Of a stretch of 64,000 bases of DNA, positions 1-64,000 are shown one piece after another. This DNA is from a virus (taxonomy: Duplodnaviria; Caudoviricetes): positions 14,266 through 78,265 of the IMG/VR virus record IMGVR_UViG_3300037743_000134. One strand, 5' to 3'. A model generated the notes under the pieces. The model saw nothing but the letters and a program-made list of their open reading frames with translations, ran no database searches and was not told the origin of the DNA. Within the stretch, counting starts at the first letter, position 1. Every line of letters starts with the position of its first letter. The translations under genes and the position numbers were made by a program.

Positions 1-43
1 AAAGCGAACCGGACAGCGAGGCGGCGGGGACGAAGGGATTGCC

Positions 44-280
44 ATGAGCGCCGCCAAGGTCCGCCGCAAGCTGACGCGCATCCAGCGGGAGCGGCATCGC
101 GACCGAGTCATCGGAGATCTGGCCACGTTTACGAAGGCAGACATCGAAGCCATGCGCGGCAAGCCCAAGCTGTCGACGCGCATAACAGACTACGCCGGCA
201 CGAAGAAGCACGCCGGGTACACGAAGTTCAGCATCGGGGCGATATTCAGGGCGGGTAAAACGAAAACGCCCGGCTTGTGA
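44..280 (+). CDS. Hypothetical basic protein
   Basis: 78-aa ORF with AAGGG upstream; no recognisable motif. Confidence 0.4.
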   Translation: MSAAKVRRKLTRIQRERHRDRVIGDLATFTKADIEAMRGKPKLSTRITDYAGTKKHAGYTKFSIGAIFRAGKTKTPGL

Positions 281-287
281 CCGGGCG
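257..287 (-). terminator. Candidate intrinsic terminator on minus strand
   Basis: Stem CGCCCGG(267-273)/CCGGGCG(281-287), followed on minus strand by TTTTCGTTTT. Confidence 0.4.
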
Positions 288-329
288 CTCTCAAGTCGCT
301 GTGGCGGCGTACTTGAGAGGAAATCCTAC

Positions 330-1133
330 ATGGCAAACGCGATCCACGCAACCGACACGCCGCGCGTCAGTCTCCGCCACCCGACCGACTCCGCCGAGCT
401 CCGCTGGTACTTTTCCCATGGCGGACTGGCAGTTTTCCAAACGAGCACGTTCGGTTCTCAGCTCGAGCGCATGCGCATGTTCGCCTATGGCGGACGGACG
501 TGCGAGCCATGCGCCGGGCTCGGGTTCGTGCCGAGCAAACCCGACGTCTGGCGGGCTGCCACCGAGCGCGAACGCGAGCTGCTTTCGTTCGTGGGCATCA
601 ACGCCGACGAGCTCGTGCCGCCGCTTGCGGACCAGGTTTGCAAACCGTGCGGCGGGCGCGGCTGGCAACCGTCGCAGAGCCGGACCAATGCACGCGCGCC
701 CCTGACGGCGCGTCCACGGGGCTCCAGCGTAAAGGGCAAGCCGGGCGGCGTGGACGTCGGCGAGGTGAGCCTGGCTCGACTGGGAGCCGTCACGGCTCGC
801 CTAAGCCGCATCTCGGCCGAGCACCGGCTGATACTGGACGCTTTCTACTCGCCCAGCGGTGGCGCCTTGGTGGCCCTGTACGAGGTCACGCCGGCCGGGA
901 AGACGCTGCTCCGCCGGAACTCGCAACGACTCTCGCCGAGGCAATTCTTCGAAAACGAATCGGCTGCGCAGGCGGACAAGCACGATCGCCAGCGAGGAGC
1001 GCTGCTCGAGACCGCGGAGACGCAGGCGGCGGAGATACACCGCGAGGCGTGCGCAGCGTGGGAGGCTACGCGGCACAGGGAAGCCCGGGACGTCCGTGCG
1101 CTGGCCCTTGCCATGCTGGGCGACGAATCGTGA
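330..1133 (+). CDS. Antiterminator Q-like / late regulator with two CxxCxGxG zinc motifs
   Basis: CEPCAGLG and CKPCGGRG motifs; GAGAGG upstream; lies just upstream of packaging genes. Confidence 0.55.
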   Translation: MANAIHATDTPRVSLRHPTDSAELRWYFSHGGLAVFQTSTFGSQLERMRMFAYGGRTCEPCAGLGFVPSKPDVWRAATERERELLSFVGINADELVPPLADQVCKPCGGRGWQPSQSRTNARAPLTARPRGSSVKGKPGGVDVGEVSLARLGAVTARLSRISAEHRLILDAFYSPSGGALVALYEVTPAGKTLLRRNSQRLSPRQFFENESAAQADKHDRQRGALLETAETQAAEIHREACAAWEATRHREARDVRALALAMLGDES

Positions 1134-1564
1134 CGCCGACGGTGCAGTGCTCGCTGATGACCCTGCGCCAAGCCGAGGTATGGCTCGGAATGCGTCCTAC
1201 GGCCAAAGGGCGCGGACTGCTGCGTGTGCTCATCGCCCGCGAAAAGGAGCTCGGCAAGCCGATCCTCGTGCGGTCTCGGGGCAAGCGCCGGATCGGCCGC
1301 TACCGGGTCTCGCGCGGCGCCCTCCGGCGGCACTGCCGGCACCTGTTGCCGTCCAAGGTGGACGAACTGCGCGATAGGTTTGCCGAATTCCTGCGCGGCG
1401 TCGACGAACGCATCGAGACCAGCGTGACCTCGCACGTGGCCGAACACGTCGATCCGCAGATCGAGGAGCTGTGGCATAGGGACGAAGTGCAGGCCGAAGC
1501 GATCAAAGAGCTTGCGATCAGGCTAAAACGCATGGCCGAAGTGGCCGCGAATAATGGGACGTAG
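1130..1564 (+). CDS. Hypothetical protein (possible N-terminal DNA-binding helix, C-terminal coiled coil)
   Basis: GTG overlaps upstream TGA (GTGA); 3' part of the 500..1564 ORF. Confidence 0.6.
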   Translation: MTPTVQCSLMTLRQAEVWLGMRPTAKGRGLLRVLIAREKELGKPILVRSRGKRRIGRYRVSRGALRRHCRHLLPSKVDELRDRFAEFLRGVDERIETSVTSHVAEHVDPQIEELWHRDEVQAEAIKELAIRLKRMAEVAANNGT

Positions 1565-1581
1565 TGGGACGTGATGGGACG
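1555..1581 (+). repeat. Three TGGGACG direct repeats with exact 10-bp period
   Basis: TGGGACG at 1555, 1565 and 1575. Confidence 0.8.
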
Positions 1582-1787
1582 CTTTGAGCACGTCCTATGA
1601 GAGCCACGCGCCTCGCGCGGGGTGCCTGTTCGATGCTCACCTCCGAATACACGCGCCGCATCAGCGCCGGCCGAGAGCCCGTCATCCAGCCGAAGCGGCA
1701 ACGCACGCACGCCGGACGCGCCCTCGTGGCCAGCATCGCCGAGCGCATCGAAGCGAAGGCCGCGCGGGCGAAACGCAGGGCGGCAGC

Positions 1788-2480
1788 GTGATACGGGTCA
1801 AAATCGACGCGAAGAAAGCGCTCGAAGACCTGCGCAGTTTCCGCAAAAAGGCCGTGCCCTACGCGCTCCGAAACGCGGTCAACACGGCTGCCTTCGAAGG
1901 CCGCAAAATCTGGCAGGGCGAGATCAAGCGCTCGTTCACGCTCCGCAACCAGTTCACGACGCGCTCGATTCGCGTGGAGAAAGCGCGCAACCCGCGCATG
2001 ATCATGGCCGTGCTCGGCTCCGTGGCGCCCTACATGGCGAAGCAGGAAGAGGGCGGCACCGTCAGGGGACGTAGCGGCAAAAAGGCGATTCCTGGACCCG
2101 TAGCGGCTGGGCAAAGGCCTGGCGCAAAGCGCACGAGGCTAGTCCGTGCAGGGTTCAGACTCGGCGCAATCAAGGTCCCTAGGCTCAGGACGGGAAGCCG
2201 TATCCAACGCAACGCTGTGGCGATTGCCATGGCCAAGCGTAGGGGTCAGAAGTTCGCCCTGTTGCAACGCCCCAAGGGGGGCAAAGGGCTGTTTCTTCTT
2301 GGTGGAGGAAAACGCAAGGCCTCTACCAAGCTCCTCTACGACGTGAGCCGAAGTTCAGTGCGTGTGCCCGCAGCACCTACGCTCGCACGCACGATGCATC
2401 GCATGAACGCACGCACACCAGCAATAGTGCATGCAGCAGTACTGAAAGAGCTGAGACGCAACAAGGTTTTTGGATACTGA
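1788..2480 (+). CDS. Tail-completion/neck-type protein (gpZ/HK97 gp10-like)
   Basis: GTG at 1788 in the 1584 frame; N-terminus KAVPYALRNAVNTAA resembles the gpZ-like family; highly basic. Confidence 0.5.
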   Translation: MIRVKIDAKKALEDLRSFRKKAVPYALRNAVNTAAFEGRKIWQGEIKRSFTLRNQFTTRSIRVEKARNPRMIMAVLGSVAPYMAKQEEGGTVRGRSGKKAIPGPVAAGQRPGAKRTRLVRAGFRLGAIKVPRLRTGSRIQRNAVAIAMAKRRGQKFALLQRPKGGKGLFLLGGGKRKASTKLLYDVSRSSVRVPAAPTLARTMHRMNARTPAIVHAAVLKELRRNKVFGY

Positions 2481-2692
2481 GCACCTACATTCACGAAGTG
2501 CCTATATTTATGCTTGTTTCACGTTCGAAACGAAGCGAAGCATGATGTGCATTGTGAATGATGCGAAATAAGCTTGTTTTTGGCTGCGAAACGCAAAGGT
2601 ACTGTGGAAAACCACTACGCCGTGTGCGCGTTTGATTGCGACGTGCCCAATATCCCGACATTTTGAGGTTCTTTCAGATTTGAAATCGTCCG
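2481..2692. other. AT-richer intergenic region upstream of terS; candidate cos/packaging site
   Basis: Position typical of lambdoid cos; short palindromes GTGG-AAAA-CCAC (2604-2615) and TTTCA-GATT-TGAAA (2672-2685). Confidence 0.45.
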
Positions 2693-3346
2693 ATGCCACA
2701 CCTGATTTCCCGGTCGGCATTCGCGCGCCTGGCCGGTGTAACCCCCGGGGCCATCACGGTTGCCTGCCGGGGCGAGCTCGGAGCGGCTAGTCACGGTGAC
2801 AGAATCGATACCGACCACGCGGCGGCGCAAGCCTACCTCGAGCGAGTGAGCACCCCGGACCCTGCTCGGACCGGGAGCCGCAAACGACGCCCAACCCGTC
2901 CCGGGCCCAAGCCCTCGCGCCGACCGAATCGCGACAGGCAGGCCGAAGCGGTAGCCGAAGCCGGACCGCCCTCGGACGATATCGAGAGCTTTGCGGAGAT
3001 GACCCTCCGTGAACTCGTCGAGAAGTTCGGGACCGACCGGCGCTTCCGGGACTGGCTCGATGCGCTGAAAAAGCTCGAGGACATCCGCGGCGCGCGGCTC
3101 GACAACGACGAGACCGAAAAGCGGCTCATCTCGTTCGAGCTCGTCCAAACACACATCCTTGGGCTCGTAGACTCGGCGTTTCGCCGGCTCCTACGGGACG
3201 CCCCGAAGACGGCCGCGCTACGAGCTCACTCGGCGGTGCGGGCGAATGCCTCCGTCGAGGAAATCGAGCGTCTCATACGCGAGATCAACTCGAGCCACAT
3301 CACGCACCTGAAGGCTCGCGCGACGCGCGTGCTGCGCAATGTCTGA
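2693..3346 (+). CDS. terS: Terminase small subunit (Nu1-like)
   Basis: N-terminal HTH ISRSAFARLAGVTPGAIT, coiled-coil middle, overlaps terL start. Confidence 0.8.
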   Translation: MPHLISRSAFARLAGVTPGAITVACRGELGAASHGDRIDTDHAAAQAYLERVSTPDPARTGSRKRRPTRPGPKPSRRPNRDRQAEAVAEAGPPSDDIESFAEMTLRELVEKFGTDRRFRDWLDALKKLEDIRGARLDNDETEKRLISFELVQTHILGLVDSAFRRLLRDAPKTAALRAHSAVRANASVEEIERLIREINSSHITHLKARATRVLRNV

Positions 3347-5324
3347 GCTGTGGCGTGAGCGCTTCGAGCGCCAGCAACGTGAGCGGCTGGCCGACGCATT
3401 CGATAACCTGACGGCCGAGCTCGTCATCAAACGCCCGAGCGAATGGGCCGAGAGCAAGCGCTACTTGCCGCCCTCGGTTACGTCGCTGCCGGGGCTCTAC
3501 AGTTTCAACGTCGCGCCGTACGTCCGAGAGATCCTCGACTGCCTCGCGGCGGACTCGCCCATCCGCGAGGTAACGTGGATGAAGGGCGTCCAGATCTGCG
3601 CCACGACGGGCGTGCTCGAGAACGCGATCGGCTACTACATAGACGAGATTCGGCACTCGCCGATCATGCTCGTCACGGCGGACGACGCGCTCGCGAAGCT
3701 CCGTATGGAGTCCTACGTGACTCCGATGCTGCATCACTCGGAGCTGGCGCACCTGATCAAGTCCAGCGACGAAAAGAATACGCGCAAGACCGGCAAGACC
3801 GAGAAGCGCATCGAGTGGGAGGGCGGCGGCTTTCTCATTCCGTTTGGCGCGCAGAGCGCGAACAAGCTCCGGTCGATCTCGATCGAGGTTTTGCTGCGCG
3901 ACGAAATTGACGGCTGGCCAGACGTCGTTGGCAAAGACGGCGACCCGATCAAGCTCAGCGCGGACCGCACGGCGGCATTCGAAGCGTCGCGCAAAATACT
4001 CGACATCTCGACGCCGCTCGTCAAAGGTCAGTCGAAGATCGAGCAGCGTTTCCGTCGAGGTGACCAGCGGTACTACTTCGTACGTTGTCTCAAGTGCAAC
4101 TTCGCGCAGACGCTGCGCTGGCGGCACCAAAACAACGAAACGGGCGAAGTAACCGGCATCTCGTGGGAGCTCGATAACGGGCGCCTTGTGCCGGACTCGG
4201 TGCGCTACCTGTGCCAGGAGTGCGGGCACCCGCACACTAACGACGACAAGACGCGGCTGCTCTCGCCGGAGCACGGCGCCGAGTGGATCCCGACGGCGGA
4301 GCCCGCGGACCCGTACCATCGCAGCTACCATCTGAGCGCGCTCTACTCGCCCGTCGGAATGCAGACGTGGGCGGCGTGCGTGCACAAGTGGCTCGACGCA
4401 TGGGACGTTGAGCGCAACCGAGCCAAGGACCTCGGTCAGCTGCAGGTGTTTTACAACAACGTTTTAGGCGAGCCGTTCGAGCTCCGCGGCGAGAAGCTGC
4501 GTTTCGAAAACGTCTCGGCGCATCGGCGGAGCTACTACTCCGGCACGATCCCAAATCAGTTTGCGGCGCAGTTTTGCGGTAGCCCCGTGCTGCTGCTGAC
4601 GTGCGCGGTCGACGTGCAGAAGCATTGTCTCGCCGTCGCCGTCTTCGGCTGGTGCAAAGACCGACGTGCCATTCTGGTCGATTACTGGCGCTTTGAGGGC
4701 GAGACCGAAAAGCTCGAGGATCTCCACACGTGGGGCAAGCTGCGGAAGCTCATCGAGTCGCGTGAATACACGGCAGACGACGGCAAAAAATATCGCATCA
4801 TGCTCACGCTCATCGACTCGGGTTTTCGGGCGGATGACGTGTACCGGTTCGCGGAGGAGTACGTAGCCGGCGTCTATCCGGTGAAGGGACGCGACGACTC
4901 GACACGCAACGCGCGCGACCGCGAGTTCTCGGACTTCAAAACGCCGATGGGCACGATGGCCTACGGCATCTTCGTGGGTTTCTACAAGGACCGCTGGAGC
5001 GCCGCGCTTCGTCGCTCGTGGGACGGTTTAGGGCTGCAGCCACAAGGACACTTCAACGCGCCGGTCGACACGACAGACAAGCAGCTCAAAGAGCTGACGG
5101 TCGAGGTCAAGCGCGAGAAGATCGAAAAGACTACCGGCAAGCGTCTCGGTTTCGAATGGCATCGCCCTGGCGGCGCTGACAACGAATTATGGGATTTAAT
5201 CGTATACAACAACGCGGCGCTCGATCTAGTGGCGCACGACGTCTGCATTCGGCAGCAGGAAATGGCATTCGTGAACTGGGTCTACTTCTACGAACGATGT
5301 AGCGAGGGCCTGTTTTTCAGCTAG
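3339..5324 (+). CDS. terL: Terminase large subunit, lambda gpA family
   Basis: PSEWAE, MKGVQICATT, LLRDEIDGWP (Walker B), ISTP, CxxC zinc motifs, nuclease motifs AVDVQ and IDSG. Confidence 0.95.
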   Translation: MSELWRERFERQQRERLADAFDNLTAELVIKRPSEWAESKRYLPPSVTSLPGLYSFNVAPYVREILDCLAADSPIREVTWMKGVQICATTGVLENAIGYYIDEIRHSPIMLVTADDALAKLRMESYVTPMLHHSELAHLIKSSDEKNTRKTGKTEKRIEWEGGGFLIPFGAQSANKLRSISIEVLLRDEIDGWPDVVGKDGDPIKLSADRTAAFEASRKILDISTPLVKGQSKIEQRFRRGDQRYYFVRCLKCNFAQTLRWRHQNNETGEVTGISWELDNGRLVPDSVRYLCQECGHPHTNDDKTRLLSPEHGAEWIPTAEPADPYHRSYHLSALYSPVGMQTWAACVHKWLDAWDVERNRAKDLGQLQVFYNNVLGEPFELRGEKLRFENVSAHRRSYYSGTIPNQFAAQFCGSPVLLLTCAVDVQKHCLAVAVFGWCKDRRAILVDYWRFEGETEKLEDLHTWGKLRKLIESREYTADDGKKYRIMLTLIDSGFRADDVYRFAEEYVAGVYPVKGRDDSTRNARDREFSDFKTPMGTMAYGIFVGFYKDRWSAALRRSWDGLGLQPQGHFNAPVDTTDKQLKELTVEVKREKIEKTTGKRLGFEWHRPGGADNELWDLIVYNNAALDLVAHDVCIRQQEMAFVNWVYFYERCSEGLFFS

Positions 5325-5327
5325 AAT
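5322..5327 (+). promoter_or_regulatory. -10 element (TAGAAT) 6 nt before GTG of HNH gene
   Basis: AGC-TAGAAT-CTAAGC-GTG. Confidence 0.5.
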
Positions 5328-5333
5328 CTAAGC

Positions 5334-6224
5334 GTGGCAATCGGCGTCTGTTGGGACGGTCACGAATACACGGTGGGCAACGGGTGCCCCGTATGCGCGG
5401 TGAACAGAAACCGCGAACGTTACCGTCCGAAAGGACGCGGCAAGAAGCAAAAGACATGTCCGAATGGGCATGTGTACTTGTCGGGCCAGGGGTGCGTGGT
5501 CTGCGCGCGGGCGCGCTCCAATGAGCGCAGGCGTGCAGCGTCGCGTGCCCGTAGGCGTGCCCTACCGGAAACAAAAACGTGCCGACGTGGGCACACGTAC
5601 AAGCCGGGCAAGGGCTGCTACCAATGCCAGCTTGCATATTACGCCGAACGCAGACGGGCCGATCCAGAATGGCGCGCTCGCGCCAATGAACGTGGCCGCA
5701 AGTATGAACAGCGGCGATATGCCTTAGATGCGGAACACCGTGAGCGCCGCAAAGCTCGCGCCAAGCAAAAATGGTGGTCCGACGAAGAGCATCGCGAAAA
5801 GGCGAAGTCCAGCGCGAAAGAACGCAAGAAGCAGTATCGCTCAGACCCCGCATTCCGCGCAGCACAAGTGCGGGCTGAACGGGTGCGCCTTGATGCCATC
5901 TACGAGGACGCCGGGCGCCACGCGGCGCACCGCGAGAAACAGCGCTGGCGCAATCACATCAGACGCGCTCGTGTAGCGGGTACCGATTCGCCTGGCGTAA
6001 CCAAAGAAGAGTGGGCAGCAATATGCGCGCGCTTCGCGAATGACTGTGACGAGACGATCTGCGCGTATTGCAAAAGCCGACTCGCGGATACCATCGACCA
6101 CGTCGTTCCAATTGCGCGAGGTGGGCGCGATGCACCCGACAATGTCGTGCCAGCGTGCAAGAGCTGCAACAGCAGCAAGAACGCCAAGCTTCTGAGCGAG
6201 TGGAGACAGACCGCCGCTCTATAA
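5334..6224 (+). CDS. HNH endonuclease with three N-terminal CxxGH-x7-CxxC repeats
   Basis: CAYC...TIDHVVPIARGGRDAPDNVVPACKSCNSSK. Confidence 0.9.
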   Translation: MAIGVCWDGHEYTVGNGCPVCAVNRNRERYRPKGRGKKQKTCPNGHVYLSGQGCVVCARARSNERRRAASRARRRALPETKTCRRGHTYKPGKGCYQCQLAYYAERRRADPEWRARANERGRKYEQRRYALDAEHRERRKARAKQKWWSDEEHREKAKSSAKERKKQYRSDPAFRAAQVRAERVRLDAIYEDAGRHAAHREKQRWRNHIRRARVAGTDSPGVTKEEWAAICARFANDCDETICAYCKSRLADTIDHVVPIARGGRDAPDNVVPACKSCNSSKNAKLLSEWRQTAAL

Positions 6225-6248
6225 ACGCTCAACACGGAGGCCCGCGCC

Positions 6249-6512
6249 ATGGCATGCGAAGATGACACGGCGTGGCTAGAGGCTCGCCTCGCGAAAACGA
6301 AGACGCTGATTGAAGCGTACGAGGACGCGATCCTGCAGCTCTCGACGGGCGCGGTGCAAAGTTACCAGCTCGACACCGGGCAGACGCGGCAGTCGGTCAC
6401 GAAGCAGCAGCTCTCGCAACTGCGCAACACGCTCGAAGGGCTCTATGCATTGTACGCAGCGCTACGCGCACGGCTCTGCGGAGCGGGCGTCATCGTGCGC
6501 CCGGTTTACTAA
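6249..6512 (+). CDS. Head-tail joining protein, gpW-like
   Basis: 87 aa, GAVQSYQLDTGQTRQSVT, between terL and portal. Confidence 0.75.
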   Translation: MACEDDTAWLEARLAKTKTLIEAYEDAILQLSTGAVQSYQLDTGQTRQSVTKQQLSQLRNTLEGLYALYAALRARLCGAGVIVRPVY

Positions 6513-8189
6513 ATGGGCTTCGCAGACGATCCGATGTGGCGCGCGTGCTTCGGCAGCATGCCGAGCAAAGCGGTCGACACCTCGCCGCCCACAGTCGCGG
6601 TCTCGCAGCTGCCAGCGGTGCGCTACGGCTGGGATACCGGTGAAAAGTTCCCCGGTGGCATCGGTCCCGTAAACCTGCTGTGGCCCGATTACTGGACATT
6701 GCGCCAGCGGTCTGCGGAGCTCTACGAACGCAACCTGTACGCGCGAGGCTTGATCCGCTGCCTGATCACAAACGAAATCAACACGGGGCTGCAGCTCGAG
6801 GCAACACCCGAAGAGGTGATTCTCGGCGTCGAGGAGGACGGGCTCGCCGACTGGTCCGAGACCGTCGAGAATCGCTTTGCGCTCTGGGCCCGTGACGCGC
6901 AGCTCTGCGATCACAACGAACGGCTGAGCTTCGGCGCATTGCAAGCGCTCGCGCGAACCGAGGCGCTCGTGGTCGGCGATGTGCTCGTCGTGATGCGGCA
7001 GGACCAGCGTACACGCCTACCGCGCGTGCAACTGATCGGCGGCTCGTCCGTGCGCACGCCGATGGACGCCAAGCCGGCCAACGGCAACCGCATCGAGCAT
7101 GGAGTCGAGCTCGACGGACAGCGGCGACACGTAGCGTATTGGATCACTCAGGAAGAAAAGGGCGGGCAGCTCGCGTCGAAGCGACTCCCTGCATTCGGCG
7201 AGAAGAGCGGCAAGCGTATCGCGTGGCTACTCTATGGCACAGACAAGCGGCTCGATGACGTGCGCGGCAAGCCGCTGCTGTCGCTCGTTCTACAGAGTCT
7301 CAACGAAATCGACCGGTATCGCGATGCGACGCAACGCAAGGCTGTCGTCAACAGCATGCTTGCGATGTTCGTCAAAAAAACCGAGTCGAACATGGGCACG
7401 CTGCCGATTACCGGCGGCGCGGTACGGCGCGGCATAGACGTCGCGATCGACACGTCCGGCAAGCGTCGCGAATTCCGCACAGCCGAGCATATTCCTGGTC
7501 TCGTCCTCGACGAGCTGCAACACGGCGAAGAGCCGGTAGCGTTTCAGGTCAACGGTACGACCGAAAACTTCGGCACGTTCGAAGAGGCGATCCTGCAGAC
7601 GATCGCATGGGCGACGCAGGTTCCGCCCGAGATTTTGCGCAAGGCTTTCTCGAGCAACTACAGCGCGAGCCAAGCAGCGGTCAACGAGTTCAAAATGTAC
7701 CTGAACCAGACTCGAACCTGGTTCGGCGAGACGTTCTGCCAGCGCATTTACGAAGAGTGGCTCGTCGCCGAAGTGCTCGCGCAGCGTATCGAAGCGCCAG
7801 GTTTTCTCGAGGCATGGCGCGACTGGAAGCTGTTCGACAAGCTGGGCGCCTGGACGCATGCGGATTGGTCCGGGCACATCAAGCCGTCCGTCGATCTGAC
7901 AAAGCTTACGGGCGGCTATGACGCCATGATCGCCATGGGCGCCATCACTCGCGCCCGCGCGACGCGCGAGCTAACCGGGACGAAGTTCTCCAAAAATGTG
8001 CAGCAACTGAAGCGCGAGAACGATCTCCTCGCCGAAGCCAACAAGTCGATGGTCGAACTCGAGAAGCCGCCGGCACCGGCGAGCACGGACGAGCCAGGCA
8101 TCGACGACGAGCCGATCGACGAAGAGGACGACGAGGAATCCGCAGCCGCCAACGTGCTGCCGTTGCGCCGTGGTCAACAAGGAAACTGA
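6513..8189 (+). CDS. Portal protein, lambda gpB family
   Basis: LRQRSAELYERN, DDVRGKPLL, FSSNYSASQAA, WSGHIKPSVD motifs. Confidence 0.93.
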   Translation: MGFADDPMWRACFGSMPSKAVDTSPPTVAVSQLPAVRYGWDTGEKFPGGIGPVNLLWPDYWTLRQRSAELYERNLYARGLIRCLITNEINTGLQLEATPEEVILGVEEDGLADWSETVENRFALWARDAQLCDHNERLSFGALQALARTEALVVGDVLVVMRQDQRTRLPRVQLIGGSSVRTPMDAKPANGNRIEHGVELDGQRRHVAYWITQEEKGGQLASKRLPAFGEKSGKRIAWLLYGTDKRLDDVRGKPLLSLVLQSLNEIDRYRDATQRKAVVNSMLAMFVKKTESNMGTLPITGGAVRRGIDVAIDTSGKRREFRTAEHIPGLVLDELQHGEEPVAFQVNGTTENFGTFEEAILQTIAWATQVPPEILRKAFSSNYSASQAAVNEFKMYLNQTRTWFGETFCQRIYEEWLVAEVLAQRIEAPGFLEAWRDWKLFDKLGAWTHADWSGHIKPSVDLTKLTGGYDAMIAMGAITRARATRELTGTKFSKNVQQLKRENDLLAEANKSMVELEKPPAPASTDEPGIDDEPIDEEDDEESAAANVLPLRRGQQGN

Positions 8190-8192
8190 ACG

Positions 8193-9437
8193 ATGTGGCT
8201 CCTGAAACAGGAAGTAGCCGAAGAGCTGCGTCGCGTTTGGAAGCGCGATGACCCGTCTACGGCTACTCAACGCGCTGAGTTCGTCCAGCGGCGCGAAGCG
8301 GAAGCCGCTGCCGGCGACCCGCGAATCTTGCAACGCGACGGCGAGAACGCCTCGATCAACGTCGAGGGCGTGCTCACAGAAAAGCCTGACTTCTGGGCAT
8401 GGCTGCTCGGCGGCGGGAACACGACCTATCGCGACATTCGCACGGCGCTCGCGATTGCGGGGCAAGATCCGACAGTCAAGCGCGTGACAATGAACATCGC
8501 CAGCCCCGGCGGCCGGGTCGACGGATTGTTCGAGACGCTCGGCACGCTCGAGGCGTTTCAGAAACCGATAACGGTTCGGTCGTCACTTGCCGCATCGGCG
8601 GCCTACGCGATCGCAGCAGTGGCAGGCCGCATCGAGCCGACGAATGCCGCGGCCGAATTCGGATCGATCGGTGTTGCAGTGACGTACCTCCACATGGAGG
8701 AGCTCATCGACATCACGAGCACCGAGGCGCCCAACAAGCGACCGAACCCGAGCACGGACGAAGGCAAGGCAGTCATCCGTGAACATCTCGACGCTATTCA
8801 CGATCTGTTCGTTGACGCCATCGCGCGCGGGCGCAGCCGCACGACCGGCGAGAAAATCACCAAGGCGAACGTCAACGAGACCTTTGGTCGAGGCGGAGTG
8901 CTACTCGCGGGCGACGCGAAGAAACGCAAGATGATCGACAAGGCTCCGCCGGCCGCAGCACGCGGCGCGCGAGCCGAAGACAACATCACCCCGGACGCCG
9001 CCGGCGATCCGGCGCAACGCTCAACAGATTCACCCGCCACCGGCGGGGTTCAACCGCCGAGGAAAAAGCCCATGACCAAAGAAGAACTCAAGTCGCAACA
9101 TCCCGAACTTTACGCCGCGCTGCTCGAAGAGGGACAAGCGACCGGCGTCGCCCAGGAACGCAAGCGCGTCATGGCGCACCTGAAGCTTGCTGCAGCCACG
9201 GGTGCAACCAAGGTAGCGCACGACGCGATCGCATCTGGCGCGAGCACAATGGACGAAGAGGTGCACGCCGATTACCTCGCGGCCGGCATGAATCGCCGTG
9301 ACTCCGACGCGCGCCAAGACGACAGCGACAAGGCCGGCAAAGCACTCGAGTCGGCCAAAGCAGCGCCGGAAACCGAGGGCGGAAGCCTGATCGACATCTT
9401 CGCCGCCGATCTGCCGCCGAAGAAAAAGGCGAGCTGA
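8193..9437 (+). CDS. S49 family prohead protease (gpC-like) with C-terminal scaffold region
   Basis: IASPGG, AASAAYAIA (catalytic Ser), GSIGV; charged C-terminal tail. Confidence 0.9.
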   Translation: MWLLKQEVAEELRRVWKRDDPSTATQRAEFVQRREAEAAAGDPRILQRDGENASINVEGVLTEKPDFWAWLLGGGNTTYRDIRTALAIAGQDPTVKRVTMNIASPGGRVDGLFETLGTLEAFQKPITVRSSLAASAAYAIAAVAGRIEPTNAAAEFGSIGVAVTYLHMEELIDITSTEAPNKRPNPSTDEGKAVIREHLDAIHDLFVDAIARGRSRTTGEKITKANVNETFGRGGVLLAGDAKKRKMIDKAPPAAARGARAEDNITPDAAGDPAQRSTDSPATGGVQPPRKKPMTKEELKSQHPELYAALLEEGQATGVAQERKRVMAHLKLAAATGATKVAHDAIASGASTMDEEVHADYLAAGMNRRDSDARQDDSDKAGKALESAKAAPETEGGSLIDIFAADLPPKKKAS

Positions 9438-9525
9438 AGGGCTCGTTAGACACGCGCGCCTAGCGCAATCACCGCGCGCGCCCGCGGCGCCGCACCGCTC
9501 CATCTTTTGATCAAGGAAAAGACCC

Positions 9526-9939
9526 ATGGCCAACATGACCGTTACGGACATCGACACCGGCGACCTCGAATTCGACGAGTGCGAATACGAGGACGGCGTC
9601 GTCAACTTCTCGGGTGCCGATACTCTTGCCCGAGGAACGATCCTTGCGCGCCACAGTGGCACGCTCAAGTTCCAGATCTTCCAGAAGGGCGGATCGTCGA
9701 ACGGCAACGGGACGCCTGTAGCCGTGCTCTCACACGAGCTCGTCGCAACTGCATCGGGCGACTTGCCGTGCCGCGCGATCGTGCATGGCGATGTCAACGT
9801 GAACCGACTGATCATCGACGCCGATGGCGACGCTTCGAACATCGACGCCGCGGTTCGCGACCAGCTGCGCGACTACAAGATCACTCCGGTCGACGTGAAG
9901 CAGAACGCAGGCGCGTTGTTCACGGACGAAGACTCCTGA
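9526..9939 (+). CDS. Head decoration protein (gpD-like)
   Basis: LARGTILAR, PVAVL motifs; between protease and capsid. Confidence 0.75.
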   Translation: MANMTVTDIDTGDLEFDECEYEDGVVNFSGADTLARGTILARHSGTLKFQIFQKGGSSNGNGTPVAVLSHELVATASGDLPCRAIVHGDVNVNRLIIDADGDASNIDAAVRDQLRDYKITPVDVKQNAGALFTDEDS

Positions 9940-10031
9940 TCGCGGCGTAGCGCGCGACACAACCATAACGACTTGCGGAGGCGTGCCCGTCTCCGACGGG
10001 ACGACTCCATCCACAACAAGGACACCAAGAC

Positions 10032-11117
10032 ATGTCGGACGCAAGCACCACGCGAATGCTCGAGGCGTACATCGAGCGCCGTGTTTCGCCCCAACTTTTC
10101 CTCTCGAGTTTCTTTCGCACGAGCCCCCGGAGTTTCCACAACTCCGAGCACGTCGAGGTCGATATTCGACGGGGCGAGCCGTACCTCGCGATTCCCGTGC
10201 AAAGCGTTACCTCCGGTGCGCGCAAGCACGAGGTGTCGCTGTACACGAACAAGAAATTCACGCCGCCCGTGTATGACCTCGAGGTCAGCATTTCGGCATG
10301 GAGCACGAGTCAGCGCCAACCGGGCATTACTCCTTTCCAGGATGTGAATTTTCGGCAGGCCGCAACGGACGAGGCCTTTCGCTCGCTCAACGAGCTCGAG
10401 GACATGCTCCGCCGCGCAGTCGAACTGCAGGCGTCGCAGATCTTCCAGACGGGCGTTGTCACGCTGACCGACGCGGCCAGCGCGACGATCTACACGCTCG
10501 ACTTCCAGGCGCGGCCTTCGCACTTCGTCATCACGACGCCGTGGGCGGCCGACGGCTCGACCGGCGATCCGCTGGGCGACATCGAGTCAATGGGCATCAA
10601 GATCCGCCGCGACGGAAAGATGAACGCTACGGACTTGGTCCTTGGCACGAGCGCGATGCAGCGCCTTTTGGCTAACGACGAGGTCAAGGCGCGCTTCGAT
10701 AATCGTGGGCTCGTTGCGCTCACGGAGATTCGCCCGGTATCGCGTCCAGACGGAGCTACGTTCTACGGCACGGTCGTAGTCGGTCACTACCGCTACAACC
10801 TGTGGATGTACGACGGGTACTTCATCGACCCGGCAACGCTCGAGCCGACGCCGTACGTTGGCGACACCAACGTCATCATGCTGGCCGAGCAGGGTCGTCG
10901 CGATCTGACCTTCGGATCGATCCCGATGTTCATGCCTCCCGACGCGCGCGCCGCGCAGTTCCTGCCGGCCCGCATGTCGAGCGTCGAGCAAGGCTTCGAT
11001 CTGACCACGAACATTTGGGTTTCCCCGGACGGCAAGCACTTGCACATGTCGGCCGGCACCCGGCCGCTGTGTGTGCCCACCGCGCTCGACACATTCGGCA
11101 CGCTCACGGTTGCGTGA
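10032..11117 (+). CDS. Major capsid protein, lambda gpE family
   Basis: 361 aa, FTPP, RRAVELQASQIFQTG, position in head operon. Confidence 0.88.
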   Translation: MSDASTTRMLEAYIERRVSPQLFLSSFFRTSPRSFHNSEHVEVDIRRGEPYLAIPVQSVTSGARKHEVSLYTNKKFTPPVYDLEVSISAWSTSQRQPGITPFQDVNFRQAATDEAFRSLNELEDMLRRAVELQASQIFQTGVVTLTDAASATIYTLDFQARPSHFVITTPWAADGSTGDPLGDIESMGIKIRRDGKMNATDLVLGTSAMQRLLANDEVKARFDNRGLVALTEIRPVSRPDGATFYGTVVVGHYRYNLWMYDGYFIDPATLEPTPYVGDTNVIMLAEQGRRDLTFGSIPMFMPPDARAAQFLPARMSSVEQGFDLTTNIWVSPDGKHLHMSAGTRPLCVPTALDTFGTLTVA

Positions 11118-11638
11118 TGGTGACGAACCGTGAGCTGCGCGAACGCGCCGAAGAGCTCGCGGCGGAGCTTGGCATCGAGATCTCAACGGACCGCATGAAC
11201 CATGTGGCTCTGACGGAGCTCGTTGCCAGGCTCGAGGGCCAACGGGAAGCCAAGGGCACGGACGCGCCAGTTACGCCGGCAGCCACCGGGGCGGTGCGTG
11301 CCGCTCCGGCGGCAGACGAGCGCGCCGTGCCGGTGGCCAAGCCGCGTCCCACGGTCGAGCGGAAAGCCGCCGCCAAGCCCGCGCCCACGCTTACGGTCGA
11401 CGGAGCAGCGGACGCAGCCGAGGGCGGGCTGCCAAAGCCCAAGCCGCCGCAGCCGGAAGCCAAGCAGCGCTACCCGTACACGGTGGCACCGGGCAAGACG
11501 ATCCAGTGCCCGCGCGGCGACATCCGCGCCGGCCGCGAGATACGCGCGCGAGACCTCGTCTACGACACGAAGGACATCGCAAAGGGCGAGAAAGCCCTGG
11601 CGGAATTCGTGGCGCGCGGCGTGGTCGTAAGGGCCTAA
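11117..11638 (+). CDS. Head-associated hypothetical protein (Ala/Pro-rich linker; gpFI position)
   Basis: ATG overlaps capsid TGA; 3' part of the 10802 ORF. Confidence 0.65.
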   Translation: MVTNRELRERAEELAAELGIEISTDRMNHVALTELVARLEGQREAKGTDAPVTPAATGAVRAAPAADERAVPVAKPRPTVERKAAAKPAPTLTVDGAADAAEGGLPKPKPPQPEAKQRYPYTVAPGKTIQCPRGDIRAGREIRARDLVYDTKDIAKGEKALAEFVARGVVVRA

Positions 11639-11639
11639 C

Positions 11640-12053
11640 GTGGGCCTGCGCGATATCGCCGCCGCCGATCTGAAAACGATCGTCGAAGACACGAATGACT
11701 TCGGCTGGCCCATCAAGATCACGGCGCCCAACGGCAGCAGCGCCGATCTGGTTGGGCTCTCGACCGACATCTCGCAGACGATCGATCCGGAGACAGGGCA
11801 AGCCGTCAGCGGACGCACCGCATCCGTGACGCTCGTCATTGCGACGCTCGAGACCCAAGGCATCGGCCTGCCGCATGCAGTGTCCGATCCGAAGGCGCGA
11901 CCGTGGGTCATTCGATTCGATGACATCAACGGGCACCCGCATACGTTCCGCGTGCTCGAGGCAATGCCGGATCGCGCGGCGGGGTGCGTGGTCTGTTTGC
12001 TTGACGCATACAAGCCGAATGCTCCGGACATCGTATGGCCGCTCGGATCTTAG
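11640..12053 (+). CDS. Head-tail connector (gpFII-like)
   Basis: 137 aa beta-rich, GTG start, neck position. Confidence 0.6.
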   Translation: MGLRDIAAADLKTIVEDTNDFGWPIKITAPNGSSADLVGLSTDISQTIDPETGQAVSGRTASVTLVIATLETQGIGLPHAVSDPKARPWVIRFDDINGHPHTFRVLEAMPDRAAGCVVCLLDAYKPNAPDIVWPLGS

Positions 12054-12733
12054 AGCTCATCGACAAGAGCGATAACTTCGAGCTTGTCCGCGATGAGATT
12101 GCCGCGATCCTGACGCTTGAGTCAGAGAACCAGCAGACGCTTGCTGCCGCGGCGAGCGAAGAAGCGCGGCTCTGGAAGCTCCGTGTTTTTGCCGAACGGT
12201 CGACGCCGTGGAGCGAATGGGAAAGCTCTCCTGAGCAAGCGGACCAATCGCCGATCGTCAACGTCTGGTTTGATAACGCCACGATCCAACTAGGCGCGAG
12301 CGACATCGTTGAGCGTCAGCGGCACGAGGGCATTTTCAACATCGACTGTTACGGGTACGGCGTCTCGGAAGAAACCGAAGGCGAATACGAAGGCGAGCTC
12401 TGGCACACGCCAGGCGACGAGCGCGCCGCCCGCGAAGTGCAGCGAGCGGCTCGCCTCGTACGCAACATTCTCCACGCCGCCGCCTATACGTATCTCAACA
12501 TGCGTGGCGTCGTCGCACGCCGGTACGTGCAATCGATCAACGCATTCCAGCCGGCGATCGGCGACAAGCCGGTCCAGCGCATACAGGCCGTGCGCCTCGC
12601 GCTGCACGTCGAGTTCAACGAATTCTCACCGCAGATCACGGGTCAACCGCTCGAGTTGATCTCGCTCTTGGTGAAACGAAAAGAAACCGGACAGCTCTAC
12701 TTCGCGGCCGAATACGGCGACGAGGATAGCTAA
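12035..12733 (+). CDS. Tail terminator-like protein
   Basis: 232 aa immediately upstream of sheath. Confidence 0.55.
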   Translation: MAARILELIDKSDNFELVRDEIAAILTLESENQQTLAAAASEEARLWKLRVFAERSTPWSEWESSPEQADQSPIVNVWFDNATIQLGASDIVERQRHEGIFNIDCYGYGVSEETEGEYEGELWHTPGDERAAREVQRAARLVRNILHAAAYTYLNMRGVVARRYVQSINAFQPAIGDKPVQRIQAVRLALHVEFNEFSPQITGQPLELISLLVKRKETGQLYFAAEYGDEDS

Positions 12734-12745
12734 GGAATCACCACC

Positions 12746-14224
12746 ATGGTTGACGCATCAGCAGTAGCGCGCGTGCTCGGCATCGCGACGGAGTTCAAAG
12801 ACCTGCGCGCCGGCAGCGTGTTGTTTCTGCCGCAACGCATCGCTGTGTTTGCGCAAGGCTCGAGTGCCGTCACGTACAGTACCGCCAAGCGCCAAGTCAC
12901 GAGCGCCGCGGAAGCGGGAACCGTCTACGGTTTCGATTCGCCGATCAGTCTCATCACGCGCGAGCTGTTGCCGGTTAACGGCGATGGCGTCGGATCGATT
13001 CCTGTGACGATCTATCCGCTCGAGGACGGCTACGAGGGCGTTGCCGCGGCGGGCGACATCACTCCCGGCGGCACCGCCTCGAAGGCGTCAGCGTTTCGCG
13101 TGCGCGTGAGCGGGATTCTGTCCAACGAGTTCGTGGTGCCAGCGGGTGCCGTCAACGTGGCGAACACGATCGCGGCCATGGTCACGGCCATCAACGCCGT
13201 GCTGCACATGCCGGTGACGGCGTCGGACGGGACGACGAAGGTCGACCTCGATGCGACGTGGGCCGGCCCGACCGGAAACGATCTGGTCGTGGAAATCATT
13301 GGCGACCTGAATGGCGTGACGTTTGCCATCACGCAGCCGGTTGGCGGACTCGTCGACCCGGACATCACCGACGCGCTCGCGCAGATGGGCAACGTCTGGG
13401 AAACGATGGCGATCCAAGCGACGAGCGGCGTAACGGCAATCATCGACGAATTCCAGGAGTTCGGCGAAGGGCGTTGGGGAGAGCTCGTACGCAAGCCGCT
13501 GGTCATTTTCTCGGGCGCCACAACCGTCGATGCAAGCTCTCTCGTTTCCCTCGGCAATACCCGCAAAGACGATCGCATCAACAGCGCGCTTGTTGCGCCC
13601 GGTTCGGTCAACCTGCCCTTCGTCGTAGCGGCCCGCCAGCTCGCGCGTATCGCGAAGGTCGCAAACAACAACCCGCCGCGTGACTACGGCAGCCAGAAGG
13701 CAACCGGTCTGTTGCCCGGCGACGACGGCGATCAATGGGATTACCCGACGCGCGACATGGCAGTCAAGGGCGGGATATCGACGGTCGAAGTGCGCGACGG
13801 TGTCGTCAACGTCTCCGACGTCGTGACGTTCTATCACCCGGACGGCGAGGAGCCTCCCGCGTATCGGTACGTTTGCGACATCGTGAAGTTGCAAAACATT
13901 ATCTTCAACATCGACCTACTCTTTGCGAACGAAGAGTGGGACGGCGCGCCGCTCATCCCGGACGACCAGCCAACGGTCAACCCGTCCGCGCGAAAGCCGA
14001 AGTCGGCGAAGGCGTTGGTTAACGGCCTGCTCGATAACCTCGGCCTGCAAGCGATCATCAGCGACCCGGCGACGGCGAAGGCGAATACGACCGCGGTCAT
14101 CAATTCGGGCAACCCGAAGCGGCTCGACATCGAGGTGCTCGTGCAGCTCGCGGGCAACACGAACATCATCAGTGTTGGGCTGAGCTTCGGCTTCTTCTTT
14201 GGCTCACAAGCCGCGGTTGCCTGA
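12746..14224 (+). CDS. Contractile tail sheath protein (Mu gpL-like)
   Basis: LPQRIAVFAQG, YGFDSP, GGIST, YRYV..IVKLQN, NPKRLDI motifs. Confidence 0.9.
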   Translation: MVDASAVARVLGIATEFKDLRAGSVLFLPQRIAVFAQGSSAVTYSTAKRQVTSAAEAGTVYGFDSPISLITRELLPVNGDGVGSIPVTIYPLEDGYEGVAAAGDITPGGTASKASAFRVRVSGILSNEFVVPAGAVNVANTIAAMVTAINAVLHMPVTASDGTTKVDLDATWAGPTGNDLVVEIIGDLNGVTFAITQPVGGLVDPDITDALAQMGNVWETMAIQATSGVTAIIDEFQEFGEGRWGELVRKPLVIFSGATTVDASSLVSLGNTRKDDRINSALVAPGSVNLPFVVAARQLARIAKVANNNPPRDYGSQKATGLLPGDDGDQWDYPTRDMAVKGGISTVEVRDGVVNVSDVVTFYHPDGEEPPAYRYVCDIVKLQNIIFNIDLLFANEEWDGAPLIPDDQPTVNPSARKPKSAKALVNGLLDNLGLQAIISDPATAKANTTAVINSGNPKRLDIEVLVQLAGNTNIISVGLSFGFFFGSQAAVA

Positions 14225-14305
14225 GCGCGTCTGAACCAACCCGATAGCCGCTGAGCGCGCGACGCGCTGCCGGCGCAACTCCCTTTCAACGAAGGACGAA
14301 CGCAC

Positions 14306-14686
14306 ATGAGTGTCGGCGGATCGATCGAATCGGTCACGATCAAGGGTCGCACGTTTGCCGTTGCCGCAGACGCGGACGCCGCTCGCCAGCTCGGCGGCGC
14401 GTCAGCAGAAGTGCTGGCGAACGGGGACGGAACCGCGCGCATCGTGAAGACCAAAATTCCGTGGTTGATTAGCGGACTCGCACTCGTCATCAACAACGTG
14501 CGCGGCGACCTCGAGTTCCTACAGGAGATCGCCAACGGCTCCGTCTTCGTTGCGTGCGACATCACGTTTGCGGACGGCACGACGTATCAGGGCCAAGGCA
14601 CCGTTACCGGGGAGCTCCAGGCCGGCAGCCAGAACGCGACTGCCGAAGTCACGCTCTCAGGCGAAGGTCAGCTCACGAAACAGTGA
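14306..14686 (+). CDS. Tail tube protein
   Basis: 126 aa directly after sheath, GAAGGA RBS. Confidence 0.8.
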   Translation: MSVGGSIESVTIKGRTFAVAADADAARQLGGASAEVLANGDGTARIVKTKIPWLISGLALVINNVRGDLEFLQEIANGSVFVACDITFADGTTYQGQGTVTGELQAGSQNATAEVTLSGEGQLTKQ

Positions 14687-14728
14687 TATAACCGTCCCGA
14701 AAATGAAGGCGCCGAATGGGCCTCTTAC

Positions 14729-14771
14729 AAGCCGTCGCCGCAACACGCAACCCGTGCCGGCGACGGCTTTT
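14729..14771 (+). terminator. Intrinsic terminator after tail tube gene
   Basis: 12-bp stem AAGCCGTCGCCG(14729-14740)/CGGCGACGGCTT(14758-14769) ending in TTTT. Confidence 0.7.
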
Positions 14772-14783
14772 ATGCATTTGAGC

Positions 14784-14789
14784 TATAAT
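14784..14789 (+). promoter_or_regulatory. -10 element TATAAT 8 nt before GTG of HNH gene
   Basis: AGC-TATAAT-TCCGGACG-GTG. Confidence 0.55.
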
Positions 14790-14797
14790 TCCGGACG

Positions 14798-15619
14798 GTG
14801 AAAGTCTGTCGCAGGGGACATCGGTATGTCGTGCAACAGCGGTGCCCGGAGTGTGCGCGGGCGCGGCGCCGCGCGTGGTACGAGCGCAACAAAGAGCGGA
14901 CTCTTCGGACCAATAAGAAATGGGCAGCCGCAAACAAAGCGAAACGGAAAGCGCAACAACGGCGCGAGCACGAGAAAAACGCGGCAGCGTACAAGCGACG
15001 CACGCAGGAGTGGCGGCAGAAGAATTCTGAACGAGAAAAGACGACGCGGCGCCAAAGACGAGCGCGGCTCACATTGAAGCCGCCCGCAAAGAGCGTATGC
15101 ATACGAGGGCACTCCCGCGTTGTAGGTTTGGATTGTCCGGAATGTACCAAGTTGCGCATGCGCAAGCGCGGACCGCGCATTCAAGAGCAAGCGAGGCGGA
15201 CGACCAAAAGGCTTGGCGATATTGACGCGGTGCGCGCTAAGGAGCGAGCGTGGTACGCGGCGCATCGCGAAGAGAGTTGCGCTTCAGGGCGCGCTTGGCG
15301 AAAACGCAATAAAGACAAGACACGGCTAGCGCGACAGAGGCGCAGGGCTCGCCTTCGGGGCGCCGGTTCGCCTGGCGTGACGCCTGCCGAATTGGAGGCA
15401 TTGGTGGAGCAGTTCAATGGCTGCTGCGCGTACTGCGGAAAGCCCGGCACGACGATCGATCATGTCGTGCCGCTTTCAAAGGGTGGCCGCGACGAAATCG
15501 CCAATGTGCTCCCCGCGTGCAAGCCATGCAACTCGAGCAAGAACAACAGAGACTTATCAGAATGGCTAGCCAGCAAGGGCTACGCGGACCCGCGCGACAA
15601 GCATCGATTGAGTGCATAG
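14798..15619 (+). CDS. HNH endonuclease with two CxxGH-x7-CxxC repeats
   Basis: CAYCGKPGTTIDHVVPLSKGGRDEIANVLPACKPCNSSK. Confidence 0.9.
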   Translation: MKVCRRGHRYVVQQRCPECARARRRAWYERNKERTLRTNKKWAAANKAKRKAQQRREHEKNAAAYKRRTQEWRQKNSEREKTTRRQRRARLTLKPPAKSVCIRGHSRVVGLDCPECTKLRMRKRGPRIQEQARRTTKRLGDIDAVRAKERAWYAAHREESCASGRAWRKRNKDKTRLARQRRRARLRGAGSPGVTPAELEALVEQFNGCCAYCGKPGTTIDHVVPLSKGGRDEIANVLPACKPCNSSKNNRDLSEWLASKGYADPRDKHRLSA

Positions 15620-16325
15620 CGTGATCGTCCTAGCGGCGCTGGCAACGATACCATCGCGTGCGCACTTGCTGCCGCGTGTGCTCGCCTCGCTGCGCCCACA
15701 GGTGGACCGACTGCACGTCTATCTCAACGGCTACGCCAGCGTCCCTGAGTGCGTACGGGAGCTCGCCGACGAATATGTCCAACATGCGGACAACCGCGGG
15801 GCAGAGGCAAAGCTGCACTGGGCAAATACGCACGACGGACTTTATTGTTCGTGCGATGACGATCTCGTATACCCACCTCGGTACGTTGCCACAATGGTCG
15901 ACGCCGTCGCACGGTGGGACGGCCGCGCGATCGTCAGTGCACACGGGCGCGTGTATCTCGGCGCGCCGAGCGGTTGGCATAACGTCGCACCGAATAGCAT
16001 CGGCAACGTGCACAAGAACGTTCCATTTGGCCGATGGATAAATCACGCCGGCTCGGGCGTCATGACCTGGCAAACGCGGCACGTGCACATACCAAGCGAA
16101 TTCCCGGAGCGCAATCTCGTGGACGCGCAGATCGCAACGTGGGCGCAACGCGCGCGCGTGCCCATGTGGCTCGTACCGCATCCGGCGCGTTGGTTGCAAG
16201 CGCTCGCCTACCTCGACGCTAAGGGAATCTTCAAACAGTCGCAGCTCGATGGTCACAAGCGGCGCTCCGAGATCATTCGACGCCACGGCGTCGAGCACGG
16301 CTGGCAATTGTACGAGCTAACGTGA
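15612..16325 (+). CDS. GT-A fold glycosyltransferase (GT2-like)
   Basis: LATIPSR N-terminus, YCSCDDDLVYPP DxD motif. Confidence 0.8.
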   Translation: MHSVIVLAALATIPSRAHLLPRVLASLRPQVDRLHVYLNGYASVPECVRELADEYVQHADNRGAEAKLHWANTHDGLYCSCDDDLVYPPRYVATMVDAVARWDGRAIVSAHGRVYLGAPSGWHNVAPNSIGNVHKNVPFGRWINHAGSGVMTWQTRHVHIPSEFPERNLVDAQIATWAQRARVPMWLVPHPARWLQALAYLDAKGIFKQSQLDGHKRRSEIIRRHGVEHGWQLYELT

Positions 16326-17602
16326 CGCTACAGCGCTGGGATGTAATCAATGAGCTGCTCGGTCTGACGACTGAGAGGCGCTACCTCGAGATCGGCGTGC
16401 AGCGCGGCATCTGCGGGCGCAAAGTGCGTGCGCCAGAAAAGTGGGGCGTCGATCCTGATTACGCATCGAGCGCGACGCCCTACTACACGCGTATGGCGCG
16501 GCTCACTTCGGATGCATTCTTTGCTCAGCTAGACCCGCAGCAGCGCTTCGACGTTGTGCTCGTCGACGGATTGCACCACGCGGACCAGGTCTTACGCGAC
16601 GTCGACAACGTGCTGGCGCATCTGGCGCCGGGCGGGTTCATTGTCTTGCACGATTGCAACCCGCTCAGCGAGATAGCTCAGCGGGTGCCGCGCGCAACTG
16701 GCGTGTGGAATGGCGATTGCTGGAAAGCTATGGTTGCGCTGCGGCAACGTGGCGACGTCGAAGCGTTCACGGTCGACACGGACCACGGCGTCGGTATCGT
16801 GCGCAAACAAGCGAACCCCGGGCCGCTCCGGGACGTGCCGGCAGAGCTGACTTATGTCGTGTTCGAGGCGGACCGAGAACGATTGATTGGTCTCGTTGCT
16901 CCGCAGAGCTGGCGCGAGAGACTTGGCACGTGCTCGGGACTTGGGCGTGTCGTTGTGGTGTCAGCGATCCTTGGCCGCCGCGACGACGGGTGCGAGCTGC
17001 CCAAGGCGCACGACGTCGACGACTACGTAATGTTTTCGGACGGGCCTCCGCCAGCAGGCTGGCGCCACGTAGCGACGCATGCGGGCGCGGACGCGCGCGC
17101 GACAGCTCGACGAATCAAAACTCTGGCGCTGGAGCTTGAGCAAATCGCCGACGCCGACGTGGTTGTGTGGATCGACGGACGCATCAGGCCCACGGGCAGA
17201 GCGCTGCGGCCGCTGCTACGCGAGGCTTTGCGAGAATCTGACATCGCCTCATTCCCTCACCCCTGGCGCAATTGTGCGTACGCCGAGGCCCGCGAATGCG
17301 CCAGGCTTGGCCGTGCGCCAGTAGAAGCGCTGCACCGGCAGACGGCGGCGTACGAAGCCGAGGGCTTTCCGCGTGACGCCGGCCTGTGGAACACGATGGC
17401 CCTGGCCCGCAGGCGCACGCCTGCGATGATTGAATTCGGCCGTGCATGGTGGGCCGAGATCGAGCGGCACACGCAACGCGATCAGGTGTCGCTGCCTTAT
17501 CTGCTTTGGCGACATGGCATCACGTGCGGACGGCTCGGGAAGGACATCTACCGCAAACAGTCGAATCCGTATTTCGAGCGCGGACAGCATCGGCATGCGT
17601 GA
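16322..17602 (+). CDS. Fusion: class I SAM methyltransferase (Methyltransf_24-like) + DUF616/TOD1-MUCI70-like glycosyltransferase domain
   Basis: YLEIGV, FDVVLVDGLH, IVLHDC; C-half VWIDG, HPWRNCAYAE, RDQVSLPY. Confidence 0.8.
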   Translation: MTLQRWDVINELLGLTTERRYLEIGVQRGICGRKVRAPEKWGVDPDYASSATPYYTRMARLTSDAFFAQLDPQQRFDVVLVDGLHHADQVLRDVDNVLAHLAPGGFIVLHDCNPLSEIAQRVPRATGVWNGDCWKAMVALRQRGDVEAFTVDTDHGVGIVRKQANPGPLRDVPAELTYVVFEADRERLIGLVAPQSWRERLGTCSGLGRVVVVSAILGRRDDGCELPKAHDVDDYVMFSDGPPPAGWRHVATHAGADARATARRIKTLALELEQIADADVVVWIDGRIRPTGRALRPLLREALRESDIASFPHPWRNCAYAEARECARLGRAPVEALHRQTAAYEAEGFPRDAGLWNTMALARRRTPAMIEFGRAWWAEIERHTQRDQVSLPYLLWRHGITCGRLGKDIYRKQSNPYFERGQHRHA

Positions 17603-18551
17603 GATTTTCAAAGCGAGTCTCGCTGCGCTTACGGAACCGATCCGCGGACTTCGCGTTTTACTTTTCGGTTTCTCGGGTCCCGGGTTTCCTGGTGGCAACG
17701 GGCGAATCGAAGCAGTCGACTGGCTGCCGCAAGCCGGGCTCGAAGTTACCTACTCGAACGAGCTAGATCCCGAGCTCGAAGAAAAGCTGTCACGCCACTA
17801 CGACGTTTCGGTCATCTGCAACACGCGAGCCGGAGCCGTGCTCGGATACGATCGGCGCGTCTGGACGAGCGCCACCGAGTCCGTGTGGTGGTTTTGGGAT
17901 TTGCGCAACGGGGAAGTCGGAGCTCCACTCCGCGGCCGACCGCGGCATGTCTTTCTGTCGTACAACGGGCGCTGGACGTCACCGTCCGGCACCGTCTACG
18001 AGCCGCGACAATGGGCCCATGCGCTCGGCGCTGCGGTCCACTACTGCCCGCAGGGTGCACCGCTTCGCGAGCCCGTGACAGTGCCGGACGCGCCGCGCGT
18101 CCTATTCGTGGGCGACCTCGCGAATTCAACATACCATCGCGGCCGGCGTGAGATGTGCTCGGCATTGGGCGCCAAGGTTCTGAACGCGCGCGACCGCAAC
18201 GCGCGGCTCGCCATTGAGGCGCAGATGCCGGGCCTCTATTCGAGCTCGCGATATTGCCTGAGCATGTCGCCGCTCGCGCCTGGGTACACGAGTGTCCGCT
18301 CGTATTCGATTCTCGCATGCGGCGGGCTGATGCTGCTCCACCGGTTTCCCGGAGCTGACGAGATTTTCTCGGACGGTGAAAACGTGATCCTGTTTGACAC
18401 CGCCGAGGAAGCGATCGCTCGGGCAGCTGGCCTGGACGCCGACCCGGAGGAACGGGTGCGCATCGCAGCGGCAGGTAGATTGCTCCACGCGACGCGCCAC
18501 ACCGTCGCGCATCGAATCATTTCGATCTGCCGAGAGGTCACGGGTTGCTGA
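17595..18551 (+). CDS. GT-B glycosyltransferase, CgeB/Glyco_trans_1_2-like
   Basis: ATG 17595 in the 17430 frame; VLFVG, SVRSYSILACGGLMLL..F.DGENVILFD. Confidence 0.75.
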   Translation: MREIFKASLAALTEPIRGLRVLLFGFSGPGFPGGNGRIEAVDWLPQAGLEVTYSNELDPELEEKLSRHYDVSVICNTRAGAVLGYDRRVWTSATESVWWFWDLRNGEVGAPLRGRPRHVFLSYNGRWTSPSGTVYEPRQWAHALGAAVHYCPQGAPLREPVTVPDAPRVLFVGDLANSTYHRGRREMCSALGAKVLNARDRNARLAIEAQMPGLYSSSRYCLSMSPLAPGYTSVRSYSILACGGLMLLHRFPGADEIFSDGENVILFDTAEEAIARAAGLDADPEERVRIAAAGRLLHATRHTVAHRIISICREVTGC

Positions 18552-19186
18552 CCGTTGCGACGGCGATCTTCGGTCCTGACTATGAGCTACACGAGCCGCT
18601 ACATTCCTGGCCGGGGTGCCGTTTCGTTTGCTTTACCGATCGCCACGATCTGCGAGCGCGTGCGTGGAAAATCGTCATCCAGACACATGAGCTCACGCCA
18701 CGCCGGAGCAATCGTCACATCAAGGCGTTGCTTCATCGGTACGTCACGGGACCAACCCTCTACCTCGATGCCGAATTTCAAATCACCGAAGACCCGCGCC
18801 CGTGGGTCAACGCCGCGCTGAGCCGACACTGCTGGGCAGCAACGCGGCACCCGCAGCGCGACTGTCTTTTCTCCGAGGCACGTTACTGCTTGCGGAAGAA
18901 ATGCACGAGTTCGCCGGTCGAGCTGGCCGCGCAGATTCAACGCTACCGACTTGCCGGAATGCCGGAGCGTTTCGGACTCTGGGCGGGCGGCATCCTGGCC
19001 CGGCGCGGCGATCATCAGAGTGAGCAGATCGGCGAAACGTGGTGGAACGAAATCAGCCACGGCGCCGAACGTGATCAGATCAGTCTGCCATTTGTAGCGT
19101 GGTGTCTCGGGCTGCACCCGGCAGATATCCCGGGCGCCTACACATCGTTGCCCGGCGTGCTCAGGAAAAAGCGTGCAGCCAAGTAA
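18545..19186 (+). CDS. DUF616/TOD1-MUCI70-like glycosyltransferase
   Basis: FVCFTD, LYLDA, HPQRDCLFSE, RDQISLPFV; paralog of the 16322 C-half. Confidence 0.75.
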   Translation: MLTVATAIFGPDYELHEPLHSWPGCRFVCFTDRHDLRARAWKIVIQTHELTPRRSNRHIKALLHRYVTGPTLYLDAEFQITEDPRPWVNAALSRHCWAATRHPQRDCLFSEARYCLRKKCTSSPVELAAQIQRYRLAGMPERFGLWAGGILARRGDHQSEQIGETWWNEISHGAERDQISLPFVAWCLGLHPADIPGAYTSLPGVLRKKRAAK

Positions 19187-19728
19187 TGGACTTTGACAAG
19201 TACCGCCGGCTCGGCGACTACCATTGGCGCGAGTATGCGCGGCCGACCGTATATCGCGCGTACGTGGACGGCCTGCGCGACTGGGTCAAGGGCTCGGCGA
19301 TTCTGGACGTGGGCGCAGGCGACGGACTGATTGCGTACGTAATCGGCGCCACAGGGATCGAACTAGACCCGATCGCGGTAGCGCTCGCGCGGTCTCACGC
19401 GGTCGACGTAATCAAGGGCGACGCGGGCGCGTTACCGTTTCCCGCCGCGTCATTCGATACGGTCTTTCTCGGCGACGTAATTGAGCACCTCGAAGACCCG
19501 CTGCCCGCACTGCTCGAGGCGCGGCGCGTGCTGCGCAACGACGGGACGCTCTACGTCACAACGCCCCCCGAGCACACGCCGGTGCGCCCATACCACTATC
19601 GGGAATATACGCCGGACTCGTTACGCGAAACCGTCGAGCCGCTGGGGTTCGAACTCAGTGCGCCGATGTTCACGCGACACGATCGCATCCACGCAGCATT
19701 TAGCAAGACGTCCCATGCCGTTCGGTGA
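19186..19728 (+). CDS. Class I SAM-dependent methyltransferase
   Basis: TAATG coupling; ILDVGAGDG, FDTVFLGDVIEH, LLEARRVLR. Confidence 0.85.
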   Translation: MDFDKYRRLGDYHWREYARPTVYRAYVDGLRDWVKGSAILDVGAGDGLIAYVIGATGIELDPIAVALARSHAVDVIKGDAGALPFPAASFDTVFLGDVIEHLEDPLPALLEARRVLRNDGTLYVTTPPEHTPVRPYHYREYTPDSLRETVEPLGFELSAPMFTRHDRIHAAFSKTSHAVR

Positions 19729-20311
19729 CAACTGGCGCAAACAGGGTCCCGAATATTGGGACGCGATGGCCGCGCGCTGCGCCGACCTGCCGTTTAATGA
19801 TCTGCTTAGGTCCGAAGTCCTTGTGTGCGGATCTCTCATCGAGATCGGCTGTGGCGGCGGACACCTAGCGCAGGCGTTATTCGCGGCCGGCTACCACGGC
19901 ACGTATTGGGGCTGCGACATCTCGCCGGCCGCAGTCCAAGCGGCGCGCGCACGACTCGGCCCGGACGCTATCGTAGCTGTCGGTCAGTTCGAGCAGCTCT
20001 CTTGGATAGACACAGTCCCGCGCGCGGAGCTCGTCATAGCCCGGAGCGTCATTCAGCATCAGGAGCACTGGTTGCCGTTGGTCGATGCTGCGCTACGACA
20101 TGCGCCGCGCGTTGTTCTCGGCGTCAGCCGGGCGATCTACTTCAAGCCGACCGGCGAGCACTACGTGCAGAAGCGCGGCTCGTTCTTCGACGTGTGCATT
20201 TCGCTCGAAGCAATGGAGCGCGAGGCATCACAAGCGGGCATCGCGTGCAGCTTCCGTCATGTCGACGGACGGCGCGGACCCGAAGTCGTGATCGCGCTTA
20301 CGAGGGCGTAG
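19715..20311 (+). CDS. Class I SAM-dependent methyltransferase
   Basis: ATG 19715 in the 19481 frame; LIEIGCGGG, YWGCDIS, SVIQH. Confidence 0.82.
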   Translation: MPFGDNWRKQGPEYWDAMAARCADLPFNDLLRSEVLVCGSLIEIGCGGGHLAQALFAAGYHGTYWGCDISPAAVQAARARLGPDAIVAVGQFEQLSWIDTVPRAELVIARSVIQHQEHWLPLVDAALRHAPRVVLGVSRAIYFKPTGEHYVQKRGSFFDVCISLEAMEREASQAGIACSFRHVDGRRGPEVVIALTRA

Positions 20312-20324
20312 CGCGTGGCACTCG

Positions 20325-20333
20325 TGCTAGAAT
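20325..20333 (+). promoter_or_regulatory. Extended -10 (TGcTAGAAT) 7 nt before GTG of HNH gene
   Basis: TG-C-TAGAAT-ACACGAC-GTG. Confidence 0.6.
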
Positions 20334-20340
20334 ACACGAC

Positions 20341-21192
20341 GTGAAGCGGGCACCCAGAAGCGAAGAGCAAAAGCAGCGGGATCGCGAGTGTGCAAAGCGC
20401 TGGAAAGAACGTAACAAGGGTAGAGCAAAGGCTGCTCGGAGACGCTGGGTGCTAGCAAACCCAGAAAAGGTAAGAGCACAGAAGCGGCGATGGTATGCGC
20501 GGCACCGCGAGGAATGCCTGGCCTACCTAAAGAAACGCTACGCTGCGGTTCCCGAAAAAATCAAAGAGAGTGTCCGACGCACCCGGGCGAGCAAGCTGAA
20601 GAGGGCGAAGGCGCGCAAGCATCTGGAGAAGAGGCGCGCGTGGCGAGACAAGAACCGCGAAAAAATACGAGCGCAGCAGCGCGCACGTTACGCAGCGAAT
20701 CCGGCGAAGTACAAAGCTCAGCAACGGGCAATGCATGCCGCACATCCGGAACGGAAACGCTATGCGGCCAAGATGTACAACGCGGCAAACAGCGAGCGCA
20801 AAAAGGCATATTACAGGGAATACAATTCCAAGCACGCCGCGAAAAAATCGCGGGCATCGTTGCTGTGGCAGCACGCGAATCCTGAAAAAGCCAGGCTACA
20901 AAAGAAGCGTGCCATTCATAAAAGGCGAGCTCTGCTGAGAGATTCAGGGTCCACCGGCTTCACATCGGCGCAGTGGTTATCACTGGTGGAGCGCTTCGGT
21001 GGATGCTGCGCTTACTGCGGGAAACCTGGAACCACCATCGATCACGTTGTACCCATCGCGGCCGGCGGACGCGACGAGATCAGCAATGTTCTTCCCGCAT
21101 GCAAAAGCTGCAACGCGAGCAAGGGAAACAAGGTCCTGGCAATATGGCTTGCACAGAAAGGCTACGTGGACCCACGTAGCAAAGCAGCGTAA
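20341..21192 (+). CDS. HNH endonuclease, close paralog of 14798..15619
   Basis: CAYCGKPGTTIDHVVPIAAGGRDEISNVLPACKSCNASK; GTG 20341 in the 19825 frame. Confidence 0.9.
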   Translation: MKRAPRSEEQKQRDRECAKRWKERNKGRAKAARRRWVLANPEKVRAQKRRWYARHREECLAYLKKRYAAVPEKIKESVRRTRASKLKRAKARKHLEKRRAWRDKNREKIRAQQRARYAANPAKYKAQQRAMHAAHPERKRYAAKMYNAANSERKKAYYREYNSKHAAKKSRASLLWQHANPEKARLQKKRAIHKRRALLRDSGSTGFTSAQWLSLVERFGGCCAYCGKPGTTIDHVVPIAAGGRDEISNVLPACKSCNASKGNKVLAIWLAQKGYVDPRSKAA

Positions 21193-21194
21193 GC

Positions 21195-21737
21195 ATGTTA
21201 GTGACGGCCGTTCCGTTTGATGTCGAGCGCAACTTAGGCAGAGCCTACAACCAAACCATGGCCCGTCTGCTGCCGGGCGATTGGCTCTGCGGGATCGACC
21301 ACGACGTCGCATTCACGACAAAAGACTGGTTTCCGCAACTGCTCACGGCCATCGAATCGAAGCCCGACGCCGGCTTGATTACTGCGGTTACCAATCGCAT
21401 AGGGCGCCGAGAACAGGTCGTTCCGGGTGCGCCGGCTGGTCACGACATGCTTGAGCATCGAGCATTCGGAGCCGCACAGCGCGACCGTTACGGTGCAGCA
21501 CTAGAGGATATTACGGACGGTCCTGTCATCAGCGGCCTTCTGATGTGTTTGTCGCAACAGACGTGGCGCGCAATGGGCGGCTTCGCCGATGGGATGATGG
21601 GCGTCGACAACGAAGCCCATCGCAGTGTCCGCCGGATAGGTAAGCGCGTTTACCTCATGCGGGGTCTCTATCTCTGGCATCTTTATCGCGCGGACGGCAT
21701 CGGTCACACAAACGCACCGCGCGCGAAACGTAAGTAA
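21195..21737 (+). CDS. GT-A fold glycosyltransferase (GT2-like)
   Basis: NLGRAYN, LCGIDHDV (DxD), GGFADGMMGVDN, LWHLYR. Confidence 0.75.
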   Translation: MLVTAVPFDVERNLGRAYNQTMARLLPGDWLCGIDHDVAFTTKDWFPQLLTAIESKPDAGLITAVTNRIGRREQVVPGAPAGHDMLEHRAFGAAQRDRYGAALEDITDGPVISGLLMCLSQQTWRAMGGFADGMMGVDNEAHRSVRRIGKRVYLMRGLYLWHLYRADGIGHTNAPRAKRK

Positions 21738-21750
21738 AGGCAGGGCAACA

Positions 21751-22167
21751 ATGGCAGGCAAGGTAGTCGCCACGGAAGTGGCGGAGCAGGAGTTCGCGCG
21801 CTTTCTCGAGGCAATGGATCTCGCGGAGAAGTGCGACGCGAAAGGCCTCGACGTCGAGGACGCGAAGTCTCTCACCGACGTGAAGCGCACGATCATCAGC
21901 GCAATGGAGCGCGGCAATCTCGTGGTCGACGACAAGGGCCAGCCGGTCTACACGCCGAAGGCTGGCGACAACCGAAACCCGATCACGTTTCACGAGCCGA
22001 CGGGCGCCGACCTCATGGCGATCGATCAAGCCAAGAAGAGCGAGGACATGAAGCGCGCGTTTCAGTTACTCGGCGCGGTCACAGGCGAAACGCCAGCGCG
22101 ATTCGCGAAGATGCTCAACCGTGACATCGTCGTCTGTCAGGCAATCTTCGCACTTTTTTTAGGCTAG
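21751..22167 (+). CDS. Tail assembly chaperone (gpG-like / Mu gp41-like)
   Basis: ITFHEPTGADL motif; precedes tape measure gene; slippery site at 3' end. Confidence 0.8.
   Translation: MAGKVVATEVAEQEFARFLEAMDLAEKCDAKGLDVEDAKSLTDVKRTIISAMERGNLVVDDKGQPVYTPKAGDNRNPITFHEPTGADLMAIDQAKKSEDMKRAFQLLGAVTGETPARFAKMLNRDIVVCQAIFALFLG
22155..22161 (+). promoter_or_regulatory. -1 programmed ribosomal frameshift heptamer T TTT TTA
   Basis: In frame CTT TTT TTA GGC TAG; the -1 frame is open to 22394; hairpin CGCACG/CGTGCG at 22173-22189. Confidence 0.85.
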
Positions 22168-22394
22168 AGGTCCGCACGCTGCTCGTGCGCGGCGGCTATG
22201 ACTGGAAGCTCGAGCCGCACCGCGAGACCGGCGTAGCGACGCACACGCTGCCGAATGTCTACGGCGAGATGATGCTCCAGGTCTGCTCGGACTATCCCAA
22301 CGCGCCGCCAGCGCGGACGATGACGCTGAGCGAGATACGGTTTTTCTACGAGGGCTTGCGCGCAGGTTTGCGCAAGACAACAAAGCCAAAGTGA
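22161..22394 (+). CDS. Frameshifted C-terminal extension of tail chaperone (gpGT-like)
   Basis: The -1 frame continues RLEVRTLLVRGGYDW... and includes the 22185..22394 ORF. Confidence 0.75.
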   Translation, partial: RLEVRTLLVRGGYDWKLEPHRETGVATHTLPNVYGEMMLQVCSDYPNAPPARTMTLSEIRFFYEGLRAGLRKTTKPK

Positions 22395-22397
22395 CGC

Positions 22398-24434
22398 ATG
22401 GGCAAGTTTTCAATTAAGGCGCTGTTCAGCGGCGAGGATAAGGGCGTCGGGCGCATCATCTCGAAGATTGAAGGGCGACTCTCGCGGTTCGCGAAGGGCG
22501 CCACCGTGGGTTTCGGCTCGAGCATGAAAAAGGTTCTCGGCGCCGTCGGCGCTGGCGTCGTCGGCGCCGGCATTGCTGTGGCGGGCGCAGCCACTACGGC
22601 AGCGATTGCGCTCAAAGACGTGATCGAGACCGGCGTCGATTTCGAAAAGACCATGATCGGCGCGGCGGCAAAGTTCTCGCCTGCGTTCCGTCAGGGCACA
22701 GCAGAGTTTGCCAAGCTCGAAGCGGCCGCAAAGAAGATCGGCGAAACGACTGAGTTTTCCGCATCGCAAGGCGCGGCCGGTCTCAAGGATCTCGCAAGCG
22801 CGGGCTTTACATCGACGCAGGCGATCGCGGCACTGCCGCGCATCGTCGACCTTGCAACCGCTGCCGAAATCGAGCTCGACGCGGCGAGCAACATCGCAGC
22901 GAAGTCACTCGGTGCGTTTGGTTTGATGAGCGACGACGCTGCTCAGCTCGGCGCCAACCTGACGCGCATCACCGACGTCATGGCGCGCACCGCAGACGCA
23001 ACCGCGTCGAGCATGGAGGGCCTATTCGAGACCATCCAAGAGGGCGCGCCGGTCGCGAAGGCCGCGGGCGTTTCGCTCGAGACGTTTATGGCGCTCGCTG
23101 GTCAGCTCTCGCAAAGCGGCATCGAGGCGAGCGTCGCCGGTACGACACTCAAGAACGCAATGCTCATTCTCGCTGCGCCTACCGGCACAGCCGCGAAGGC
23201 GCTGAAAAAGCTCGGCATCCAGACGAAGGATTCGAAGGGCAATATGAGGGACATCATCGATGTCCTGGGTGAGCTCCAGACGAAGACGGCCAAGATGGGC
23301 ACGGGTCAGAAAGCCGGCGTGCTCGAGGAAATCTTCGGCAAGATTCCGATCGCTGGCGTTACATCGTTGCTCGATGCGGGATCGGAAAAGCTGCGCGGCT
23401 TGCGGGGCGAGCTTGAAAAGTCCGGCGGCTCGACCGCGCGCATGGCGGGCATCATGCGTGATGCGACCGCTGGCGATCTGAAAAACTTCTCGTCCGCCAT
23501 CGAATCGGTCAAGCTCGCCGTCTTCGACGTCGTGAAGGGACCGCTCAAAGACGTCGTCAGGAGCGTTACGGAATGGATGCGCGCCAACAAAGAACTGATC
23601 GCGGCGAGCATCAAGTCGTTTCTCGATACGATGATCGAAGGCGCCACATTCGTCCGCGACAACTGGGGCACCATCGCGCCGATCCTGAAGGGCATTGCGA
23701 TTGTGATCGGCGTGCTTGTCGCTGGCGCAACGCTGCTGTTCGCTCCGTTCTACGCCGTAGTCGTGGTGGTCGGGCTGCTAATCGGCAAGCTCGTGGAGTT
23801 CGGGGCATGGGTGATTTCGCTAAAGGGTTTCTGGTCTGCGTTCGGGAGCTTCTTTGTTGGGCTGTGGGAAATGATCAAGGGCGTCTTCGTCGGCGTCGTC
23901 GAGTTCCTTGTGGGTCTCGCGACGCTTTGGGTGGGGACGTACATGTCGCTCTGGTCTCCGTTTGCGCCGTTCTTCTCTGGACTGTGGGAAGGCATCAAGA
24001 GCATCTTCTCCGGCGCGTGGGACTTCATCGTCGCGGCAGCATTCGTTGTGCGCGATGCCTTTATGGCTGTCTGGGCACCGCTTGCGGGATTCTTCTCGGG
24101 CTTGTGGCAGGGCATCGTGGACACGTTCAACACGGTCGTTGGCCCGATTGTCAAAGTGATCGGTGGCGTGATCGACAAGGTCCGCAGCATCGGACGCGGG
24201 ACACTCGGCACGGAGACCGCGGAGGGCGAGTCGCCTGCGCCTGGCGCGGTGCCCGGCACGACACCACAGAAACAAGTCATCGCTCCCGGCGAGCGCGTGG
24301 CCAAGAGCATCAGCGAGAGCACGACCAGGGGCGAGGTTACGGTCAAGGCAACGAAGGGCACCGAGGCCAAGGTCAGCAAGCCCATGAGGGGACCCGGCGT
24401 CGGCCTGCGGGTCTCGCCCTCGGGCGCGTTCTGA
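22398..24434 (+). CDS. Tape measure protein (TP901-type core)
   Basis: TEFSASQGAAGLKDLASAG, AGTTLKN, C-terminal W/F-G-rich amphipathic repeats. Confidence 0.92.
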   Translation: MGKFSIKALFSGEDKGVGRIISKIEGRLSRFAKGATVGFGSSMKKVLGAVGAGVVGAGIAVAGAATTAAIALKDVIETGVDFEKTMIGAAAKFSPAFRQGTAEFAKLEAAAKKIGETTEFSASQGAAGLKDLASAGFTSTQAIAALPRIVDLATAAEIELDAASNIAAKSLGAFGLMSDDAAQLGANLTRITDVMARTADATASSMEGLFETIQEGAPVAKAAGVSLETFMALAGQLSQSGIEASVAGTTLKNAMLILAAPTGTAAKALKKLGIQTKDSKGNMRDIIDVLGELQTKTAKMGTGQKAGVLEEIFGKIPIAGVTSLLDAGSEKLRGLRGELEKSGGSTARMAGIMRDATAGDLKNFSSAIESVKLAVFDVVKGPLKDVVRSVTEWMRANKELIAASIKSFLDTMIEGATFVRDNWGTIAPILKGIAIVIGVLVAGATLLFAPFYAVVVVVGLLIGKLVEFGAWVISLKGFWSAFGSFFVGLWEMIKGVFVGVVEFLVGLATLWVGTYMSLWSPFAPFFSGLWEGIKSIFSGAWDFIVAAAFVVRDAFMAVWAPLAGFFSGLWQGIVDTFNTVVGPIVKVIGGVIDKVRSIGRGTLGTETAEGESPAPGAVPGTTPQKQVIAPGERVAKSISESTTRGEVTVKATKGTEAKVSKPMRGPGVGLRVSPSGAF

Positions 24435-24435
24435 C

Positions 24436-25761
24436 ATGCCCGACCTTCGCGAAGCCGCCTACACGTCGCCGCACGGGACGCGCATCACCTTTCACTACGA
24501 GGACGTCAGCCGCGAGACAACCAAGCGCGGGACGGCATTCGAATTCCCAGGCGTTGACGATGCGTACGTCCAGCACAAGGGCCACAGCTCGCGGCGCTAC
24601 CCGCTGCGCTGCATTTTCTGGGGCGAGATCCACGACCAGCTTGCGACGTCCTTCGAGGCGATCCTTCTCGAGTCCGGTATCGGTCGGCTCGAGCATCCGC
24701 TTTACGGCTCATTCGACGCCGTTCCGTTCGGCGACATCACGCGCCGCGACGACCTGAAAAACGAAGCGAACCAAACGATCGTCGAGGTCACGTTCTGGAC
24801 CACGATCCCGGCGCTCTATCCGCAAGCCGGGCAGAATCCGCAGAGTGAGATCCTCACGGCGCTCGACGACTTCGACATTGCGCAGGCGCAGCGCATCCAG
24901 GACGCAACGGATCTAGCGGGCGCGCTGAATCAATCCAACGCCAAGGCCACGACCAAAGGCATGGTCAAGAGCACGGGCGCAGCGCTGAAAAACAGCGCCC
25001 GCGCCGGCACGAGCGTGGGGCGCACGTTTGCCGGTCTGCAAAACGAAATCACGATCGGTATCGACGTTCTCATCACCGACCCGGCGACACTCGTCGCGAA
25101 AGTGACGGAGCTCGTACGCACGCCCGCGCGCGCATTCGTGTCAGTGCGGCAGCGGCTCGATGCTTACGCGGCGCTGGCGGCAAGCATATTCGCCTCGCCT
25201 GCCGGGCGGCCCGCGGATGCGCTCGTAAGCGGCACCGCGCTCGCGACGCGCACGACGCAGATCGGGAATGACTTTCACTTCGCTGACGTGTTCGCGTTGA
25301 GCACGCTTGCTGGCAGCGTGACGGTCGCAACGCGCGAGCCGCTCGACGACGCGGGACGCATCGTGCGCGGTCCAATCTTTCGCACCAAGCCCGAGGCGCT
25401 CACGGCAGCCGAGCTCATCCTTGCGCAGTTCGACGATGTAGTCGCTTGGCGTGACGGCTGCCTCGAAGCGCTCGAGACGATCCCTGGCGTGCACCGCTAT
25501 CAGGTCGACACTGGCGAGGCGTATCAGGCGATCCAGTCCGCCGTAGCGCTGACCGTGGGCCGGCTAATTGAGATCAGTTTCTCTCTCGTGCCAGAGCGCC
25601 GCATCGTGCTCGACCGGCCGCGGACCATCATCGACCTGTGCGCGGAGCTTTACGGCGAGGTCGACGACAAGCTCGACTTTCTCATTGCGAGCAACCAGTT
25701 GACGGGCAGCGAAATCCTCGAGCTCGAGCGCGGCAAGTCGATCTTGTACTACCCGGACTGA
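24436..25761 (+). CDS. Mu gpN-like 'DNA circularisation' / tail-baseplate protein
   Basis: LREAAYTSP.G, FEFPG, GRLEHPLYG; C-terminal LysM-like TIIDLCAELYG. Confidence 0.85.
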   Translation: MPDLREAAYTSPHGTRITFHYEDVSRETTKRGTAFEFPGVDDAYVQHKGHSSRRYPLRCIFWGEIHDQLATSFEAILLESGIGRLEHPLYGSFDAVPFGDITRRDDLKNEANQTIVEVTFWTTIPALYPQAGQNPQSEILTALDDFDIAQAQRIQDATDLAGALNQSNAKATTKGMVKSTGAALKNSARAGTSVGRTFAGLQNEITIGIDVLITDPATLVAKVTELVRTPARAFVSVRQRLDAYAALAASIFASPAGRPADALVSGTALATRTTQIGNDFHFADVFALSTLAGSVTVATREPLDDAGRIVRGPIFRTKPEALTAAELILAQFDDVVAWRDGCLEALETIPGVHRYQVDTGEAYQAIQSAVALTVGRLIEISFSLVPERRIVLDRPRTIIDLCAELYGEVDDKLDFLIASNQLTGSEILELERGKSILYYPD

Positions 25762-26012
25762 GCGCTACGGATCTGATCGTCGTGACGCAATAGAGAACCA
25801 AAAAGCGCATTCAATGTCTCTTGAGCTTTGCTCAATTCGGACAATGCATCCTCGTTGGTGCCGGCAAGGATATGTGCTCGGACGGCGTCGAGCTGGGTCC
25901 GTGCAGTGACTGTTATCCATTGCTGCAGTAATCGTTCGCGAGCAAGGCGTTCCGGATCGTCGCGCCAGGTTTTGTAGGCATCAACCATTATTTTCGTGCT
26001 CGTGTCTGACAT
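25749..26012 (-). CDS. Small moron-like protein, antisense to tail operon
   Basis: 87-aa ORF in AT-richer DNA with its own extended -10. Confidence 0.6.
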   Translation of the reverse strand: MSDTSTKIMVDAYKTWRDDPERLARERLLQQWITVTARTQLDAVRAHILAGTNEDALSELSKAQETLNALFGSLLRHDDQIRSAQSG

Positions 26013-26019
26013 GACGCGA

Positions 26020-26028
26020 AATATACCA
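26020..26028 (-). promoter_or_regulatory. Extended -10 (TGgTATATT) 7 nt before ATG at 26012
   Basis: Minus strand reads TG-G-TATATT-TCGCGTC-ATG. Confidence 0.55.
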
Positions 26029-26038
26029 CAGAGCGACG

Positions 26039-27112
26039 ATGGCCGAGCAACGCGCCGAGCAAGTCTCGCTGCTCATCGACGGGCAACTGTATTCCAAGTG
26101 GACCGAGATCGAGATCAAGCGAGCGATCGATAGCTTTTCGACCGTCACGTTTTCGGCTCCATTCGAGCCCGACCGGTCCGACTTTCGCGACACGTTCCGG
26201 CCGTTCACATTCAAGCCGATCGAAGTCCGCATCAGCTCGATAGGCGTAGAGGGCCAAGACTTCACGCTGTTTCGCGGGACCATGATGGGCGTGCACCCGC
26301 GTGTGGACCCGGGCTCGAGCGTTGTCGAGGTAACTGCCTACGCGCTTCCGGGCGTGTTGGAAGACTGCACCATGCCGGGCGCGTCGGTGCCGTTCGAATT
26401 CCAGAAGCTCGGGCTACGCGAGATAGCGCGCGCGTGCTGCCTTCCGTTTGGCATCGTCGTTTCGTTCGCCGATGACGAGGGCTCACCGTTCGACAAAGCG
26501 AAGCTCGAAGAAGACCAAAAGGTACTGGCTTTCCTGACGGACCTCGCGAAACAACGAGGCATCGTTATCACGAATACGACCGAGGGAGAGCTCCTGTTCT
26601 GGCGCAGCGTGGCGCCTGGTAATCCAGTGGCGCAGCTCGTCGAGGGCGTGCCGCCGCTCACCGCCGTGACGTCAAGCTACGAGCCGCAAGAATACTTCTC
26701 CGAGATCACGGGGTTCGCGTCCGCCAAGCGCGGGCGCGCGGGCAGCAAATACACGGTGCCCAATCCGCACGTGGCCGGCGTGTTCCGGCCAACGTCTTTC
26801 AAGCTCGAAGATACGGACATAGGCGACGTGCCCGCAGCGGTGCGCGCAAAACTCGGACGCATGTTTGCCGGCATGTGTGCCTATTCAATCGATGGCCTGC
26901 CGACATGGCGCACGCCAGCGGACGATTTGTTCGGGCCAAATACGACGCTGCTGCTGACTGCGCCCTCGGCCATGGTGTACGCGGAAAGCGAATTCCTGAT
27001 CCGCGCGGTCACGTATCGGCAGACCGCCGAAAGCGAGTCGTGCTCGCTGGAGCTTTGCTTGCCGGGTGCGTTCGACGGAAACATCCCCGAGGTTTTGCCG
27101 TGGGTCGGGTAG
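26039..27112 (+). CDS. Baseplate hub protein (Mu gpP/gp44-like)
   Basis: VSLLIDG..YSKWTEIEIKRAIDS, GVLEDC, FSEITG. Confidence 0.88.
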   Translation: MAEQRAEQVSLLIDGQLYSKWTEIEIKRAIDSFSTVTFSAPFEPDRSDFRDTFRPFTFKPIEVRISSIGVEGQDFTLFRGTMMGVHPRVDPGSSVVEVTAYALPGVLEDCTMPGASVPFEFQKLGLREIARACCLPFGIVVSFADDEGSPFDKAKLEEDQKVLAFLTDLAKQRGIVITNTTEGELLFWRSVAPGNPVAQLVEGVPPLTAVTSSYEPQEYFSEITGFASAKRGRAGSKYTVPNPHVAGVFRPTSFKLEDTDIGDVPAAVRAKLGRMFAGMCAYSIDGLPTWRTPADDLFGPNTTLLLTAPSAMVYAESEFLIRAVTYRQTAESESCSLELCLPGAFDGNIPEVLPWVG

Positions 27113-27660
27113 CCAAGGTCATCAGCACCGAGCGCGACGCCGACGGCGCGTTGAATGTCCGTGTCGATCCGGGCGGCGGGGCGGGCACATCGGTGCCGCA
27201 CTTCGGCGACGTCGGCGACGACAGCGTCCCGCTTCCTGGCGACTACGCCGCGATCGAAGACTCGGCGGGCGCAGGCGCCGAGCAAGTCACTGGCTACCAC
27301 GATCCGAGAAACGCTGGCGTCGGCCTGCCTGGCGAGGTCAAGAAGAACGCCCGCAACGATGACGGCGAAATCGTCGGCTACGTCTGGTTGCAGAAGACCG
27401 GCGACATAGAAATCCGCGCCCTGAACGGTGCACGGATCAGGTTCGTTACGGACGGCCCCGTCGAGCTCGTCAGCCCCAACGTGCTCATCAGCGACGCCGC
27501 GGGCGCAGGTCTCGCGCGCGTGGGGGATCTGATCGCCGGGACGGTGCACGCGCTCAGCGCCTCACCGGGTGCACCGATCGTCCCCGGTCCACCGGTACCC
27601 GGCGGCGGCGTCCCATTCGTCGGGCAAATCATCAGCGGCTCGACGAAGGCCAAGGCGTGA
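27100..27660 (+). CDS. Baseplate spike (gpV/gp45-like)
   Basis: GTG 27100; DDSVPLPGD, LPGEVK; C-terminus ARVGDLI...GQIISGS. Confidence 0.75.
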   Translation: MGRVAKVISTERDADGALNVRVDPGGGAGTSVPHFGDVGDDSVPLPGDYAAIEDSAGAGAEQVTGYHDPRNAGVGLPGEVKKNARNDDGEIVGYVWLQKTGDIEIRALNGARIRFVTDGPVELVSPNVLISDAAGAGLARVGDLIAGTVHALSASPGAPIVPGPPVPGGGVPFVGQIISGSTKAKA

Positions 27661-27661
27661 A

Positions 27662-28717
27662 GTGGCTCTGTCGTTCGTCGGCTCCGTCCCCGTGGGCGTC
27701 GCCAATGTCGGCCTGACCGCCTCGGTCGCAGGCCTGACCGCCGAGCTCACGAAACTACAAGCCGAGGTCACCGCGCTCACTCCGGCTGTCGCTGGACAGG
27801 TGCAGGTCACCGCAAACTTTCCTCCGAACCCGGCCCTATTCGCGACGGCTCGGCTCGGCTGGCTCGACCCGCTCACAATGGCGGCCGCGTTCGGGCAAAT
27901 GGTCACGGCGGGCGCTGGCGCAAACGTGGACATCGCGGCCAAGCTCGGCACCGTGACCGCGCAGGTCGAGCTCGTAGCGGCCCTCGTGGCACCCATCGAA
28001 CTCGGTCTCGCGGCGCCCGGCATTGTGGGGTGGAGCTACGCTGGGCGCGCGTCGCGATTCGGTCTCGAGCTCGAGCGATTCGCATCGCCAGGCTTTGGGC
28101 GGTTTGCGGCAACAACCCAAGTCCGCGGCGTCATCATCGCGACCGAGGACTTCGCATCGTGGCAGGCGTTCGCCGAGGGCTTCGAGACCGGGACATCCGC
28201 CATCGCCGAGGCAGTGGCCGACGTGCTCTCGTTTCTCGGCGCCAAGGGCGGCGGGCAGTGGAACCTCGGAACAGCGAGTCTGTTTGCCAGGATCAGACTG
28301 TTGCTCTCGGAGCTCCAGGCTTTGCAAGCGACGCTCGAGGCCAACATACAGGTCACGCTCGGGCTGAATCTCCCGGACGTACCGGCACTCTTCGACCTCG
28401 GGATCGCCGTGGACTTCGATGTAGCGCTCGATAATCTCGTCAACGTCCAGGTGGATTTGACCGCGGCGCTCGGGGATCTGCAGATCAAGATCGACGCGCT
28501 GCTCGCGCTGATAGCCGACATCGATGCGCAGCTCGCATTCGGCGGGCTCGCGGTCTGGACGTACGAGGGAGCGGCCGGAGACATCGGCAGCGAGTTACGC
28601 AGCGCAATCGCCAGCGGCGTGCCGGGTGGCAGCGGCGCGAATGCGACGGCGTACGGTGTGGCGCTCGCGGGAACGCCGGGTGCGCTGGAGACTTTTGGAA
28701 ATGTGTTGCTGACATGA
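27662..28717 (+). CDS. Hypothetical virion protein made of two homologous halves
   Basis: GTG 27662 in the 27569 frame; duplicated LSF.G, W.Y.G and GV motifs. Confidence 0.7.
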   Translation: MALSFVGSVPVGVANVGLTASVAGLTAELTKLQAEVTALTPAVAGQVQVTANFPPNPALFATARLGWLDPLTMAAAFGQMVTAGAGANVDIAAKLGTVTAQVELVAALVAPIELGLAAPGIVGWSYAGRASRFGLELERFASPGFGRFAATTQVRGVIIATEDFASWQAFAEGFETGTSAIAEAVADVLSFLGAKGGGQWNLGTASLFARIRLLLSELQALQATLEANIQVTLGLNLPDVPALFDLGIAVDFDVALDNLVNVQVDLTAALGDLQIKIDALLALIADIDAQLAFGGLAVWTYEGAAGDIGSELRSAIASGVPGGSGANATAYGVALAGTPGALETFGNVLLT

Positions 28718-28920
28718 CCGTTGCAGAACTCATCGAAGCCTTGCGCGCTTTGCCACAGGAAGCGCGGGTCATGTTGAGCTACGACAGCGAAGGGCAAGTG
28801 GTTCCCATGCAGACCGCTTGCATCCAGACGAAGACAGCAAGCGTGCTGGCTGAATGGTATCGCGCAGAGCTCGGTTTCAACGAGGGCGACACGATTGTGA
28901 TCCTCGAGATGGAGGGATGA
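28714..28920 (+). CDS. Small hypothetical protein
   Basis: ATGA-coupled, MTVAELIEALRALPQEARV. Confidence 0.6.
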   Translation: MTVAELIEALRALPQEARVMLSYDSEGQVVPMQTACIQTKTASVLAEWYRAELGFNEGDTIVILEMEG

Positions 28921-28921
28921 C

Positions 28922-29365
28922 GTGACCGACATCCGGATCTTCCAGGCCGACGACGGAGGCGACATCGAATGGATCGCCGGCCAGGCCGTCATGGACGACG
29001 GGCTGGAGTCGTCGGTCTACCTGTCGCTTTTTGGCGGCAACTCGGACGACAGTGGGCTCGAGGCGGACGACGCCAAGCAATTTTGGGGGAACCTGATCGA
29101 GCCCGACCCCGAACGTCACTACCGCAGCGCGACGCAGTTCCTACTCGACACGTTGCCGCTCGTGCCGGCGAACCTGATCCGGTTTCGCGACGCGGTGAAC
29201 CGTGATCTGGCGTGGATGACGAGCACGGGACTCGCGCAATCGATCGCCGTGACCGTGACGATTCCGGCGCTCAACACCGTGGGCATCGCGATTGATTTCG
29301 TCATCGACGACGCTGAGTTTCACTACGTTTTCACCGCCGCGGCGCGCGCGCGATTGCAACAGTAA
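28922..29365 (+). CDS. Baseplate wedge protein (Mu gp46-like)
   Basis: DDGLESSVYLSLFGG, FWGN, DLAWM. Confidence 0.85.
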   Translation: MTDIRIFQADDGGDIEWIAGQAVMDDGLESSVYLSLFGGNSDDSGLEADDAKQFWGNLIEPDPERHYRSATQFLLDTLPLVPANLIRFRDAVNRDLAWMTSTGLAQSIAVTVTIPALNTVGIAIDFVIDDAEFHYVFTAAARARLQQ

Positions 29366-30540
29366 TGGCCCTCGACTCGCCTACCACGTCAGAGATATCT
29401 GACCAGATCATTGCGGGTCTGCAGGCGTCGATCGGTCAGACGATCCCGATCCTGCCAAAGTCTTTCGCGCGCGTGCTCGCGAAGGTGCTCGCGGCTGTCT
29501 TCATCCTGCTCTACAAATACGCCGGCTTCATATTTTTGCAGCTGTTCGTGGCGCACGCTTCGATGCGCGAGACCACGATCAACGGAACCCAGGTCAAGCC
29601 GCTTGTCGTCTGGGGCCAGCTTATCGGCGTCGGCGATCCAACGGTCGCCACACAAGCCGAGCTCGTCATTGATGTCACAGTAACCAACCAAACCGGATCG
29701 CTCGCCGCCGGCTCTCTGCTCATCCGCTCGGCGACCGGCATCGTCTACACGACGATCGCAGCGGTACTACTCGACGCGCCTACCGTGCAGGCCACGATGC
29801 GCGCGGTCTCCGATCAGGACGGCGGTGATGGCTCGGGCGTTATCGGCAACCTCGAGGCGGACGACGTCGTATCGTTTGCCAATCCACCGCCCAACGTCGC
29901 GACGGACGCGGTCGTAGTTTCGCAGGCTGTCACCGGGGCAGACGGTGAGCTCGAGGCGGACTACCGCGCGCGCATCCTGCAACGATTCCAAGCCAAGCCG
30001 CAGGGCGGCGCGTATGCCGACTACCGCGAGTGGGGCGAGGAAGTCGCAGGCGTCCTGAATATCTACCCGTACACGGGGCAGCTGCCGGGCGAGGTCGATG
30101 TGTACGTCGAGTCAACCGTGGCGATCGACCCGGATGGCATCCCGACGCAACCGATCCTCGACGACGTGTTCGACGCCATCGAGCTTGACGACGCTGGGCT
30201 CGCCTCACGGCGTCCCGCAAACGCAGCTGTGAACGTCTACCCGATCACGCGCGCGGAATTTGACCTCACGATATCGGGGCTCGACCCGGAAACGGCAGAG
30301 CTGCAAACCGACATCGAGACGGCGGCCGACGAATACTTGCGCTCGCGCGAGCCATTCATCGTTGGCTTGTCCGTTCTGCCGCGCAAGGATCGGATCATCA
30401 CGGCCGAGCTCGGTGGCATTGTCGCCGGCATTGTGCACGCGGCCGGCGCTACGGTGACGACGGTCACGCTGACACCCGGGCCGGCTCACACGCTGTCGCC
30501 CGGCGAAAAAGCGAAGCTTGGAACGACGACGTACATCTGA
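29365..30540 (+). CDS. Baseplate J-like protein (Mu gp47)
   Basis: GADGELEADYRARIL, PQGGAYADYREW, GEVDVYV. Confidence 0.92.
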   Translation: MALDSPTTSEISDQIIAGLQASIGQTIPILPKSFARVLAKVLAAVFILLYKYAGFIFLQLFVAHASMRETTINGTQVKPLVVWGQLIGVGDPTVATQAELVIDVTVTNQTGSLAAGSLLIRSATGIVYTTIAAVLLDAPTVQATMRAVSDQDGGDGSGVIGNLEADDVVSFANPPPNVATDAVVVSQAVTGADGELEADYRARILQRFQAKPQGGAYADYREWGEEVAGVLNIYPYTGQLPGEVDVYVESTVAIDPDGIPTQPILDDVFDAIELDDAGLASRRPANAAVNVYPITRAEFDLTISGLDPETAELQTDIETAADEYLRSREPFIVGLSVLPRKDRIITAELGGIVAGIVHAAGATVTTVTLTPGPAHTLSPGEKAKLGTTTYI

Positions 30541-30548
30541 GAAATGAT

Positions 30549-31451
30549 ATGGCTCTCGACCTAACAGTCACCTATTTCGGACAAGTCACGAGCGGTGACG
30601 CTGGCTATCCATTTGGGAAAGCCAAAAACGTTGTCGTGCCTGGGGACGGCGGCGGGACGCCATGGGAGCAGCAACTCGTCAACGACTGGTTTGGATTCTT
30701 CCAGGGCTTGCTCGACGGAGCCAGCATCACGCCGAGCGGCATCCCCGACACGGTCCTCGCATCAGACTACCTCGACGCCCTCGACGCACGCATCGACGCG
30801 CATGTCTTCGATGGGCTTGTCGTCACCAGCGGCGCGACGATCACTGGCGGTGCCACCATAGTGGGCGACGTCACGCTCAATAATAGCCTACTCATCGGCG
30901 GCAACATAACACTCTTGGGCGCACTGGTCGTGACGGGCAACGTGACGCTCGGCAACGCAGACACCGATGTGTTGACCGTCGAGGCAGGGTCGCAGTTCAA
31001 CGCGAGCGCGACATTCGCGGATGACATCTTGGTGCCGAGCACCCTAGCCATGTCGGGCGTCATGACCGTCACGGCCGGAGCGGTTGTGCTCGTCGATCCA
31101 GGGGTCACATGGACACAGGGATCGCGAATCGCCCTAAGCGGTGTCGGCCACATCCGAGAACGGCTGATCGATGGCGCGGACGCCGATTCGGCGTACGGCA
31201 TCGAGGATGCCGACATCATCGTGTTCAGCAGTGGCACGCCACGCACGTACACGCTGAATGCAACAAGCGCGAGTAGCGGCGACAAGATTACGATCATTCA
31301 CAAAAGTTCTGCGACGCTGACTGTGGCTGGTCTCGCAGCCGGCGGAACTCAAGCCATGCGCAACCAGAGTTCAGGCGACGTGCGCGTGATGACGTTTCAT
31401 TACCAGACGGGAACCGGCTGGCTCAAATCCTTGCAGAGCTTCGTTCCGTAA
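30549..31451 (+). CDS. Tail fibre protein (Mu gp49-like N-terminus)
   Basis: GKAKN..PGDGGGTP...VNDWFGFFQ baseplate anchor followed by beta repeats. Confidence 0.75.
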   Translation: MALDLTVTYFGQVTSGDAGYPFGKAKNVVVPGDGGGTPWEQQLVNDWFGFFQGLLDGASITPSGIPDTVLASDYLDALDARIDAHVFDGLVVTSGATITGGATIVGDVTLNNSLLIGGNITLLGALVVTGNVTLGNADTDVLTVEAGSQFNASATFADDILVPSTLAMSGVMTVTAGAVVLVDPGVTWTQGSRIALSGVGHIRERLIDGADADSAYGIEDADIIVFSSGTPRTYTLNATSASSGDKITIIHKSSATLTVAGLAAGGTQAMRNQSSGDVRVMTFHYQTGTGWLKSLQSFVP

Positions 31452-31452
31452 C

Positions 31453-31866
31453 TCAAATTGGTGGCACTATACATGTGCCTTCGCACACGCCCGGATCGAC
31501 GCAGCGTGTGCCGTTCTGCCAGTCGGCGTCATTGAATGGGGCGTCGTATTCGTCGACATGATGACAGACGCCGCGGCAATTGAATCCATCCACGCAGCCG
31601 CCGCCGTCGGTTCTGTATAGATCCTCAGCATCGCCAAGCGCATCTGCTGCGGCGCCAGCGTCCGCACCGGTCGCGTCCGCCTGCGGCGCATCCAAAGCGA
31701 CGCCCTGATCGGTGAGACCGGCATCAACCGATGCGCCAGTGTCGCCACTAGGCGCATCGGCTGAACCGTCGATGCCGCCACTATCTTCGTGGTCCGACGC
31801 CTGCAGCGTGACGTGACTCGTGCATGCCGCGAGCAACGCGAATCCCAGTAGCGCAGCCCGTCTCAT
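31453..31866 (-). CDS. Lipoprotein with DAG/DGG-rich linker and Cys-rich C-terminus (moron)
   Basis: MRRAALLGFALLAAC lipobox. Confidence 0.7.
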   Translation of the reverse strand: MRRAALLGFALLAACTSHVTLQASDHEDSGGIDGSADAPSGDTGASVDAGLTDQGVALDAPQADATGADAGAAADALGDAEDLYRTDGGGCVDGFNCRGVCHHVDEYDAPFNDADWQNGTRCVDPGVCEGTCIVPPI

Positions 31867-32348
31867 TCGGCCAACTCCCAGCCGCCGCATCGCTTCGTCG
31901 AAAACGCCTTGTCGGTTTTCTTGATCGTGACGATCGCTGGGCCGCTCTCGATTTCGTTTGCGACGACGTCGCTCAATTCACCGGAGAGTCCGCGCAGCCG
32001 CGACCAGTAGCAGCCCGACTGAGCATCAACGTTGCCGCGGTACGTTCCAGGCACGATGTCCTTGCCGACCAGAAACGTCCCGTCGCCTGGCATCTTGTTT
32101 GCGGGACCGACAGGCTCGGGCGGCGCGACCGGTTCAGGTTCCGGAGCGGGCTCAGGCGTAGGCGCCTGCGCCAGAATTTGCGCGGCCGGCTCCGCGTGTA
32201 CGACGGTACTCTTCTGCGGACCGATGGCGGCACCGATTGCAGCGAGACCGCCGCACATCAAGAGCGTCGCTACGACGCCTCCGCCAAGTATCCAGGGCCA
32301 GCGTGGCTTTGATTTTGCTGTTACGATTGTTGGGCTCATGGGAGTCAC
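31863..32348 (-). CDS. Membrane-anchored extracytoplasmic protein (moron)
   Basis: N-terminal TM, Pro/Glu linker, domain GDGTFLVGKDIVPGTY...CYWSRL...CGGW; AGGAAGG RBS. Confidence 0.75.
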   Translation of the reverse strand: MTPMSPTIVTAKSKPRWPWILGGGVVATLLMCGGLAAIGAAIGPQKSTVVHAEPAAQILAQAPTPEPAPEPEPVAPPEPVGPANKMPGDGTFLVGKDIVPGTYRGNVDAQSGCYWSRLRGLSGELSDVVANEIESGPAIVTIKKTDKAFSTKRCGGWELAE

Positions 32349-32497
32349 CTTCCTGTGGGCGTGGGCCTCACCGGTGTGAACGACCGGCGGGGCCCTTTCG
32401 TTAGGGGCTCGTACGCAGGAGGCATGGTCGATCTTCCCCTGCCGCGCAACCGCTGCGCGCCTGAGCAGCGAACTTTCAGCACGAATACGGGTGTTGC

Positions 32498-33283
32498 GTG
32501 TCCCTCTGGCTCAGAATTTATCAGCACCTTTTGCCGTCAGGTTCCGCCTGGCGCATCACGATCGCGAAGACGCTGCGCTCGTTTTTCGAGGGTCTGCAGG
32601 AGGGTCCGGACGAGGCCAAGGACTTCGTTGACGGTGTCTACGGCGATGCGTTTCCCGAGACGACGCGCGAGCTCGCCGAGTGGGAGAAACAATTCGGACT
32701 CGACGCTACCGGCAACGAGGCAGCACGTCGTGTCGCGCTTGCCGCAGCATGGGCGGCGCAGGGCGGACAGTCGCCGCGCTACCTGCAGGACATGGTGCAG
32801 GCCGCTGGGTTCACCACGCTCTTCATCCACGAGTGGTGGTCGAGCGGTCCGAATCCGTACGTAGCGCGTGACCCTCGCGACTACACGACGCAACCGCTGA
32901 TCGGTAGCGTGCAGTGCGCAGGCGATGCATTCCAGTTTGCCGGTCAGCCGCAGTGCACGGGTTTCGACGGCAACGGGATTCCGCTAGACGGGCAGCCGCA
33001 GTGCAATGCTTTCCTGGCAAACAACCCGGGCTACCTCGTCAACAAAGATCTAACTCCGCGCGCGCCGCCGCCGGTACCAGACGATCCCGATTACTGGCCC
33101 TACTTTCTCTACTGGGGCGGCGAGACGTTTCCAGATCGCATTAGCATCCCGCTCGAGCAGCGCGACGCGCTCGAGAAGCTGCTGCTGAAACTCTGCCCGA
33201 TGCAGCAGTGGCTCGTGCTGCTCGTCGACTACGAGGCCGGCGCTGGCATCTTCGACGACACGTTCGACTTCACGTTCAACTGA
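32498..33283 (+). CDS. Baseplate/tail protein, Mu gp48 (DUF2313-like)
   Basis: YQHLLPSGSAW, FPETT..LAEWEKQFGL, GGQSPRYL. Confidence 0.82.
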   Translation: MSLWLRIYQHLLPSGSAWRITIAKTLRSFFEGLQEGPDEAKDFVDGVYGDAFPETTRELAEWEKQFGLDATGNEAARRVALAAAWAAQGGQSPRYLQDMVQAAGFTTLFIHEWWSSGPNPYVARDPRDYTTQPLIGSVQCAGDAFQFAGQPQCTGFDGNGIPLDGQPQCNAFLANNPGYLVNKDLTPRAPPPVPDDPDYWPYFLYWGGETFPDRISIPLEQRDALEKLLLKLCPMQQWLVLLVDYEAGAGIFDDTFDFTFN

Positions 33284-33297
33284 CCGAGTAACACACC

Positions 33298-34761
33298 ATG
33301 ACCGTTGTTGACCGCGACGCAGCGCAAGCATCTGCGATTCAGATCCGCGACGAGACCGGGACTGCGCTTAACACCGCGACCCGTGTCGGCACGGCGTTTC
33401 TGAATCTCGCCGACTCGTGCCTATTCAGTGGCGCAGCTGCGGATCTAGAAGATCGCACGATCACGGTAGAGTCGGTAGGCACCGGCGCTGCCGCCGGCCT
33501 CGTCATCCACAACCCGACCGCGGCAGGCGTAGGCGCGCCGCAATACTCGCCCGGCCTCGTGCTCCAAGGCGAGGGCTGGGAGACAACCGGTGGCACCCGC
33601 CGCGAGGTGTACGCGCGGCCGCAGGTCCGCGGCATTCAGGGCGCGAGCGTCGTGCCGCAGTGGGCGCTGGCACTTGGCTCAGCAGCCGAGGGAACGACGC
33701 CGGACGCAGCCTCGCTGACGACTCGTCTGGTATTCGACCAGACGCAGCTGACGCTGACGACCGACCCCGCGTTCATCGTTTCCTTTGCCGGGTTCGTTGT
33801 CCTCAAAACGCAGTCCGGCAACGACCTGATCATCGGCTCCGCCGGCAACGGGCCCGAGACGATCGTGCTCGACACGCTCGACAACACCGGCACGATCTCG
33901 CTGAACATCGGCGGCGTCACCGGGCTGCTGTTAGACGAGACTACCGCGGATTTTCAGGACAATGCGATCGTCACGACGGGTAATCTTGATCTAGGTATCG
34001 CCAGCAAGATTCGTTTCGGCGCGACGCCTATCGATGCGATTTTTGCGGACGGTAGCGACAATCTTCTCATCGGCAAATCTGGCGCGAACGGCGTCACCGC
34101 GATTGGCTACGACGTAAAGACGGGCGGGTCGCATATCTTCAGAGTCAATGCGGTTGATCAACTGACGATTGGCGGCACGACGGTCGACGCGCAGAACAAC
34201 GACATCGTCACGACGGGCAACGTCACAGCGGCGAACCTTGTCGCCTCGGCCAACCTCGCCCTTGGCGCTGCGAGTGTAATCACATTTGACTCGACGCCTA
34301 CTGGAACGCCGATAGCGGCGATGTTCACGGATACCGCAGAGAATCTGTATCTCGGCAGCGCGGGCGCGAACGGCGCAACGTCGATCATCTACAACGTCAA
34401 GACGGGCGGGGCGCACAGTTTCTTCGTCAACGGCGTCGGCACGGGAACGCACAACGAGAACGGTCTATTCCTGAACGGCTTCGCGCTGGAGCTTTCCGCG
34501 GGCGTGAACGTCAACGCCAGGATCATCGGCAACGGCGAGGCGATGATCGGCCTCAACATCGCGGCCAGCGGCGTGCGGAATCTGGCGTTGTTCAACGACG
34601 GCAGCGCTGGCATGCAGTCGATGGACGGTGGTGTCTACATCGCGAATGCGGTCGCCGCCCCGACCGGCAATCCGAGCAGCGGCGGGTATCTGTACGTCGA
34701 GGCCGGCGAGCTCAAATACCGCGGGCCGAGCGGCGCGATCACATCAGTGGGAGCAGCATAA
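33298..34761 (+). CDS. Tail fibre/spike-like protein with internal repeats
   Basis: Duplicated IVTTGN...GANG...VKTGG.H.F.VN unit; C-terminal GGYLYVEAGELKYRG. Confidence 0.65.
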   Translation: MTVVDRDAAQASAIQIRDETGTALNTATRVGTAFLNLADSCLFSGAAADLEDRTITVESVGTGAAAGLVIHNPTAAGVGAPQYSPGLVLQGEGWETTGGTRREVYARPQVRGIQGASVVPQWALALGSAAEGTTPDAASLTTRLVFDQTQLTLTTDPAFIVSFAGFVVLKTQSGNDLIIGSAGNGPETIVLDTLDNTGTISLNIGGVTGLLLDETTADFQDNAIVTTGNLDLGIASKIRFGATPIDAIFADGSDNLLIGKSGANGVTAIGYDVKTGGSHIFRVNAVDQLTIGGTTVDAQNNDIVTTGNVTAANLVASANLALGAASVITFDSTPTGTPIAAMFTDTAENLYLGSAGANGATSIIYNVKTGGAHSFFVNGVGTGTHNENGLFLNGFALELSAGVNVNARIIGNGEAMIGLNIAASGVRNLALFNDGSAGMQSMDGGVYIANAVAAPTGNPSSGGYLYVEAGELKYRGPSGAITSVGAA

Positions 34762-35186
34762 TGGCCGCAGGTGACGTAAGAAACGCGAGCACCAAGAGAG
34801 CACGCCCGCAAACAACCGACGACACGCCGACCGTCGTGTCCGCGTTGACGTACGCAAGCGTCCCGGATCTGACGTTGGTCGGCGTGCTTATTACCGGCGT
34901 TGCGCAGCGCACGGACGCGCCGGGCCTCGGAGCTTTCTACATCCACCATCGAGCTCGCGCTCGACGCTACGACGCTGACGGAACCGATCCGGGTTTAGTC
35001 GTGCTGTCGGGCGCAGACGACACACTAAACGTTACGGTTGGCGCCGGGACATATGCGATCGCCGTCATCGTCAGCACAAACGATCTGCAAGTGCAGATCA
35101 CAGGTGACCCAGGGGAAACCCTGCGCTGGATCTTGAAGGTCGAATACGAGTTAGTCGAGGAGACAGTCGACGTGGCGGCGGCGTGA
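34761..35186 (+). CDS. Fibre-associated hypothetical protein
   Basis: TAATG coupling; beta-rich, QITG...LRW. Confidence 0.6.
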   Translation: MAAGDVRNASTKRARPQTTDDTPTVVSALTYASVPDLTLVGVLITGVAQRTDAPGLGAFYIHHRARARRYDADGTDPGLVVLSGADDTLNVTVGAGTYAIAVIVSTNDLQVQITGDPGETLRWILKVEYELVEETVDVAAA

Positions 35187-35215
35187 TCGCGAGCAGACAA
35201 GGCAAGGGAAAAACC

Positions 35216-35425
35216 ATGCAACCAAAACCACCGATGCTTCTCCTCCCGCAACCGGTAGCGCAAGCGCTGGTGAACTACCTGCAGGAGCAGCCGTTCAAAC
35301 ACGTGCACCAGCTCATCGGCGCGCTGATGCAGCTGCAGCCTGCGCCGGAGCCAGCCGCGAAATCCGAGCCCGCCAACGGCGCCGAGAAACCTGCGGACGA
35401 GCAGGCCGAGGCGTCGGCGAACTGA
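35216..35425 (+). CDS. Small fibre-chaperone-like protein
   Basis: AAGGGA RBS; LVNYLQEQPFKHVHQLI. Confidence 0.6.
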   Translation: MQPKPPMLLLPQPVAQALVNYLQEQPFKHVHQLIGALMQLQPAPEPAAKSEPANGAEKPADEQAEASAN

Positions 35426-35448
35426 CCACGCTTTAGAAAACCAATCCC

Positions 35449-37647
35449 ATGGCACTGATCAACGATCCGGACGACCTATTCCAGGGCGCGACCACGGCCG
35501 TCACGGACGCCGTTTGGGGCACTCCTGCCGGCATGGTCGTCGCCATTACGTCGGCTGGCGCTGGCCTGCCTGCTACCGCGGCGGGCGACTTCTTCGAGGT
35601 CCGCGACCACAGCCAAGCAGTCAATAACGGGCTCTACCAGGAGAGCGGTGGCACACCGACGACGAGTTCGATCACAGCGACGAAGGTCAGCGGCTCGGCG
35701 CCCGTTGCGGCGGGCTCCGAAGCCGTAACGACGCTCGGCAACACGACGACGAAGAAAAACATTTTCTACGACACCGCTGCTCGGCGTGTGTACCTCGTCG
35801 AGCAAAATGGACTCAGCGCGGACGGTGTGCTTGGGCAAACCGTCTACAGCAAGATGATGATCGACTGGAAGGACGACGCCTTCCTGATCGCGAATGCCCC
35901 GTTTCCGATGCTGTGCATCGACGCCGACGCCGGCAAGTACCTGATCGGCACGGACGCCTCGGGCAATTTCAGCGGCTGGAACTGGGCCGACAATCCGACG
36001 CACTCGATCCGTACGCGCAAGCTGCTGCGCTCGATGGGCTGGAGCGAGGTCGACGCCAATGGGATTGTCAAAGCGATCTATCCCGGCATCGTATCGCTGG
36101 GATCGTTCGAGGATCCAACGAACGACCTCGCGTATTACCAGTTCGGCAACGATACGACGGTCAACGACACGGTCGACTTCGATTTCGCCGGACCCGTCAA
36201 CGAGGCGATCAAAACCTTCGAAGAAATCGGCAACCCGCCGACGTGCACTTTCGCAACGTCCAGCACGATCACTCGCGCGTCGGGCTCGTTCGTCACGGAC
36301 GGGTACAAAGTCGGCGGTCGCGTCACGGTACGCGGGTCGTCGACCAACGACGGCACGTATCTGTTGACTGCAGTTGCGGCTACTACGCTGACCGTAACAG
36401 GGACGCCATTCGACACGGGCGCGGACGCGGCCGCGCAGCTCGCTGTCGACAACCTCAACGCCGTGACGTTGCGTCTGCGCATTCGCGACGCCGACCCGAA
36501 CGGCAAGACGTTTAGCCAAGCAAACCTGGCGTCCGGCGGCGAAACCGTCCTGAGTAACCGGCTCTTCAAGTTCCCGCTGGCAAACGCAACCGACCTCAAG
36601 ATCGAAGCCAGCGACGCCACGATCGACGGCAGCGCGCCCTACACGGGCATGTCGATCACGTACTACGCGACGCCGCAATCACTCGGCGGCAGCGGCGTCC
36701 TCGTCGGCGGCCCGTACAATTTCGGGATCGTAATCGACGCGAACGACGGCACGAATCAAGAAGTCTACGAATGGATCCAGCGCCAGCTACGTAAGTCGAC
36801 GGACATCGACGCCGACGCGGACGTCGGCATCGGCCGCACGCTGGACGGCTTGATGCGTTTCGTTGGCGAGCAGCTCGAAGTCGGTAGCGCGGACGGCGGC
36901 TTGTCGTTCCCGACGAACCCGGACGGCGGCGGCTCCGGCGTTTTCATCTCGAATCTGAACGCCGCGAGCAAAAACTTTACGAGCTTCTACGACAACACGC
37001 CGGCCGTACGTTTCTTCCCGGTCAGCGTACCCGTTACGCTCGATTTCAACGTGACGCTCGAGGGCGATACGCTCGCCAAGTTTACGCTCTTTTTCGACCG
37101 CACGATTCGCACGTCCGTGACAGACCTCGTTATCACCGCGGGCACGGGTGCGAACGGGACAATCACGAGTGCCGGCAGCAACCTCCCAAACAATGCGGAG
37201 CTGACCGCGGGCGACTACGTGCGCATCGTGGGACTCACGGGCGGCAACGCCGCAATGAATGGCATCTACCAGATCACGACGGAGACCACGCCGGGCGCAT
37301 CGTGGGCGGTCACGCGCTACGACGGCACGACCATCACGACTACGTCGTCCGCTACGGCGAATGTGGACCAGCATCCCGTTGACTCACCGGACGCGATCAT
37401 CGTGAATGATGACCTGGCCGCCGATGTGACCGGTCTAATCAGTGGCACCGACTTTAGCTTCTCGTTCGACTATTCCAACAACGTACAAGGCGGGCGCACG
37501 TCAAATACGGATGCACAGGTGCTGTGCAAAGCGATCGGGCAGGAATCGGCGCAGTACGCGCAGAGCACGGTGCAGACGATTCAGTCGGGCGTTGCTCTGA
37601 CGATACCCGTGGTCGCGCAAACCGAGCGCAACTTCGCCAATCCATGA
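35449..37647 (+). CDS. Large structural/appendage protein with three repeated beta-barrel-like insertions
   Basis: 732 aa Thr/Gly/Asp-rich; ends ERNFANP. Confidence 0.75.
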   Translation: MALINDPDDLFQGATTAVTDAVWGTPAGMVVAITSAGAGLPATAAGDFFEVRDHSQAVNNGLYQESGGTPTTSSITATKVSGSAPVAAGSEAVTTLGNTTTKKNIFYDTAARRVYLVEQNGLSADGVLGQTVYSKMMIDWKDDAFLIANAPFPMLCIDADAGKYLIGTDASGNFSGWNWADNPTHSIRTRKLLRSMGWSEVDANGIVKAIYPGIVSLGSFEDPTNDLAYYQFGNDTTVNDTVDFDFAGPVNEAIKTFEEIGNPPTCTFATSSTITRASGSFVTDGYKVGGRVTVRGSSTNDGTYLLTAVAATTLTVTGTPFDTGADAAAQLAVDNLNAVTLRLRIRDADPNGKTFSQANLASGGETVLSNRLFKFPLANATDLKIEASDATIDGSAPYTGMSITYYATPQSLGGSGVLVGGPYNFGIVIDANDGTNQEVYEWIQRQLRKSTDIDADADVGIGRTLDGLMRFVGEQLEVGSADGGLSFPTNPDGGGSGVFISNLNAASKNFTSFYDNTPAVRFFPVSVPVTLDFNVTLEGDTLAKFTLFFDRTIRTSVTDLVITAGTGANGTITSAGSNLPNNAELTAGDYVRIVGLTGGNAAMNGIYQITTETTPGASWAVTRYDGTTITTTSSATANVDQHPVDSPDAIIVNDDLAADVTGLISGTDFSFSFDYSNNVQGGRTSNTDAQVLCKAIGQESAQYAQSTVQTIQSGVALTIPVVAQTERNFANP

Positions 37648-38093
37648 TGCGCGACTCCGTCGGCATCTGCTACGCCTACTCGACGCACGGTTACTACCGC
37701 ACGCAGTGGCTCTGCAATGTCACGGCATTTGCTCCGACGCTGACTTTCGAGCGCGGACTTCCAGACGACGTTGCGAATCCCGAGGGCATCATATCGGTGC
37801 GTACCGCCGAGGACCTGCCGCGCGATCACGAGCTCGTCGTGCTCTCGCCGCTCACGGCTCGCATTGTTCGCCCGACGATTGCGCTGCAAGACTTCGAGCA
37901 CCCGGCGCGCGCGGTCTATCTGTTCGGCTCCGACATGACGTTTCTAAGCGAGGTCGAGCTCGGCGGGCGTGTGCCGGATCACGTGGTCTATGTGCCAGTG
38001 GCGAGCCAACGCGAGTGCGACGAGGTCTACTCGTTCGTGATCGGCGCGCTCGTGCTCTATGACCGCTCGCAGAGGCGCTCGTGGCGATCCTAG
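37644..38093 (+). CDS. SPOUT (SpoU/TrmH-like) methyltransferase-fold protein
   Basis: ATGA-coupled; FEHPARAVYLFGSD...DHVVYVP...GALVLYDR matches the SPOUT knot pattern. Confidence 0.6.
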   Translation: MMRDSVGICYAYSTHGYYRTQWLCNVTAFAPTLTFERGLPDDVANPEGIISVRTAEDLPRDHELVVLSPLTARIVRPTIALQDFEHPARAVYLFGSDMTFLSEVELGGRVPDHVVYVPVASQRECDEVYSFVIGALVLYDRSQRRSWRS

Positions 38094-39709
38094 ACAACCG
38101 CACGCTGATCAACGCGGCCGACGCAACGACGAACTGGACGAACGTTGCCGGCGTGGCGGCGGGCGTGCTCGACGTCGACACGTTCACGCAGGGCACCGGA
38201 TCTATCACGTTCAATCTTACGAGCGCTATCGAGGGACTGCTATACAACATCGGCTCCACGGTCGACCTCACGGGTCAGCACATCTATGTGTGGTTCAACT
38301 GCGCAATCGCTGGCAAGCTGGACACTCAGGCTGGCGGAGGCGTGCGTGTGCGATTCGCCGGGCCCACCGCCACGAACTTTTTCGAGGTGTTCGTCGCGGG
38401 CTCGGACACGTACACGGGCGGGTGGAAAATGTTCGTGGTCGACGTCGACGCGGCGGCGGCTGCGCCGGACGCCACGGGCGGCACGCCGCCTGCCAAGACC
38501 GCGATTCAGCGTGTCGGGGTTGTCGGCGATACAGCCGGTTTCATGTCGAAAAAGGCCGACAACTTCTGGGTAGACGCGATCTGGCGTCTGCCCGCGAGCA
38601 CGCCCGGAATTCGCGTCGAGGGTCGCAACACGGGCCCGGTGGACTGGACTTGGTCGGACATCCTCGCCGCGTCCGTAGCGGGAGGCTGGGGGACATGTGT
38701 GCCAGGTCCCGGCGGATCGTTCGTCGTCAACACGCCGATCCGGTTCGGCGCAAACGACGCGGTCGCGCACGGCTTCGACGACGCCAACGTCATCGTACTG
38801 TGGGACAACCAGCCCGTAGCGGCAACGCTATACGGATTCGAAATCGTCGGCGGCAGCAGCACTCAGTCATTCCGCGCGGGCGTCAAAACGGGCACGGGCG
38901 ACGACGCAACGGGCGGGCAGGGTTGGGTTATCGCGGCAGACGCGGACGGCGCGCGCTGGTACCTCGACGCAGACGATGCCAACATCGACGCCTGCCAGCT
39001 CTACGGCTGCGTTTTTCAGCACGGCGCCGCATTCGAGCTCGACAAATCATCCAATGAAACCATCTCGTGCCAGTTCGTCGACTGCTCAAGCGCGCGCGTC
39101 GACAACTCGCTCTTTCTCCGCTGCAACGTCATCGACGCCAGCACAACGGACGGGAATCCGTTTCTCACGACGGACGACCTGGGCGACGTACGGTTTTGCT
39201 CGTTTGAATTCAGCGACGGACACGCTGTGCTGCTGACAACGCCGCTCGTCACGCCGCAGACCAGCAAGGGCAATCTCTTCACCGGCTACGGCGGCACGCC
39301 CGGATCCAACGGCACACCGTCGAGTGGCTCCAACGACGCGGCAATCCACAACAACGCCAGCGGCGCGATCACGATCAACGTCACAACCGGCGGCAGCACG
39401 CCATCGGTGCGTAACGGCGCGAGTTCCACAACCGTCGTCAATAGCAACGTTGCGGTCACCGTCACGCCGCTTGCTACGGGCTCAGAGGTCCGCGTGTATC
39501 TGACGGGTACGAGCACCGAGGTGGACGGCATCGAGAGCAGCACAGGATCATCGTTCACGTTCAGCGTGGGATCGGGCGTCGCTGTGGACGTCATCGTGCT
39601 CAACTACAGCCCCCCAAAGATCCCCGTGCGCATTCAAAATGTGAGCTTCGCCGCGGACCAGAACCTCAATCCATTTCAGCGCAACGACGTGAACTTCGTG
39701 AACCCGTGA
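38081..39709 (+). CDS. Large structural protein, probable beta-helix region
   Basis: 542 aa; LYGCVFQH, ISCQFVDC, VRFCSFE parallel-beta pattern; ends DVNFVNP. Confidence 0.7.
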   Translation: MAILDNRTLINAADATTNWTNVAGVAAGVLDVDTFTQGTGSITFNLTSAIEGLLYNIGSTVDLTGQHIYVWFNCAIAGKLDTQAGGGVRVRFAGPTATNFFEVFVAGSDTYTGGWKMFVVDVDAAAAAPDATGGTPPAKTAIQRVGVVGDTAGFMSKKADNFWVDAIWRLPASTPGIRVEGRNTGPVDWTWSDILAASVAGGWGTCVPGPGGSFVVNTPIRFGANDAVAHGFDDANVIVLWDNQPVAATLYGFEIVGGSSTQSFRAGVKTGTGDDATGGQGWVIAADADGARWYLDADDANIDACQLYGCVFQHGAAFELDKSSNETISCQFVDCSSARVDNSLFLRCNVIDASTTDGNPFLTTDDLGDVRFCSFEFSDGHAVLLTTPLVTPQTSKGNLFTGYGGTPGSNGTPSSGSNDAAIHNNASGAITINVTTGGSTPSVRNGASSTTVVNSNVAVTVTPLATGSEVRVYLTGTSTEVDGIESSTGSSFTFSVGSGVAVDVIVLNYSPPKIPVRIQNVSFAADQNLNPFQRNDVNFVNP

Positions 39710-39712
39710 CCC

Positions 39713-41329
39713 ATGGCCGACGTCGTCACATTCGATCCGGATAACCTCCGCATCATCGAGATCAGCGCGGGCGGCGATAACGAGCTCAGCGTCGTCGAGA
39801 TATATAGCGAATGGAAGGACTGGTTGCTCGCAGATCCCGCACGCCTCGCCTATCCGCAGGCCATGCGCTACGTGGGCGGCGACGCGATCAGTCCCACACA
39901 AGACCTCGGCTCGACGTTCTTCCTGCTGAACGGCTGGCGCATCCGACCCGCGGAACTCACACACAAGCTGACGCTCGTTGGGAATCTGTTCACCGATCCG
40001 GCGGGTGAGAGCGTGTTCGTTCCGACACTCGCCGCGTTCAACGTCAACACGGAGACGCGCGTTTCCAATCTCGTGGACGCGGTCCTCGTCAATTCGGCTG
40101 AGATCCAGTTCGCCAGTTTTGAAAACACAGTTGCGGTCGACGTAACGTCCGTGTTCTCTGGCGCGAGCTACCCCAATGGAACGCGCCGGCAACCCGTCAA
40201 CAACATGACCGACGCGCTCGCGATCGCCCAGGCGCGCGGGATCGGGTCGTTTCTGATCCTATCGAGCATGACGCTGACAGGTGTCGACGTCTCCGAGATG
40301 GTGCTCGACGGTCTCAACCATGGTGTGACGCTTACCGTGGATGCATCGGCGGACGTCCAGAATTGCGGGTTCAACAATCTTACGCTTCAGGGCACGTTCG
40401 ACGGCGCAACGCACGTGCGGGACTGCTTCGTTATGGATGTGGACATCATCCATGGGCATTTGACGCGGTGCTCGTTGATGGGCGCAATAGCTCTGAGCGG
40501 CACCGGCGATCTGCTCATCGACAATTGCATCGACGGCATGCCAGGGCTCGGCGTTCCGTCCGTGGACTGTGGCGGCGCGGGTAGCTCACTGAATATACGC
40601 GGCTACCATGGAGGCATCGCGCTCACGAATAAGACCGGGGCAGAGGATTTCTCAATCGACTTGGTAGGGCGCGTACTTCTCGATGCCACGATAACGGGCG
40701 GCTCGATCATCATTCGCGGCATCGGCCACATCGAGCTCAACAGCGCAACCGCTACGATAATCGATTCGGACCTCGTCAACCCGGCGCTCGTTGCGGCGGA
40801 GACCGACACTGTACTGACGACCGCGCACGGCACCGGCTCGTGGCAGAGCGGCGCGGGCGGACTCACGGTGCAAGACATCGTCGACGGCGTCCTCGATGAG
40901 CCGACGGCGTCGCATCTGGCAGCCGGCAGCGTCGGCGAAAACGTCAACCGTCTCGATGCTGCGGTTACCTCGCGCAGCTCACATACAGCCAACAACGTGC
41001 GCGACTCAATCCTGAGCGACTCGACACCGTTTCAGGGTGCGCGTATCGACGCCGCCGTCAGCTCGCGAGCGGCGCCCGGTGCCGAGATGGCGTTGACATC
41101 GACGGCCGTTGCCGGTGCCGTGCTTGCGATTTGGGCGCGCGTGATATCTGGCACCACGACCGTCGAGCAAGCGATTGACGAGCTGCACAAGCTGCGTGGG
41201 CTTGATCCTGATAACCCGCTGCTCGTCGACAAAACGAATCAGCGCATGCGCGTTCCATACGACGGCTCGATTATCGACATTCAGGGCACGCCCGATGGCG
41301 ACGACGAAACGTTCCAGCGTCTGACCTAG
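39713..41329 (+). CDS. Large structural protein, probable beta-helix region
   Basis: 538 aa; N-terminal IYSEWKDW...FFLLNGWRIRP. Confidence 0.7.
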   Translation: MADVVTFDPDNLRIIEISAGGDNELSVVEIYSEWKDWLLADPARLAYPQAMRYVGGDAISPTQDLGSTFFLLNGWRIRPAELTHKLTLVGNLFTDPAGESVFVPTLAAFNVNTETRVSNLVDAVLVNSAEIQFASFENTVAVDVTSVFSGASYPNGTRRQPVNNMTDALAIAQARGIGSFLILSSMTLTGVDVSEMVLDGLNHGVTLTVDASADVQNCGFNNLTLQGTFDGATHVRDCFVMDVDIIHGHLTRCSLMGAIALSGTGDLLIDNCIDGMPGLGVPSVDCGGAGSSLNIRGYHGGIALTNKTGAEDFSIDLVGRVLLDATITGGSIIIRGIGHIELNSATATIIDSDLVNPALVAAETDTVLTTAHGTGSWQSGAGGLTVQDIVDGVLDEPTASHLAAGSVGENVNRLDAAVTSRSSHTANNVRDSILSDSTPFQGARIDAAVSSRAAPGAEMALTSTAVAGAVLAIWARVISGTTTVEQAIDELHKLRGLDPDNPLLVDKTNQRMRVPYDGSIIDIQGTPDGDDETFQRLT

Positions 41330-41338
41330 CCGTAGCCC

Positions 41339-41659
41339 ATGGCATTCACGATTGGCAGTGCTGGATTGCTCGGCGTTTCGCCGTTCACGACTTTCACGGA
41401 CGGTTACCTACTCGGCGACGCGGATCTGGTCGACGACGTTCCGTTTCTCGACTTCCCGGCTGTCTCAGTCTCCGCACTCGCCAGCATGGCGGCGTCCAGC
41501 ACGGCAACTGCAACGGCTGGCAGCGTGCTCTCGCCAGAGGCAACCGCGGCAGGCGTGACCGTCGCACCCGCCACGATCGCCGCAAGCACACTCAAGCCTA
41601 GCGCTGCGTCAGCGTCCGCTGCCGTTCGCACTGCGTCCGCCACAAGCAAGCTCATCTAA
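41339..41659 (+). CDS. Ala/Ser/Thr-rich hypothetical protein
   Basis: 106-aa ORF coupled to next gene (TAATG). Confidence 0.55.
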   Translation: MAFTIGSAGLLGVSPFTTFTDGYLLGDADLVDDVPFLDFPAVSVSALASMAASSTATATAGSVLSPEATAAGVTVAPATIAASTLKPSAASASAAVRTASATSKLI

Positions 41660-42696
41660 TGGCCGTCTACCAAATCTTTCGCGGCGACACGCGCCGACTC
41701 AATCACGCCGTTACGCGACGTGACGAGGACGGTGTCGCGCAGGCTGAGAATTTGGCCGGCGCGTCGCTGCTGTTTACGGCCAAACGGAACAAGTCGGACA
41801 CATACGCGCAGGCGATCATCAAGAAAACGACGGCCGTTGACGAAGGAATCACGATCACCGACAGCGCAGGCGGCCTTGCGCAGACGTTGATCCTGCCCGA
41901 GGACACGGTCGGGCTGACCGCACGCACCGTGCTTTTCTACGACCTCGAATTGCAGACGGCACTCAATGAGGTTGAGACGGTCGAGTACGGAACGATCATC
42001 GTCGAGCTTGATATCACCGACTCGACCAGCCCCGTCGGCCCACCCGCCGCGCCGCCCGATCCGATAACGCCTGGCGTGTTCCTGCAGCACGATGGGACGT
42101 CGCAAGTCTGGAGCACGTGGACGCTACCCGAGGTCGCGCCGCTTGTCGGCGACATCAACAAGGTGCTCACCGTTACCGCTGCAGGCGTGGTGACGGCGCA
42201 GTCGCCGGCAGCCCAGCTCACCGCCCCCGCAAACCCCGCCGACGACGACAAATACGCGATCGCGTCCGGCGGCGACCTGGTCTACCTGGCCAAACAGGCG
42301 CCGCTAATAATCTCATTCGGCGCGGTCGGCGTGATCAACGGCACGGGGTACATGTTTCCCGGCGGCGCCGATAGCGTCTCGGTGCAGCAGAGTGCGACGA
42401 GCACGCAGGAGTACCCGATGCCATTCGCCGGCACGGTGCTCGGGTTTTACGTGATCCACAACACGCCCGCCGGCTCGAGCAGCGTCGTCTATACCGCCGA
42501 GCTCGATCAGATCGCGCAGGCCATGACGGCAACGCTGGCGAGCAACTCTGCTGGGCCCACCGCCGGGACGACGTTTTCGAATCCATTTGCATTCACGGCG
42601 GGACAGCGCGTTCGTGTCTCGGCGCAGACGACGGCGAACGTGACGAATCGTCCATTCGTTGCGCTTGCCGTGCGCGTTGCGTTGGTGAATCCGTAG
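41659..42696 (+). CDS. BppU-like N-terminal domain baseplate/fibre protein
   Basis: IFRGDT, NLAGASLLFTAK, ILPEDT, FYDLEL. Confidence 0.7.
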   Translation: MAVYQIFRGDTRRLNHAVTRRDEDGVAQAENLAGASLLFTAKRNKSDTYAQAIIKKTTAVDEGITITDSAGGLAQTLILPEDTVGLTARTVLFYDLELQTALNEVETVEYGTIIVELDITDSTSPVGPPAAPPDPITPGVFLQHDGTSQVWSTWTLPEVAPLVGDINKVLTVTAAGVVTAQSPAAQLTAPANPADDDKYAIASGGDLVYLAKQAPLIISFGAVGVINGTGYMFPGGADSVSVQQSATSTQEYPMPFAGTVLGFYVIHNTPAGSSSVVYTAELDQIAQAMTATLASNSAGPTAGTTFSNPFAFTAGQRVRVSAQTTANVTNRPFVALAVRVALVNP

Positions 42697-42776
42697 CTGA
42701 GCCCGCACTGGATCGTGGCGTAGTGCCGGTAATCCCCTTGCCTCGGCGCAACGCCACGACCTTGTGCGGGCTGCAG
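42697..42776 (+). ncRNA. Long rod-like RNA hairpin in the leader of the holin-like gene
   Basis: Three stacked stems: 42700-08/42764-72, 42713-21/42751-59, 42723-29/42743-49. Confidence 0.5.
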
Positions 42777-42794
42777 AGCTTTGGAGATCAAATC

Positions 42795-43112
42795 ATGTTG
42801 TCGAAGATCTGGGAACGAATAACCAACGAGCCTGCTCTTATCCTCGGCGCTGTACAGGCTGCACTCACGCTCGCTGTCGTTTTCGGGATGAGACTTTCGG
42901 AATCGCAGATCGCAGCCGTGCTCACGTTCTCGGGTGCATTGCTTGCCTTGTTGACGCGGCAGTTAGTCGTGCCCGTTGGCAGGTCTGACGCGCTCGCCGC
43001 CGTTGCGCTCGAGACCGGTCGACGGATGGGACACTCGGAACGGCCGCCGATGCTGCCGTCTGCGCCCGTCGTCGACGACAAGCCGCCACCGCCGCCGCAG
43101 GCAGCAGAGTAG
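42795..43112 (+). CDS. Holin-like membrane protein
   Basis: GGAG RBS; EPALILGAVQAALTLAVVFG...QIAAVL, two TM segments; first gene after tail block. Confidence 0.65.
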   Translation: MLSKIWERITNEPALILGAVQAALTLAVVFGMRLSESQIAAVLTFSGALLALLTRQLVVPVGRSDALAAVALETGRRMGHSERPPMLPSAPVVDDKPPPPPQAAE

Positions 43113-43120
43113 GAGCAACC

Positions 43121-43525
43121 ATGTTGCGTAGAATCGCAGACGCTATCCGGCGTTTTCTCGCTCCCGGCTGGGGACCACCGGAACAACACGTATTCGTCGT
43201 GGTACTGACGCTCGTCGCGTTCGGTGGCACAGCCTGCTCCGGCAGCCTCGAGACCGCCCGCGCCCAGCCCAAGCTCGGCGCGTCGCCGGCAACGGCAGAG
43301 AGATGCGAGGAGCTCGATGACCGCAGGACGCTGTACGGCGGAGCCGCAAAGGCATTCGGCGTGCTCGGCGGAGGGGCCGGCTTGGCCACTGTCGCCACGG
43401 ATGACGAGAGCCTACAGACCGGCCTGGCCATCGGCGCGGCTGCCAGCGCGGCGCTTGCCGTTGGGGCGCTGTACGTCGCCGAGGGTAGCGGAGAATCTTG
43501 GGCGAGAGAGTGCGCGGCGCGGTGA
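43121..43525 (+). CDS. Putative lipoprotein with C-terminal hydrophobic helices (u-spanin candidate)
   Basis: AGGAG RBS; VFVVVLTLVAFGGTAC; two Gly/Ala-rich hydrophobic segments. Confidence 0.55.
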   Translation: MLRRIADAIRRFLAPGWGPPEQHVFVVVLTLVAFGGTACSGSLETARAQPKLGASPATAERCEELDDRRTLYGGAAKAFGVLGGGAGLATVATDDESLQTGLAIGAAASAALAVGALYVAEGSGESWARECAAR

Positions 43526-44280
43526 GCCTCGTAAACCGCCTCCTGCGGCGTCCGGGACTCGGGTGCCTCCCTGACCCAGCGGACCCTCGCGATCGCCCTC
43601 TAGACGCGCTCCTGGGCGCCCTGGCGAGCTCCGCGCCCCCGTCAAGCGCGAGCGTCCGGAGCCCGTTCGTGGGACCGAAGAATCAGGGCCCTACTTCGTC
43701 TTGTACGGGAATGGCCTGGGCGCAGGCAGTCCGCACGACGTTGCTCCGTCGCGGCGTCGGGTGCCCGGAGCTGAGCGCGCTGTTCAGTTACTACGCCGGC
43801 CGCGCTGAGTGGGGCGGGCAGCGCAAGGACTCCGGCAGTCACCTACGTAGCGCCGCTAAGGCGATGATGCGTTTCGGCTGCGCATCCGAGGCTGCCTGGC
43901 CGTTCGACTCGCTGCGGGTCAACAAACAACCGACGTTTTCCGCGTTTCGCAGCGCCCACGATCTGCGCGGCTTGCGGGCGTATGCACGTATCGCGGATGG
44001 TGACGTCGATGGCGTGCGGCGTGCAATCGCGGCTGGGCATGCGGTTACTGCTGGCTGGAAGATAGACAGAGCATTCCAGCTTCACGACGGCAAAGGTGTG
44101 CTCGATGTTCCGCGCGGGCCGATCATCGGAGCTCATGCCTGGGTTTTGGAAGACTACGCGTCGGATGGAACGTTTGGTCTGATCAATTCGTGGTCGGAGC
44201 GATGGGCGAACGCTGGACGGGCACGAATGACGGAAGCATTCGTGGCACAGGCGCGGGACATGTGGACATGCGCGGCTTAA
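43522..44280 (+). CDS. Papain-like cysteine peptidase (C1A)
   Basis: NQGPTSSCTG (Q, C), GAHAWV (H), INSWSERW (N). Confidence 0.88.
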   Translation: MSLVNRLLRRPGLGCLPDPADPRDRPLDALLGALASSAPPSSASVRSPFVGPKNQGPTSSCTGMAWAQAVRTTLLRRGVGCPELSALFSYYAGRAEWGGQRKDSGSHLRSAAKAMMRFGCASEAAWPFDSLRVNKQPTFSAFRSAHDLRGLRAYARIADGDVDGVRRAIAAGHAVTAGWKIDRAFQLHDGKGVLDVPRGPIIGAHAWVLEDYASDGTFGLINSWSERWANAGRARMTEAFVAQARDMWTCAA

Positions 44281-44888
44281 CGAACATGGCGCCAGTTTCT
44301 CCGAAGGAGAATGAGGCTGATCGCGGACCTGCTGACTCCAAACCTCATAGCGAGATCGATTCCGCTCACTGTTGCGGCCAAATCTCGAATGAGGCTGACA
44401 TCCTCCACGGTGAGTTTCGCATTAAAATTGCGCTCGCCACGCACGCCTCGCGAGCGCCCTTTGCGTGCAGCGTCACGGTTGTTGTCGACGGCTGTACCAA
44501 GGAAAAGGTGCTCGGGATTCACGCACGGCGGATTGTCACAACTGTGAAGCACCCACATGCCAGGTGGGACAGCGCCGAATGCCAGCTGCCAACTAAACCG
44601 GTGTGCGCGATGCTCCCTACCGGACTTGCCGTAACCATCCTTGTCTCGACTCCCAGTCCAGAGCCAACAGTCACCGGTCTTGTCCACTTTTGCCCAGAAG
44701 CGAGGGCCATTGAGCTTGTGGATACACGGTCGCGAACAAAAGCTCCCGCGGCCGTATCGCAGCTCACGGGGCGCCACCCAAAACTCTGCTTCGCATCCTT
44801 GGCAAATGCGCCGTATCTTCGTCGTGCTCATGGGACTCATCCTCCTGTGGGCCACGTGCCCGGTCGTGTAGCAGCGACGCGGGCACAC
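44277..44888 (-). CDS. HNH endonuclease (HNH_3 type) with zinc finger and C-terminal HTH
   Basis: CWLWTG, AHRFSW, VLHSCDNPPCVNPEHLFLGT, NAKLT; true start may be an internal ATG. Confidence 0.88.
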   Translation of the reverse strand: MCPRRCYTTGHVAHRRMSPMSTTKIRRICQGCEAEFWVAPRELRYGRGSFCSRPCIHKLNGPRFWAKVDKTGDCWLWTGSRDKDGYGKSGREHRAHRFSWQLAFGAVPPGMWVLHSCDNPPCVNPEHLFLGTAVDNNRDAARKGRSRGVRGERNFNAKLTVEDVSLIRDLAATVSGIDLAMRFGVSRSAISLILLRRNWRHVR

Positions 44889-44892
44889 TCAC

Positions 44893-44901
44893 TTTATAGC
44901 A
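44893..44901 (-). promoter_or_regulatory. Extended -10-like TGcTATAAA upstream of HNH gene
   Basis: Minus-strand reading of TTTATAGCA. Confidence 0.4.
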
Positions 44902-44911
44902 CAGAGGGCAC

Positions 44912-45187
44912 ATGCTCGGAGTTCTGATTGCGTGTCTGTTGCTCTGCTCGTGCGACTTTCGTGAGCCCGTCGGACCGCAGCCCAACCCCTCGGCGTGTGC
45001 CGACGCATGCGCGACGCTTGCTCGCCTCGGATGCGAATCGGCTAAGCCAACGGACGCTGGCGCGGACTGTGTCTCTCGGTGCCGTAACATCGAGCTGAGC
45101 GGGACGATCACAAGCTGTCCCGCGCAAGTGGCGCGTGCGGAAACGTGTGAAGAGGCAGATTTCGCGAGCTCGTGCGAGGCGCCATGA
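44912..45187 (+). CDS. Cys-rich lipoprotein (o-spanin candidate)
   Basis: MLGVLIACLLLCSC lipobox; multiple Cys. Confidence 0.65.
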   Translation: MLGVLIACLLLCSCDFREPVGPQPNPSACADACATLARLGCESAKPTDAGADCVSRCRNIELSGTITSCPAQVARAETCEEADFASSCEAP

Positions 45188-45273
45188 TGTTCATCTTCTG
45201 GGTCTCGCTGAGCATCGTGATCGCCGTGTACGCGTACGTCTTCTGGCCGATGCTCTTCGGGAAACGACGATGA
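45184..45273 (+). CDS. 29-aa single-TM peptide
   Basis: MMFIFWVSLSIVIAVYAYVFWPMLFGKRR, ATGA-coupled on both sides. Confidence 0.55.
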   Translation: MMFIFWVSLSIVIAVYAYVFWPMLFGKRR

Positions 45274-45371
45274 CCGAGGACCCCACGTGGGCGGAGTTCT
45301 TCCGCTCGCTGCTCGAAACCCTGTTAGCGCTCGCGATCGTGGCGCTGTTTTTCGGACCGGTGATGCGATGA
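45270..45371 (+). CDS. 33-aa single-TM peptide
   Basis: MTEDPTWAEFFRSLLETLLALAIVALFFGPVMR, ATGA-coupled. Confidence 0.55.
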   Translation: MTEDPTWAEFFRSLLETLLALAIVALFFGPVMR

Positions 45372-45568
45372 CTGCTCAGCTTGCCCAGCGTGCCGTCCTG
45401 GCGTTGCTCCGCACGTTGCTCGAGGCAGTGCCGTCGAGTGAGCGCTCGGCGTTGCTCATGGATCTCTCGAGCGCATGCCTAGCTTTGCTGAAAGAGCATC
45501 AGTCTCCCAGTGGACTTTTTCGGATGGACCTTCCGCCACCGGATGACTCGGAGAAAAACGGCCAATGA
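45368..45568 (+). CDS. Small hypothetical protein
   Basis: ATGA-coupled at both ends. Confidence 0.55.
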   Translation: MTAQLAQRAVLALLRTLLEAVPSSERSALLMDLSSACLALLKEHQSPSGLFRMDLPPPDDSEKNGQ

Positions 45569-46368
45569 TCGGGCAATGGGTCCCCGCAGTCCGCACGCCT
45601 GCCGCACCGTTCGACGTGGCGCGCGCGTACGGCAGAGTACTGACCGACATCCTGGGCAAGGTACAGCCGATCACGATTGCGATCGTGCACGCCCATGGAG
45701 CTTTCGAGACCGGCAACTTCGCGTCATGTTGGTGCCACGGACCAGGCAACATCAAGGCCAGTGCCAAGTGGACCGGACTTTTTACAACGATCAAATTGAA
45801 CGAGTTGCTCGAACGCGACGGCAAGAAAGTCTACATCTGGTTCGACCCGGTTCTGGGCGAGCTCATCAGCAAGAACGGTCCAGCTCGCTATCCTGACAAG
45901 CCGCGCACGAACCCCGATGGTCACGAGCAATGCCGCATGCGCGCGTTTCTCACACTCGCAGATGGCATTCGTAACAAGATCGAGTTTCTTGCCAAGCCTC
46001 ACTGGCGTCCCGTGCTCGAATTCGCGATCAAGGGTGACCCGGCCGGTTACGTGCACGGTCTCGCGGAGCGCACTTACTTTACTGCTCGAGAGGCACCCTA
46101 TGCTCGCGGAGTCATCTCGTTGACAAAAAGCCTGTTGCCGATCGCGACGAAGGCCGCCATGGAACCCGAGCCTCTCCCGCCCGAAGAAGACGAGCAGCTT
46201 TGTCGAGACATGGCCGAGTGCCATCGCTTCGAGCTCCCGGAGTGGCTACGCAAGCGCGTCGCGCAGATCACTGCCCTGACCGCGTCCGAGATGTGGGACG
46301 CAGCCGCCGAAGACATTCGCAGGGGGCGCGATGCAGCTGTAAGGGGTGACGGAGACGACGACACGTGA
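45565..46368 (+). CDS. Endolysin candidate, GH73/glucosaminidase-like
   Basis: AHGAFETG, GNIKA..WTG, MRAF, YFTA...YA pattern resembling FlgJ/GH73. Confidence 0.6.
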   Translation: MIGQWVPAVRTPAAPFDVARAYGRVLTDILGKVQPITIAIVHAHGAFETGNFASCWCHGPGNIKASAKWTGLFTTIKLNELLERDGKKVYIWFDPVLGELISKNGPARYPDKPRTNPDGHEQCRMRAFLTLADGIRNKIEFLAKPHWRPVLEFAIKGDPAGYVHGLAERTYFTAREAPYARGVISLTKSLLPIATKAAMEPEPLPPEEDEQLCRDMAECHRFELPEWLRKRVAQITALTASEMWDAAAEDIRRGRDAAVRGDGDDDT

Positions 46369-46886
46369 CCGACGACGACAACAAGCGCGAGTCCGAGCCT
46401 GCGACGCTGCCGCCCGCGAGCTTGACCACGCCTAGTCCGGATATCGCGATCCGCGAGTCGGACCCAGACATGGTGCTGGCAAACGCGCCGCCGCACATCC
46501 AACTGACCGTGCGCGAATTGCGAGAGACTCGCGAGCTGATCAACAAGCGCGAGGCTGCGGCACTCGAGCGCGAGATAGCCGAGCAGAAGCGCGCCGATGT
46601 GCGCCACGACGATGCGCAGCAGTTGCAAAAAGAACTGCTTCAATTACCGATGCTAAAGATTGCATTGGGAAAGGTCGAACGCCTGCTCGAGCAGCTGCGC
46701 CGGGAACTCGTCACGACCCGAAAGGATATTGGTCATACGGTGGCGCGTATTGATCTGCTGGACGTGCGGATGGATGATCATCACCAGCGGATCGTGGCGA
46801 TCGAGGCACACGTGGGGGTAGCGCCGGGCCTGGCTGACGATGATTCGTCGACCGAGTCACCTGTGCCGCCGGAATCAGACCCATGA
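46365..46886 (+). CDS. Coiled-coil hypothetical protein
   Basis: GTGA-coupled, heptad pattern. Confidence 0.6.
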   Translation: MTDDDNKRESEPATLPPASLTTPSPDIAIRESDPDMVLANAPPHIQLTVRELRETRELINKREAAALEREIAEQKRADVRHDDAQQLQKELLQLPMLKIALGKVERLLEQLRRELVTTRKDIGHTVARIDLLDVRMDDHHQRIVAIEAHVGVAPGLADDDSSTESPVPPESDP

Positions 46887-47251
46887 GCTTCACCGGTCTC
46901 GACCGCATCATCGCCGGGCTCGAATGCGGCGACGCCACTGCCGTACAGGATGCGCTTGCCGTGTTGCATGTGCTGGCCAGAGTCGAGGTTGTCCCGGGTT
47001 TCGGCGTCGAGGAGTACTCGGAAGAACTCGAGCGGCTCACGCACAGCGTCCTCGCGTTTCAGTGCGCTTGTGCGCAGGCACAGTGTCGCCTCGCGCTGGA
47101 CCGGGCTCGTCACTATCGCGCTGAGCTCGAGCAGCTGCGCGAATCCAATCGCGATCTGCCGACATTGCCATCGCCGAGGGACGAGGCGCCGAACGAGCCG
47201 ACGATACCATCGCCTCCGCCGCCTGGGCCCGAGTCGGCCGATGGCGCCTGA
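46883..47251 (+). CDS. Hypothetical protein
   Basis: ATGA-coupled, helical, Pro-rich tail. Confidence 0.55.
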   Translation: MSFTGLDRIIAGLECGDATAVQDALAVLHVLARVEVVPGFGVEEYSEELERLTHSVLAFQCACAQAQCRLALDRARHYRAELEQLRESNRDLPTLPSPRDEAPNEPTIPSPPPPGPESADGA

Positions 47252-47894
47252 GCCGCCGCGCAAACGTGTGCTCGGTATCGAGGTGCGCGAGGAGGTCGAC
47301 GACGAGGCCTCGCGACGCAGGCAGCTCGACAGCGAAAGGGCCGCCGAGCGCCGGTCACGCGAGATGCAGCAACGCCTGCCGCGCGTGTTTCCGCCGCCGG
47401 TGCCCAAGCCGGAATATCAGCGATCCTACACGCCGCTAGATATGCCCGTCGTCGAGCGCGGGCCGCTGCCTGAGTACACGCCGCGCCGATCGTGGCTTCC
47501 GCAATCACGGGTGCCCTCGTGGGCTTTGGGACTCGCGAGCGTGATCTCCGCCATCAGCGGAGCCATCGTCGCCGTACTGATTGCGCTTTCGACGCGCGCG
47601 CCAGCGGCGAAGCCTGCCGAGGTCGTGCGTGTGAGCGGAGAGGCGCGCGACCGCGACCGAGAACAGAATATTTTCCTCGCCGCAAGCCGCGAAGATCAGT
47701 TGGTTAAGGATCAGATCATTCTCGCTTGGATCTGCGCGCAGAACTCGAACGTGCCGGTCGCGCGAAACGTCGAGTGTCCCGATATTCGATGCGAACCGAC
47801 CCCCGTGCTCAAGGACGGGAAAATAATTCCAAAAGCCATGGCATGTCGCACCGAGGTCGCATGGCCATCCGTGCGGTTGGCACCGAAGCCATGA
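47241..47894 (+). CDS. Single-TM protein with Cys-containing C-terminal domain (i-spanin candidate)
   Basis: ATG 47241 in the 46950 frame; WALGLASVISAISGAIVAVLIAL. Confidence 0.55.
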   Translation: MAPEPPRKRVLGIEVREEVDDEASRRRQLDSERAAERRSREMQQRLPRVFPPPVPKPEYQRSYTPLDMPVVERGPLPEYTPRRSWLPQSRVPSWALGLASVISAISGAIVAVLIALSTRAPAAKPAEVVRVSGEARDRDREQNIFLAASREDQLVKDQIILAWICAQNSNVPVARNVECPDIRCEPTPVLKDGKIIPKAMACRTEVAWPSVRLAPKP

Positions 47895-48202
47895 GCGCTC
47901 GCTGGAAGTGCAGCCGCTGCTCGCGAGTCAAGCTCTACCTCGTCGAGGAACCCATCGTCCTGTCCGACTCTCCGTTTGACGCCAACGCGGCGCCGACGCG
48001 GGTCGTGACGGTGTGCGTAGAGTGCCTGCAGGCGCGGTGGCGACGTCAGGGATTTTGCGAGCTGTGCGGGGCGCTCCCGCATCGCGTGCTAGGTGTCGAC
48101 GGCGATGCCTGCCGTGTCTGCGGACTCGTGCACCAAGACGAAGAGCCGTCGCGACCGGGCGGCTGGAACGTAAGCCCGCTCTCATTCTTTGAGCTCGAAT
48201 AA
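47891..48202 (+). CDS. Zinc-finger hypothetical protein
   Basis: Four CxxC pairs; ATGA-coupled. Confidence 0.6.
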   Translation: MSARWKCSRCSRVKLYLVEEPIVLSDSPFDANAAPTRVVTVCVECLQARWRRQGFCELCGALPHRVLGVDGDACRVCGLVHQDEEPSRPGGWNVSPLSFFELE

Positions 48203-48223
48203 GCCACCGAAAGGACCGAACCC

Positions 48224-48376
48224 ATGTCGCTTGTCATTATGATTCTGATCCTCGTCGCCATCATCTTGCTCGCGGCCGTCGCACCACGGCCTATCGCTTG
48301 GGTCGCCCTCGGACTGGCAGTGATCGCGCTATTGCTGGTCGTGTTGGGAGGCTTCAGCGTCACGCTGGGCCGATGA
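48224..48376 (+). CDS. 50-aa two-TM peptide
   Basis: AAGGA RBS; MSLVIMILILVAIILLAAVAPRPIAWVALGLAVIALLLVVLGGFSVTLGR. Confidence 0.6.
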   Translation: MSLVIMILILVAIILLAAVAPRPIAWVALGLAVIALLLVVLGGFSVTLGR

Positions 48377-48433
48377 TGCCCATCCCTGCGAGCCTCTCGC
48401 GGGACGACATACGCGCGTGCCTACGCGCCCGTG

Positions 48434-48462
48434 TTGACAGCGCCCGGCCCGCTACGTAATCT
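48434..48462 (+). promoter_or_regulatory. Sigma70-type promoter TTGACA-17-TAATCT
   Basis: TTGACA 48434-39, TAATCT 48457-62. Confidence 0.5.
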
Positions 48463-48484
48463 CTCGCTACCACCCTCGCTCGTC

Positions 48485-48519
48485 AGCCTCGCTGGTCTCA
48501 CGACTGGCGAGGCTTTTTT
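48485..48519 (+). terminator. Intrinsic terminator ending late operon
   Basis: 13-bp stem (two G-U), loop TCAC, T6 tract. Confidence 0.85.
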
Positions 48520-48523
48520 GCGT

Positions 48524-48973
48524 CTACGGGCTCAGCCTGGGGCGCGTCCGCTGTTTGCCCCAACCGAGTCCGGCATTCCAACGGTTTCGGATCATCCAAT
48601 CGGCCGCGTCGAGCTCCGTGAGAATGCCGACCGGGTCGCGCAGCAGCACGGTCAGCCGACCGTTGTCGTAGCTTTGCCACGGCGGCGCTGACAGGGATAC
48701 TGGCAACCGACAATCACATAGGACCGGCTCGGCCATACCGTCACGCAGGACGCGCACTGGGAACGGCTCCTCGTGACACCCAGTGAGTGGCGGCAGGAGG
48801 CAGACGCAGCCCCAGCCGTCGAGCGAATAGCCATGCTCGGCGGCCCACCGGTGCGCCACGGAGAGCAGCTCGTGCTCGAGGTCTGTCAGTCCTTCGAGGC
48901 TGACGGCCTGCATCATGTGCGAATCGAGAGCGCTCGTGACGTACGAGGCCAGGGACGGGTCAGTCGTCGACAT
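48524..48973 (-). CDS. Hypothetical protein (distal early-left)
   Basis: 149-aa ORF coupled to upstream gene. Confidence 0.55.
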   Translation of the reverse strand: MSTTDPSLASYVTSALDSHMMQAVSLEGLTDLEHELLSVAHRWAAEHGYSLDGWGCVCLLPPLTGCHEEPFPVRVLRDGMAEPVLCDCRLPVSLSAPPWQSYDNGRLTVLLRDPVGILTELDAADWMIRNRWNAGLGWGKQRTRPRLSP

Positions 48974-49121
48974 TCTCGAGCTCCATGAGCCGCTCGTACA
49001 CCCGATCCCGCTCCCGTATCCGCCGCTCGCGCTCGCTCGGCTGCATGTGCTCCTCGGGCTCGTAGATTTCTTCGTTGAGCACGTCGAGGCGTGCGCGGAG
49101 GGTTTCGATGGTTTCGGTCAT
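48960..49121 (-). CDS. Small coiled-coil protein
   Basis: AAGGA upstream of MTETIETLRARL. Confidence 0.55.
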   Translation of the reverse strand: MTETIETLRARLDVLNEEIYEPEEHMQPSERERRIRERDRVYERLMELENVDD

Positions 49122-49190
49122 CGTCTCATCCTTTCGGGGCCGCTCGCCCCGGGCCTGCTCGCGATAGCTCACGGGCAGGGCCGGCGGCAG

Positions 49191-49355
49191 TCAGCGCTCA
49201 ACAGGATCGCCGGTCCGCATGTCGCGCACACGTGACGGCCAGCCATCGGCTCGTTCAAGCTGCGCCGCACGCAGCGCCTCGCGCTTGCTCGCGTACTCAC
49301 GTACGCCGTAACGGGTTTTGACGGAGTATCTCACGGGATTGCTGGGTTTGTTCAT
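49191..49355 (-). CDS. Small hypothetical protein
   Basis: GAAGGA upstream of MNKPSNPVRY. Confidence 0.5.
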   Translation of the reverse strand: MNKPSNPVRYSVKTRYGVREYASKREALRAAQLERADGWPSRVRDMRTGDPVER

Positions 49356-49485
49356 TTGGTGTCGTCCTTCGCATGCCGCGGGCTGCGGCGTCGATGGTCC
49401 GGGTAGATGCACGCGGCGTACCAAACTATCGCACTCGCGTAACGCGGCTAAGTGCTTGATCCCAGGTGCGCGATTGCGTAGCACA

Positions 49486-49512
49486 GGTTACACTGATGCG
49501 TAACAGGTTACG
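49486..49512. promoter_or_regulatory. Operator-like site 1 GGTTACACTG-N5-TAACNGGTTACG (within palindrome ATGCGTAAC-AG-GTTACGCAT)
   Basis: Matches site 2 at 49814-49840. Confidence 0.6.
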
Positions 49513-49753
49513 CATTCCGGGTAGTAGCCTTCACACGTGGCCGCCCTCCGCGCCTGGCCTCCGGGGGCAGTCTCCGGAGTCTCTCGGCGGCGAGCTTGGG
49601 GTGCCTGGCCACGACCCTCTGCAGCGTAGACGTAGGCACGTCCAGCGCTTTAGCGGCGGGCTCGAGCCGCCACGAGTGGGCCACGAGCGCCTCACGGACA
49701 GTAGCGAGCTCCTCGGTGGCATGGCGGGCCCAGACGGTGCGCAGGGTAGTCAC
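49508..49753 (-). CDS. Fis-type (HTH_8) DNA-binding protein
   Basis: VREALVAHSWRLEPAAKALDVPTSTLQR. Confidence 0.75.
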   Translation of the reverse strand: MTTLRTVWARHATEELATVREALVAHSWRLEPAAKALDVPTSTLQRVVARHPKLAAERLRRLPPEARRGGRPRVKATTRNA

Positions 49754-49813
49754 GCCGTCTCATCAGCATGGACCGTGCCAGCTACTCGTCGAGGGCCCGG
49801 AGCGCGCAGCCCG

Positions 49814-49840
49814 GGTTACACTGCCGCATAACCGGTTACG
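49814..49840. promoter_or_regulatory. Operator-like site 2
   Basis: GGTTACACTG-CCGCA-TAAC-C-GGTTACG. Confidence 0.6.
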
Positions 49841-49928
49841 GGGAGGCCCGACTCCTCGGTAGTGTCAGCCCGGCTATGCTCCGGGACTCCACGCACGCCA
49901 TCCGGTCGCCGTGGGAGCGCTTCTGTCA

Positions 49929-51509
49929 TTAGGCGCGACGCTTCATCTGCGTCGCATTGTCGTACTCGTTGAGCCTTGTGCGCACGGCTGCCCATAGGCG
50001 GTCCCCAAGGTCTGGCTTGGCCAGCTCCCGCCTCACGACCGTCACGACCCGCCCCATGGACTCGACGCGCTCTAGCAGCCTCGCCTCCGCCTTGCGCAGC
50101 TCGTCGCAGAGGGCGCGACGTGTGGTGAGCGCATCGTTGCACTCCGCGAGCTCGCGTTCGGCCAAGCCACGCTTGGCGTCCGCCGTGAGGGCTTTATCCG
50201 CTGCTTCGTCCCGCTCGCGACGGGCGGCGTCTCGTTCCTCAATCACCAGCTTGACTACGTCCGCCAGGCTTGCTTCGGTCGGAAAGCGCATGTCGGCATT
50301 GTCGCCGCTGAGCACGTCTTCTGCTGCCTCAATCTGCGCGCGCGTGGCGGTGAGCTCGGCCCTCGCGTGCCGTAGCTCCTCCCCCCGCTTCGCCAGCAGA
50401 TCCTCGAGTTCGGCCGACTTGGTGCTGTAGCCCTCGAGCAGCAGCCTCGCGTCGGCGAGCTCCGTGGCGGATTTCTCGGCGCGCTCGCGCTCGACGGCAA
50501 CAGCCTGGCGCCACTCAGCATCGCGCGAATCGGCACGCGATCGTTCGTTGTCTTTCCAGATCTTTTGCGCTGCCGTAAGTCGGCAATCGGCGGCGGCCCA
50601 CTCACGCCGGGCGGCGGCGAGCTCGGCGGCGATCTGGTCTCGCTCTTCGCGCAGCGCGGCTTCGCTCGCGACTCTGCGTTCGTACCCTCGACCGGCGTTG
50701 TCCAGATCACTCCGCAGCCGCTCGAGCTCGGCGCGGAGCTGGTCGCGGGCGGCTTCGGCGCTGCATGCGCGGTCAGCGTACTCAATCCGTTCACGACGAA
50801 GACGACGCACGCACACGTGCTGCGCTTCGTCCGTATAGCGCGTTGGCGCTATGGTCTCATCTATCCAGTTCGCGTGCTGCCGCAGCCTCTCATTCTCGTC
50901 GAGCAATAGCGGCGGGCCGATGCGGGCGGCGACGCGCTTGCCAGTTCCGTTGCAGGCAGCGCACGGAGCACTGACGAACGAGTCGGCGGCAATGGCGTAC
51001 TGTTCAGCGCCGCGGCCTTTGCATCTGGGGCAGGTCGCGGCCTCGGGTGGCGGGGGCTCGCGCCGCTTATTCCAGCACTCGTCACAGAACGTGAAAACCG
51101 TGCCGCCTTCCGCCTTCGTCTGTAGCTTGCCGCAGCGGTCGCACGGGTAGAGCAGCTCGGCAGTGCCGGCCGTAGTCGGTGGGGGCTCTCGCCTCATGCC
51201 ACTTCCGTGATCGGTGCGCTCACTCTGCGGAGGATAGACCATCGGCGTAACCTTCATCTTCACGGTGCCGGTCGTCTTACTGCAGTGCACGGCCTGTGTG
51301 TACTCCACAACATCATCAGTGTTTATCTTCTCGTCCCCTTCGTACCATCTCGGTTTCGGCAGCGCGTCGAGGCGGGCCGCGAGATGTAGCCGGAGCCGGG
51401 TAAGCGCGTCCTGTTCGGCCGTCCCCAGGTCGTCGCACGGGCCGCAGTGAATCGAGTCGGGGCTACGTTCCCAGCCACACACGGCGCATGCGCTGTCATC
51501 CGTTGTCAT
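49929..51509 (-). CDS. Mosaic early protein: several CxxC motifs plus long coiled coil
   Basis: 526 aa; CAVC, CDRC, CPRCKGRG, CAACNGTG; heptad repeats. Confidence 0.7.
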   Translation of the reverse strand: MTTDDSACAVCGWERSPDSIHCGPCDDLGTAEQDALTRLRLHLAARLDALPKPRWYEGDEKINTDDVVEYTQAVHCSKTTGTVKMKVTPMVYPPQSERTDHGSGMRREPPPTTAGTAELLYPCDRCGKLQTKAEGGTVFTFCDECWNKRREPPPPEAATCPRCKGRGAEQYAIAADSFVSAPCAACNGTGKRVAARIGPPLLLDENERLRQHANWIDETIAPTRYTDEAQHVCVRRLRRERIEYADRACSAEAARDQLRAELERLRSDLDNAGRGYERRVASEAALREERDQIAAELAAARREWAAADCRLTAAQKIWKDNERSRADSRDAEWRQAVAVERERAEKSATELADARLLLEGYSTKSAELEDLLAKRGEELRHARAELTATRAQIEAAEDVLSGDNADMRFPTEASLADVVKLVIEERDAARRERDEAADKALTADAKRGLAERELAECNDALTTRRALCDELRKAEARLLERVESMGRVVTVVRRELAKPDLGDRLWAAVRTRLNEYDNATQMKRRA

Positions 51510-51729
51510 CGTCCGAATCCTTCCCGAGCGCCTCGGCAGCCGCGTGCAAGTGCGCGCCCGTCAAACGATACATCTTGCCCTTGTGCACGTACGCCAGCAC
51601 GCCGCTTAACGTCTCGTTGCTGCGGTCAAATCGAGCGAAGTCTGCGAATGGCTGCAGCGCTGCCTCCAGCTCGTCCACGCGGGCACGAAGTAGCTTGTTG
51701 TCAGCGGAGAGTTTCTTCGTGTCCATCAC
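51496..51729 (-). CDS. Hypothetical protein
   Basis: Coupled small ORF, EAALQPFA motif. Confidence 0.55.
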   Translation of the reverse strand: MMDTKKLSADNKLLRARVDELEAALQPFADFARFDRSNETLSGVLAYVHKGKMYRLTGAHLHAAAEALGKDSDDDNG

Positions 51730-51932
51730 GCCCTCCTTCGCCCCATCAATTGCAGCCGCGCATCCTCCAACGCAAACACGTGCTGCGCCACGTTTGGCGT
51801 ACCCGCCTCGTACGTGACGGTGTCGCCGCTGCGAAACGATCCGACGCAGGTGAGTGCAATCAGCGAGCCGTCGTAGGCTTGCTCGAGCAGGCCTTTCAGC
51901 GCCTCGATTACGTCTTGGCTTGTGGGTGTCAT
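51726..51932 (-). CDS. Hypothetical protein
   Basis: GAAGGA upstream of ATG 51932. Confidence 0.55.
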   Translation of the reverse strand: MTPTSQDVIEALKGLLEQAYDGSLIALTCVGSFRSGDTVTYEAGTPNVAQHVFALEDARLQLMGRRRA

Positions 51933-52342
51933 GGGGGATCCTTCTTCGTCGCGAGGGCGGCGGCGCGCTTCAGGTCGCCCTTCGTGATCTGCCACTCGGT
52001 GTCGTAATCGTTAGCGTCCTCGTTGTCGAAACACACGTAATCATCCCCGTAGCGGCGCAGCGGTGGCACCACCGACGCTGCCCACGCGGCGAACGGCTCC
52101 AGGGCAGCCCGGCGCTCATCGTTCTCGGTCGCTAGCCTGTCTCGCTCGTCTGTAACCTCCTTGAGCATTTTTCGCTCCGCTTGTTTCTCACTCTTACGAT
52201 TCGCGATCCACAGTTGCAGCATGCGCCAGACGCCGTCCTCGAGTGCCTCGCCGCTGCGAGGCTGCATCAGTAGGCCAATCTTCTCGTTGGCCTCATCGAG
52301 GGCAGCTCGCAATTCGTTGAGCTCGGCTTTCGCGTCAGCCAC
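51929..52342 (-). CDS. Coiled-coil hypothetical protein
   Basis: RAALEPFA...ITKGDLKRAA. Confidence 0.6.
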   Translation of the reverse strand: MADAKAELNELRAALDEANEKIGLLMQPRSGEALEDGVWRMLQLWIANRKSEKQAERKMLKEVTDERDRLATENDERRAALEPFAAWAASVVPPLRRYGDDYVCFDNEDANDYDTEWQITKGDLKRAAALATKKDPP

Positions 52343-52706
52343 GGCGCCCCGCTTTCGTCTTGGGCTCAGCGTCTATCTCCCGGATCGCGCCACGTGGCAG
52401 CTCGGGCGGAGGCTCGAGAAATGCGGCGGGAATGGCGGGCGCCACTGTCGACGCCGTATCGAGATCAACGTCGACGTGGAGGAGCTCACCAGCTTGCGCC
52501 TCCGGCTCTGGCTCACTCTGCAGCGGCGGCGCATCGGGCAGAGCGGCGCGTGCCACCTTGACCGCGAGCTCGCATTCCGCCATCAGCTCTTCCCTGCGTT
52601 TCTCGTGGCGCTCGGTTTCGGCGTCGATTTTCTTCGCGTAATTCTTCAGCGCCTTCGCTTCGGCTTTGGCGACTAGGGTGCGGATTTGGTCGTGGATTGT
52701 ACTCAT
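52335..52706 (-). CDS. Hypothetical protein
   Basis: AAAGGA upstream; ATG overlaps HNH stop. Confidence 0.55.
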   Translation of the reverse strand: MSTIHDQIRTLVAKAEAKALKNYAKKIDAETERHEKRREELMAECELAVKVARAALPDAPPLQSEPEPEAQAGELLHVDVDLDTASTVAPAIPAAFLEPPPELPRGAIREIDAEPKTKAGRRG

Positions 52707-53425
52707 GTGCCCATTTCCTTTTTCTTGCGGCGGAGCAGGTTGTGGCATTGGCGGCAACGGCGGCCATATTTCAGGTTCAAAACGTTACGGCCATACAGCG
52801 CATGACCGCGCTTGCAGTAGGCGCGACGTCTAGCCAGGTCCTCGCGCGGCACATATCCGGGCGGGCGACGCGTGCGTGCTCCATTTCTGCTAGACGCACT
52901 GCGCTCGCGGTCAATTGCCCTTGTGCAGATCTTGCAACGCCGGCCGCCTCCCTTGCTCCAAATGACGTTATCGCCACTGAGCTTGTGCCCGTTCTTGCAG
53001 TGTGTCTTGCGTGCGTTCGCTCCCGTCGGGTTTCTCAGGCCTCTCAACATGTTCTCGCGGTGTGTAACCGGCTCCAGGTGCGCTGGATTGACGCATGCCG
53101 GCGTGTTGCACTTGTGATCTAGTTCGAGGCCATCCAGTATGGGTCCGATGTGATGCTGATAGCTCCACCTGTGCGCTAGCAGCTTGCGCTCGCCATCCCA
53201 GAATCGACCATAGCCGCGCTTGTTGGTATGGTCAGTCCAGAGCCAGCACCCAGACACAGGACATCGGAGAAACTTTTCCTCGAAGCGCTCTAGGTGTGTG
53301 CGCTGGGCTTTTTTCGCAGCGAAATGGCAGGCCTTGGAACAGAACTGGCCATGTCCTGGTTTTAGTAGTGCGCTTGGACGTCTGCGGAACGCGGCTCCGC
53401 AGTTAGCACACGAGCGGTCAGTCAT
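52703..53425 (-). CDS. HNH endonuclease (HNH_3 type) with two C-terminal CKxGH...CxxC motifs
   Basis: CWLWT, AHRWSY, LDHKCNTPACVNPAHLEPVT. Confidence 0.9.
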   Translation of the reverse strand: MTDRSCANCGAAFRRRPSALLKPGHGQFCSKACHFAAKKAQRTHLERFEEKFLRCPVSGCWLWTDHTNKRGYGRFWDGERKLLAHRWSYQHHIGPILDGLELDHKCNTPACVNPAHLEPVTHRENMLRGLRNPTGANARKTHCKNGHKLSGDNVIWSKGGGRRCKICTRAIDRERSASSRNGARTRRPPGYVPREDLARRRAYCKRGHALYGRNVLNLKYGRRCRQCHNLLRRKKKEMGT

Positions 53426-53491
53426 CGTGAGCCTTCGAGCTTGTCGATTCTGACGAGCTTGTGCGAGATGCGTAGGGCGAGCTGGACAGGG

Positions 53492-54448
53492 TTAGACATC
53501 GTCTGCTCCTTCGATTGCCGCTCGCTCTGCATCGTCGTCGTCGACGAAAGATGCGACGACGTCCGTTGAGCGCACATTCGCCATGTGCTCTTCTTCGAGC
53601 TTCGCGAGGCGTCTGTTCACACGCTGCCAGTCCTTCGATAGCTGCTTGTGATAGTCCGCGCTCACGTTTCCTGCTGCTATCTCTGTTTGGATTGCGACAG
53701 CTGCAGAGCCCGCAATCATGCGCGCCTTGCTGCCGAGCAGCGCGCGGGCCTCGTCGAGCTGGTCGTCGACCATGACGCGCTCTGCCTGACGAATCATGTC
53801 CGCCAGGCCCTTCGGGTTCGAGCCTTGCGGGTTATAGTTGTCCGGGTCGAAGGGCGTGATTTTGGGGAGCTCGCGCGCGGCAGGCGCGGATTCTGCTTGT
53901 GCCATTTCTTCGGGCACGTACAGGCCTGACATGTCCTCCGGGAAGGCCTTCCGCAACGCAAGCGCCTCGGCACACTTCGCCAGCATGACGTGCGGCATGG
54001 TTGCCCAGAATCGCGTAGGTGCGCCCTCCTTTGTCTTCTGGACGTACTCCGCCCAATGCGCGACGCCGACCGATGGGCGCTGCCAATCCTTGCGATAGAC
54101 GCGCACGGTAGCCTTGAGCACCTGACCGCTCTGCTCGTCGTACTCCGGTTCGTCCTGGCCGTCGTACTTGCCGGTGCGCTCGGCAATGGCACGCAAGCCG
54201 TCGATGCTCGCCTGCGCGGCCCACACTTCGGAGCGCGTCTTACTATCCCAGCGCTTGACGAAATGGATCTGCTTCAGCAGCGGATTAAGCCTCCGCGCCG
54301 AGGCAATCTCCATGAGCACCGCGAACTCCTCGCGACCCGCGCCCTTGGCGTACATGGAGTAGATCATTTCTTGCTGGGCTTCGCTGAATTCGAGGCGTGT
54401 TGCCAGCGCTGCACCGTTGGGCTTGTGGACTTCGATAGCGGTCGTCAT
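53492..54448 (-). CDS. bet: Single-strand annealing recombinase, Red-beta/RecT family
   Basis: LNPLLKQIHFV, SIDGLRAIAERTG, MPHVMLAKCAEALALRKAFP; AGGAG RBS before 54448. Confidence 0.92.
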   Translation of the reverse strand: MTTAIEVHKPNGAALATRLEFSEAQQEMIYSMYAKGAGREEFAVLMEIASARRLNPLLKQIHFVKRWDSKTRSEVWAAQASIDGLRAIAERTGKYDGQDEPEYDEQSGQVLKATVRVYRKDWQRPSVGVAHWAEYVQKTKEGAPTRFWATMPHVMLAKCAEALALRKAFPEDMSGLYVPEEMAQAESAPAARELPKITPFDPDNYNPQGSNPKGLADMIRQAERVMVDDQLDEARALLGSKARMIAGSAAVAIQTEIAAGNVSADYHKQLSKDWQRVNRRLAKLEEEHMANVRSTDVVASFVDDDDAERAAIEGADDV

Positions 54449-54516
54449 GTGTTTCTCCTGTCGCTGCTTCTCGCGCACGAAGTCGATGCTCGCGGCGAGC
54501 TGTTTCTCCAAAGCGG

Positions 54517-54750
54517 TCACAGCGCCTCCGAGTCCTGGTCGCGCAGCTCCGCGTCGACCAAAGCAAGGATCGTCGTCAGCCTGCCGTTGACCCGTGTCAG
54601 CGCAGCCTGGGCGCGCACGAGCTTCCCGCCGAGGCCACGGGCTGCGTCGACGGCAACGCGGAGTGCCTCTTCGAGCTCCGCTTCTCGCGCCTTGGACGCG
54701 GCGAGCTGGAGCTCAAGTTGAGCGACGCGGGACTCGGGCGTCATGTCCAC
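54517..54750 (-). CDS. Coiled-coil hypothetical protein
   Basis: 77 aa heptad pattern. Confidence 0.55.
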   Translation of the reverse strand: MDMTPESRVAQLELQLAASKAREAELEEALRVAVDAARGLGGKLVRAQAALTRVNGRLTTILALVDAELRDQDSEAL

Positions 54751-54977
54751 CGCTCCCGCGCGAGTTGCAGCGTATGAATGCTCTCCTCGCCAATGCTCGC
54801 CCTCACTGTATGCCGCCTGTGCCAGGCGACTTCGAGCTCGGCCGCTTCTCGCGACTCATAGAGATTGCTGATCTCACCGTGGACGTAGACGACATAGACC
54901 TTCGACGCTTCGCGGAAGCGTTTCTGCCAGTCCATGATCTCTTTCTGCCAGTCCATGATCTCGTGCGCGTCGGTCAT
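54741..54977 (-). CDS. Hypothetical protein with duplicated EIMDWQK
   Basis: GAGG upstream of ATG 54977. Confidence 0.55.
   Translation of the reverse strand: MTDAHEIMDWQKEIMDWQKRFREASKVYVVYVHGEISNLYESREAAELEVAWHRRHTVRASIGEESIHTLQLARERWT
54921..54962. repeat. Perfect 21-bp tandem duplication
   Basis: TTTCTGCCAGTCCATGATCTC x2. Confidence 0.95.
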
Positions 54978-55080
54978 GGGCGCCTCACAATCGTGAATCC
55001 GAATGGCATCGCGGCCTCGCGCGCCTCTTGAGCCGTCCGATACGGCCCAGCTAGGCCAGCCGGAGTAACAACCCACCAAG

Positions 55081-55278
55081 TCACGAAACCCTCCATGGTG
55101 CGTCCACCCGCGCGGTCAGGTTCGCGTCGCGCACCGAGCTTTGCTCCTCTGCCCTGACGGCATCCTCAACGTCGTGCGCGCAGTGCATAATCTCGACGAT
55201 GGTCGCGTCGTCGGGCACGTGCTTGATCAGCAGGTCGAGGAGCCTGCGATAAGCGTCGATTCTCGGGTTCACGGCCAT
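55081..55278 (-). CDS. Hypothetical protein
   Basis: ATG overlaps upstream TGA. Confidence 0.55.
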   Translation of the reverse strand: MAVNPRIDAYRRLLDLLIKHVPDDATIVEIMHCAHDVEDAVRAEEQSSVRDANLTARVDAPWRVS

Positions 55279-55505
55279 CAGGCCACCCCTTCCATCAGCT
55301 CGTGCTCCACTCTCGCCAGCTCGTCCCACAGCTCAAGCTGTCGCGGCTCATCGTCGTAGTATTCGGCGCTGATCAGCTCGTCCTCGCGGATTTCGAGCGC
55401 GCGAATTTTGAGCCGTTCTATGCGGGCGTTTCGATGCGCGTGTTGCAGCACGTTAAAAACGTTGACGTTGAGCGAGGCTGACTCGCGGGGGACGAAAATG
55501 CTCAT
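55278..55505 (-). CDS. Hypothetical protein
   Basis: ATGA-coupled, MSIFVPRES... Confidence 0.55.
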   Translation of the reverse strand: MSIFVPRESASLNVNVFNVLQHAHRNARIERLKIRALEIREDELISAEYYDDEPRQLELWDELARVEHELMEGVA

Positions 55506-56245
55506 GGCTGCACCGCGATCATGCGGTCGACCAGCCCCAACGCAGACAGCTGCAAGCGCTCGACGGTTGCGCGCGCGGAGTCCCACGCGGCGTCCATCGC
55601 GGCGGCCCACGCGGCGTCCCTCGCGGCGGCCCACGCGGAGTCCATCGCGGCGGCCCACGCGGCGTCCCTCGCGGCGGCCCACGCGGAGTCCCTCGCGGCG
55701 GCCCACGCGGCGGCCCTCGCGGCGTCCCTCGCGGCGGCCCACGCGGCGTCCCTCGCGGCGGCCCTCGCGGCGGCCCACGCGGCGGCCCTCGCGGCGGCCG
55801 CTACTACGCGCGCGCGGTCCAGCACCACGAGAGCGGTCTCCACCGTTGTTCCGTCCACCAGCTCCTGCAGCGCACGCAACGCGGCGGCGTGCTCCGTGCA
55901 CGACGGCGCCATATCTAGCCACGCTGGCGTTTGCTCGCGGACGTACCAGTCGAGAGCCATCCGCGATCGGCGCAGCTCGACGTCCGGCGTGCTGCGGGTA
56001 CCAACGAGGCGCGGTATCAGATCGCGGAGCAATCGCGTGCGGTCAGCGTCCGGTAGTCCGTCGTTCCACGCGCGCAGGAATGCGCCGATTACTGGACACG
56101 CGCATCCGGGATGGTCGGTCCACTCCCCGGCGACGTATGCTACAGCCTCCATCACACAGGCGCCCTTGCTGACGTCGTCGTGCTGGCCGCTGTCGAGCGT
56201 CCACGTCATGGCCTCGGCGAGGCGCTGCGGGTCGATGGTGGTCAC
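55502..56245 (-). CDS. Phage early protein with (A/D/S)AA(W/R/M) tetrapeptide repeats
   Basis: GTGA-coupled; ACVMEAVAYVAGE..DHP.C.CPVI N-domain; AAWAAARDAA tract. Confidence 0.75.
   Translation of the reverse strand: MTTIDPQRLAEAMTWTLDSGQHDDVSKGACVMEAVAYVAGEWTDHPGCACPVIGAFLRAWNDGLPDADRTRLLRDLIPRLVGTRSTPDVELRRSRMALDWYVREQTPAWLDMAPSCTEHAAALRALQELVDGTTVETALVVLDRARVVAAAARAAAWAAARAAARDAAWAAARDAARAAAWAAARDSAWAAARDAAWAAAMDSAWAAARDAAWAAAMDAAWDSARATVERLQLSALGLVDRMIAVQP
55574..55801. repeat. 19 copies of a 12-bp minisatellite CGCGG(C/A)G(G/T)CC(C/A)(A/T)
   Basis: Counted directly: 228 bp, no spacers; last copy degenerate. Confidence 0.92.
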
Positions 56246-56532
56246 GGCAGTTCCCCCACAGCATCGAGCACCGACGCATCCGCCACCGGAGCAGCGGGCA
56301 ATTCTTTCGGTCGCATCGCGCGGAGCTCGACGAGGGCATCCTCGGGGTCGGTGTGCTCCTTGGTCCAAGAGAGCCCGTCGACGTAGGCGCGGTAGGTGAT
56401 CCCGACCGGCTTGCTCTCCTTGTCGAGCCGACGGCTCGCGTCGCTGTGTTCCGTCGCCTCGATCTGCACCGCGAAGTAACGGCCGTTGGCGACGGCGCGG
56501 ACGGCGAGATGGAAGGATTTTAGGGACATCAT
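56242..56532 (-). CDS. Hypothetical protein
   Basis: ATGA-coupled, MMSLKSFHLAVR. Confidence 0.6.
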   Translation of the reverse strand: MMSLKSFHLAVRAVANGRYFAVQIEATEHSDASRRLDKESKPVGITYRAYVDGLSWTKEHTDPEDALVELRAMRPKELPAAPVADASVLDAVGELP

Positions 56533-56909
56533 GGCTGCACCGCCTCTTCCCGGAACACCGCGATCACCACCGCAATCGAGCTCGAGCACGGGCACGTCCG
56601 GACGACGTAGTGCTCGTAAGCGTCGATGTGGTCGTAGCCAAAGGGCAGGTCGGCAAATTGAGCCGCCGAGTAGCAGCGACCGCAGCGACATTCCTTGACG
56701 ATGGGCTCGGCGCGTACGCTGTAGAAACCGGGCGACCGCGTCGCGTCGCTGCCGACGGCGGGGGCGACTGGGTGGGTGGGGGACGGTGTTGCGTCGCCCT
56801 CGTCGACAATCAACGGGTACGTCGGCGCGCAAGAGGGCGTAGGGTGGGCGATCCCGCTGGCCGTGGTGGCTGCGGGGCGTGGGTGGACTGAAACGTGGGA
56901 GGTCGACAT
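56529..56909 (-). CDS. First gene of early-left operon; C-terminal Cys cluster
   Basis: GGAG RBS; CRCGRC...CPC. Confidence 0.55.
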   Translation of the reverse strand: MSTSHVSVHPRPAATTASGIAHPTPSCAPTYPLIVDEGDATPSPTHPVAPAVGSDATRSPGFYSVRAEPIVKECRCGRCYSAAQFADLPFGYDHIDAYEHYVVRTCPCSSSIAVVIAVFREEAVQP

Positions 56910-56932
56910 GGTGGCTCCGTTGGATAAGAGCC

Positions 56933-56961
56933 AGTATATGCCAGTCCGGCATTATGTCAAG
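56933..56961 (-). promoter_or_regulatory. PL-like promoter TTGACA-16-TATACT with overlapping operator
   Basis: Minus strand; contains ATGCC-N5-GGCAT palindrome. Confidence 0.75.
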
Positions 56962-57089
56962 CGGGCATGCAAGACTTTTTCTTGCACACACCCACCGACA
57001 TTGCCAGGGGCGAAGTCATGACCGTGATCTGTCGCTGGCGCGGCGTCTGGGTGGCTCGCGTCTATGAGCGTTGCGGCCCTGGCCTACGC

Positions 57090-57443
57090 CTAGCGCTGCT
57101 TCTTGCCGGCTCGTGGCCCTACGTACGCCTGCAGCTGCGGGAGGAGCTCGGACACGATCTGGTGGGCGAGGTCCCCGGTTTCAGCCTTGATGCGCGTCGC
57201 GAGCCGGACACCGCCAAAGACGTACGAGAGATCCATGCCTCGGCGTGCACAGGTGTCGAGCAAGACCAGGAGGCTTTCGAGTTTCAGGCTCCGCTCTCGC
57301 CCGAATCGTGAGATCGACGACTGCGAAATGCTCGTCATGCCGGCGAGCTTCTCCTGGGTGAGCTTCAAGCGCTTCTGCTCTTCCTTGAATCGAGCATTCA
57401 CGGTCACGGCGAGCGCCTCTGATGCCGCAGCTTTTTCGGCCAC
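57090..57443 (-). CDS. XRE-family HTH repressor (CI-like, no LexA-type protease domain)
   Basis: LTQEKLAGMTSISQSSISR; divergent from cro-like gene. Confidence 0.8.
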   Translation of the reverse strand: MAEKAAASEALAVTVNARFKEEQKRLKLTQEKLAGMTSISQSSISRFGRERSLKLESLLVLLDTCARRGMDLSYVFGGVRLATRIKAETGDLAHQIVSELLPQLQAYVGPRAGKKQR

Positions 57444-57466
57444 CCGCGGAGCCTTGCATATGCGCC

Positions 57467-57496
57467 CTTGACATATTGTCCGTCTGGCATAAGAAT
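57467..57496 (+). promoter_or_regulatory. PR-like promoter/operator
   Basis: TTGACA 57468-73; 57467-57491 matches the PL element at 21 of 25 bp. Confidence 0.7.
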
Positions 57497-57788
57497 GGGC
57501 CTCGTGAATCGCGGAGCCAAACTGCTGGGAGCGCTACTCGCTGAGCGAGGGGCCCAAAAGCGGCTTGCCGATGAACTTGGGATTGACCAGGGCTACCTGA
57601 GCCGGATCGCAAGCGGAGAGCGCATCCCAGGACTGGACGCCAGGCGAAAGCTCAAGCCGCTCGGCATCGACCTGGAGGCATGGGACGAGCCGAGTGCAGA
57701 GAATGACGCCGACGACGACGCCCCCGACAGCGACACCAAGCCGACCCCGAGCAAGGGCTCGCCGGTGCAGAGCAAGGCGGCCGGCTGA
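57495..57788 (+). CDS. Cro-like XRE HTH protein (start ATG 57495 or GTG 57504)
   Basis: AQKRLADELGIDQGYLSRIASGERIP. Confidence 0.82.
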   Translation: MGLVNRGAKLLGALLAERGAQKRLADELGIDQGYLSRIASGERIPGLDARRKLKPLGIDLEAWDEPSAENDADDDAPDSDTKPTPSKGSPVQSKAAG

Positions 57789-57849
57789 TGATGCCCAGCG
57801 CATCCATCGCACCGTCGCACACCGACGCACGCGCCGTAACTAGGCACAC

Positions 57850-58110
57850 GTGCAGGAGTGCCGCGTGATGGCGCGCCCGGCGTACTACTCGTACCCCGAC
57901 CAGATCGGTCACTTCGCGCGCGTCAACGACGTGCACGGCGAGCGTATTCGCGGGCCGCACGGCACGATCCTCCACGAGTGCCAGCGCTGTTCGAATCGTC
58001 AATATATCCTGCTGAATTCTCAGTATCTGCCGAAGTGCCGAAGGTGCGGTGCGCAGAGCTCGGGCGTCAATCCGCTCGAAGTGCGCCGCCCAAAGTTTTT
58101 GACCGGTTGA
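57850..58110 (+). CDS. Small zinc-ribbon protein
   Basis: CQRC...CRRC; start may be ATG 57868. Confidence 0.5.
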   Translation: MQECRVMARPAYYSYPDQIGHFARVNDVHGERIRGPHGTILHECQRCSNRQYILLNSQYLPKCRRCGAQSSGVNPLEVRRPKFLTG

Positions 58111-58137
58111 GCCGCGAAGCGCGGCGATCAGGGAAGG

Positions 58138-58177
58138 CTCTGAAAACGTGTCAACCTCTGAAAACGTAAGCACCTCT
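58138..58177. repeat. 18-bp-period direct repeats CTCTGAAAACGT
   Basis: Copies at 58138 and 58156, partial third ACCTCT at 58172. Confidence 0.75.
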
Positions 58178-58221
58178 ACTGGACATGAGTCCGCCTGCGT
58201 GCAGGGCGGGGGCGCGCGACC

Positions 58222-59547
58222 ATGAGCGCCGACTTCACTGTTGACAGCGAATTCGCTTCGCTGATTCAGCCGCTCTCTCGCGACGAGCACGCACAGCTCG
58301 AAGCTAACCTGCGCGCCGAAGGTTGCCGCGAGCCGCTGACAGTGTGGGCCGACCAAAGCATCTTGCTCGACGGACACAACCGCTACGGCATCTGTCGCAC
58401 CCACAATATCGAGTTCACCACGTGCGAGCTTTTCTTTCCAGATCGCGATGCGGCCAAGCGTTGGATCATCACCAACCAACTCGGTCGGCGCAACCTGACG
58501 CCGGAGTCCATCTCGTACCTGCGCGGAAAGCTGTACCGGGAAGCAGAAAAGCAACAGGGCGCACGGACGGATCTACTTCCGGAAAAAGTTTCCGGAAGTG
58601 ACACGGCTAAACGGCTTGCTGAACAATTCAATGTCACCGACCGCACGATCCGAAACGATGCCGCCTTCTCCGAAGAGCTCGACGCGTTGGCCGAAGAGCT
58701 CGGCGACGACTTCCGCCAGGACGTGCTGAGTCGCGATAACACAGAGATCAAACGCACCGAGGTGGTGGACCTTGCACGGCGGGCGAAGAATGACCCGGAA
58801 CGACGCAAGGCAATCGTCGAGAAGCTGAGAAGCAAAGAAGCCGCTTCTGTCAAGGACGCCGATCGGGCGCTCAGAAATGAAGAGCGCGCCGCGGAGCGGG
58901 AGAAGGCCATCGCCTCGGCTTCTCTGGATCCAGACAAGTGGTGCAAAGGCGATGTCTGCCGAATCGAAGAGCTCGATCTCCCCGAGAACTCCATCGATAT
59001 GGTGTTCACGGATCCGCCATATCACGAAGAGCACCTTGACCTAATTGGTCACCTGGCTCGCGTCGCGGCGCGAGCATTGAAGCCGGGCGGGCTCTGCCTT
59101 GTTTGCGTGGGGCAGATGTACCTTCCGCGCGTCATCTACGACTTGAACGAGCGCCTGGAATACGTCTGGCAGTTCGTCGTCTTTCATCCGTTCAGCCAGG
59201 CGCGCTGCAACAGTCGGGCCGTCTTCTACAACTACAGACCGATCCTGGTTTTTAGAAAGCCTGGGAAGCTTCCGCACGCCAGCGAACAGCCGTGGGTTCA
59301 AGACGTAGTCCGGGGCCGCCGCGACAAGGATGAGCACGATTGGCAGCAGGACGAAGACGCTCCGCGTCAGTATATTGAGGCGTACACGAAGCCTGGCGAT
59401 ACCGTGCTTGAACCGTTCACGGGCGGCGGCACGACGGCTGCGGTTTGCAAGGCGTTGGGGCGCAAGTGTCTCTATTTCGACATAGCAGAAAGTGCGGTTT
59501 CGATTACTCGCGCTCGACTTCAGAAGATTCAGGAGAATGCAGCATGA
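58222..59547 (+). CDS. ParB-like N-domain + HTH + beta-class N6A/N4C DNA methyltransferase fusion
   Basis: ILLDGHNRY, NQLGRRNL, GARTDL; FTDPPY (motif IV) before VLEPFTGGGTT (motif I). Confidence 0.88.
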   Translation: MSADFTVDSEFASLIQPLSRDEHAQLEANLRAEGCREPLTVWADQSILLDGHNRYGICRTHNIEFTTCELFFPDRDAAKRWIITNQLGRRNLTPESISYLRGKLYREAEKQQGARTDLLPEKVSGSDTAKRLAEQFNVTDRTIRNDAAFSEELDALAEELGDDFRQDVLSRDNTEIKRTEVVDLARRAKNDPERRKAIVEKLRSKEAASVKDADRALRNEERAAEREKAIASASLDPDKWCKGDVCRIEELDLPENSIDMVFTDPPYHEEHLDLIGHLARVAARALKPGGLCLVCVGQMYLPRVIYDLNERLEYVWQFVVFHPFSQARCNSRAVFYNYRPILVFRKPGKLPHASEQPWVQDVVRGRRDKDEHDWQQDEDAPRQYIEAYTKPGDTVLEPFTGGGTTAAVCKALGRKCLYFDIAESAVSITRARLQKIQENAA

Positions 59548-61400
59548 TTCCCATCAAGGTAAGTCCAGAAAACGTGGGCCCGCTGATCATTCGCGCTTAC
59601 CGCGAAAGCGATTATCACCAGTACATCCGGGAGCTGCTCCAGAACTCGCTCGAGGCCGAGTCAAAACAGATCGAGTTCATGCCAGAGTGGCAGGCGGTCG
59701 AGCGCAAAGGCGTTTGGCGTCTCATGGTCGCCGACAATGGTTGCGGCATGACCGCGGAGCAACTTGAGCGCTACCTCGGCGAGTTCGGGCAAGGAGGCAA
59801 GGCGATAGGCGGCTACCACGAGAACTACGGCATAGGCGCGAAGAGCTCCACGCTCCCGTGGAACCCGGACGGAGTCGTTATCATTTCGTACACTCCCGAA
59901 TACCCGGACGGGGCCATGATTTGGCTGCGATACGATACGGAGTCCGGCATGTATGGACTTCGGGAGCTTTCTGCCGATGGCGAAGGCGTGGTGGGGCCAT
60001 GGGACGACACGGACGGACCATCCGGAATCGACTGGAGCAGCGTGGCACCCGAATGGGTACGGCCACGGGGCACCGTAGTGATCCTACTCGGCGGTAACGA
60101 CACGGAGGACACGTTCCTTGGTAAGAAGGGCGCGGATATTCTTCGCCACGTGCGTAAGTACATCAACGCGCGCTTCTGGGAAATTCCGGAAGGCGTGAAG
60201 GTCGGAGTCACTGAGCCCAACCAGCGTACGGATCTGCCGACGTCACGGGCTGGGGCTTTCAGCGCTCCCGCGGGAAAGCGAAACGGTCCTCTCTCTCGCA
60301 ACTACGTTTACGGGGCACGCAAGTACGTACTCGACGAGCAGGGCCAGTCCGACCACCTTGACCTTAAGGATGGCACGCGAGTTCATTGGTTTCTCAGGAG
60401 CATCCCTTTCGGCCAGGACGGCGATTACAGGCCGCGCCGTGGCTACGTTGCCGCTCTGTACCGGAACGAGCTTTACGGCTCCAGTGATCACCCGCAGACA
60501 TTTCGTGCTTGGGGGATCGGCGATGCCAAGGTCGCCGCGCGCCTAAGCCTGATCATTGAGCCCATGATCGCCGGAGACGGAGACGGCGTATTCCCTAGTC
60601 AGGCCAGGTCTGCGCTATTCATGCAAAAGGCTGGAGGCAGCGCTGAACTGCCGTGGGATCGCTGGCGAGAAGAGTTCCGAGAACATTTGCCGGAAGCGAT
60701 CGAGGCCGCGCTCAGCGCTCCGAATGAATCGGACGATGAAACGGACGAGCGCCTGCTCGAAATCGCTCGGAGACTGAACGAGCGCTACTCGGGAGAAAAT
60801 CTAGCAGAGCTCAGACTGCAAGAGCAGGGACGGGAGCGCGTCAAGCCGGAGCGGCGAGCGGGTCCCAGGACGCCCCCTGGGCCCCCTGGGCCACAGCGAC
60901 CGAAACGGAATCGCCCACTCAATGTCGGTACAAGGAAAGGCACCGAGTCGGCAGTTGCAGACAAGAAGTCCGAATCCGGTTTACCGGAATTGCACTGGGT
61001 CACCGAGGATTGCCTTGCCGAAGAGGACCAGAGATTCGCCGCAATGTGGGAGGACGAAAGCTCTCGCTGGCCCAGTGGGCACATTGCCGCAAATCGCGAT
61101 TTTCCTCCGATCGTGCTGCTACTGACTGAGATGAAGAAACTTTGGCCGGTATCCATGGGGCACCGCGTTGAGAAAGCCACGCTTGGGGAGTTGGCGGTTT
61201 CGCTCAGAGCGAAGGTGGCAGAGTTTCGCGGCAACATGACTCAGTTCGGTTGGAAGGGTCCCGAAGTCCGCGATGTGCTGAATAACCCCGCCGCCCTGAC
61301 TCTTTGCATGGTTGGCTTCGCCTCCGAGCAAGATGCGATCAAGCGCCAGCTGACTGAGCTTCTCGGCAAACCCCGCAAGCTACGCGCGGTAGGCGAATGA
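59544..61400 (+). CDS. GHKL (MORC/Hsp90/MutL-type) ATPase
   Basis: ATGA-coupled to MTase; IRELLQNSLEA, DNGCGM, NYGIGAK. Confidence 0.85.
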   Translation: MIPIKVSPENVGPLIIRAYRESDYHQYIRELLQNSLEAESKQIEFMPEWQAVERKGVWRLMVADNGCGMTAEQLERYLGEFGQGGKAIGGYHENYGIGAKSSTLPWNPDGVVIISYTPEYPDGAMIWLRYDTESGMYGLRELSADGEGVVGPWDDTDGPSGIDWSSVAPEWVRPRGTVVILLGGNDTEDTFLGKKGADILRHVRKYINARFWEIPEGVKVGVTEPNQRTDLPTSRAGAFSAPAGKRNGPLSRNYVYGARKYVLDEQGQSDHLDLKDGTRVHWFLRSIPFGQDGDYRPRRGYVAALYRNELYGSSDHPQTFRAWGIGDAKVAARLSLIIEPMIAGDGDGVFPSQARSALFMQKAGGSAELPWDRWREEFREHLPEAIEAALSAPNESDDETDERLLEIARRLNERYSGENLAELRLQEQGRERVKPERRAGPRTPPGPPGPQRPKRNRPLNVGTRKGTESAVADKKSESGLPELHWVTEDCLAEEDQRFAAMWEDESSRWPSGHIAANRDFPPIVLLLTEMKKLWPVSMGHRVEKATLGELAVSLRAKVAEFRGNMTQFGWKGPEVRDVLNNPAALTLCMVGFASEQDAIKRQLTELLGKPRKLRAVGE

Positions 61401-61684
61401 ACACCTTCCCCCTCCCGCCCTCCGAGCCGGTGACAGCAGAGGTGTCTGTCACCGGCTCTGAGGCCGCGAGCAGCTCGATAGCCCAACCCGCAGTCGCGCT
61501 CGCGTCCTCGGCTACTCCGCTCGCCGAGGTGATCTGCCTCGAGGAACACCGCAGCGCTCTGATCGAAGAGCTCGAAGCCGAGAAGGACCTCGCGACCATC
61601 GAATCACTACTCAAGATGTGGCGCGCGCGTCCGGGCGACGTGAGTGCTGTGTGGGTGCTCCGGACAATTCAAGGTGCGCCATGA
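61397..61684 (+). CDS. Hypothetical protein
   Basis: ATGA-coupled to ATPase. Confidence 0.6.
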   Translation: MNTFPLPPSEPVTAEVSVTGSEAASSSIAQPAVALASSATPLAEVICLEEHRSALIEELEAEKDLATIESLLKMWRARPGDVSAVWVLRTIQGAP

Positions 61685-61884
61685 GCGGCAACGACTTCAT
61701 CCACGACCTGCTCGGCATGGACCCGTACGGCGTTCCATGCGAGCCGATCTGCAGCGACGAGGATTGCGCCCCGTGTGCAATGACAGAGTGTGGATTCCGC
61801 GAGCCGCTGCATCGTCATCACGACGGCTGCCCCGCGTGCTCGTTACTTTGGGCGCTCGAGGACGGATTGAGGGCGTTGGCATGA
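61681..61884 (+). CDS. Small Cys/His-rich protein
   Basis: CAPC, HRHHDGCPAC. Confidence 0.55.
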   Translation: MSGNDFIHDLLGMDPYGVPCEPICSDEDCAPCAMTECGFREPLHRHHDGCPACSLLWALEDGLRALA

Positions 61885-62084
61885 GTATCACAACCCAAGT
61901 CGACGCGATGCTGGCTGTCATCGACCGCGAGCTCTCGTTGCCTCCTGATTGCTGCGTCGTGTGCGGCGACGTCTCTGCGAGAGAGTTTTGCTCGCCGAGA
62001 TGCCGGCTGGAACTTTGGCGTTCGCGGCGCGGGCTGACGGGCTCCGTGTGGCGCGAAATCGGCGAGCGGAGGGATGGCTACTGA
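61881..62084 (+). CDS. Small zinc-finger protein
   Basis: CVVCG...FCSPRC. Confidence 0.6.
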   Translation: MSITTQVDAMLAVIDRELSLPPDCCVVCGDVSAREFCSPRCRLELWRSRRGLTGSVWREIGERRDGY

Positions 62085-62629
62085 TGATCCAAGACCGCTC
62101 GTTTCTCAAAGAATTCTGCTGCAGCATCAACCGGGGCATCTTCTGGCCGTTTCGCGTCGAACACAGCGGTCAAGGATGGGACTGCGCAACGGATCTAAAG
62201 GGCCTGGTGTTCGTTGCTGGAGCTACCGTGCCCATGCACGACAACTATCCACCGGCTGGGCTCGTGCAAGCCGCCGCAAAACTGGCGCACGTGCCAGACA
62301 AATGCATTGGCGAGGCGTTCGTAGGAGCAATTGTTGACTGGGCTGAACCAAGCTGGACTTGGTACGAGCATCCGAGCGGCGCCATCACTGAACGTGTGCC
62401 GGCGCACCCGTCCTTGCGCATGGCAAAGTTCTGTGGCCGCGTGATGGATCGCTGGCTCGTGTGGCGATTCGTTCACGCGATGCCGCTTAACGAGACCGTT
62501 CGTATTCAAGCGGACGATTCGCCGAAATCTCCGGTCCACATCTGCGGCGACGGCTGGCGCGTCGTGCTTATGCCGTGTCGCGACAAGGTAGGCGTTTGGT
62601 ACGGAGAACCCTTTCCCGGGGCGCCATGA
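62084..62629 (+). CDS. Hypothetical protein
   Basis: TGATG-coupled; ATD.K.LV, C-terminal VLMPCR. Confidence 0.6.
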   Translation: MIQDRSFLKEFCCSINRGIFWPFRVEHSGQGWDCATDLKGLVFVAGATVPMHDNYPPAGLVQAAAKLAHVPDKCIGEAFVGAIVDWAEPSWTWYEHPSGAITERVPAHPSLRMAKFCGRVMDRWLVWRFVHAMPLNETVRIQADDSPKSPVHICGDGWRVVLMPCRDKVGVWYGEPFPGAP

Positions 62630-62718
62630 TTCCGACCTGGATCGCGTGGTGCGCGCTTTTCTTCGGCGTCGGCGTCGAGATGCTCGTGGCACTCGTGTGG
62701 ATTGGAGCAGGTGGCTGA
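62626..62718 (+). CDS. 30-aa TM peptide
   Basis: MIPTWIAWCALFFGVGVEMLVALVWIGAGG, coupled both ends. Confidence 0.55.
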   Translation: MIPTWIAWCALFFGVGVEMLVALVWIGAGG

Positions 62719-63038
62719 TGTTCTGGACCGACCGCGAGCACGTTGTGACCGCCCTGCGAGCAATCGCGGCGAAGGTCTGTGCTTACGGCGGCTCGGGGCG
62801 CTGTGACTGCAAGTACGCTCGCGGCGACACCAAGAACCTGCTCACGGCGACCGAGGCCGGAAACGGCTGTTGTGAGCTCTCGGCTGCAGCGGAAGCCATC
62901 GAGCACATGACCGACCGCGAATGGGAGATGGTCAAGAAGCGTTCGCGGCTCGCGATGGTGAAGGTCGTGAAGAAGATCGAGGCGAAGCCAGCGATCGTAG
63001 CGAAACTGATGCGTGAGAAGGGGATTGAGCCAGCATGA
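62718..63038 (+). CDS. Hypothetical protein
   Basis: TGATG-coupled; CAYG..RCDCKY, GCCE. Confidence 0.6.
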   Translation: MFWTDREHVVTALRAIAAKVCAYGGSGRCDCKYARGDTKNLLTATEAGNGCCELSAAAEAIEHMTDREWEMVKKRSRLAMVKVVKKIEAKPAIVAKLMREKGIEPA

Positions 63039-63121
63039 TCCCCTGGTACCTCGCGCCGCTCTGTTTCGCCTTTGGGGTGCTCGCGGCTGCGGTCTGGATT
63101 GGGAGCGGAGGCCCGTCATGA
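63035..63121 (+). CDS. 28-aa TM peptide
   Basis: MIPWYLAPLCFAFGVLAAAVWIGSGGPS, coupled both ends. Confidence 0.55.
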   Translation: MIPWYLAPLCFAFGVLAAAVWIGSGGPS

Positions 63122-63318
63122 CCCAGTGCCCGAAGTGCGGAGGCTCAGATATCCGCGGACCGTTCTACCACGACGGCGGATACCCGTATCACGAGGAGTG
63201 TCTCATCTACCGTTGCCAGTGCGGCTACGTGCAGACGCGCCCCTGCTGCGACTCGACTAAGCCGCGGGTGAAGACGCTCGCCGAGATTGCCGAGACGGCG
63301 AAGGGCGGGAAGCCATGA
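63118..63318 (+). CDS. Small zinc-ribbon protein
   Basis: CPKCG...CQCG. Confidence 0.6.
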   Translation: MTQCPKCGGSDIRGPFYHDGGYPYHEECLIYRCQCGYVQTRPCCDSTKPRVKTLAEIAETAKGGKP

Positions 63319-63398
63319 CCGACCACGCCCTGTCCTGGGTTCTCATCGCGGTTTGCCTCGTGTGGCTCTGCACGCTGGCGGGAGGGTCGGGCGCGTGA
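63315..63398 (+). CDS. 27-aa TM peptide
   Basis: MTDHALSWVLIAVCLVWLCTLAGGSGA, coupled both ends. Confidence 0.5.
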   Translation: MTDHALSWVLIAVCLVWLCTLAGGSGA

Positions 63399-63727
63399 CT
63401 TGGCGCACCGCAGAGGATATCGCGGAGGAGCTTCGCGTGGGCCGCACGAAGGCCTACCAAATCGCGCGTGAGATTGGCGTCAAGATGGGTGCGAACATTC
63501 GCGTTTCACCGGAGGCATGGCAACGATGGCTCGACGGGCTCCCCAAGGCTTCTACAAGCGAAACCGCGTCTGGTACTGGCGCACCGATCCCATCACCAAA
63601 CAGGCGCACTCGTCGCGATGCACAAACCTCGACGCTGCCATCCGCGCCCACTGCGAACGCCAGCGACGGGCGGTCGACCCTGCATACGCGGCCGAGAAAG
63701 ACCCGGGGATCAACAGCTGGGCCATGA
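63395..63727 (+). CDS. xis: Excisionase-like HTH protein
   Basis: TAEDIAEELRVGRTKAYQI...IRVS..AWQRW; overlaps integrase start. Confidence 0.7.
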   Translation: MTWRTAEDIAEELRVGRTKAYQIAREIGVKMGANIRVSPEAWQRWLDGLPKASTSETASGTGAPIPSPNRRTRRDAQTSTLPSAPTANASDGRSTLHTRPRKTRGSTAGP

Positions 63728-64000
63728 AACTACTCGAGATCAAAAAGCGTCAGAGAGCGCCGGCCACGGTGCACTACTACACGAAGAAGCTCGGCCACAT
63801 CGTGCGCTTCTTCGGCGCCGAGTCGCCCGTGTCATCGATGATGCCGGCACGCTTCGACGATTACGTGGCCCAGCGGCTCGAAGAGGGTGCCAAGCCGCAC
63901 ACGATCAGCAAGGAGATCAAGGCGGCGCGCCTTGTGGCCAAGTTGGCGGCTCGATCAGGTGCATTCCGCGGCGACCCGGCGACGTTTCAGCCGGTCGACT
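63526..64000 (+). CDS. int: Tyrosine integrase, 5' part (truncated by window end)
   Basis: GGAGG upstream; FYKRNRVWYW arm-binding region; APATVHYY..KLGH...FDDYVAQR...PHTISKEI core-binding domain; catalytic domain not in window. Confidence 0.75.
   Translation, partial: MARRAPQGFYKRNRVWYWRTDPITKQAHSSRCTNLDAAIRAHCERQRRAVDPAYAAEKDPGINSWAMKLLEIKKRQRAPATVHYYTKKLGHIVRFFGAESPVSSMMPARFDDYVAQRLEEGAKPHTISKEIKAARLVAKLAARSGAFRGDPATFQPVD

Follow-up and report, generated by a model that had tools for sequence, protein, structure and literature searches.

A glycosyltransferase and methyltransferase cassette within the virion operon of a temperate contractile-tailed phage: a candidate system for virion glycosylation

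Organization of the cassette

The window (the whole stretch of phage DNA that was analysed, 64,000 nt) comes from a contractile-tailed myovirus with relatives among the phages of Gammaproteobacteria (those of Shewanella, Aeromonas, Vibrio and Acinetobacter). The phage is temperate, encoding an integrase and RecT, with the integrase ~28 kb from the genes described here. Between the tail tube gene and that of the tail assembly chaperone (TAC) lie nine genes (14798-21737), seven for enzymes and two for HNH homing endonucleases. The features of the region are:

14306..14686, + strand, tail tube gene, left edge of the insertion (PHROG 4699 tail tube, E 1e-34)
14729..14790, + strand, terminator-like hairpin followed by TATAAT (fold dG -27.7 kcal/mol, z -4.98)
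14798..15619, + strand, HNH homing endonuclease (HNH2), outside the glycan pathway (Pfam HNH, 48 bits)
15612..16325, + strand, GT-A glycosyltransferase, KfiA/heparosan-synthase (GT45)-like, candidate priming enzyme (predicted model, Foldseek)
16322..17602, + strand, fusion of an O-methyltransferase of the cation-dependent type (residues 1-165) and a DUF616/TOD1-MUCI70 GT-A domain (208-426) (PF13578, PF04765)
17595..18551, + strand, CgeB-like GT-B glycosyltransferase (PF13524)
18545..19186, + strand, stand-alone DUF616/TOD1-MUCI70 glycosyltransferase, accessory (PF04765)
19186..19728, + strand, class I SAM methyltransferase (Methyltransf_11), accessory (Pfam, 65 bits)
19715..20311, + strand, class I SAM methyltransferase (Methyltransf_12/25), accessory (Pfam, 42 bits)
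20341..21192, + strand, HNH homing endonuclease (HNH3), outside the glycan pathway (Pfam HNH, 45 bits)
21195..21737, + strand, mini GT-A-like glycosyltransferase of a virus-dominated family of ~180 amino acids (PHROG 14179, 8.7e-19)
21751..22167, + strand, tail assembly chaperone, right edge of the insertion (Pfam Phage_TAC_7; PHROG 4648, E 1e-27)

The enzymes are thus one KfiA/GT45-like glycosyltransferase (GT) of the GT-A type, one fusion of O-methyltransferase (O-MT) and DUF616 domains, one CgeB-like GT-B, a second DUF616 protein, two class I methyltransferases (MTs) and a 180-aa virus-type mini GT-A. The original prediction counted six enzyme genes where there are seven, and placed the start at 14729, in the terminator-like hairpin and not in coding sequence; it rightly took the interval for an enzyme cassette but overlooked the two HNH genes. 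Its five GT-like and three MT domains over the cassette agree with the Pfam, PHROG and structural matches, as does its description of tight gene overlaps of 1-14 nt (successively 8, 4, 8, 7, 1 and 14 nt). No membrane segment was found in the seven enzymes, in which no 19-residue window exceeds a Kyte-Doolittle value of 1.6. The absence of transmembrane (TM) segments, GtrA and flippase, also part of that prediction, holds both for the hydropathy of the cassette and in profile searches of the genome. These data support a cassette that is one translationally coupled block of soluble enzymes within the late, virion operon. Compared with L004, the closest relative (tail tube 98% identical), dN/dS is 0.12-0.21 across the seven intact cassette ORFs, indicating purifying selection.

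The cassette of L004 has no HNH gene at all. Both HNH2 and HNH3 are lacking there and are insertions relative to it, that of HNH2 being clean. HNH2 is a paralogue of HNH1 (5334-6224) and of HNH3; the latter is 41% identical to HNH2 overall and 70% identical across the C-terminal 78 residues. The TATAAT is 8 nt upstream of the HNH2 start and downstream of the hairpin. In L004 there is no hairpin or terminator, and 8 nt separate the tube stop codon from the first GT gene. The hairpin and promoter-like site belong to the HNH insertion. The two HNH genes are later selfish insertions that brought their own promoter-like sites, and they may promote exchange of the cassette among phages; an HNH gene adjoins the cassette in L009 as well.

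The glycosyltransferases and methyltransferases

The protein encoded at 15612-16325 has no match in Pfam or NCBIfam, and we therefore describe it as working like GT45 enzymes without filing it as a member. Its predicted model (pLDDT 95.9) gives a whole-domain fold match in Foldseek to heparosan synthase 2 and KfiA at 20-22% identity (8viw, 1.7e-18, TMq 0.80; KfiA 5z8b, 8e-16). The conserved DDD at residues 82-84 provides the DxD motif of a GT-A enzyme. The GT45-like family has 2374 representatives, multidomain GT/MT giants among them.

The fusion protein (16322-17602) matches Methyltransf_24 with 52.2 bits (cut-off 26.3) and TOD1_MUCI70 with 29.0 bits (cut-off 21.4) in Pfam, and the same fusion of O-MT and DUF616 occurs in ~60 clusters. 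In the predicted model (pLDDT 90.7) the MT domain matches COMT, CCoAOMT and TrmR with Z of 13-14, the top matches of both Foldseek and VIA being O-MTs. D82, D111 and N113 of this domain are invariant in 25 homologues; they may be the equivalents of the COMT metal ligands. For residues 208-426 the model predicts the fold of a GT-A nucleotide-sugar transferase, with matches to BoGT6a (4cj8, Z 13.6) and to domain 1 of A064R, the capsid-glycosylating GT of PBCV-1 (2p6w, Z 12.3, 169 residues). The stand-alone DUF616 protein (18545-19186) is 39% identical to the fused domain and scores 36.5 bits against TOD1_MUCI70 (cut-off 21.4) and E 2.7e-19 against PHROG 26101; its gene is missing in L003 and L006. 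Both phage DUF616 domains align only to positions ~127-290 of the 314 of the PF04765 profile.

The protein encoded at 17595-18551 matches Glyco_trans_1_2 (PF13524) with 72.5 bits against a cut-off of 25, and an Atlas structure of the CgeB family with a TM score of 0.76 over 298 residues. The MT encoded at 19186-19728 has only sub-threshold matches in NCBIfam, and that at 19715-20311 has a dN of 0.054 versus L004. These two class I MTs could equally methylate proteins. For the mini GT-A (21195-21737) the Pfam GT2 match is sub-threshold (17.3 bits, cut-off 23.3), while PHROG 14179 is labelled 'glycosyltransferase' and there is a further match to the C-terminal half of PHROG 26101 (1.5e-14). D35xD37 and H162 are invariant; the neighbouring Atlas clusters are 94-100% viral, some of them with GT2 families.

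Occurrence and insertion sites in related phages

In Shewanella phage SppYZU01 and ~10 uncultured relatives the tube gene lies directly next to the chaperone gene. Because these cassette-free relatives keep the two genes adjacent, the cassette is an insertion, confirming that a normally contiguous pair is interrupted here. Related myoviruses conserve the cassette: nine relatives in IMG/VR have it, each time on the strand of the structural genes and inside the virion module. It is located between tube and TAC in L003, L004, L005, L006, L009 and L011, between the major capsid protein (MCP) and head-closure (Hc1) genes in L007 and L008, and directly after the tape measure protein (TMP) gene in L010. 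Four core genes keep their order even where the structural proteins of the phages share only 40-65% identity. The block of cassette, TAC and TMP has 71-74% DNA identity compared with 88-92% in the flanks, and has therefore been exchanged.

The cassettes of some relatives carry tailoring genes for an epimerase/4,6-dehydratase, a DegT aminotransferase and Sulfotransfer_2. Since versions of the cassette include a sugar dehydratase, an aminotransferase or a sulfotransferase, we take it to be a glycan-building pathway. In L187 and L190 a homologue of the GT45-like enzyme (GTx237) is found alone between tube and TAC, ATGA-coupled. We note that the tube-TAC junction is a general hot spot for morons (L195, L196 and L198), and because it hosts unrelated ones, position alone is weak evidence.

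Some homologues lie outside structural modules. That of the mini GT is in a cluster of four GTs beside the primase in Phapecoctavirus, and a homologue of the triad (MT, DUF616 and mini GT-A) is beside GroEL in a metagenome-assembled contig (L039). In cyanophage S-SCSM1 a DUF616 homologue belongs to a 13-gene GT/MT cluster that is surrounded by auxiliary genes. No GT45-like or CgeB-like gene was found among deposited phage isolates, so the system is known from metagenomes only.

Relationship to known systems

Virion glycosylation cassettes are known from the mycobacteriophages Corndog and Che8, and also from Myrna, with proven glycans on capsid and tail tube (Freeman et al. 2023, cited by PMC11600133 and PMC12363180). 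Corndog (cluster O) encodes an O-MT (gp35) and three GTs (gp35-38 in all) between portal and protease (PMC4351075), which are reported to modify the capsid and the tail tube. In Corndog and in the phage described here an O-MT and several soluble GT genes lie inside the virion structural operon on the same strand, the glycan enzymes are not virion components, and the O-MT is of the PF13578/TylF-like type. No protein has detectable similarity to Corndog gp35-38 (best BLASTP E 0.74). The GT families differ, being GT45-like, GT116-like and CgeB-like here, as does the insertion site; Corndog is an actinobacterial siphovirus, whereas this is a temperate myovirus with relatives infecting Gammaproteobacteria, and the capsid and tube glycans proven there are here a prediction. 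The chances seem evenly balanced that the cassette parallels virion glycosylation in Corndog and Che8 using unrelated enzymes. An arrangement of GT and O-MT genes in a structural operon already has experimental backing in the cluster O mycobacteriophages; in this respect the novelty of the original prediction was overstated.

In chlorovirus PBCV-1 the capsid glycan is the substrate of A064R, which has two rhamnosyltransferase domains and one 2-O-methyltransferase domain (PMC7826918). Like the fusion described here A064R is a virus-encoded, soluble, multidomain GT/MT protein, and P0015 of L005 is a triple fusion of GT-A, MT and GT-A. The likeness is at the level of fold only, A064R having a eukaryotic virus and host, an N-linked glycan and another domain order. 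Cellulophaga phage phi12:1 has an independent homologue of the triad in its head module, with the minor capsid protein on one side and the prohead protease on the other; gp39-gp40 are Methyltransf_24, then DUF616 fused to a mini GT-A, with 31-33% identity. This is a siphovirus of Bacteroidota with two genes only and no GT45-like or CgeB-like enzyme, and the genes (PHROG 27561, PHROG 26101) are annotated 'DNA methylase' and 'putative glycosyltransferase'.

Plant MUCI70/RGGAT1 is a proven galacturonosyltransferase and the founder of GT116; PF04765 was formerly DUF616. Both phage DUF616 domains score above the cut-off for PF04765. MUCI70 is, however, located in the Golgi membrane, where it synthesizes the backbone of pectin RG-I, and galacturonosyltransferase activity is known for this plant protein only. 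A role for DUF616 had been presented as new; this was an overstatement, as the domain itself is no longer of unknown function, MUCI70 being proven and PHROG 26101 already labelled 'glycosyltransferase'. The Bacillus proteins CgeB and YkvP (PF13524) share with the phage GT-B a strong Pfam match and a whole-protein structural match. They are bacterial spore-crust proteins, whereas the clusters nearest the phage protein are themselves viral.

Possible function of the cassette

Our best explanation, to which we give an even chance, is that late-expressed enzymes glycosylate and O-methylate, in the cytoplasm, the virion proteins of the phage itself. A virion target is probable because the related phages keep the cassette inside their particle-building genes. 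Also in its favour are the triad in the head module of phi12:1, the Corndog precedent, the lack of GtrA, Wzx, hydroxymethylase and C5 DNA MTase genes in the genome, and the distance of the integrase. The KfiA/GT45-like GT-A would take a hexosamine-type sugar from a host UDP-sugar and prime the acceptor with it, for which capsid, sheath, tube and fibres are the candidates; we infer this role because no other cassette gene occurs by itself at that junction in further relatives. Chain extension would fall to the two DUF616/GT116-like GT-A domains, the CgeB-like GT-B and the mini GT-A, and the fused COMT/TylF-type O-MT and two class I MTs would cap the sugars by methylation. Relatives may tailor the same scaffold with 6-deoxy or amino sugars and sulfate. 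Of the proposed methylated virion glycan system the soluble enzymes and late-operon block stand. Tube, capsid and sheath proved to have neither a Ser/Thr-rich extension nor a C-terminal tail that goes with the cassette, which counts against a virion target. Two MCP columns (T206 and T359) are enriched with the cassette, but this is confounded by phylogeny. The temperate lifestyle, and the hairpin and TATAAT ahead of the block in this genome, were also counted against a virion target, as were the homologues of single parts outside structural modules and the alternative of protein methylation by the two class I MTs.

These last observations would better suit an action on the host envelope, where LPS, capsule or EPS precursors would be altered on the cytoplasmic face, giving superinfection exclusion in the lysogen or, late in infection, keeping progeny off debris. 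The integrase and RecT mark a temperate phage, the hairpin and TATAAT could permit moron-like expression, and the tube-TAC junction serves as a moron site in other relatives. Moreover the first GT is closest to the capsule-polymer GlcNAc transferases KfiA and PmHS2, and polysaccharides are substrates of the GT116 and sulfotransferase families. Yet no GtrA, flippase, polymerase or comparable membrane protein is encoded in the genome; a seroconverting, Gtr-type module for O-antigen modification is lacking, with PF04138 and PF01943 absent from the genome and no TM segment in the cassette. The block does not adjoin the integrase, although such modules usually lie beside int-att, and it keeps to the late operon across three junctions. 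The hairpin and promoter are part of the HNH insertion and are absent in L004, which has its first GT coupled to the tube gene. We therefore regard an envelope target as unlikely. Modification of non-virion proteins, such as host pilin, flagellin or other receptors (so masking them) or phage non-structural proteins, is improbable. It would accord with soluble enzymes that require a cytoplasmic macromolecular acceptor, with the link of CgeB-family/Glyco_trans_1_2 proteins to glycosylation of self-assembling surface proteins, and with the Maf flagellin-GT N-domain borne by clusters neighbouring the CgeB-like protein. No candidate host acceptor can be named, however, and virion targets explain the conserved embedding in the virion operon more simply.

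Two further explanations have very little probability. The cassette might be neutral or selfish cargo, a mobile island hitch-hiking with homing endonucleases into permissive junctions without benefit to the phage. In this phage it is bordered or broken up by HNH genes, L009 has one next to it, the exchanged block differs from its flanks, and unrelated morons are tolerated at this junction; set against this are the seven intact ORFs under purifying selection, the cassette without HNH genes in L004 and the constant order of the four core genes despite divergent structural proteins. Least probable of all is a glycan built on a modified DNA base as protection against restriction. Phage GTs are classically DNA-modifying, the PHROG label of the Methyltransf_24 family is 'DNA methyltransferase', and some phages are reported to have DNA glycans of several sugars. 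But the fold of the Methyltransf_24 domain is that of a COMT/CCoAOMT/TylF-type O-MT, the sulfotransferase, DegT and dehydratase tailoring in relatives and the late-operon position are a misfit, and the genome has no thymidylate-synthase-like hydroxymethylase (PF00303) or C5 DNA MTase (PF00145); a search of it for PF12851 (TET/JBP) gave no match, the control being likewise silent.

Returning to glycosylation of the virion, a broader and more tentative proposal, which we think somewhat less probable than its alternatives taken together, is that the cassette is a modular, exchangeable island for a variable virion sugar coat in temperate contractile-tailed phages of Gram-negative-type hosts. It would combine the GT45-like primer, the GT116-like, CgeB-like and mini GT-A extenders and the O-methyl caps, with sulfate and amino or deoxy sugars in relatives, and whole-cassette swapping aided by homing endonucleases would provide antigenic or surface variation.

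Significance

The only phages with proven virion glycosylation are, to our knowledge, a few mycobacteriophages, whose particles it shields from antibodies. If the cassette acts likewise in this myovirus lineage, coating the particle with sugar would be a strategy of phages in general, and the GT116-like (DUF616), CgeB-like and 180-aa mini-GT families would gain their first function in a prokaryotic virus. Should the exchangeable island be real, it would be the first virion glycosylation outside the actinobacteriophages, by enzyme families with no earlier link to the glycosylation of proteins. The natural variants, from a single GT and the four-gene core to versions with methyl, sulfate or amino-sugar additions, would form a ready-made test series, which could probe the effects of a glycan coat on stability, adsorption and evasion of immunity or defence.

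A glycosyltransferase and methyltransferase cassette between tail tube and chaperone

The window phage is a temperate myovirus. Its source record is a 78,265-bp IMG/VR virus rated complete by CheckV (the window being bases 14266-78265), and among its genes are those of a tyrosine integrase, a DnaB helicase and RecT. Along the structural module the genes follow one another as large terminase, portal, protease, major capsid, head closure, sheath, tube, insert, tail assembly chaperone (TAC), tape measure and baseplate. Candidate fibre genes occupy 33298-41329. The insert comprises nine genes, all on the structural strand.

Genes of the insert and its neighbours (window coordinates)
10032-11117, major capsid
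12746-14224, sheath
14306-14686, tail tube
14798-15619, structural strand, HNH endonuclease
15612-16325, structural strand, 237-aa protein with no Pfam match (GT45-like)
16322-17602, structural strand, fusion of Methyltransf_24 (MT24) and TOD1_MUCI70 (formerly DUF616)
17595-18551, structural strand, Glyco_trans_1_2 (CgeB-like) protein
18545-19186, structural strand, stand-alone TOD1_MUCI70 protein
19186-19728, structural strand, class I methyltransferase
19715-20311, structural strand, class I methyltransferase (MT12)
20341-21192, structural strand, second HNH endonuclease of the insert
21195-21737, structural strand, 180-aa glycosyltransferase-like protein (mini-GT)
21751-22167, tail assembly chaperone

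The overlaps between the seven enzyme genes are 1-14 nt, and a membrane-spanning hydrophobic stretch is absent from all seven proteins.

Identity of the enzymes

The domains assigned in the original prediction (i.e. glycosyltransferase-like, DUF616-like and class I methyltransferase) are borne out by Pfam, PHROG, and structure models and their matches, and the observation as a whole is confirmed, but corrections were needed. The model of the 237-aa protein (pLDDT 95.9) has a predicted GT-A fold, whose nearest structural matches are E. coli KfiA and the GlcNAc-transferase domain of heparosan synthase 2 from Pasteurella (E 1e-18 to 1e-15, TMq 0.7-0.8). Its acidic DDD motif is kept across a family of 2374 representative members, many of which are domains of giant GT2/GT4/methyltransferase multidomain proteins. 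In the model of the fusion protein (pLDDT 90.7) residues 1-165 resemble the cation-dependent O-methyltransferases COMT, CCoAOMT and TrmR (Z 13-14), while residues 208-426 form a GT-A domain. The nearest matches of the latter are BoGT6a, a GT6 enzyme (Z 13.6), and domain 1 of the capsid-glycosylating glycosyltransferase A064R of PBCV-1 (2p6w; Z 12.3). Roughly 60 clusters share this domain fusion. The GT116 family was founded on the plant galacturonosyltransferase MUCI70, so that DUF616 is no longer a domain of unknown function.

The CgeB-like protein has a strong Pfam match, and a structural match over its whole length to CgeB-family models. The glycosyltransferase call is weakest for the 180-aa protein. 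Its GT2 match is below threshold, its matches to PHROG 'glycosyltransferase' families are strong, and a DxD...H motif is invariant; its family is dominated by viruses, and neighbouring clusters carry GT2 families. A PDB sequence search gave no match for this protein, either as a single sequence or as a profile, nor for the CgeB-like protein. None of the seven enzymes had an above-cut-off match in NCBIfam, and hhalign gave no significant alignment between the three GT-A-like families.

Conservation and location among relatives

The tube and chaperone genes are adjacent in Shewanella phage SppYZU01 (sheath identity 65%), as they are in some ten uncultured relatives with contigs covering capsid to baseplate. 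The cassette itself is present in nine IMG/VR contigs, where it occupies one of three junctions. It lies between tube and chaperone in six (L003, L004, L005, L006, L009 and L011), between the capsid region and head closure in two in which the tube gene touches that of the chaperone (L007 and L008), and immediately 3′ of the tape measure gene in L010. The core genes encode the GT45-like, MT24-DUF616, CgeB-like and mini-GT proteins, and the second DUF616 protein and two methyltransferases are accessory. Relatives add an NAD epimerase/4,6-dehydratase (L006), a DegT aminotransferase (L009), further small methyltransferases and a triple GT-A, methyltransferase and DUF616 fusion (P0015). Sulfotransfer_2 genes are present within the cassette at L005:13949-14707 and L007:12425-13039. 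They score at the Pfam cut-off or slightly over it (E 2e-5 and 2e-7), and it would be unusual for a phage to encode a carbohydrate sulfotransferase.

In two further contigs (L187 and L190) the GT45-like gene stands alone between the two tail genes, with ATGA coupling to the tube gene on one side and the chaperone gene on the other. Since it is the sole cassette gene at that junction, we propose the GT45-like protein as a candidate priming enzyme. In lower-GC relatives the junction holds small reverse-strand genes instead (L195:3507-4746, L196:4320-5891 and L198:11822-13456), whose products are small Cys-rich proteins and a 71-aa HTH-like protein, which makes the tube-chaperone junction a hot spot for insertions in general.

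We note that the sheath match in five relatives (L192, L193, L194, L197 and L200) extends ~250-300 nt beyond the query length in two tblastn pieces, which suggests an extra inserted domain.

Sequence evolution of the cassette

Compared with L004, the closest relative, the flanking structural genes have 88-92% DNA identity and the cassette and chaperone 71-74%, while the tape measure gene cannot be aligned. The mosaic block occupies 15627-24421, with 88-92% identity resuming on both sides. The cassette genes have dN/dS of 0.12-0.21 and dS as high as 1.6, compared with dS of 0.19-0.64 for the capsid, tube and sheath genes. The low dN/dS and the contrast in dS indicate that the cassette genes are functional, and that the block has been exchanged by recombination and is not decaying. 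The dS of MT12 (0.47) is like that of the flanks, indicating a further breakpoint within the cassette. Phylogenetic trees of the cassette proteins and of the structural proteins were for the most part unresolved.

Three HNH genes (5334-6224, 14798-15619 and 20341-21192) are clean insertions at gene junctions relative to L004. They are paralogues with long N-termini of Arg/Lys-rich repeats and 30-41% overall identity, the second and third being 70% identical over the C-terminal 78 residues. A hairpin (dG -27.7) and a TATAAT box lie 5′ of the block, and both are part of the HNH insertion; in L004 only 8 nt separate the tube stop codon from the first glycosyltransferase gene. Two more HNH_3-type genes are found at L098:10979-11632 and at 52703-53425 of the window (minus strand). 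Separately, a stretch of ~270 bp between two baseplate hub genes (25764-26037) is a clean insertion relative to L004. It contains a reverse-strand 87-aa ORF (25749-26012), and looks like another small moron insertion.

Homologues in other genomes

No match to 12.5 kb was found by megablast against INPHARED, nor to the GT45-like and CgeB-like proteins by tblastn against 50,697 phage records. Scanning genome contigs with the fusion profile gave mostly bacterial Methyltransf_24 domains. In that scan the full fusion was found only in L039, so no prophage host can be named. This Gammaproteobacteria MAG contig encodes the mini-GT, two extra MT24-like methyltransferases, DUF616 and MT24 consecutively (L039:7280-10530), just 3′ of a GroEL-like phage chaperonin gene; the row is a distant form of the MT24/DUF616/mini-GT triad, with another gene order.

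A profile scan of viral contigs recovered stand-alone MT24 O-methyltransferase homologues (~40% identity) from at least 411 stretches (L102-L171), nearly all without other cassette genes at tblastn sensitivity. The contigs are mostly from low-GC aquatic phages, some being 100-380 kb. In Escherichia phage ESCO5 (Phapecoctavirus; L097:5968-9112) a mini-GT homologue is the first of four annotated glycosyltransferase genes; this run, which lies between the genes for endolysin and primase/helicase, recurs in 86 deposited phage records.

Probable target of the modification

The enzymes might act on virion proteins, on the host O-antigen or on DNA. Modification of O-antigen is weakened by the solubility of the enzymes, by the distance of the integrase from the cassette and by the partner genes missing from the phage genome, in which no GtrA, Wzx flippase or further GT2 was found. 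The same genome has neither a thymidylate-synthase-type hydroxymethylase nor a C5 DNA methyltransferase, which weakens the case for DNA.

A virion target is favoured because the cassette stays within the virion operon at three junctions, and because siphoviruses of Cellulophaga have, independently, a homologous MT24/DUF616/mini-GT triad among their head genes. Against it, parts of the set are found in non-structural contexts in other phages, the tube-TAC junction is a general moron site, and no acceptor signature was found in virion proteins of this phage and its relatives. A Ser/Thr scan of these proteins revealed only ordinary fibre-like enrichment. Comparison of cassette-bearing with cassette-free relatives showed that neither a Ser/Thr extension nor a C-terminal tail of the tube, capsid or sheath protein is specific to cassette carriers, and ten tail-fibre or unknown structural proteins matched no Pfam family, so that no acceptor candidate emerged.

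A precedent comes from the cluster O mycobacteriophages. These encode an O-methyltransferase and three glycosyltransferases between portal and protease (PMC4351075), and their cassette reportedly modifies both the capsid and the tail tube (Freeman et al. 2023, as related in PMC11600133 and PMC12363180). The O-methyltransferase shares a Pfam family with that of the fusion, but homology is not detectable for any protein of the two cassettes. Thus the original prediction of virion glycosylation and O-methylation is partly supported and is the best single reading of the cassette, although the search for its acceptor gave no signature; we consider the chances about even that these enzymes modify the virion, whose proteins are the putative acceptor.
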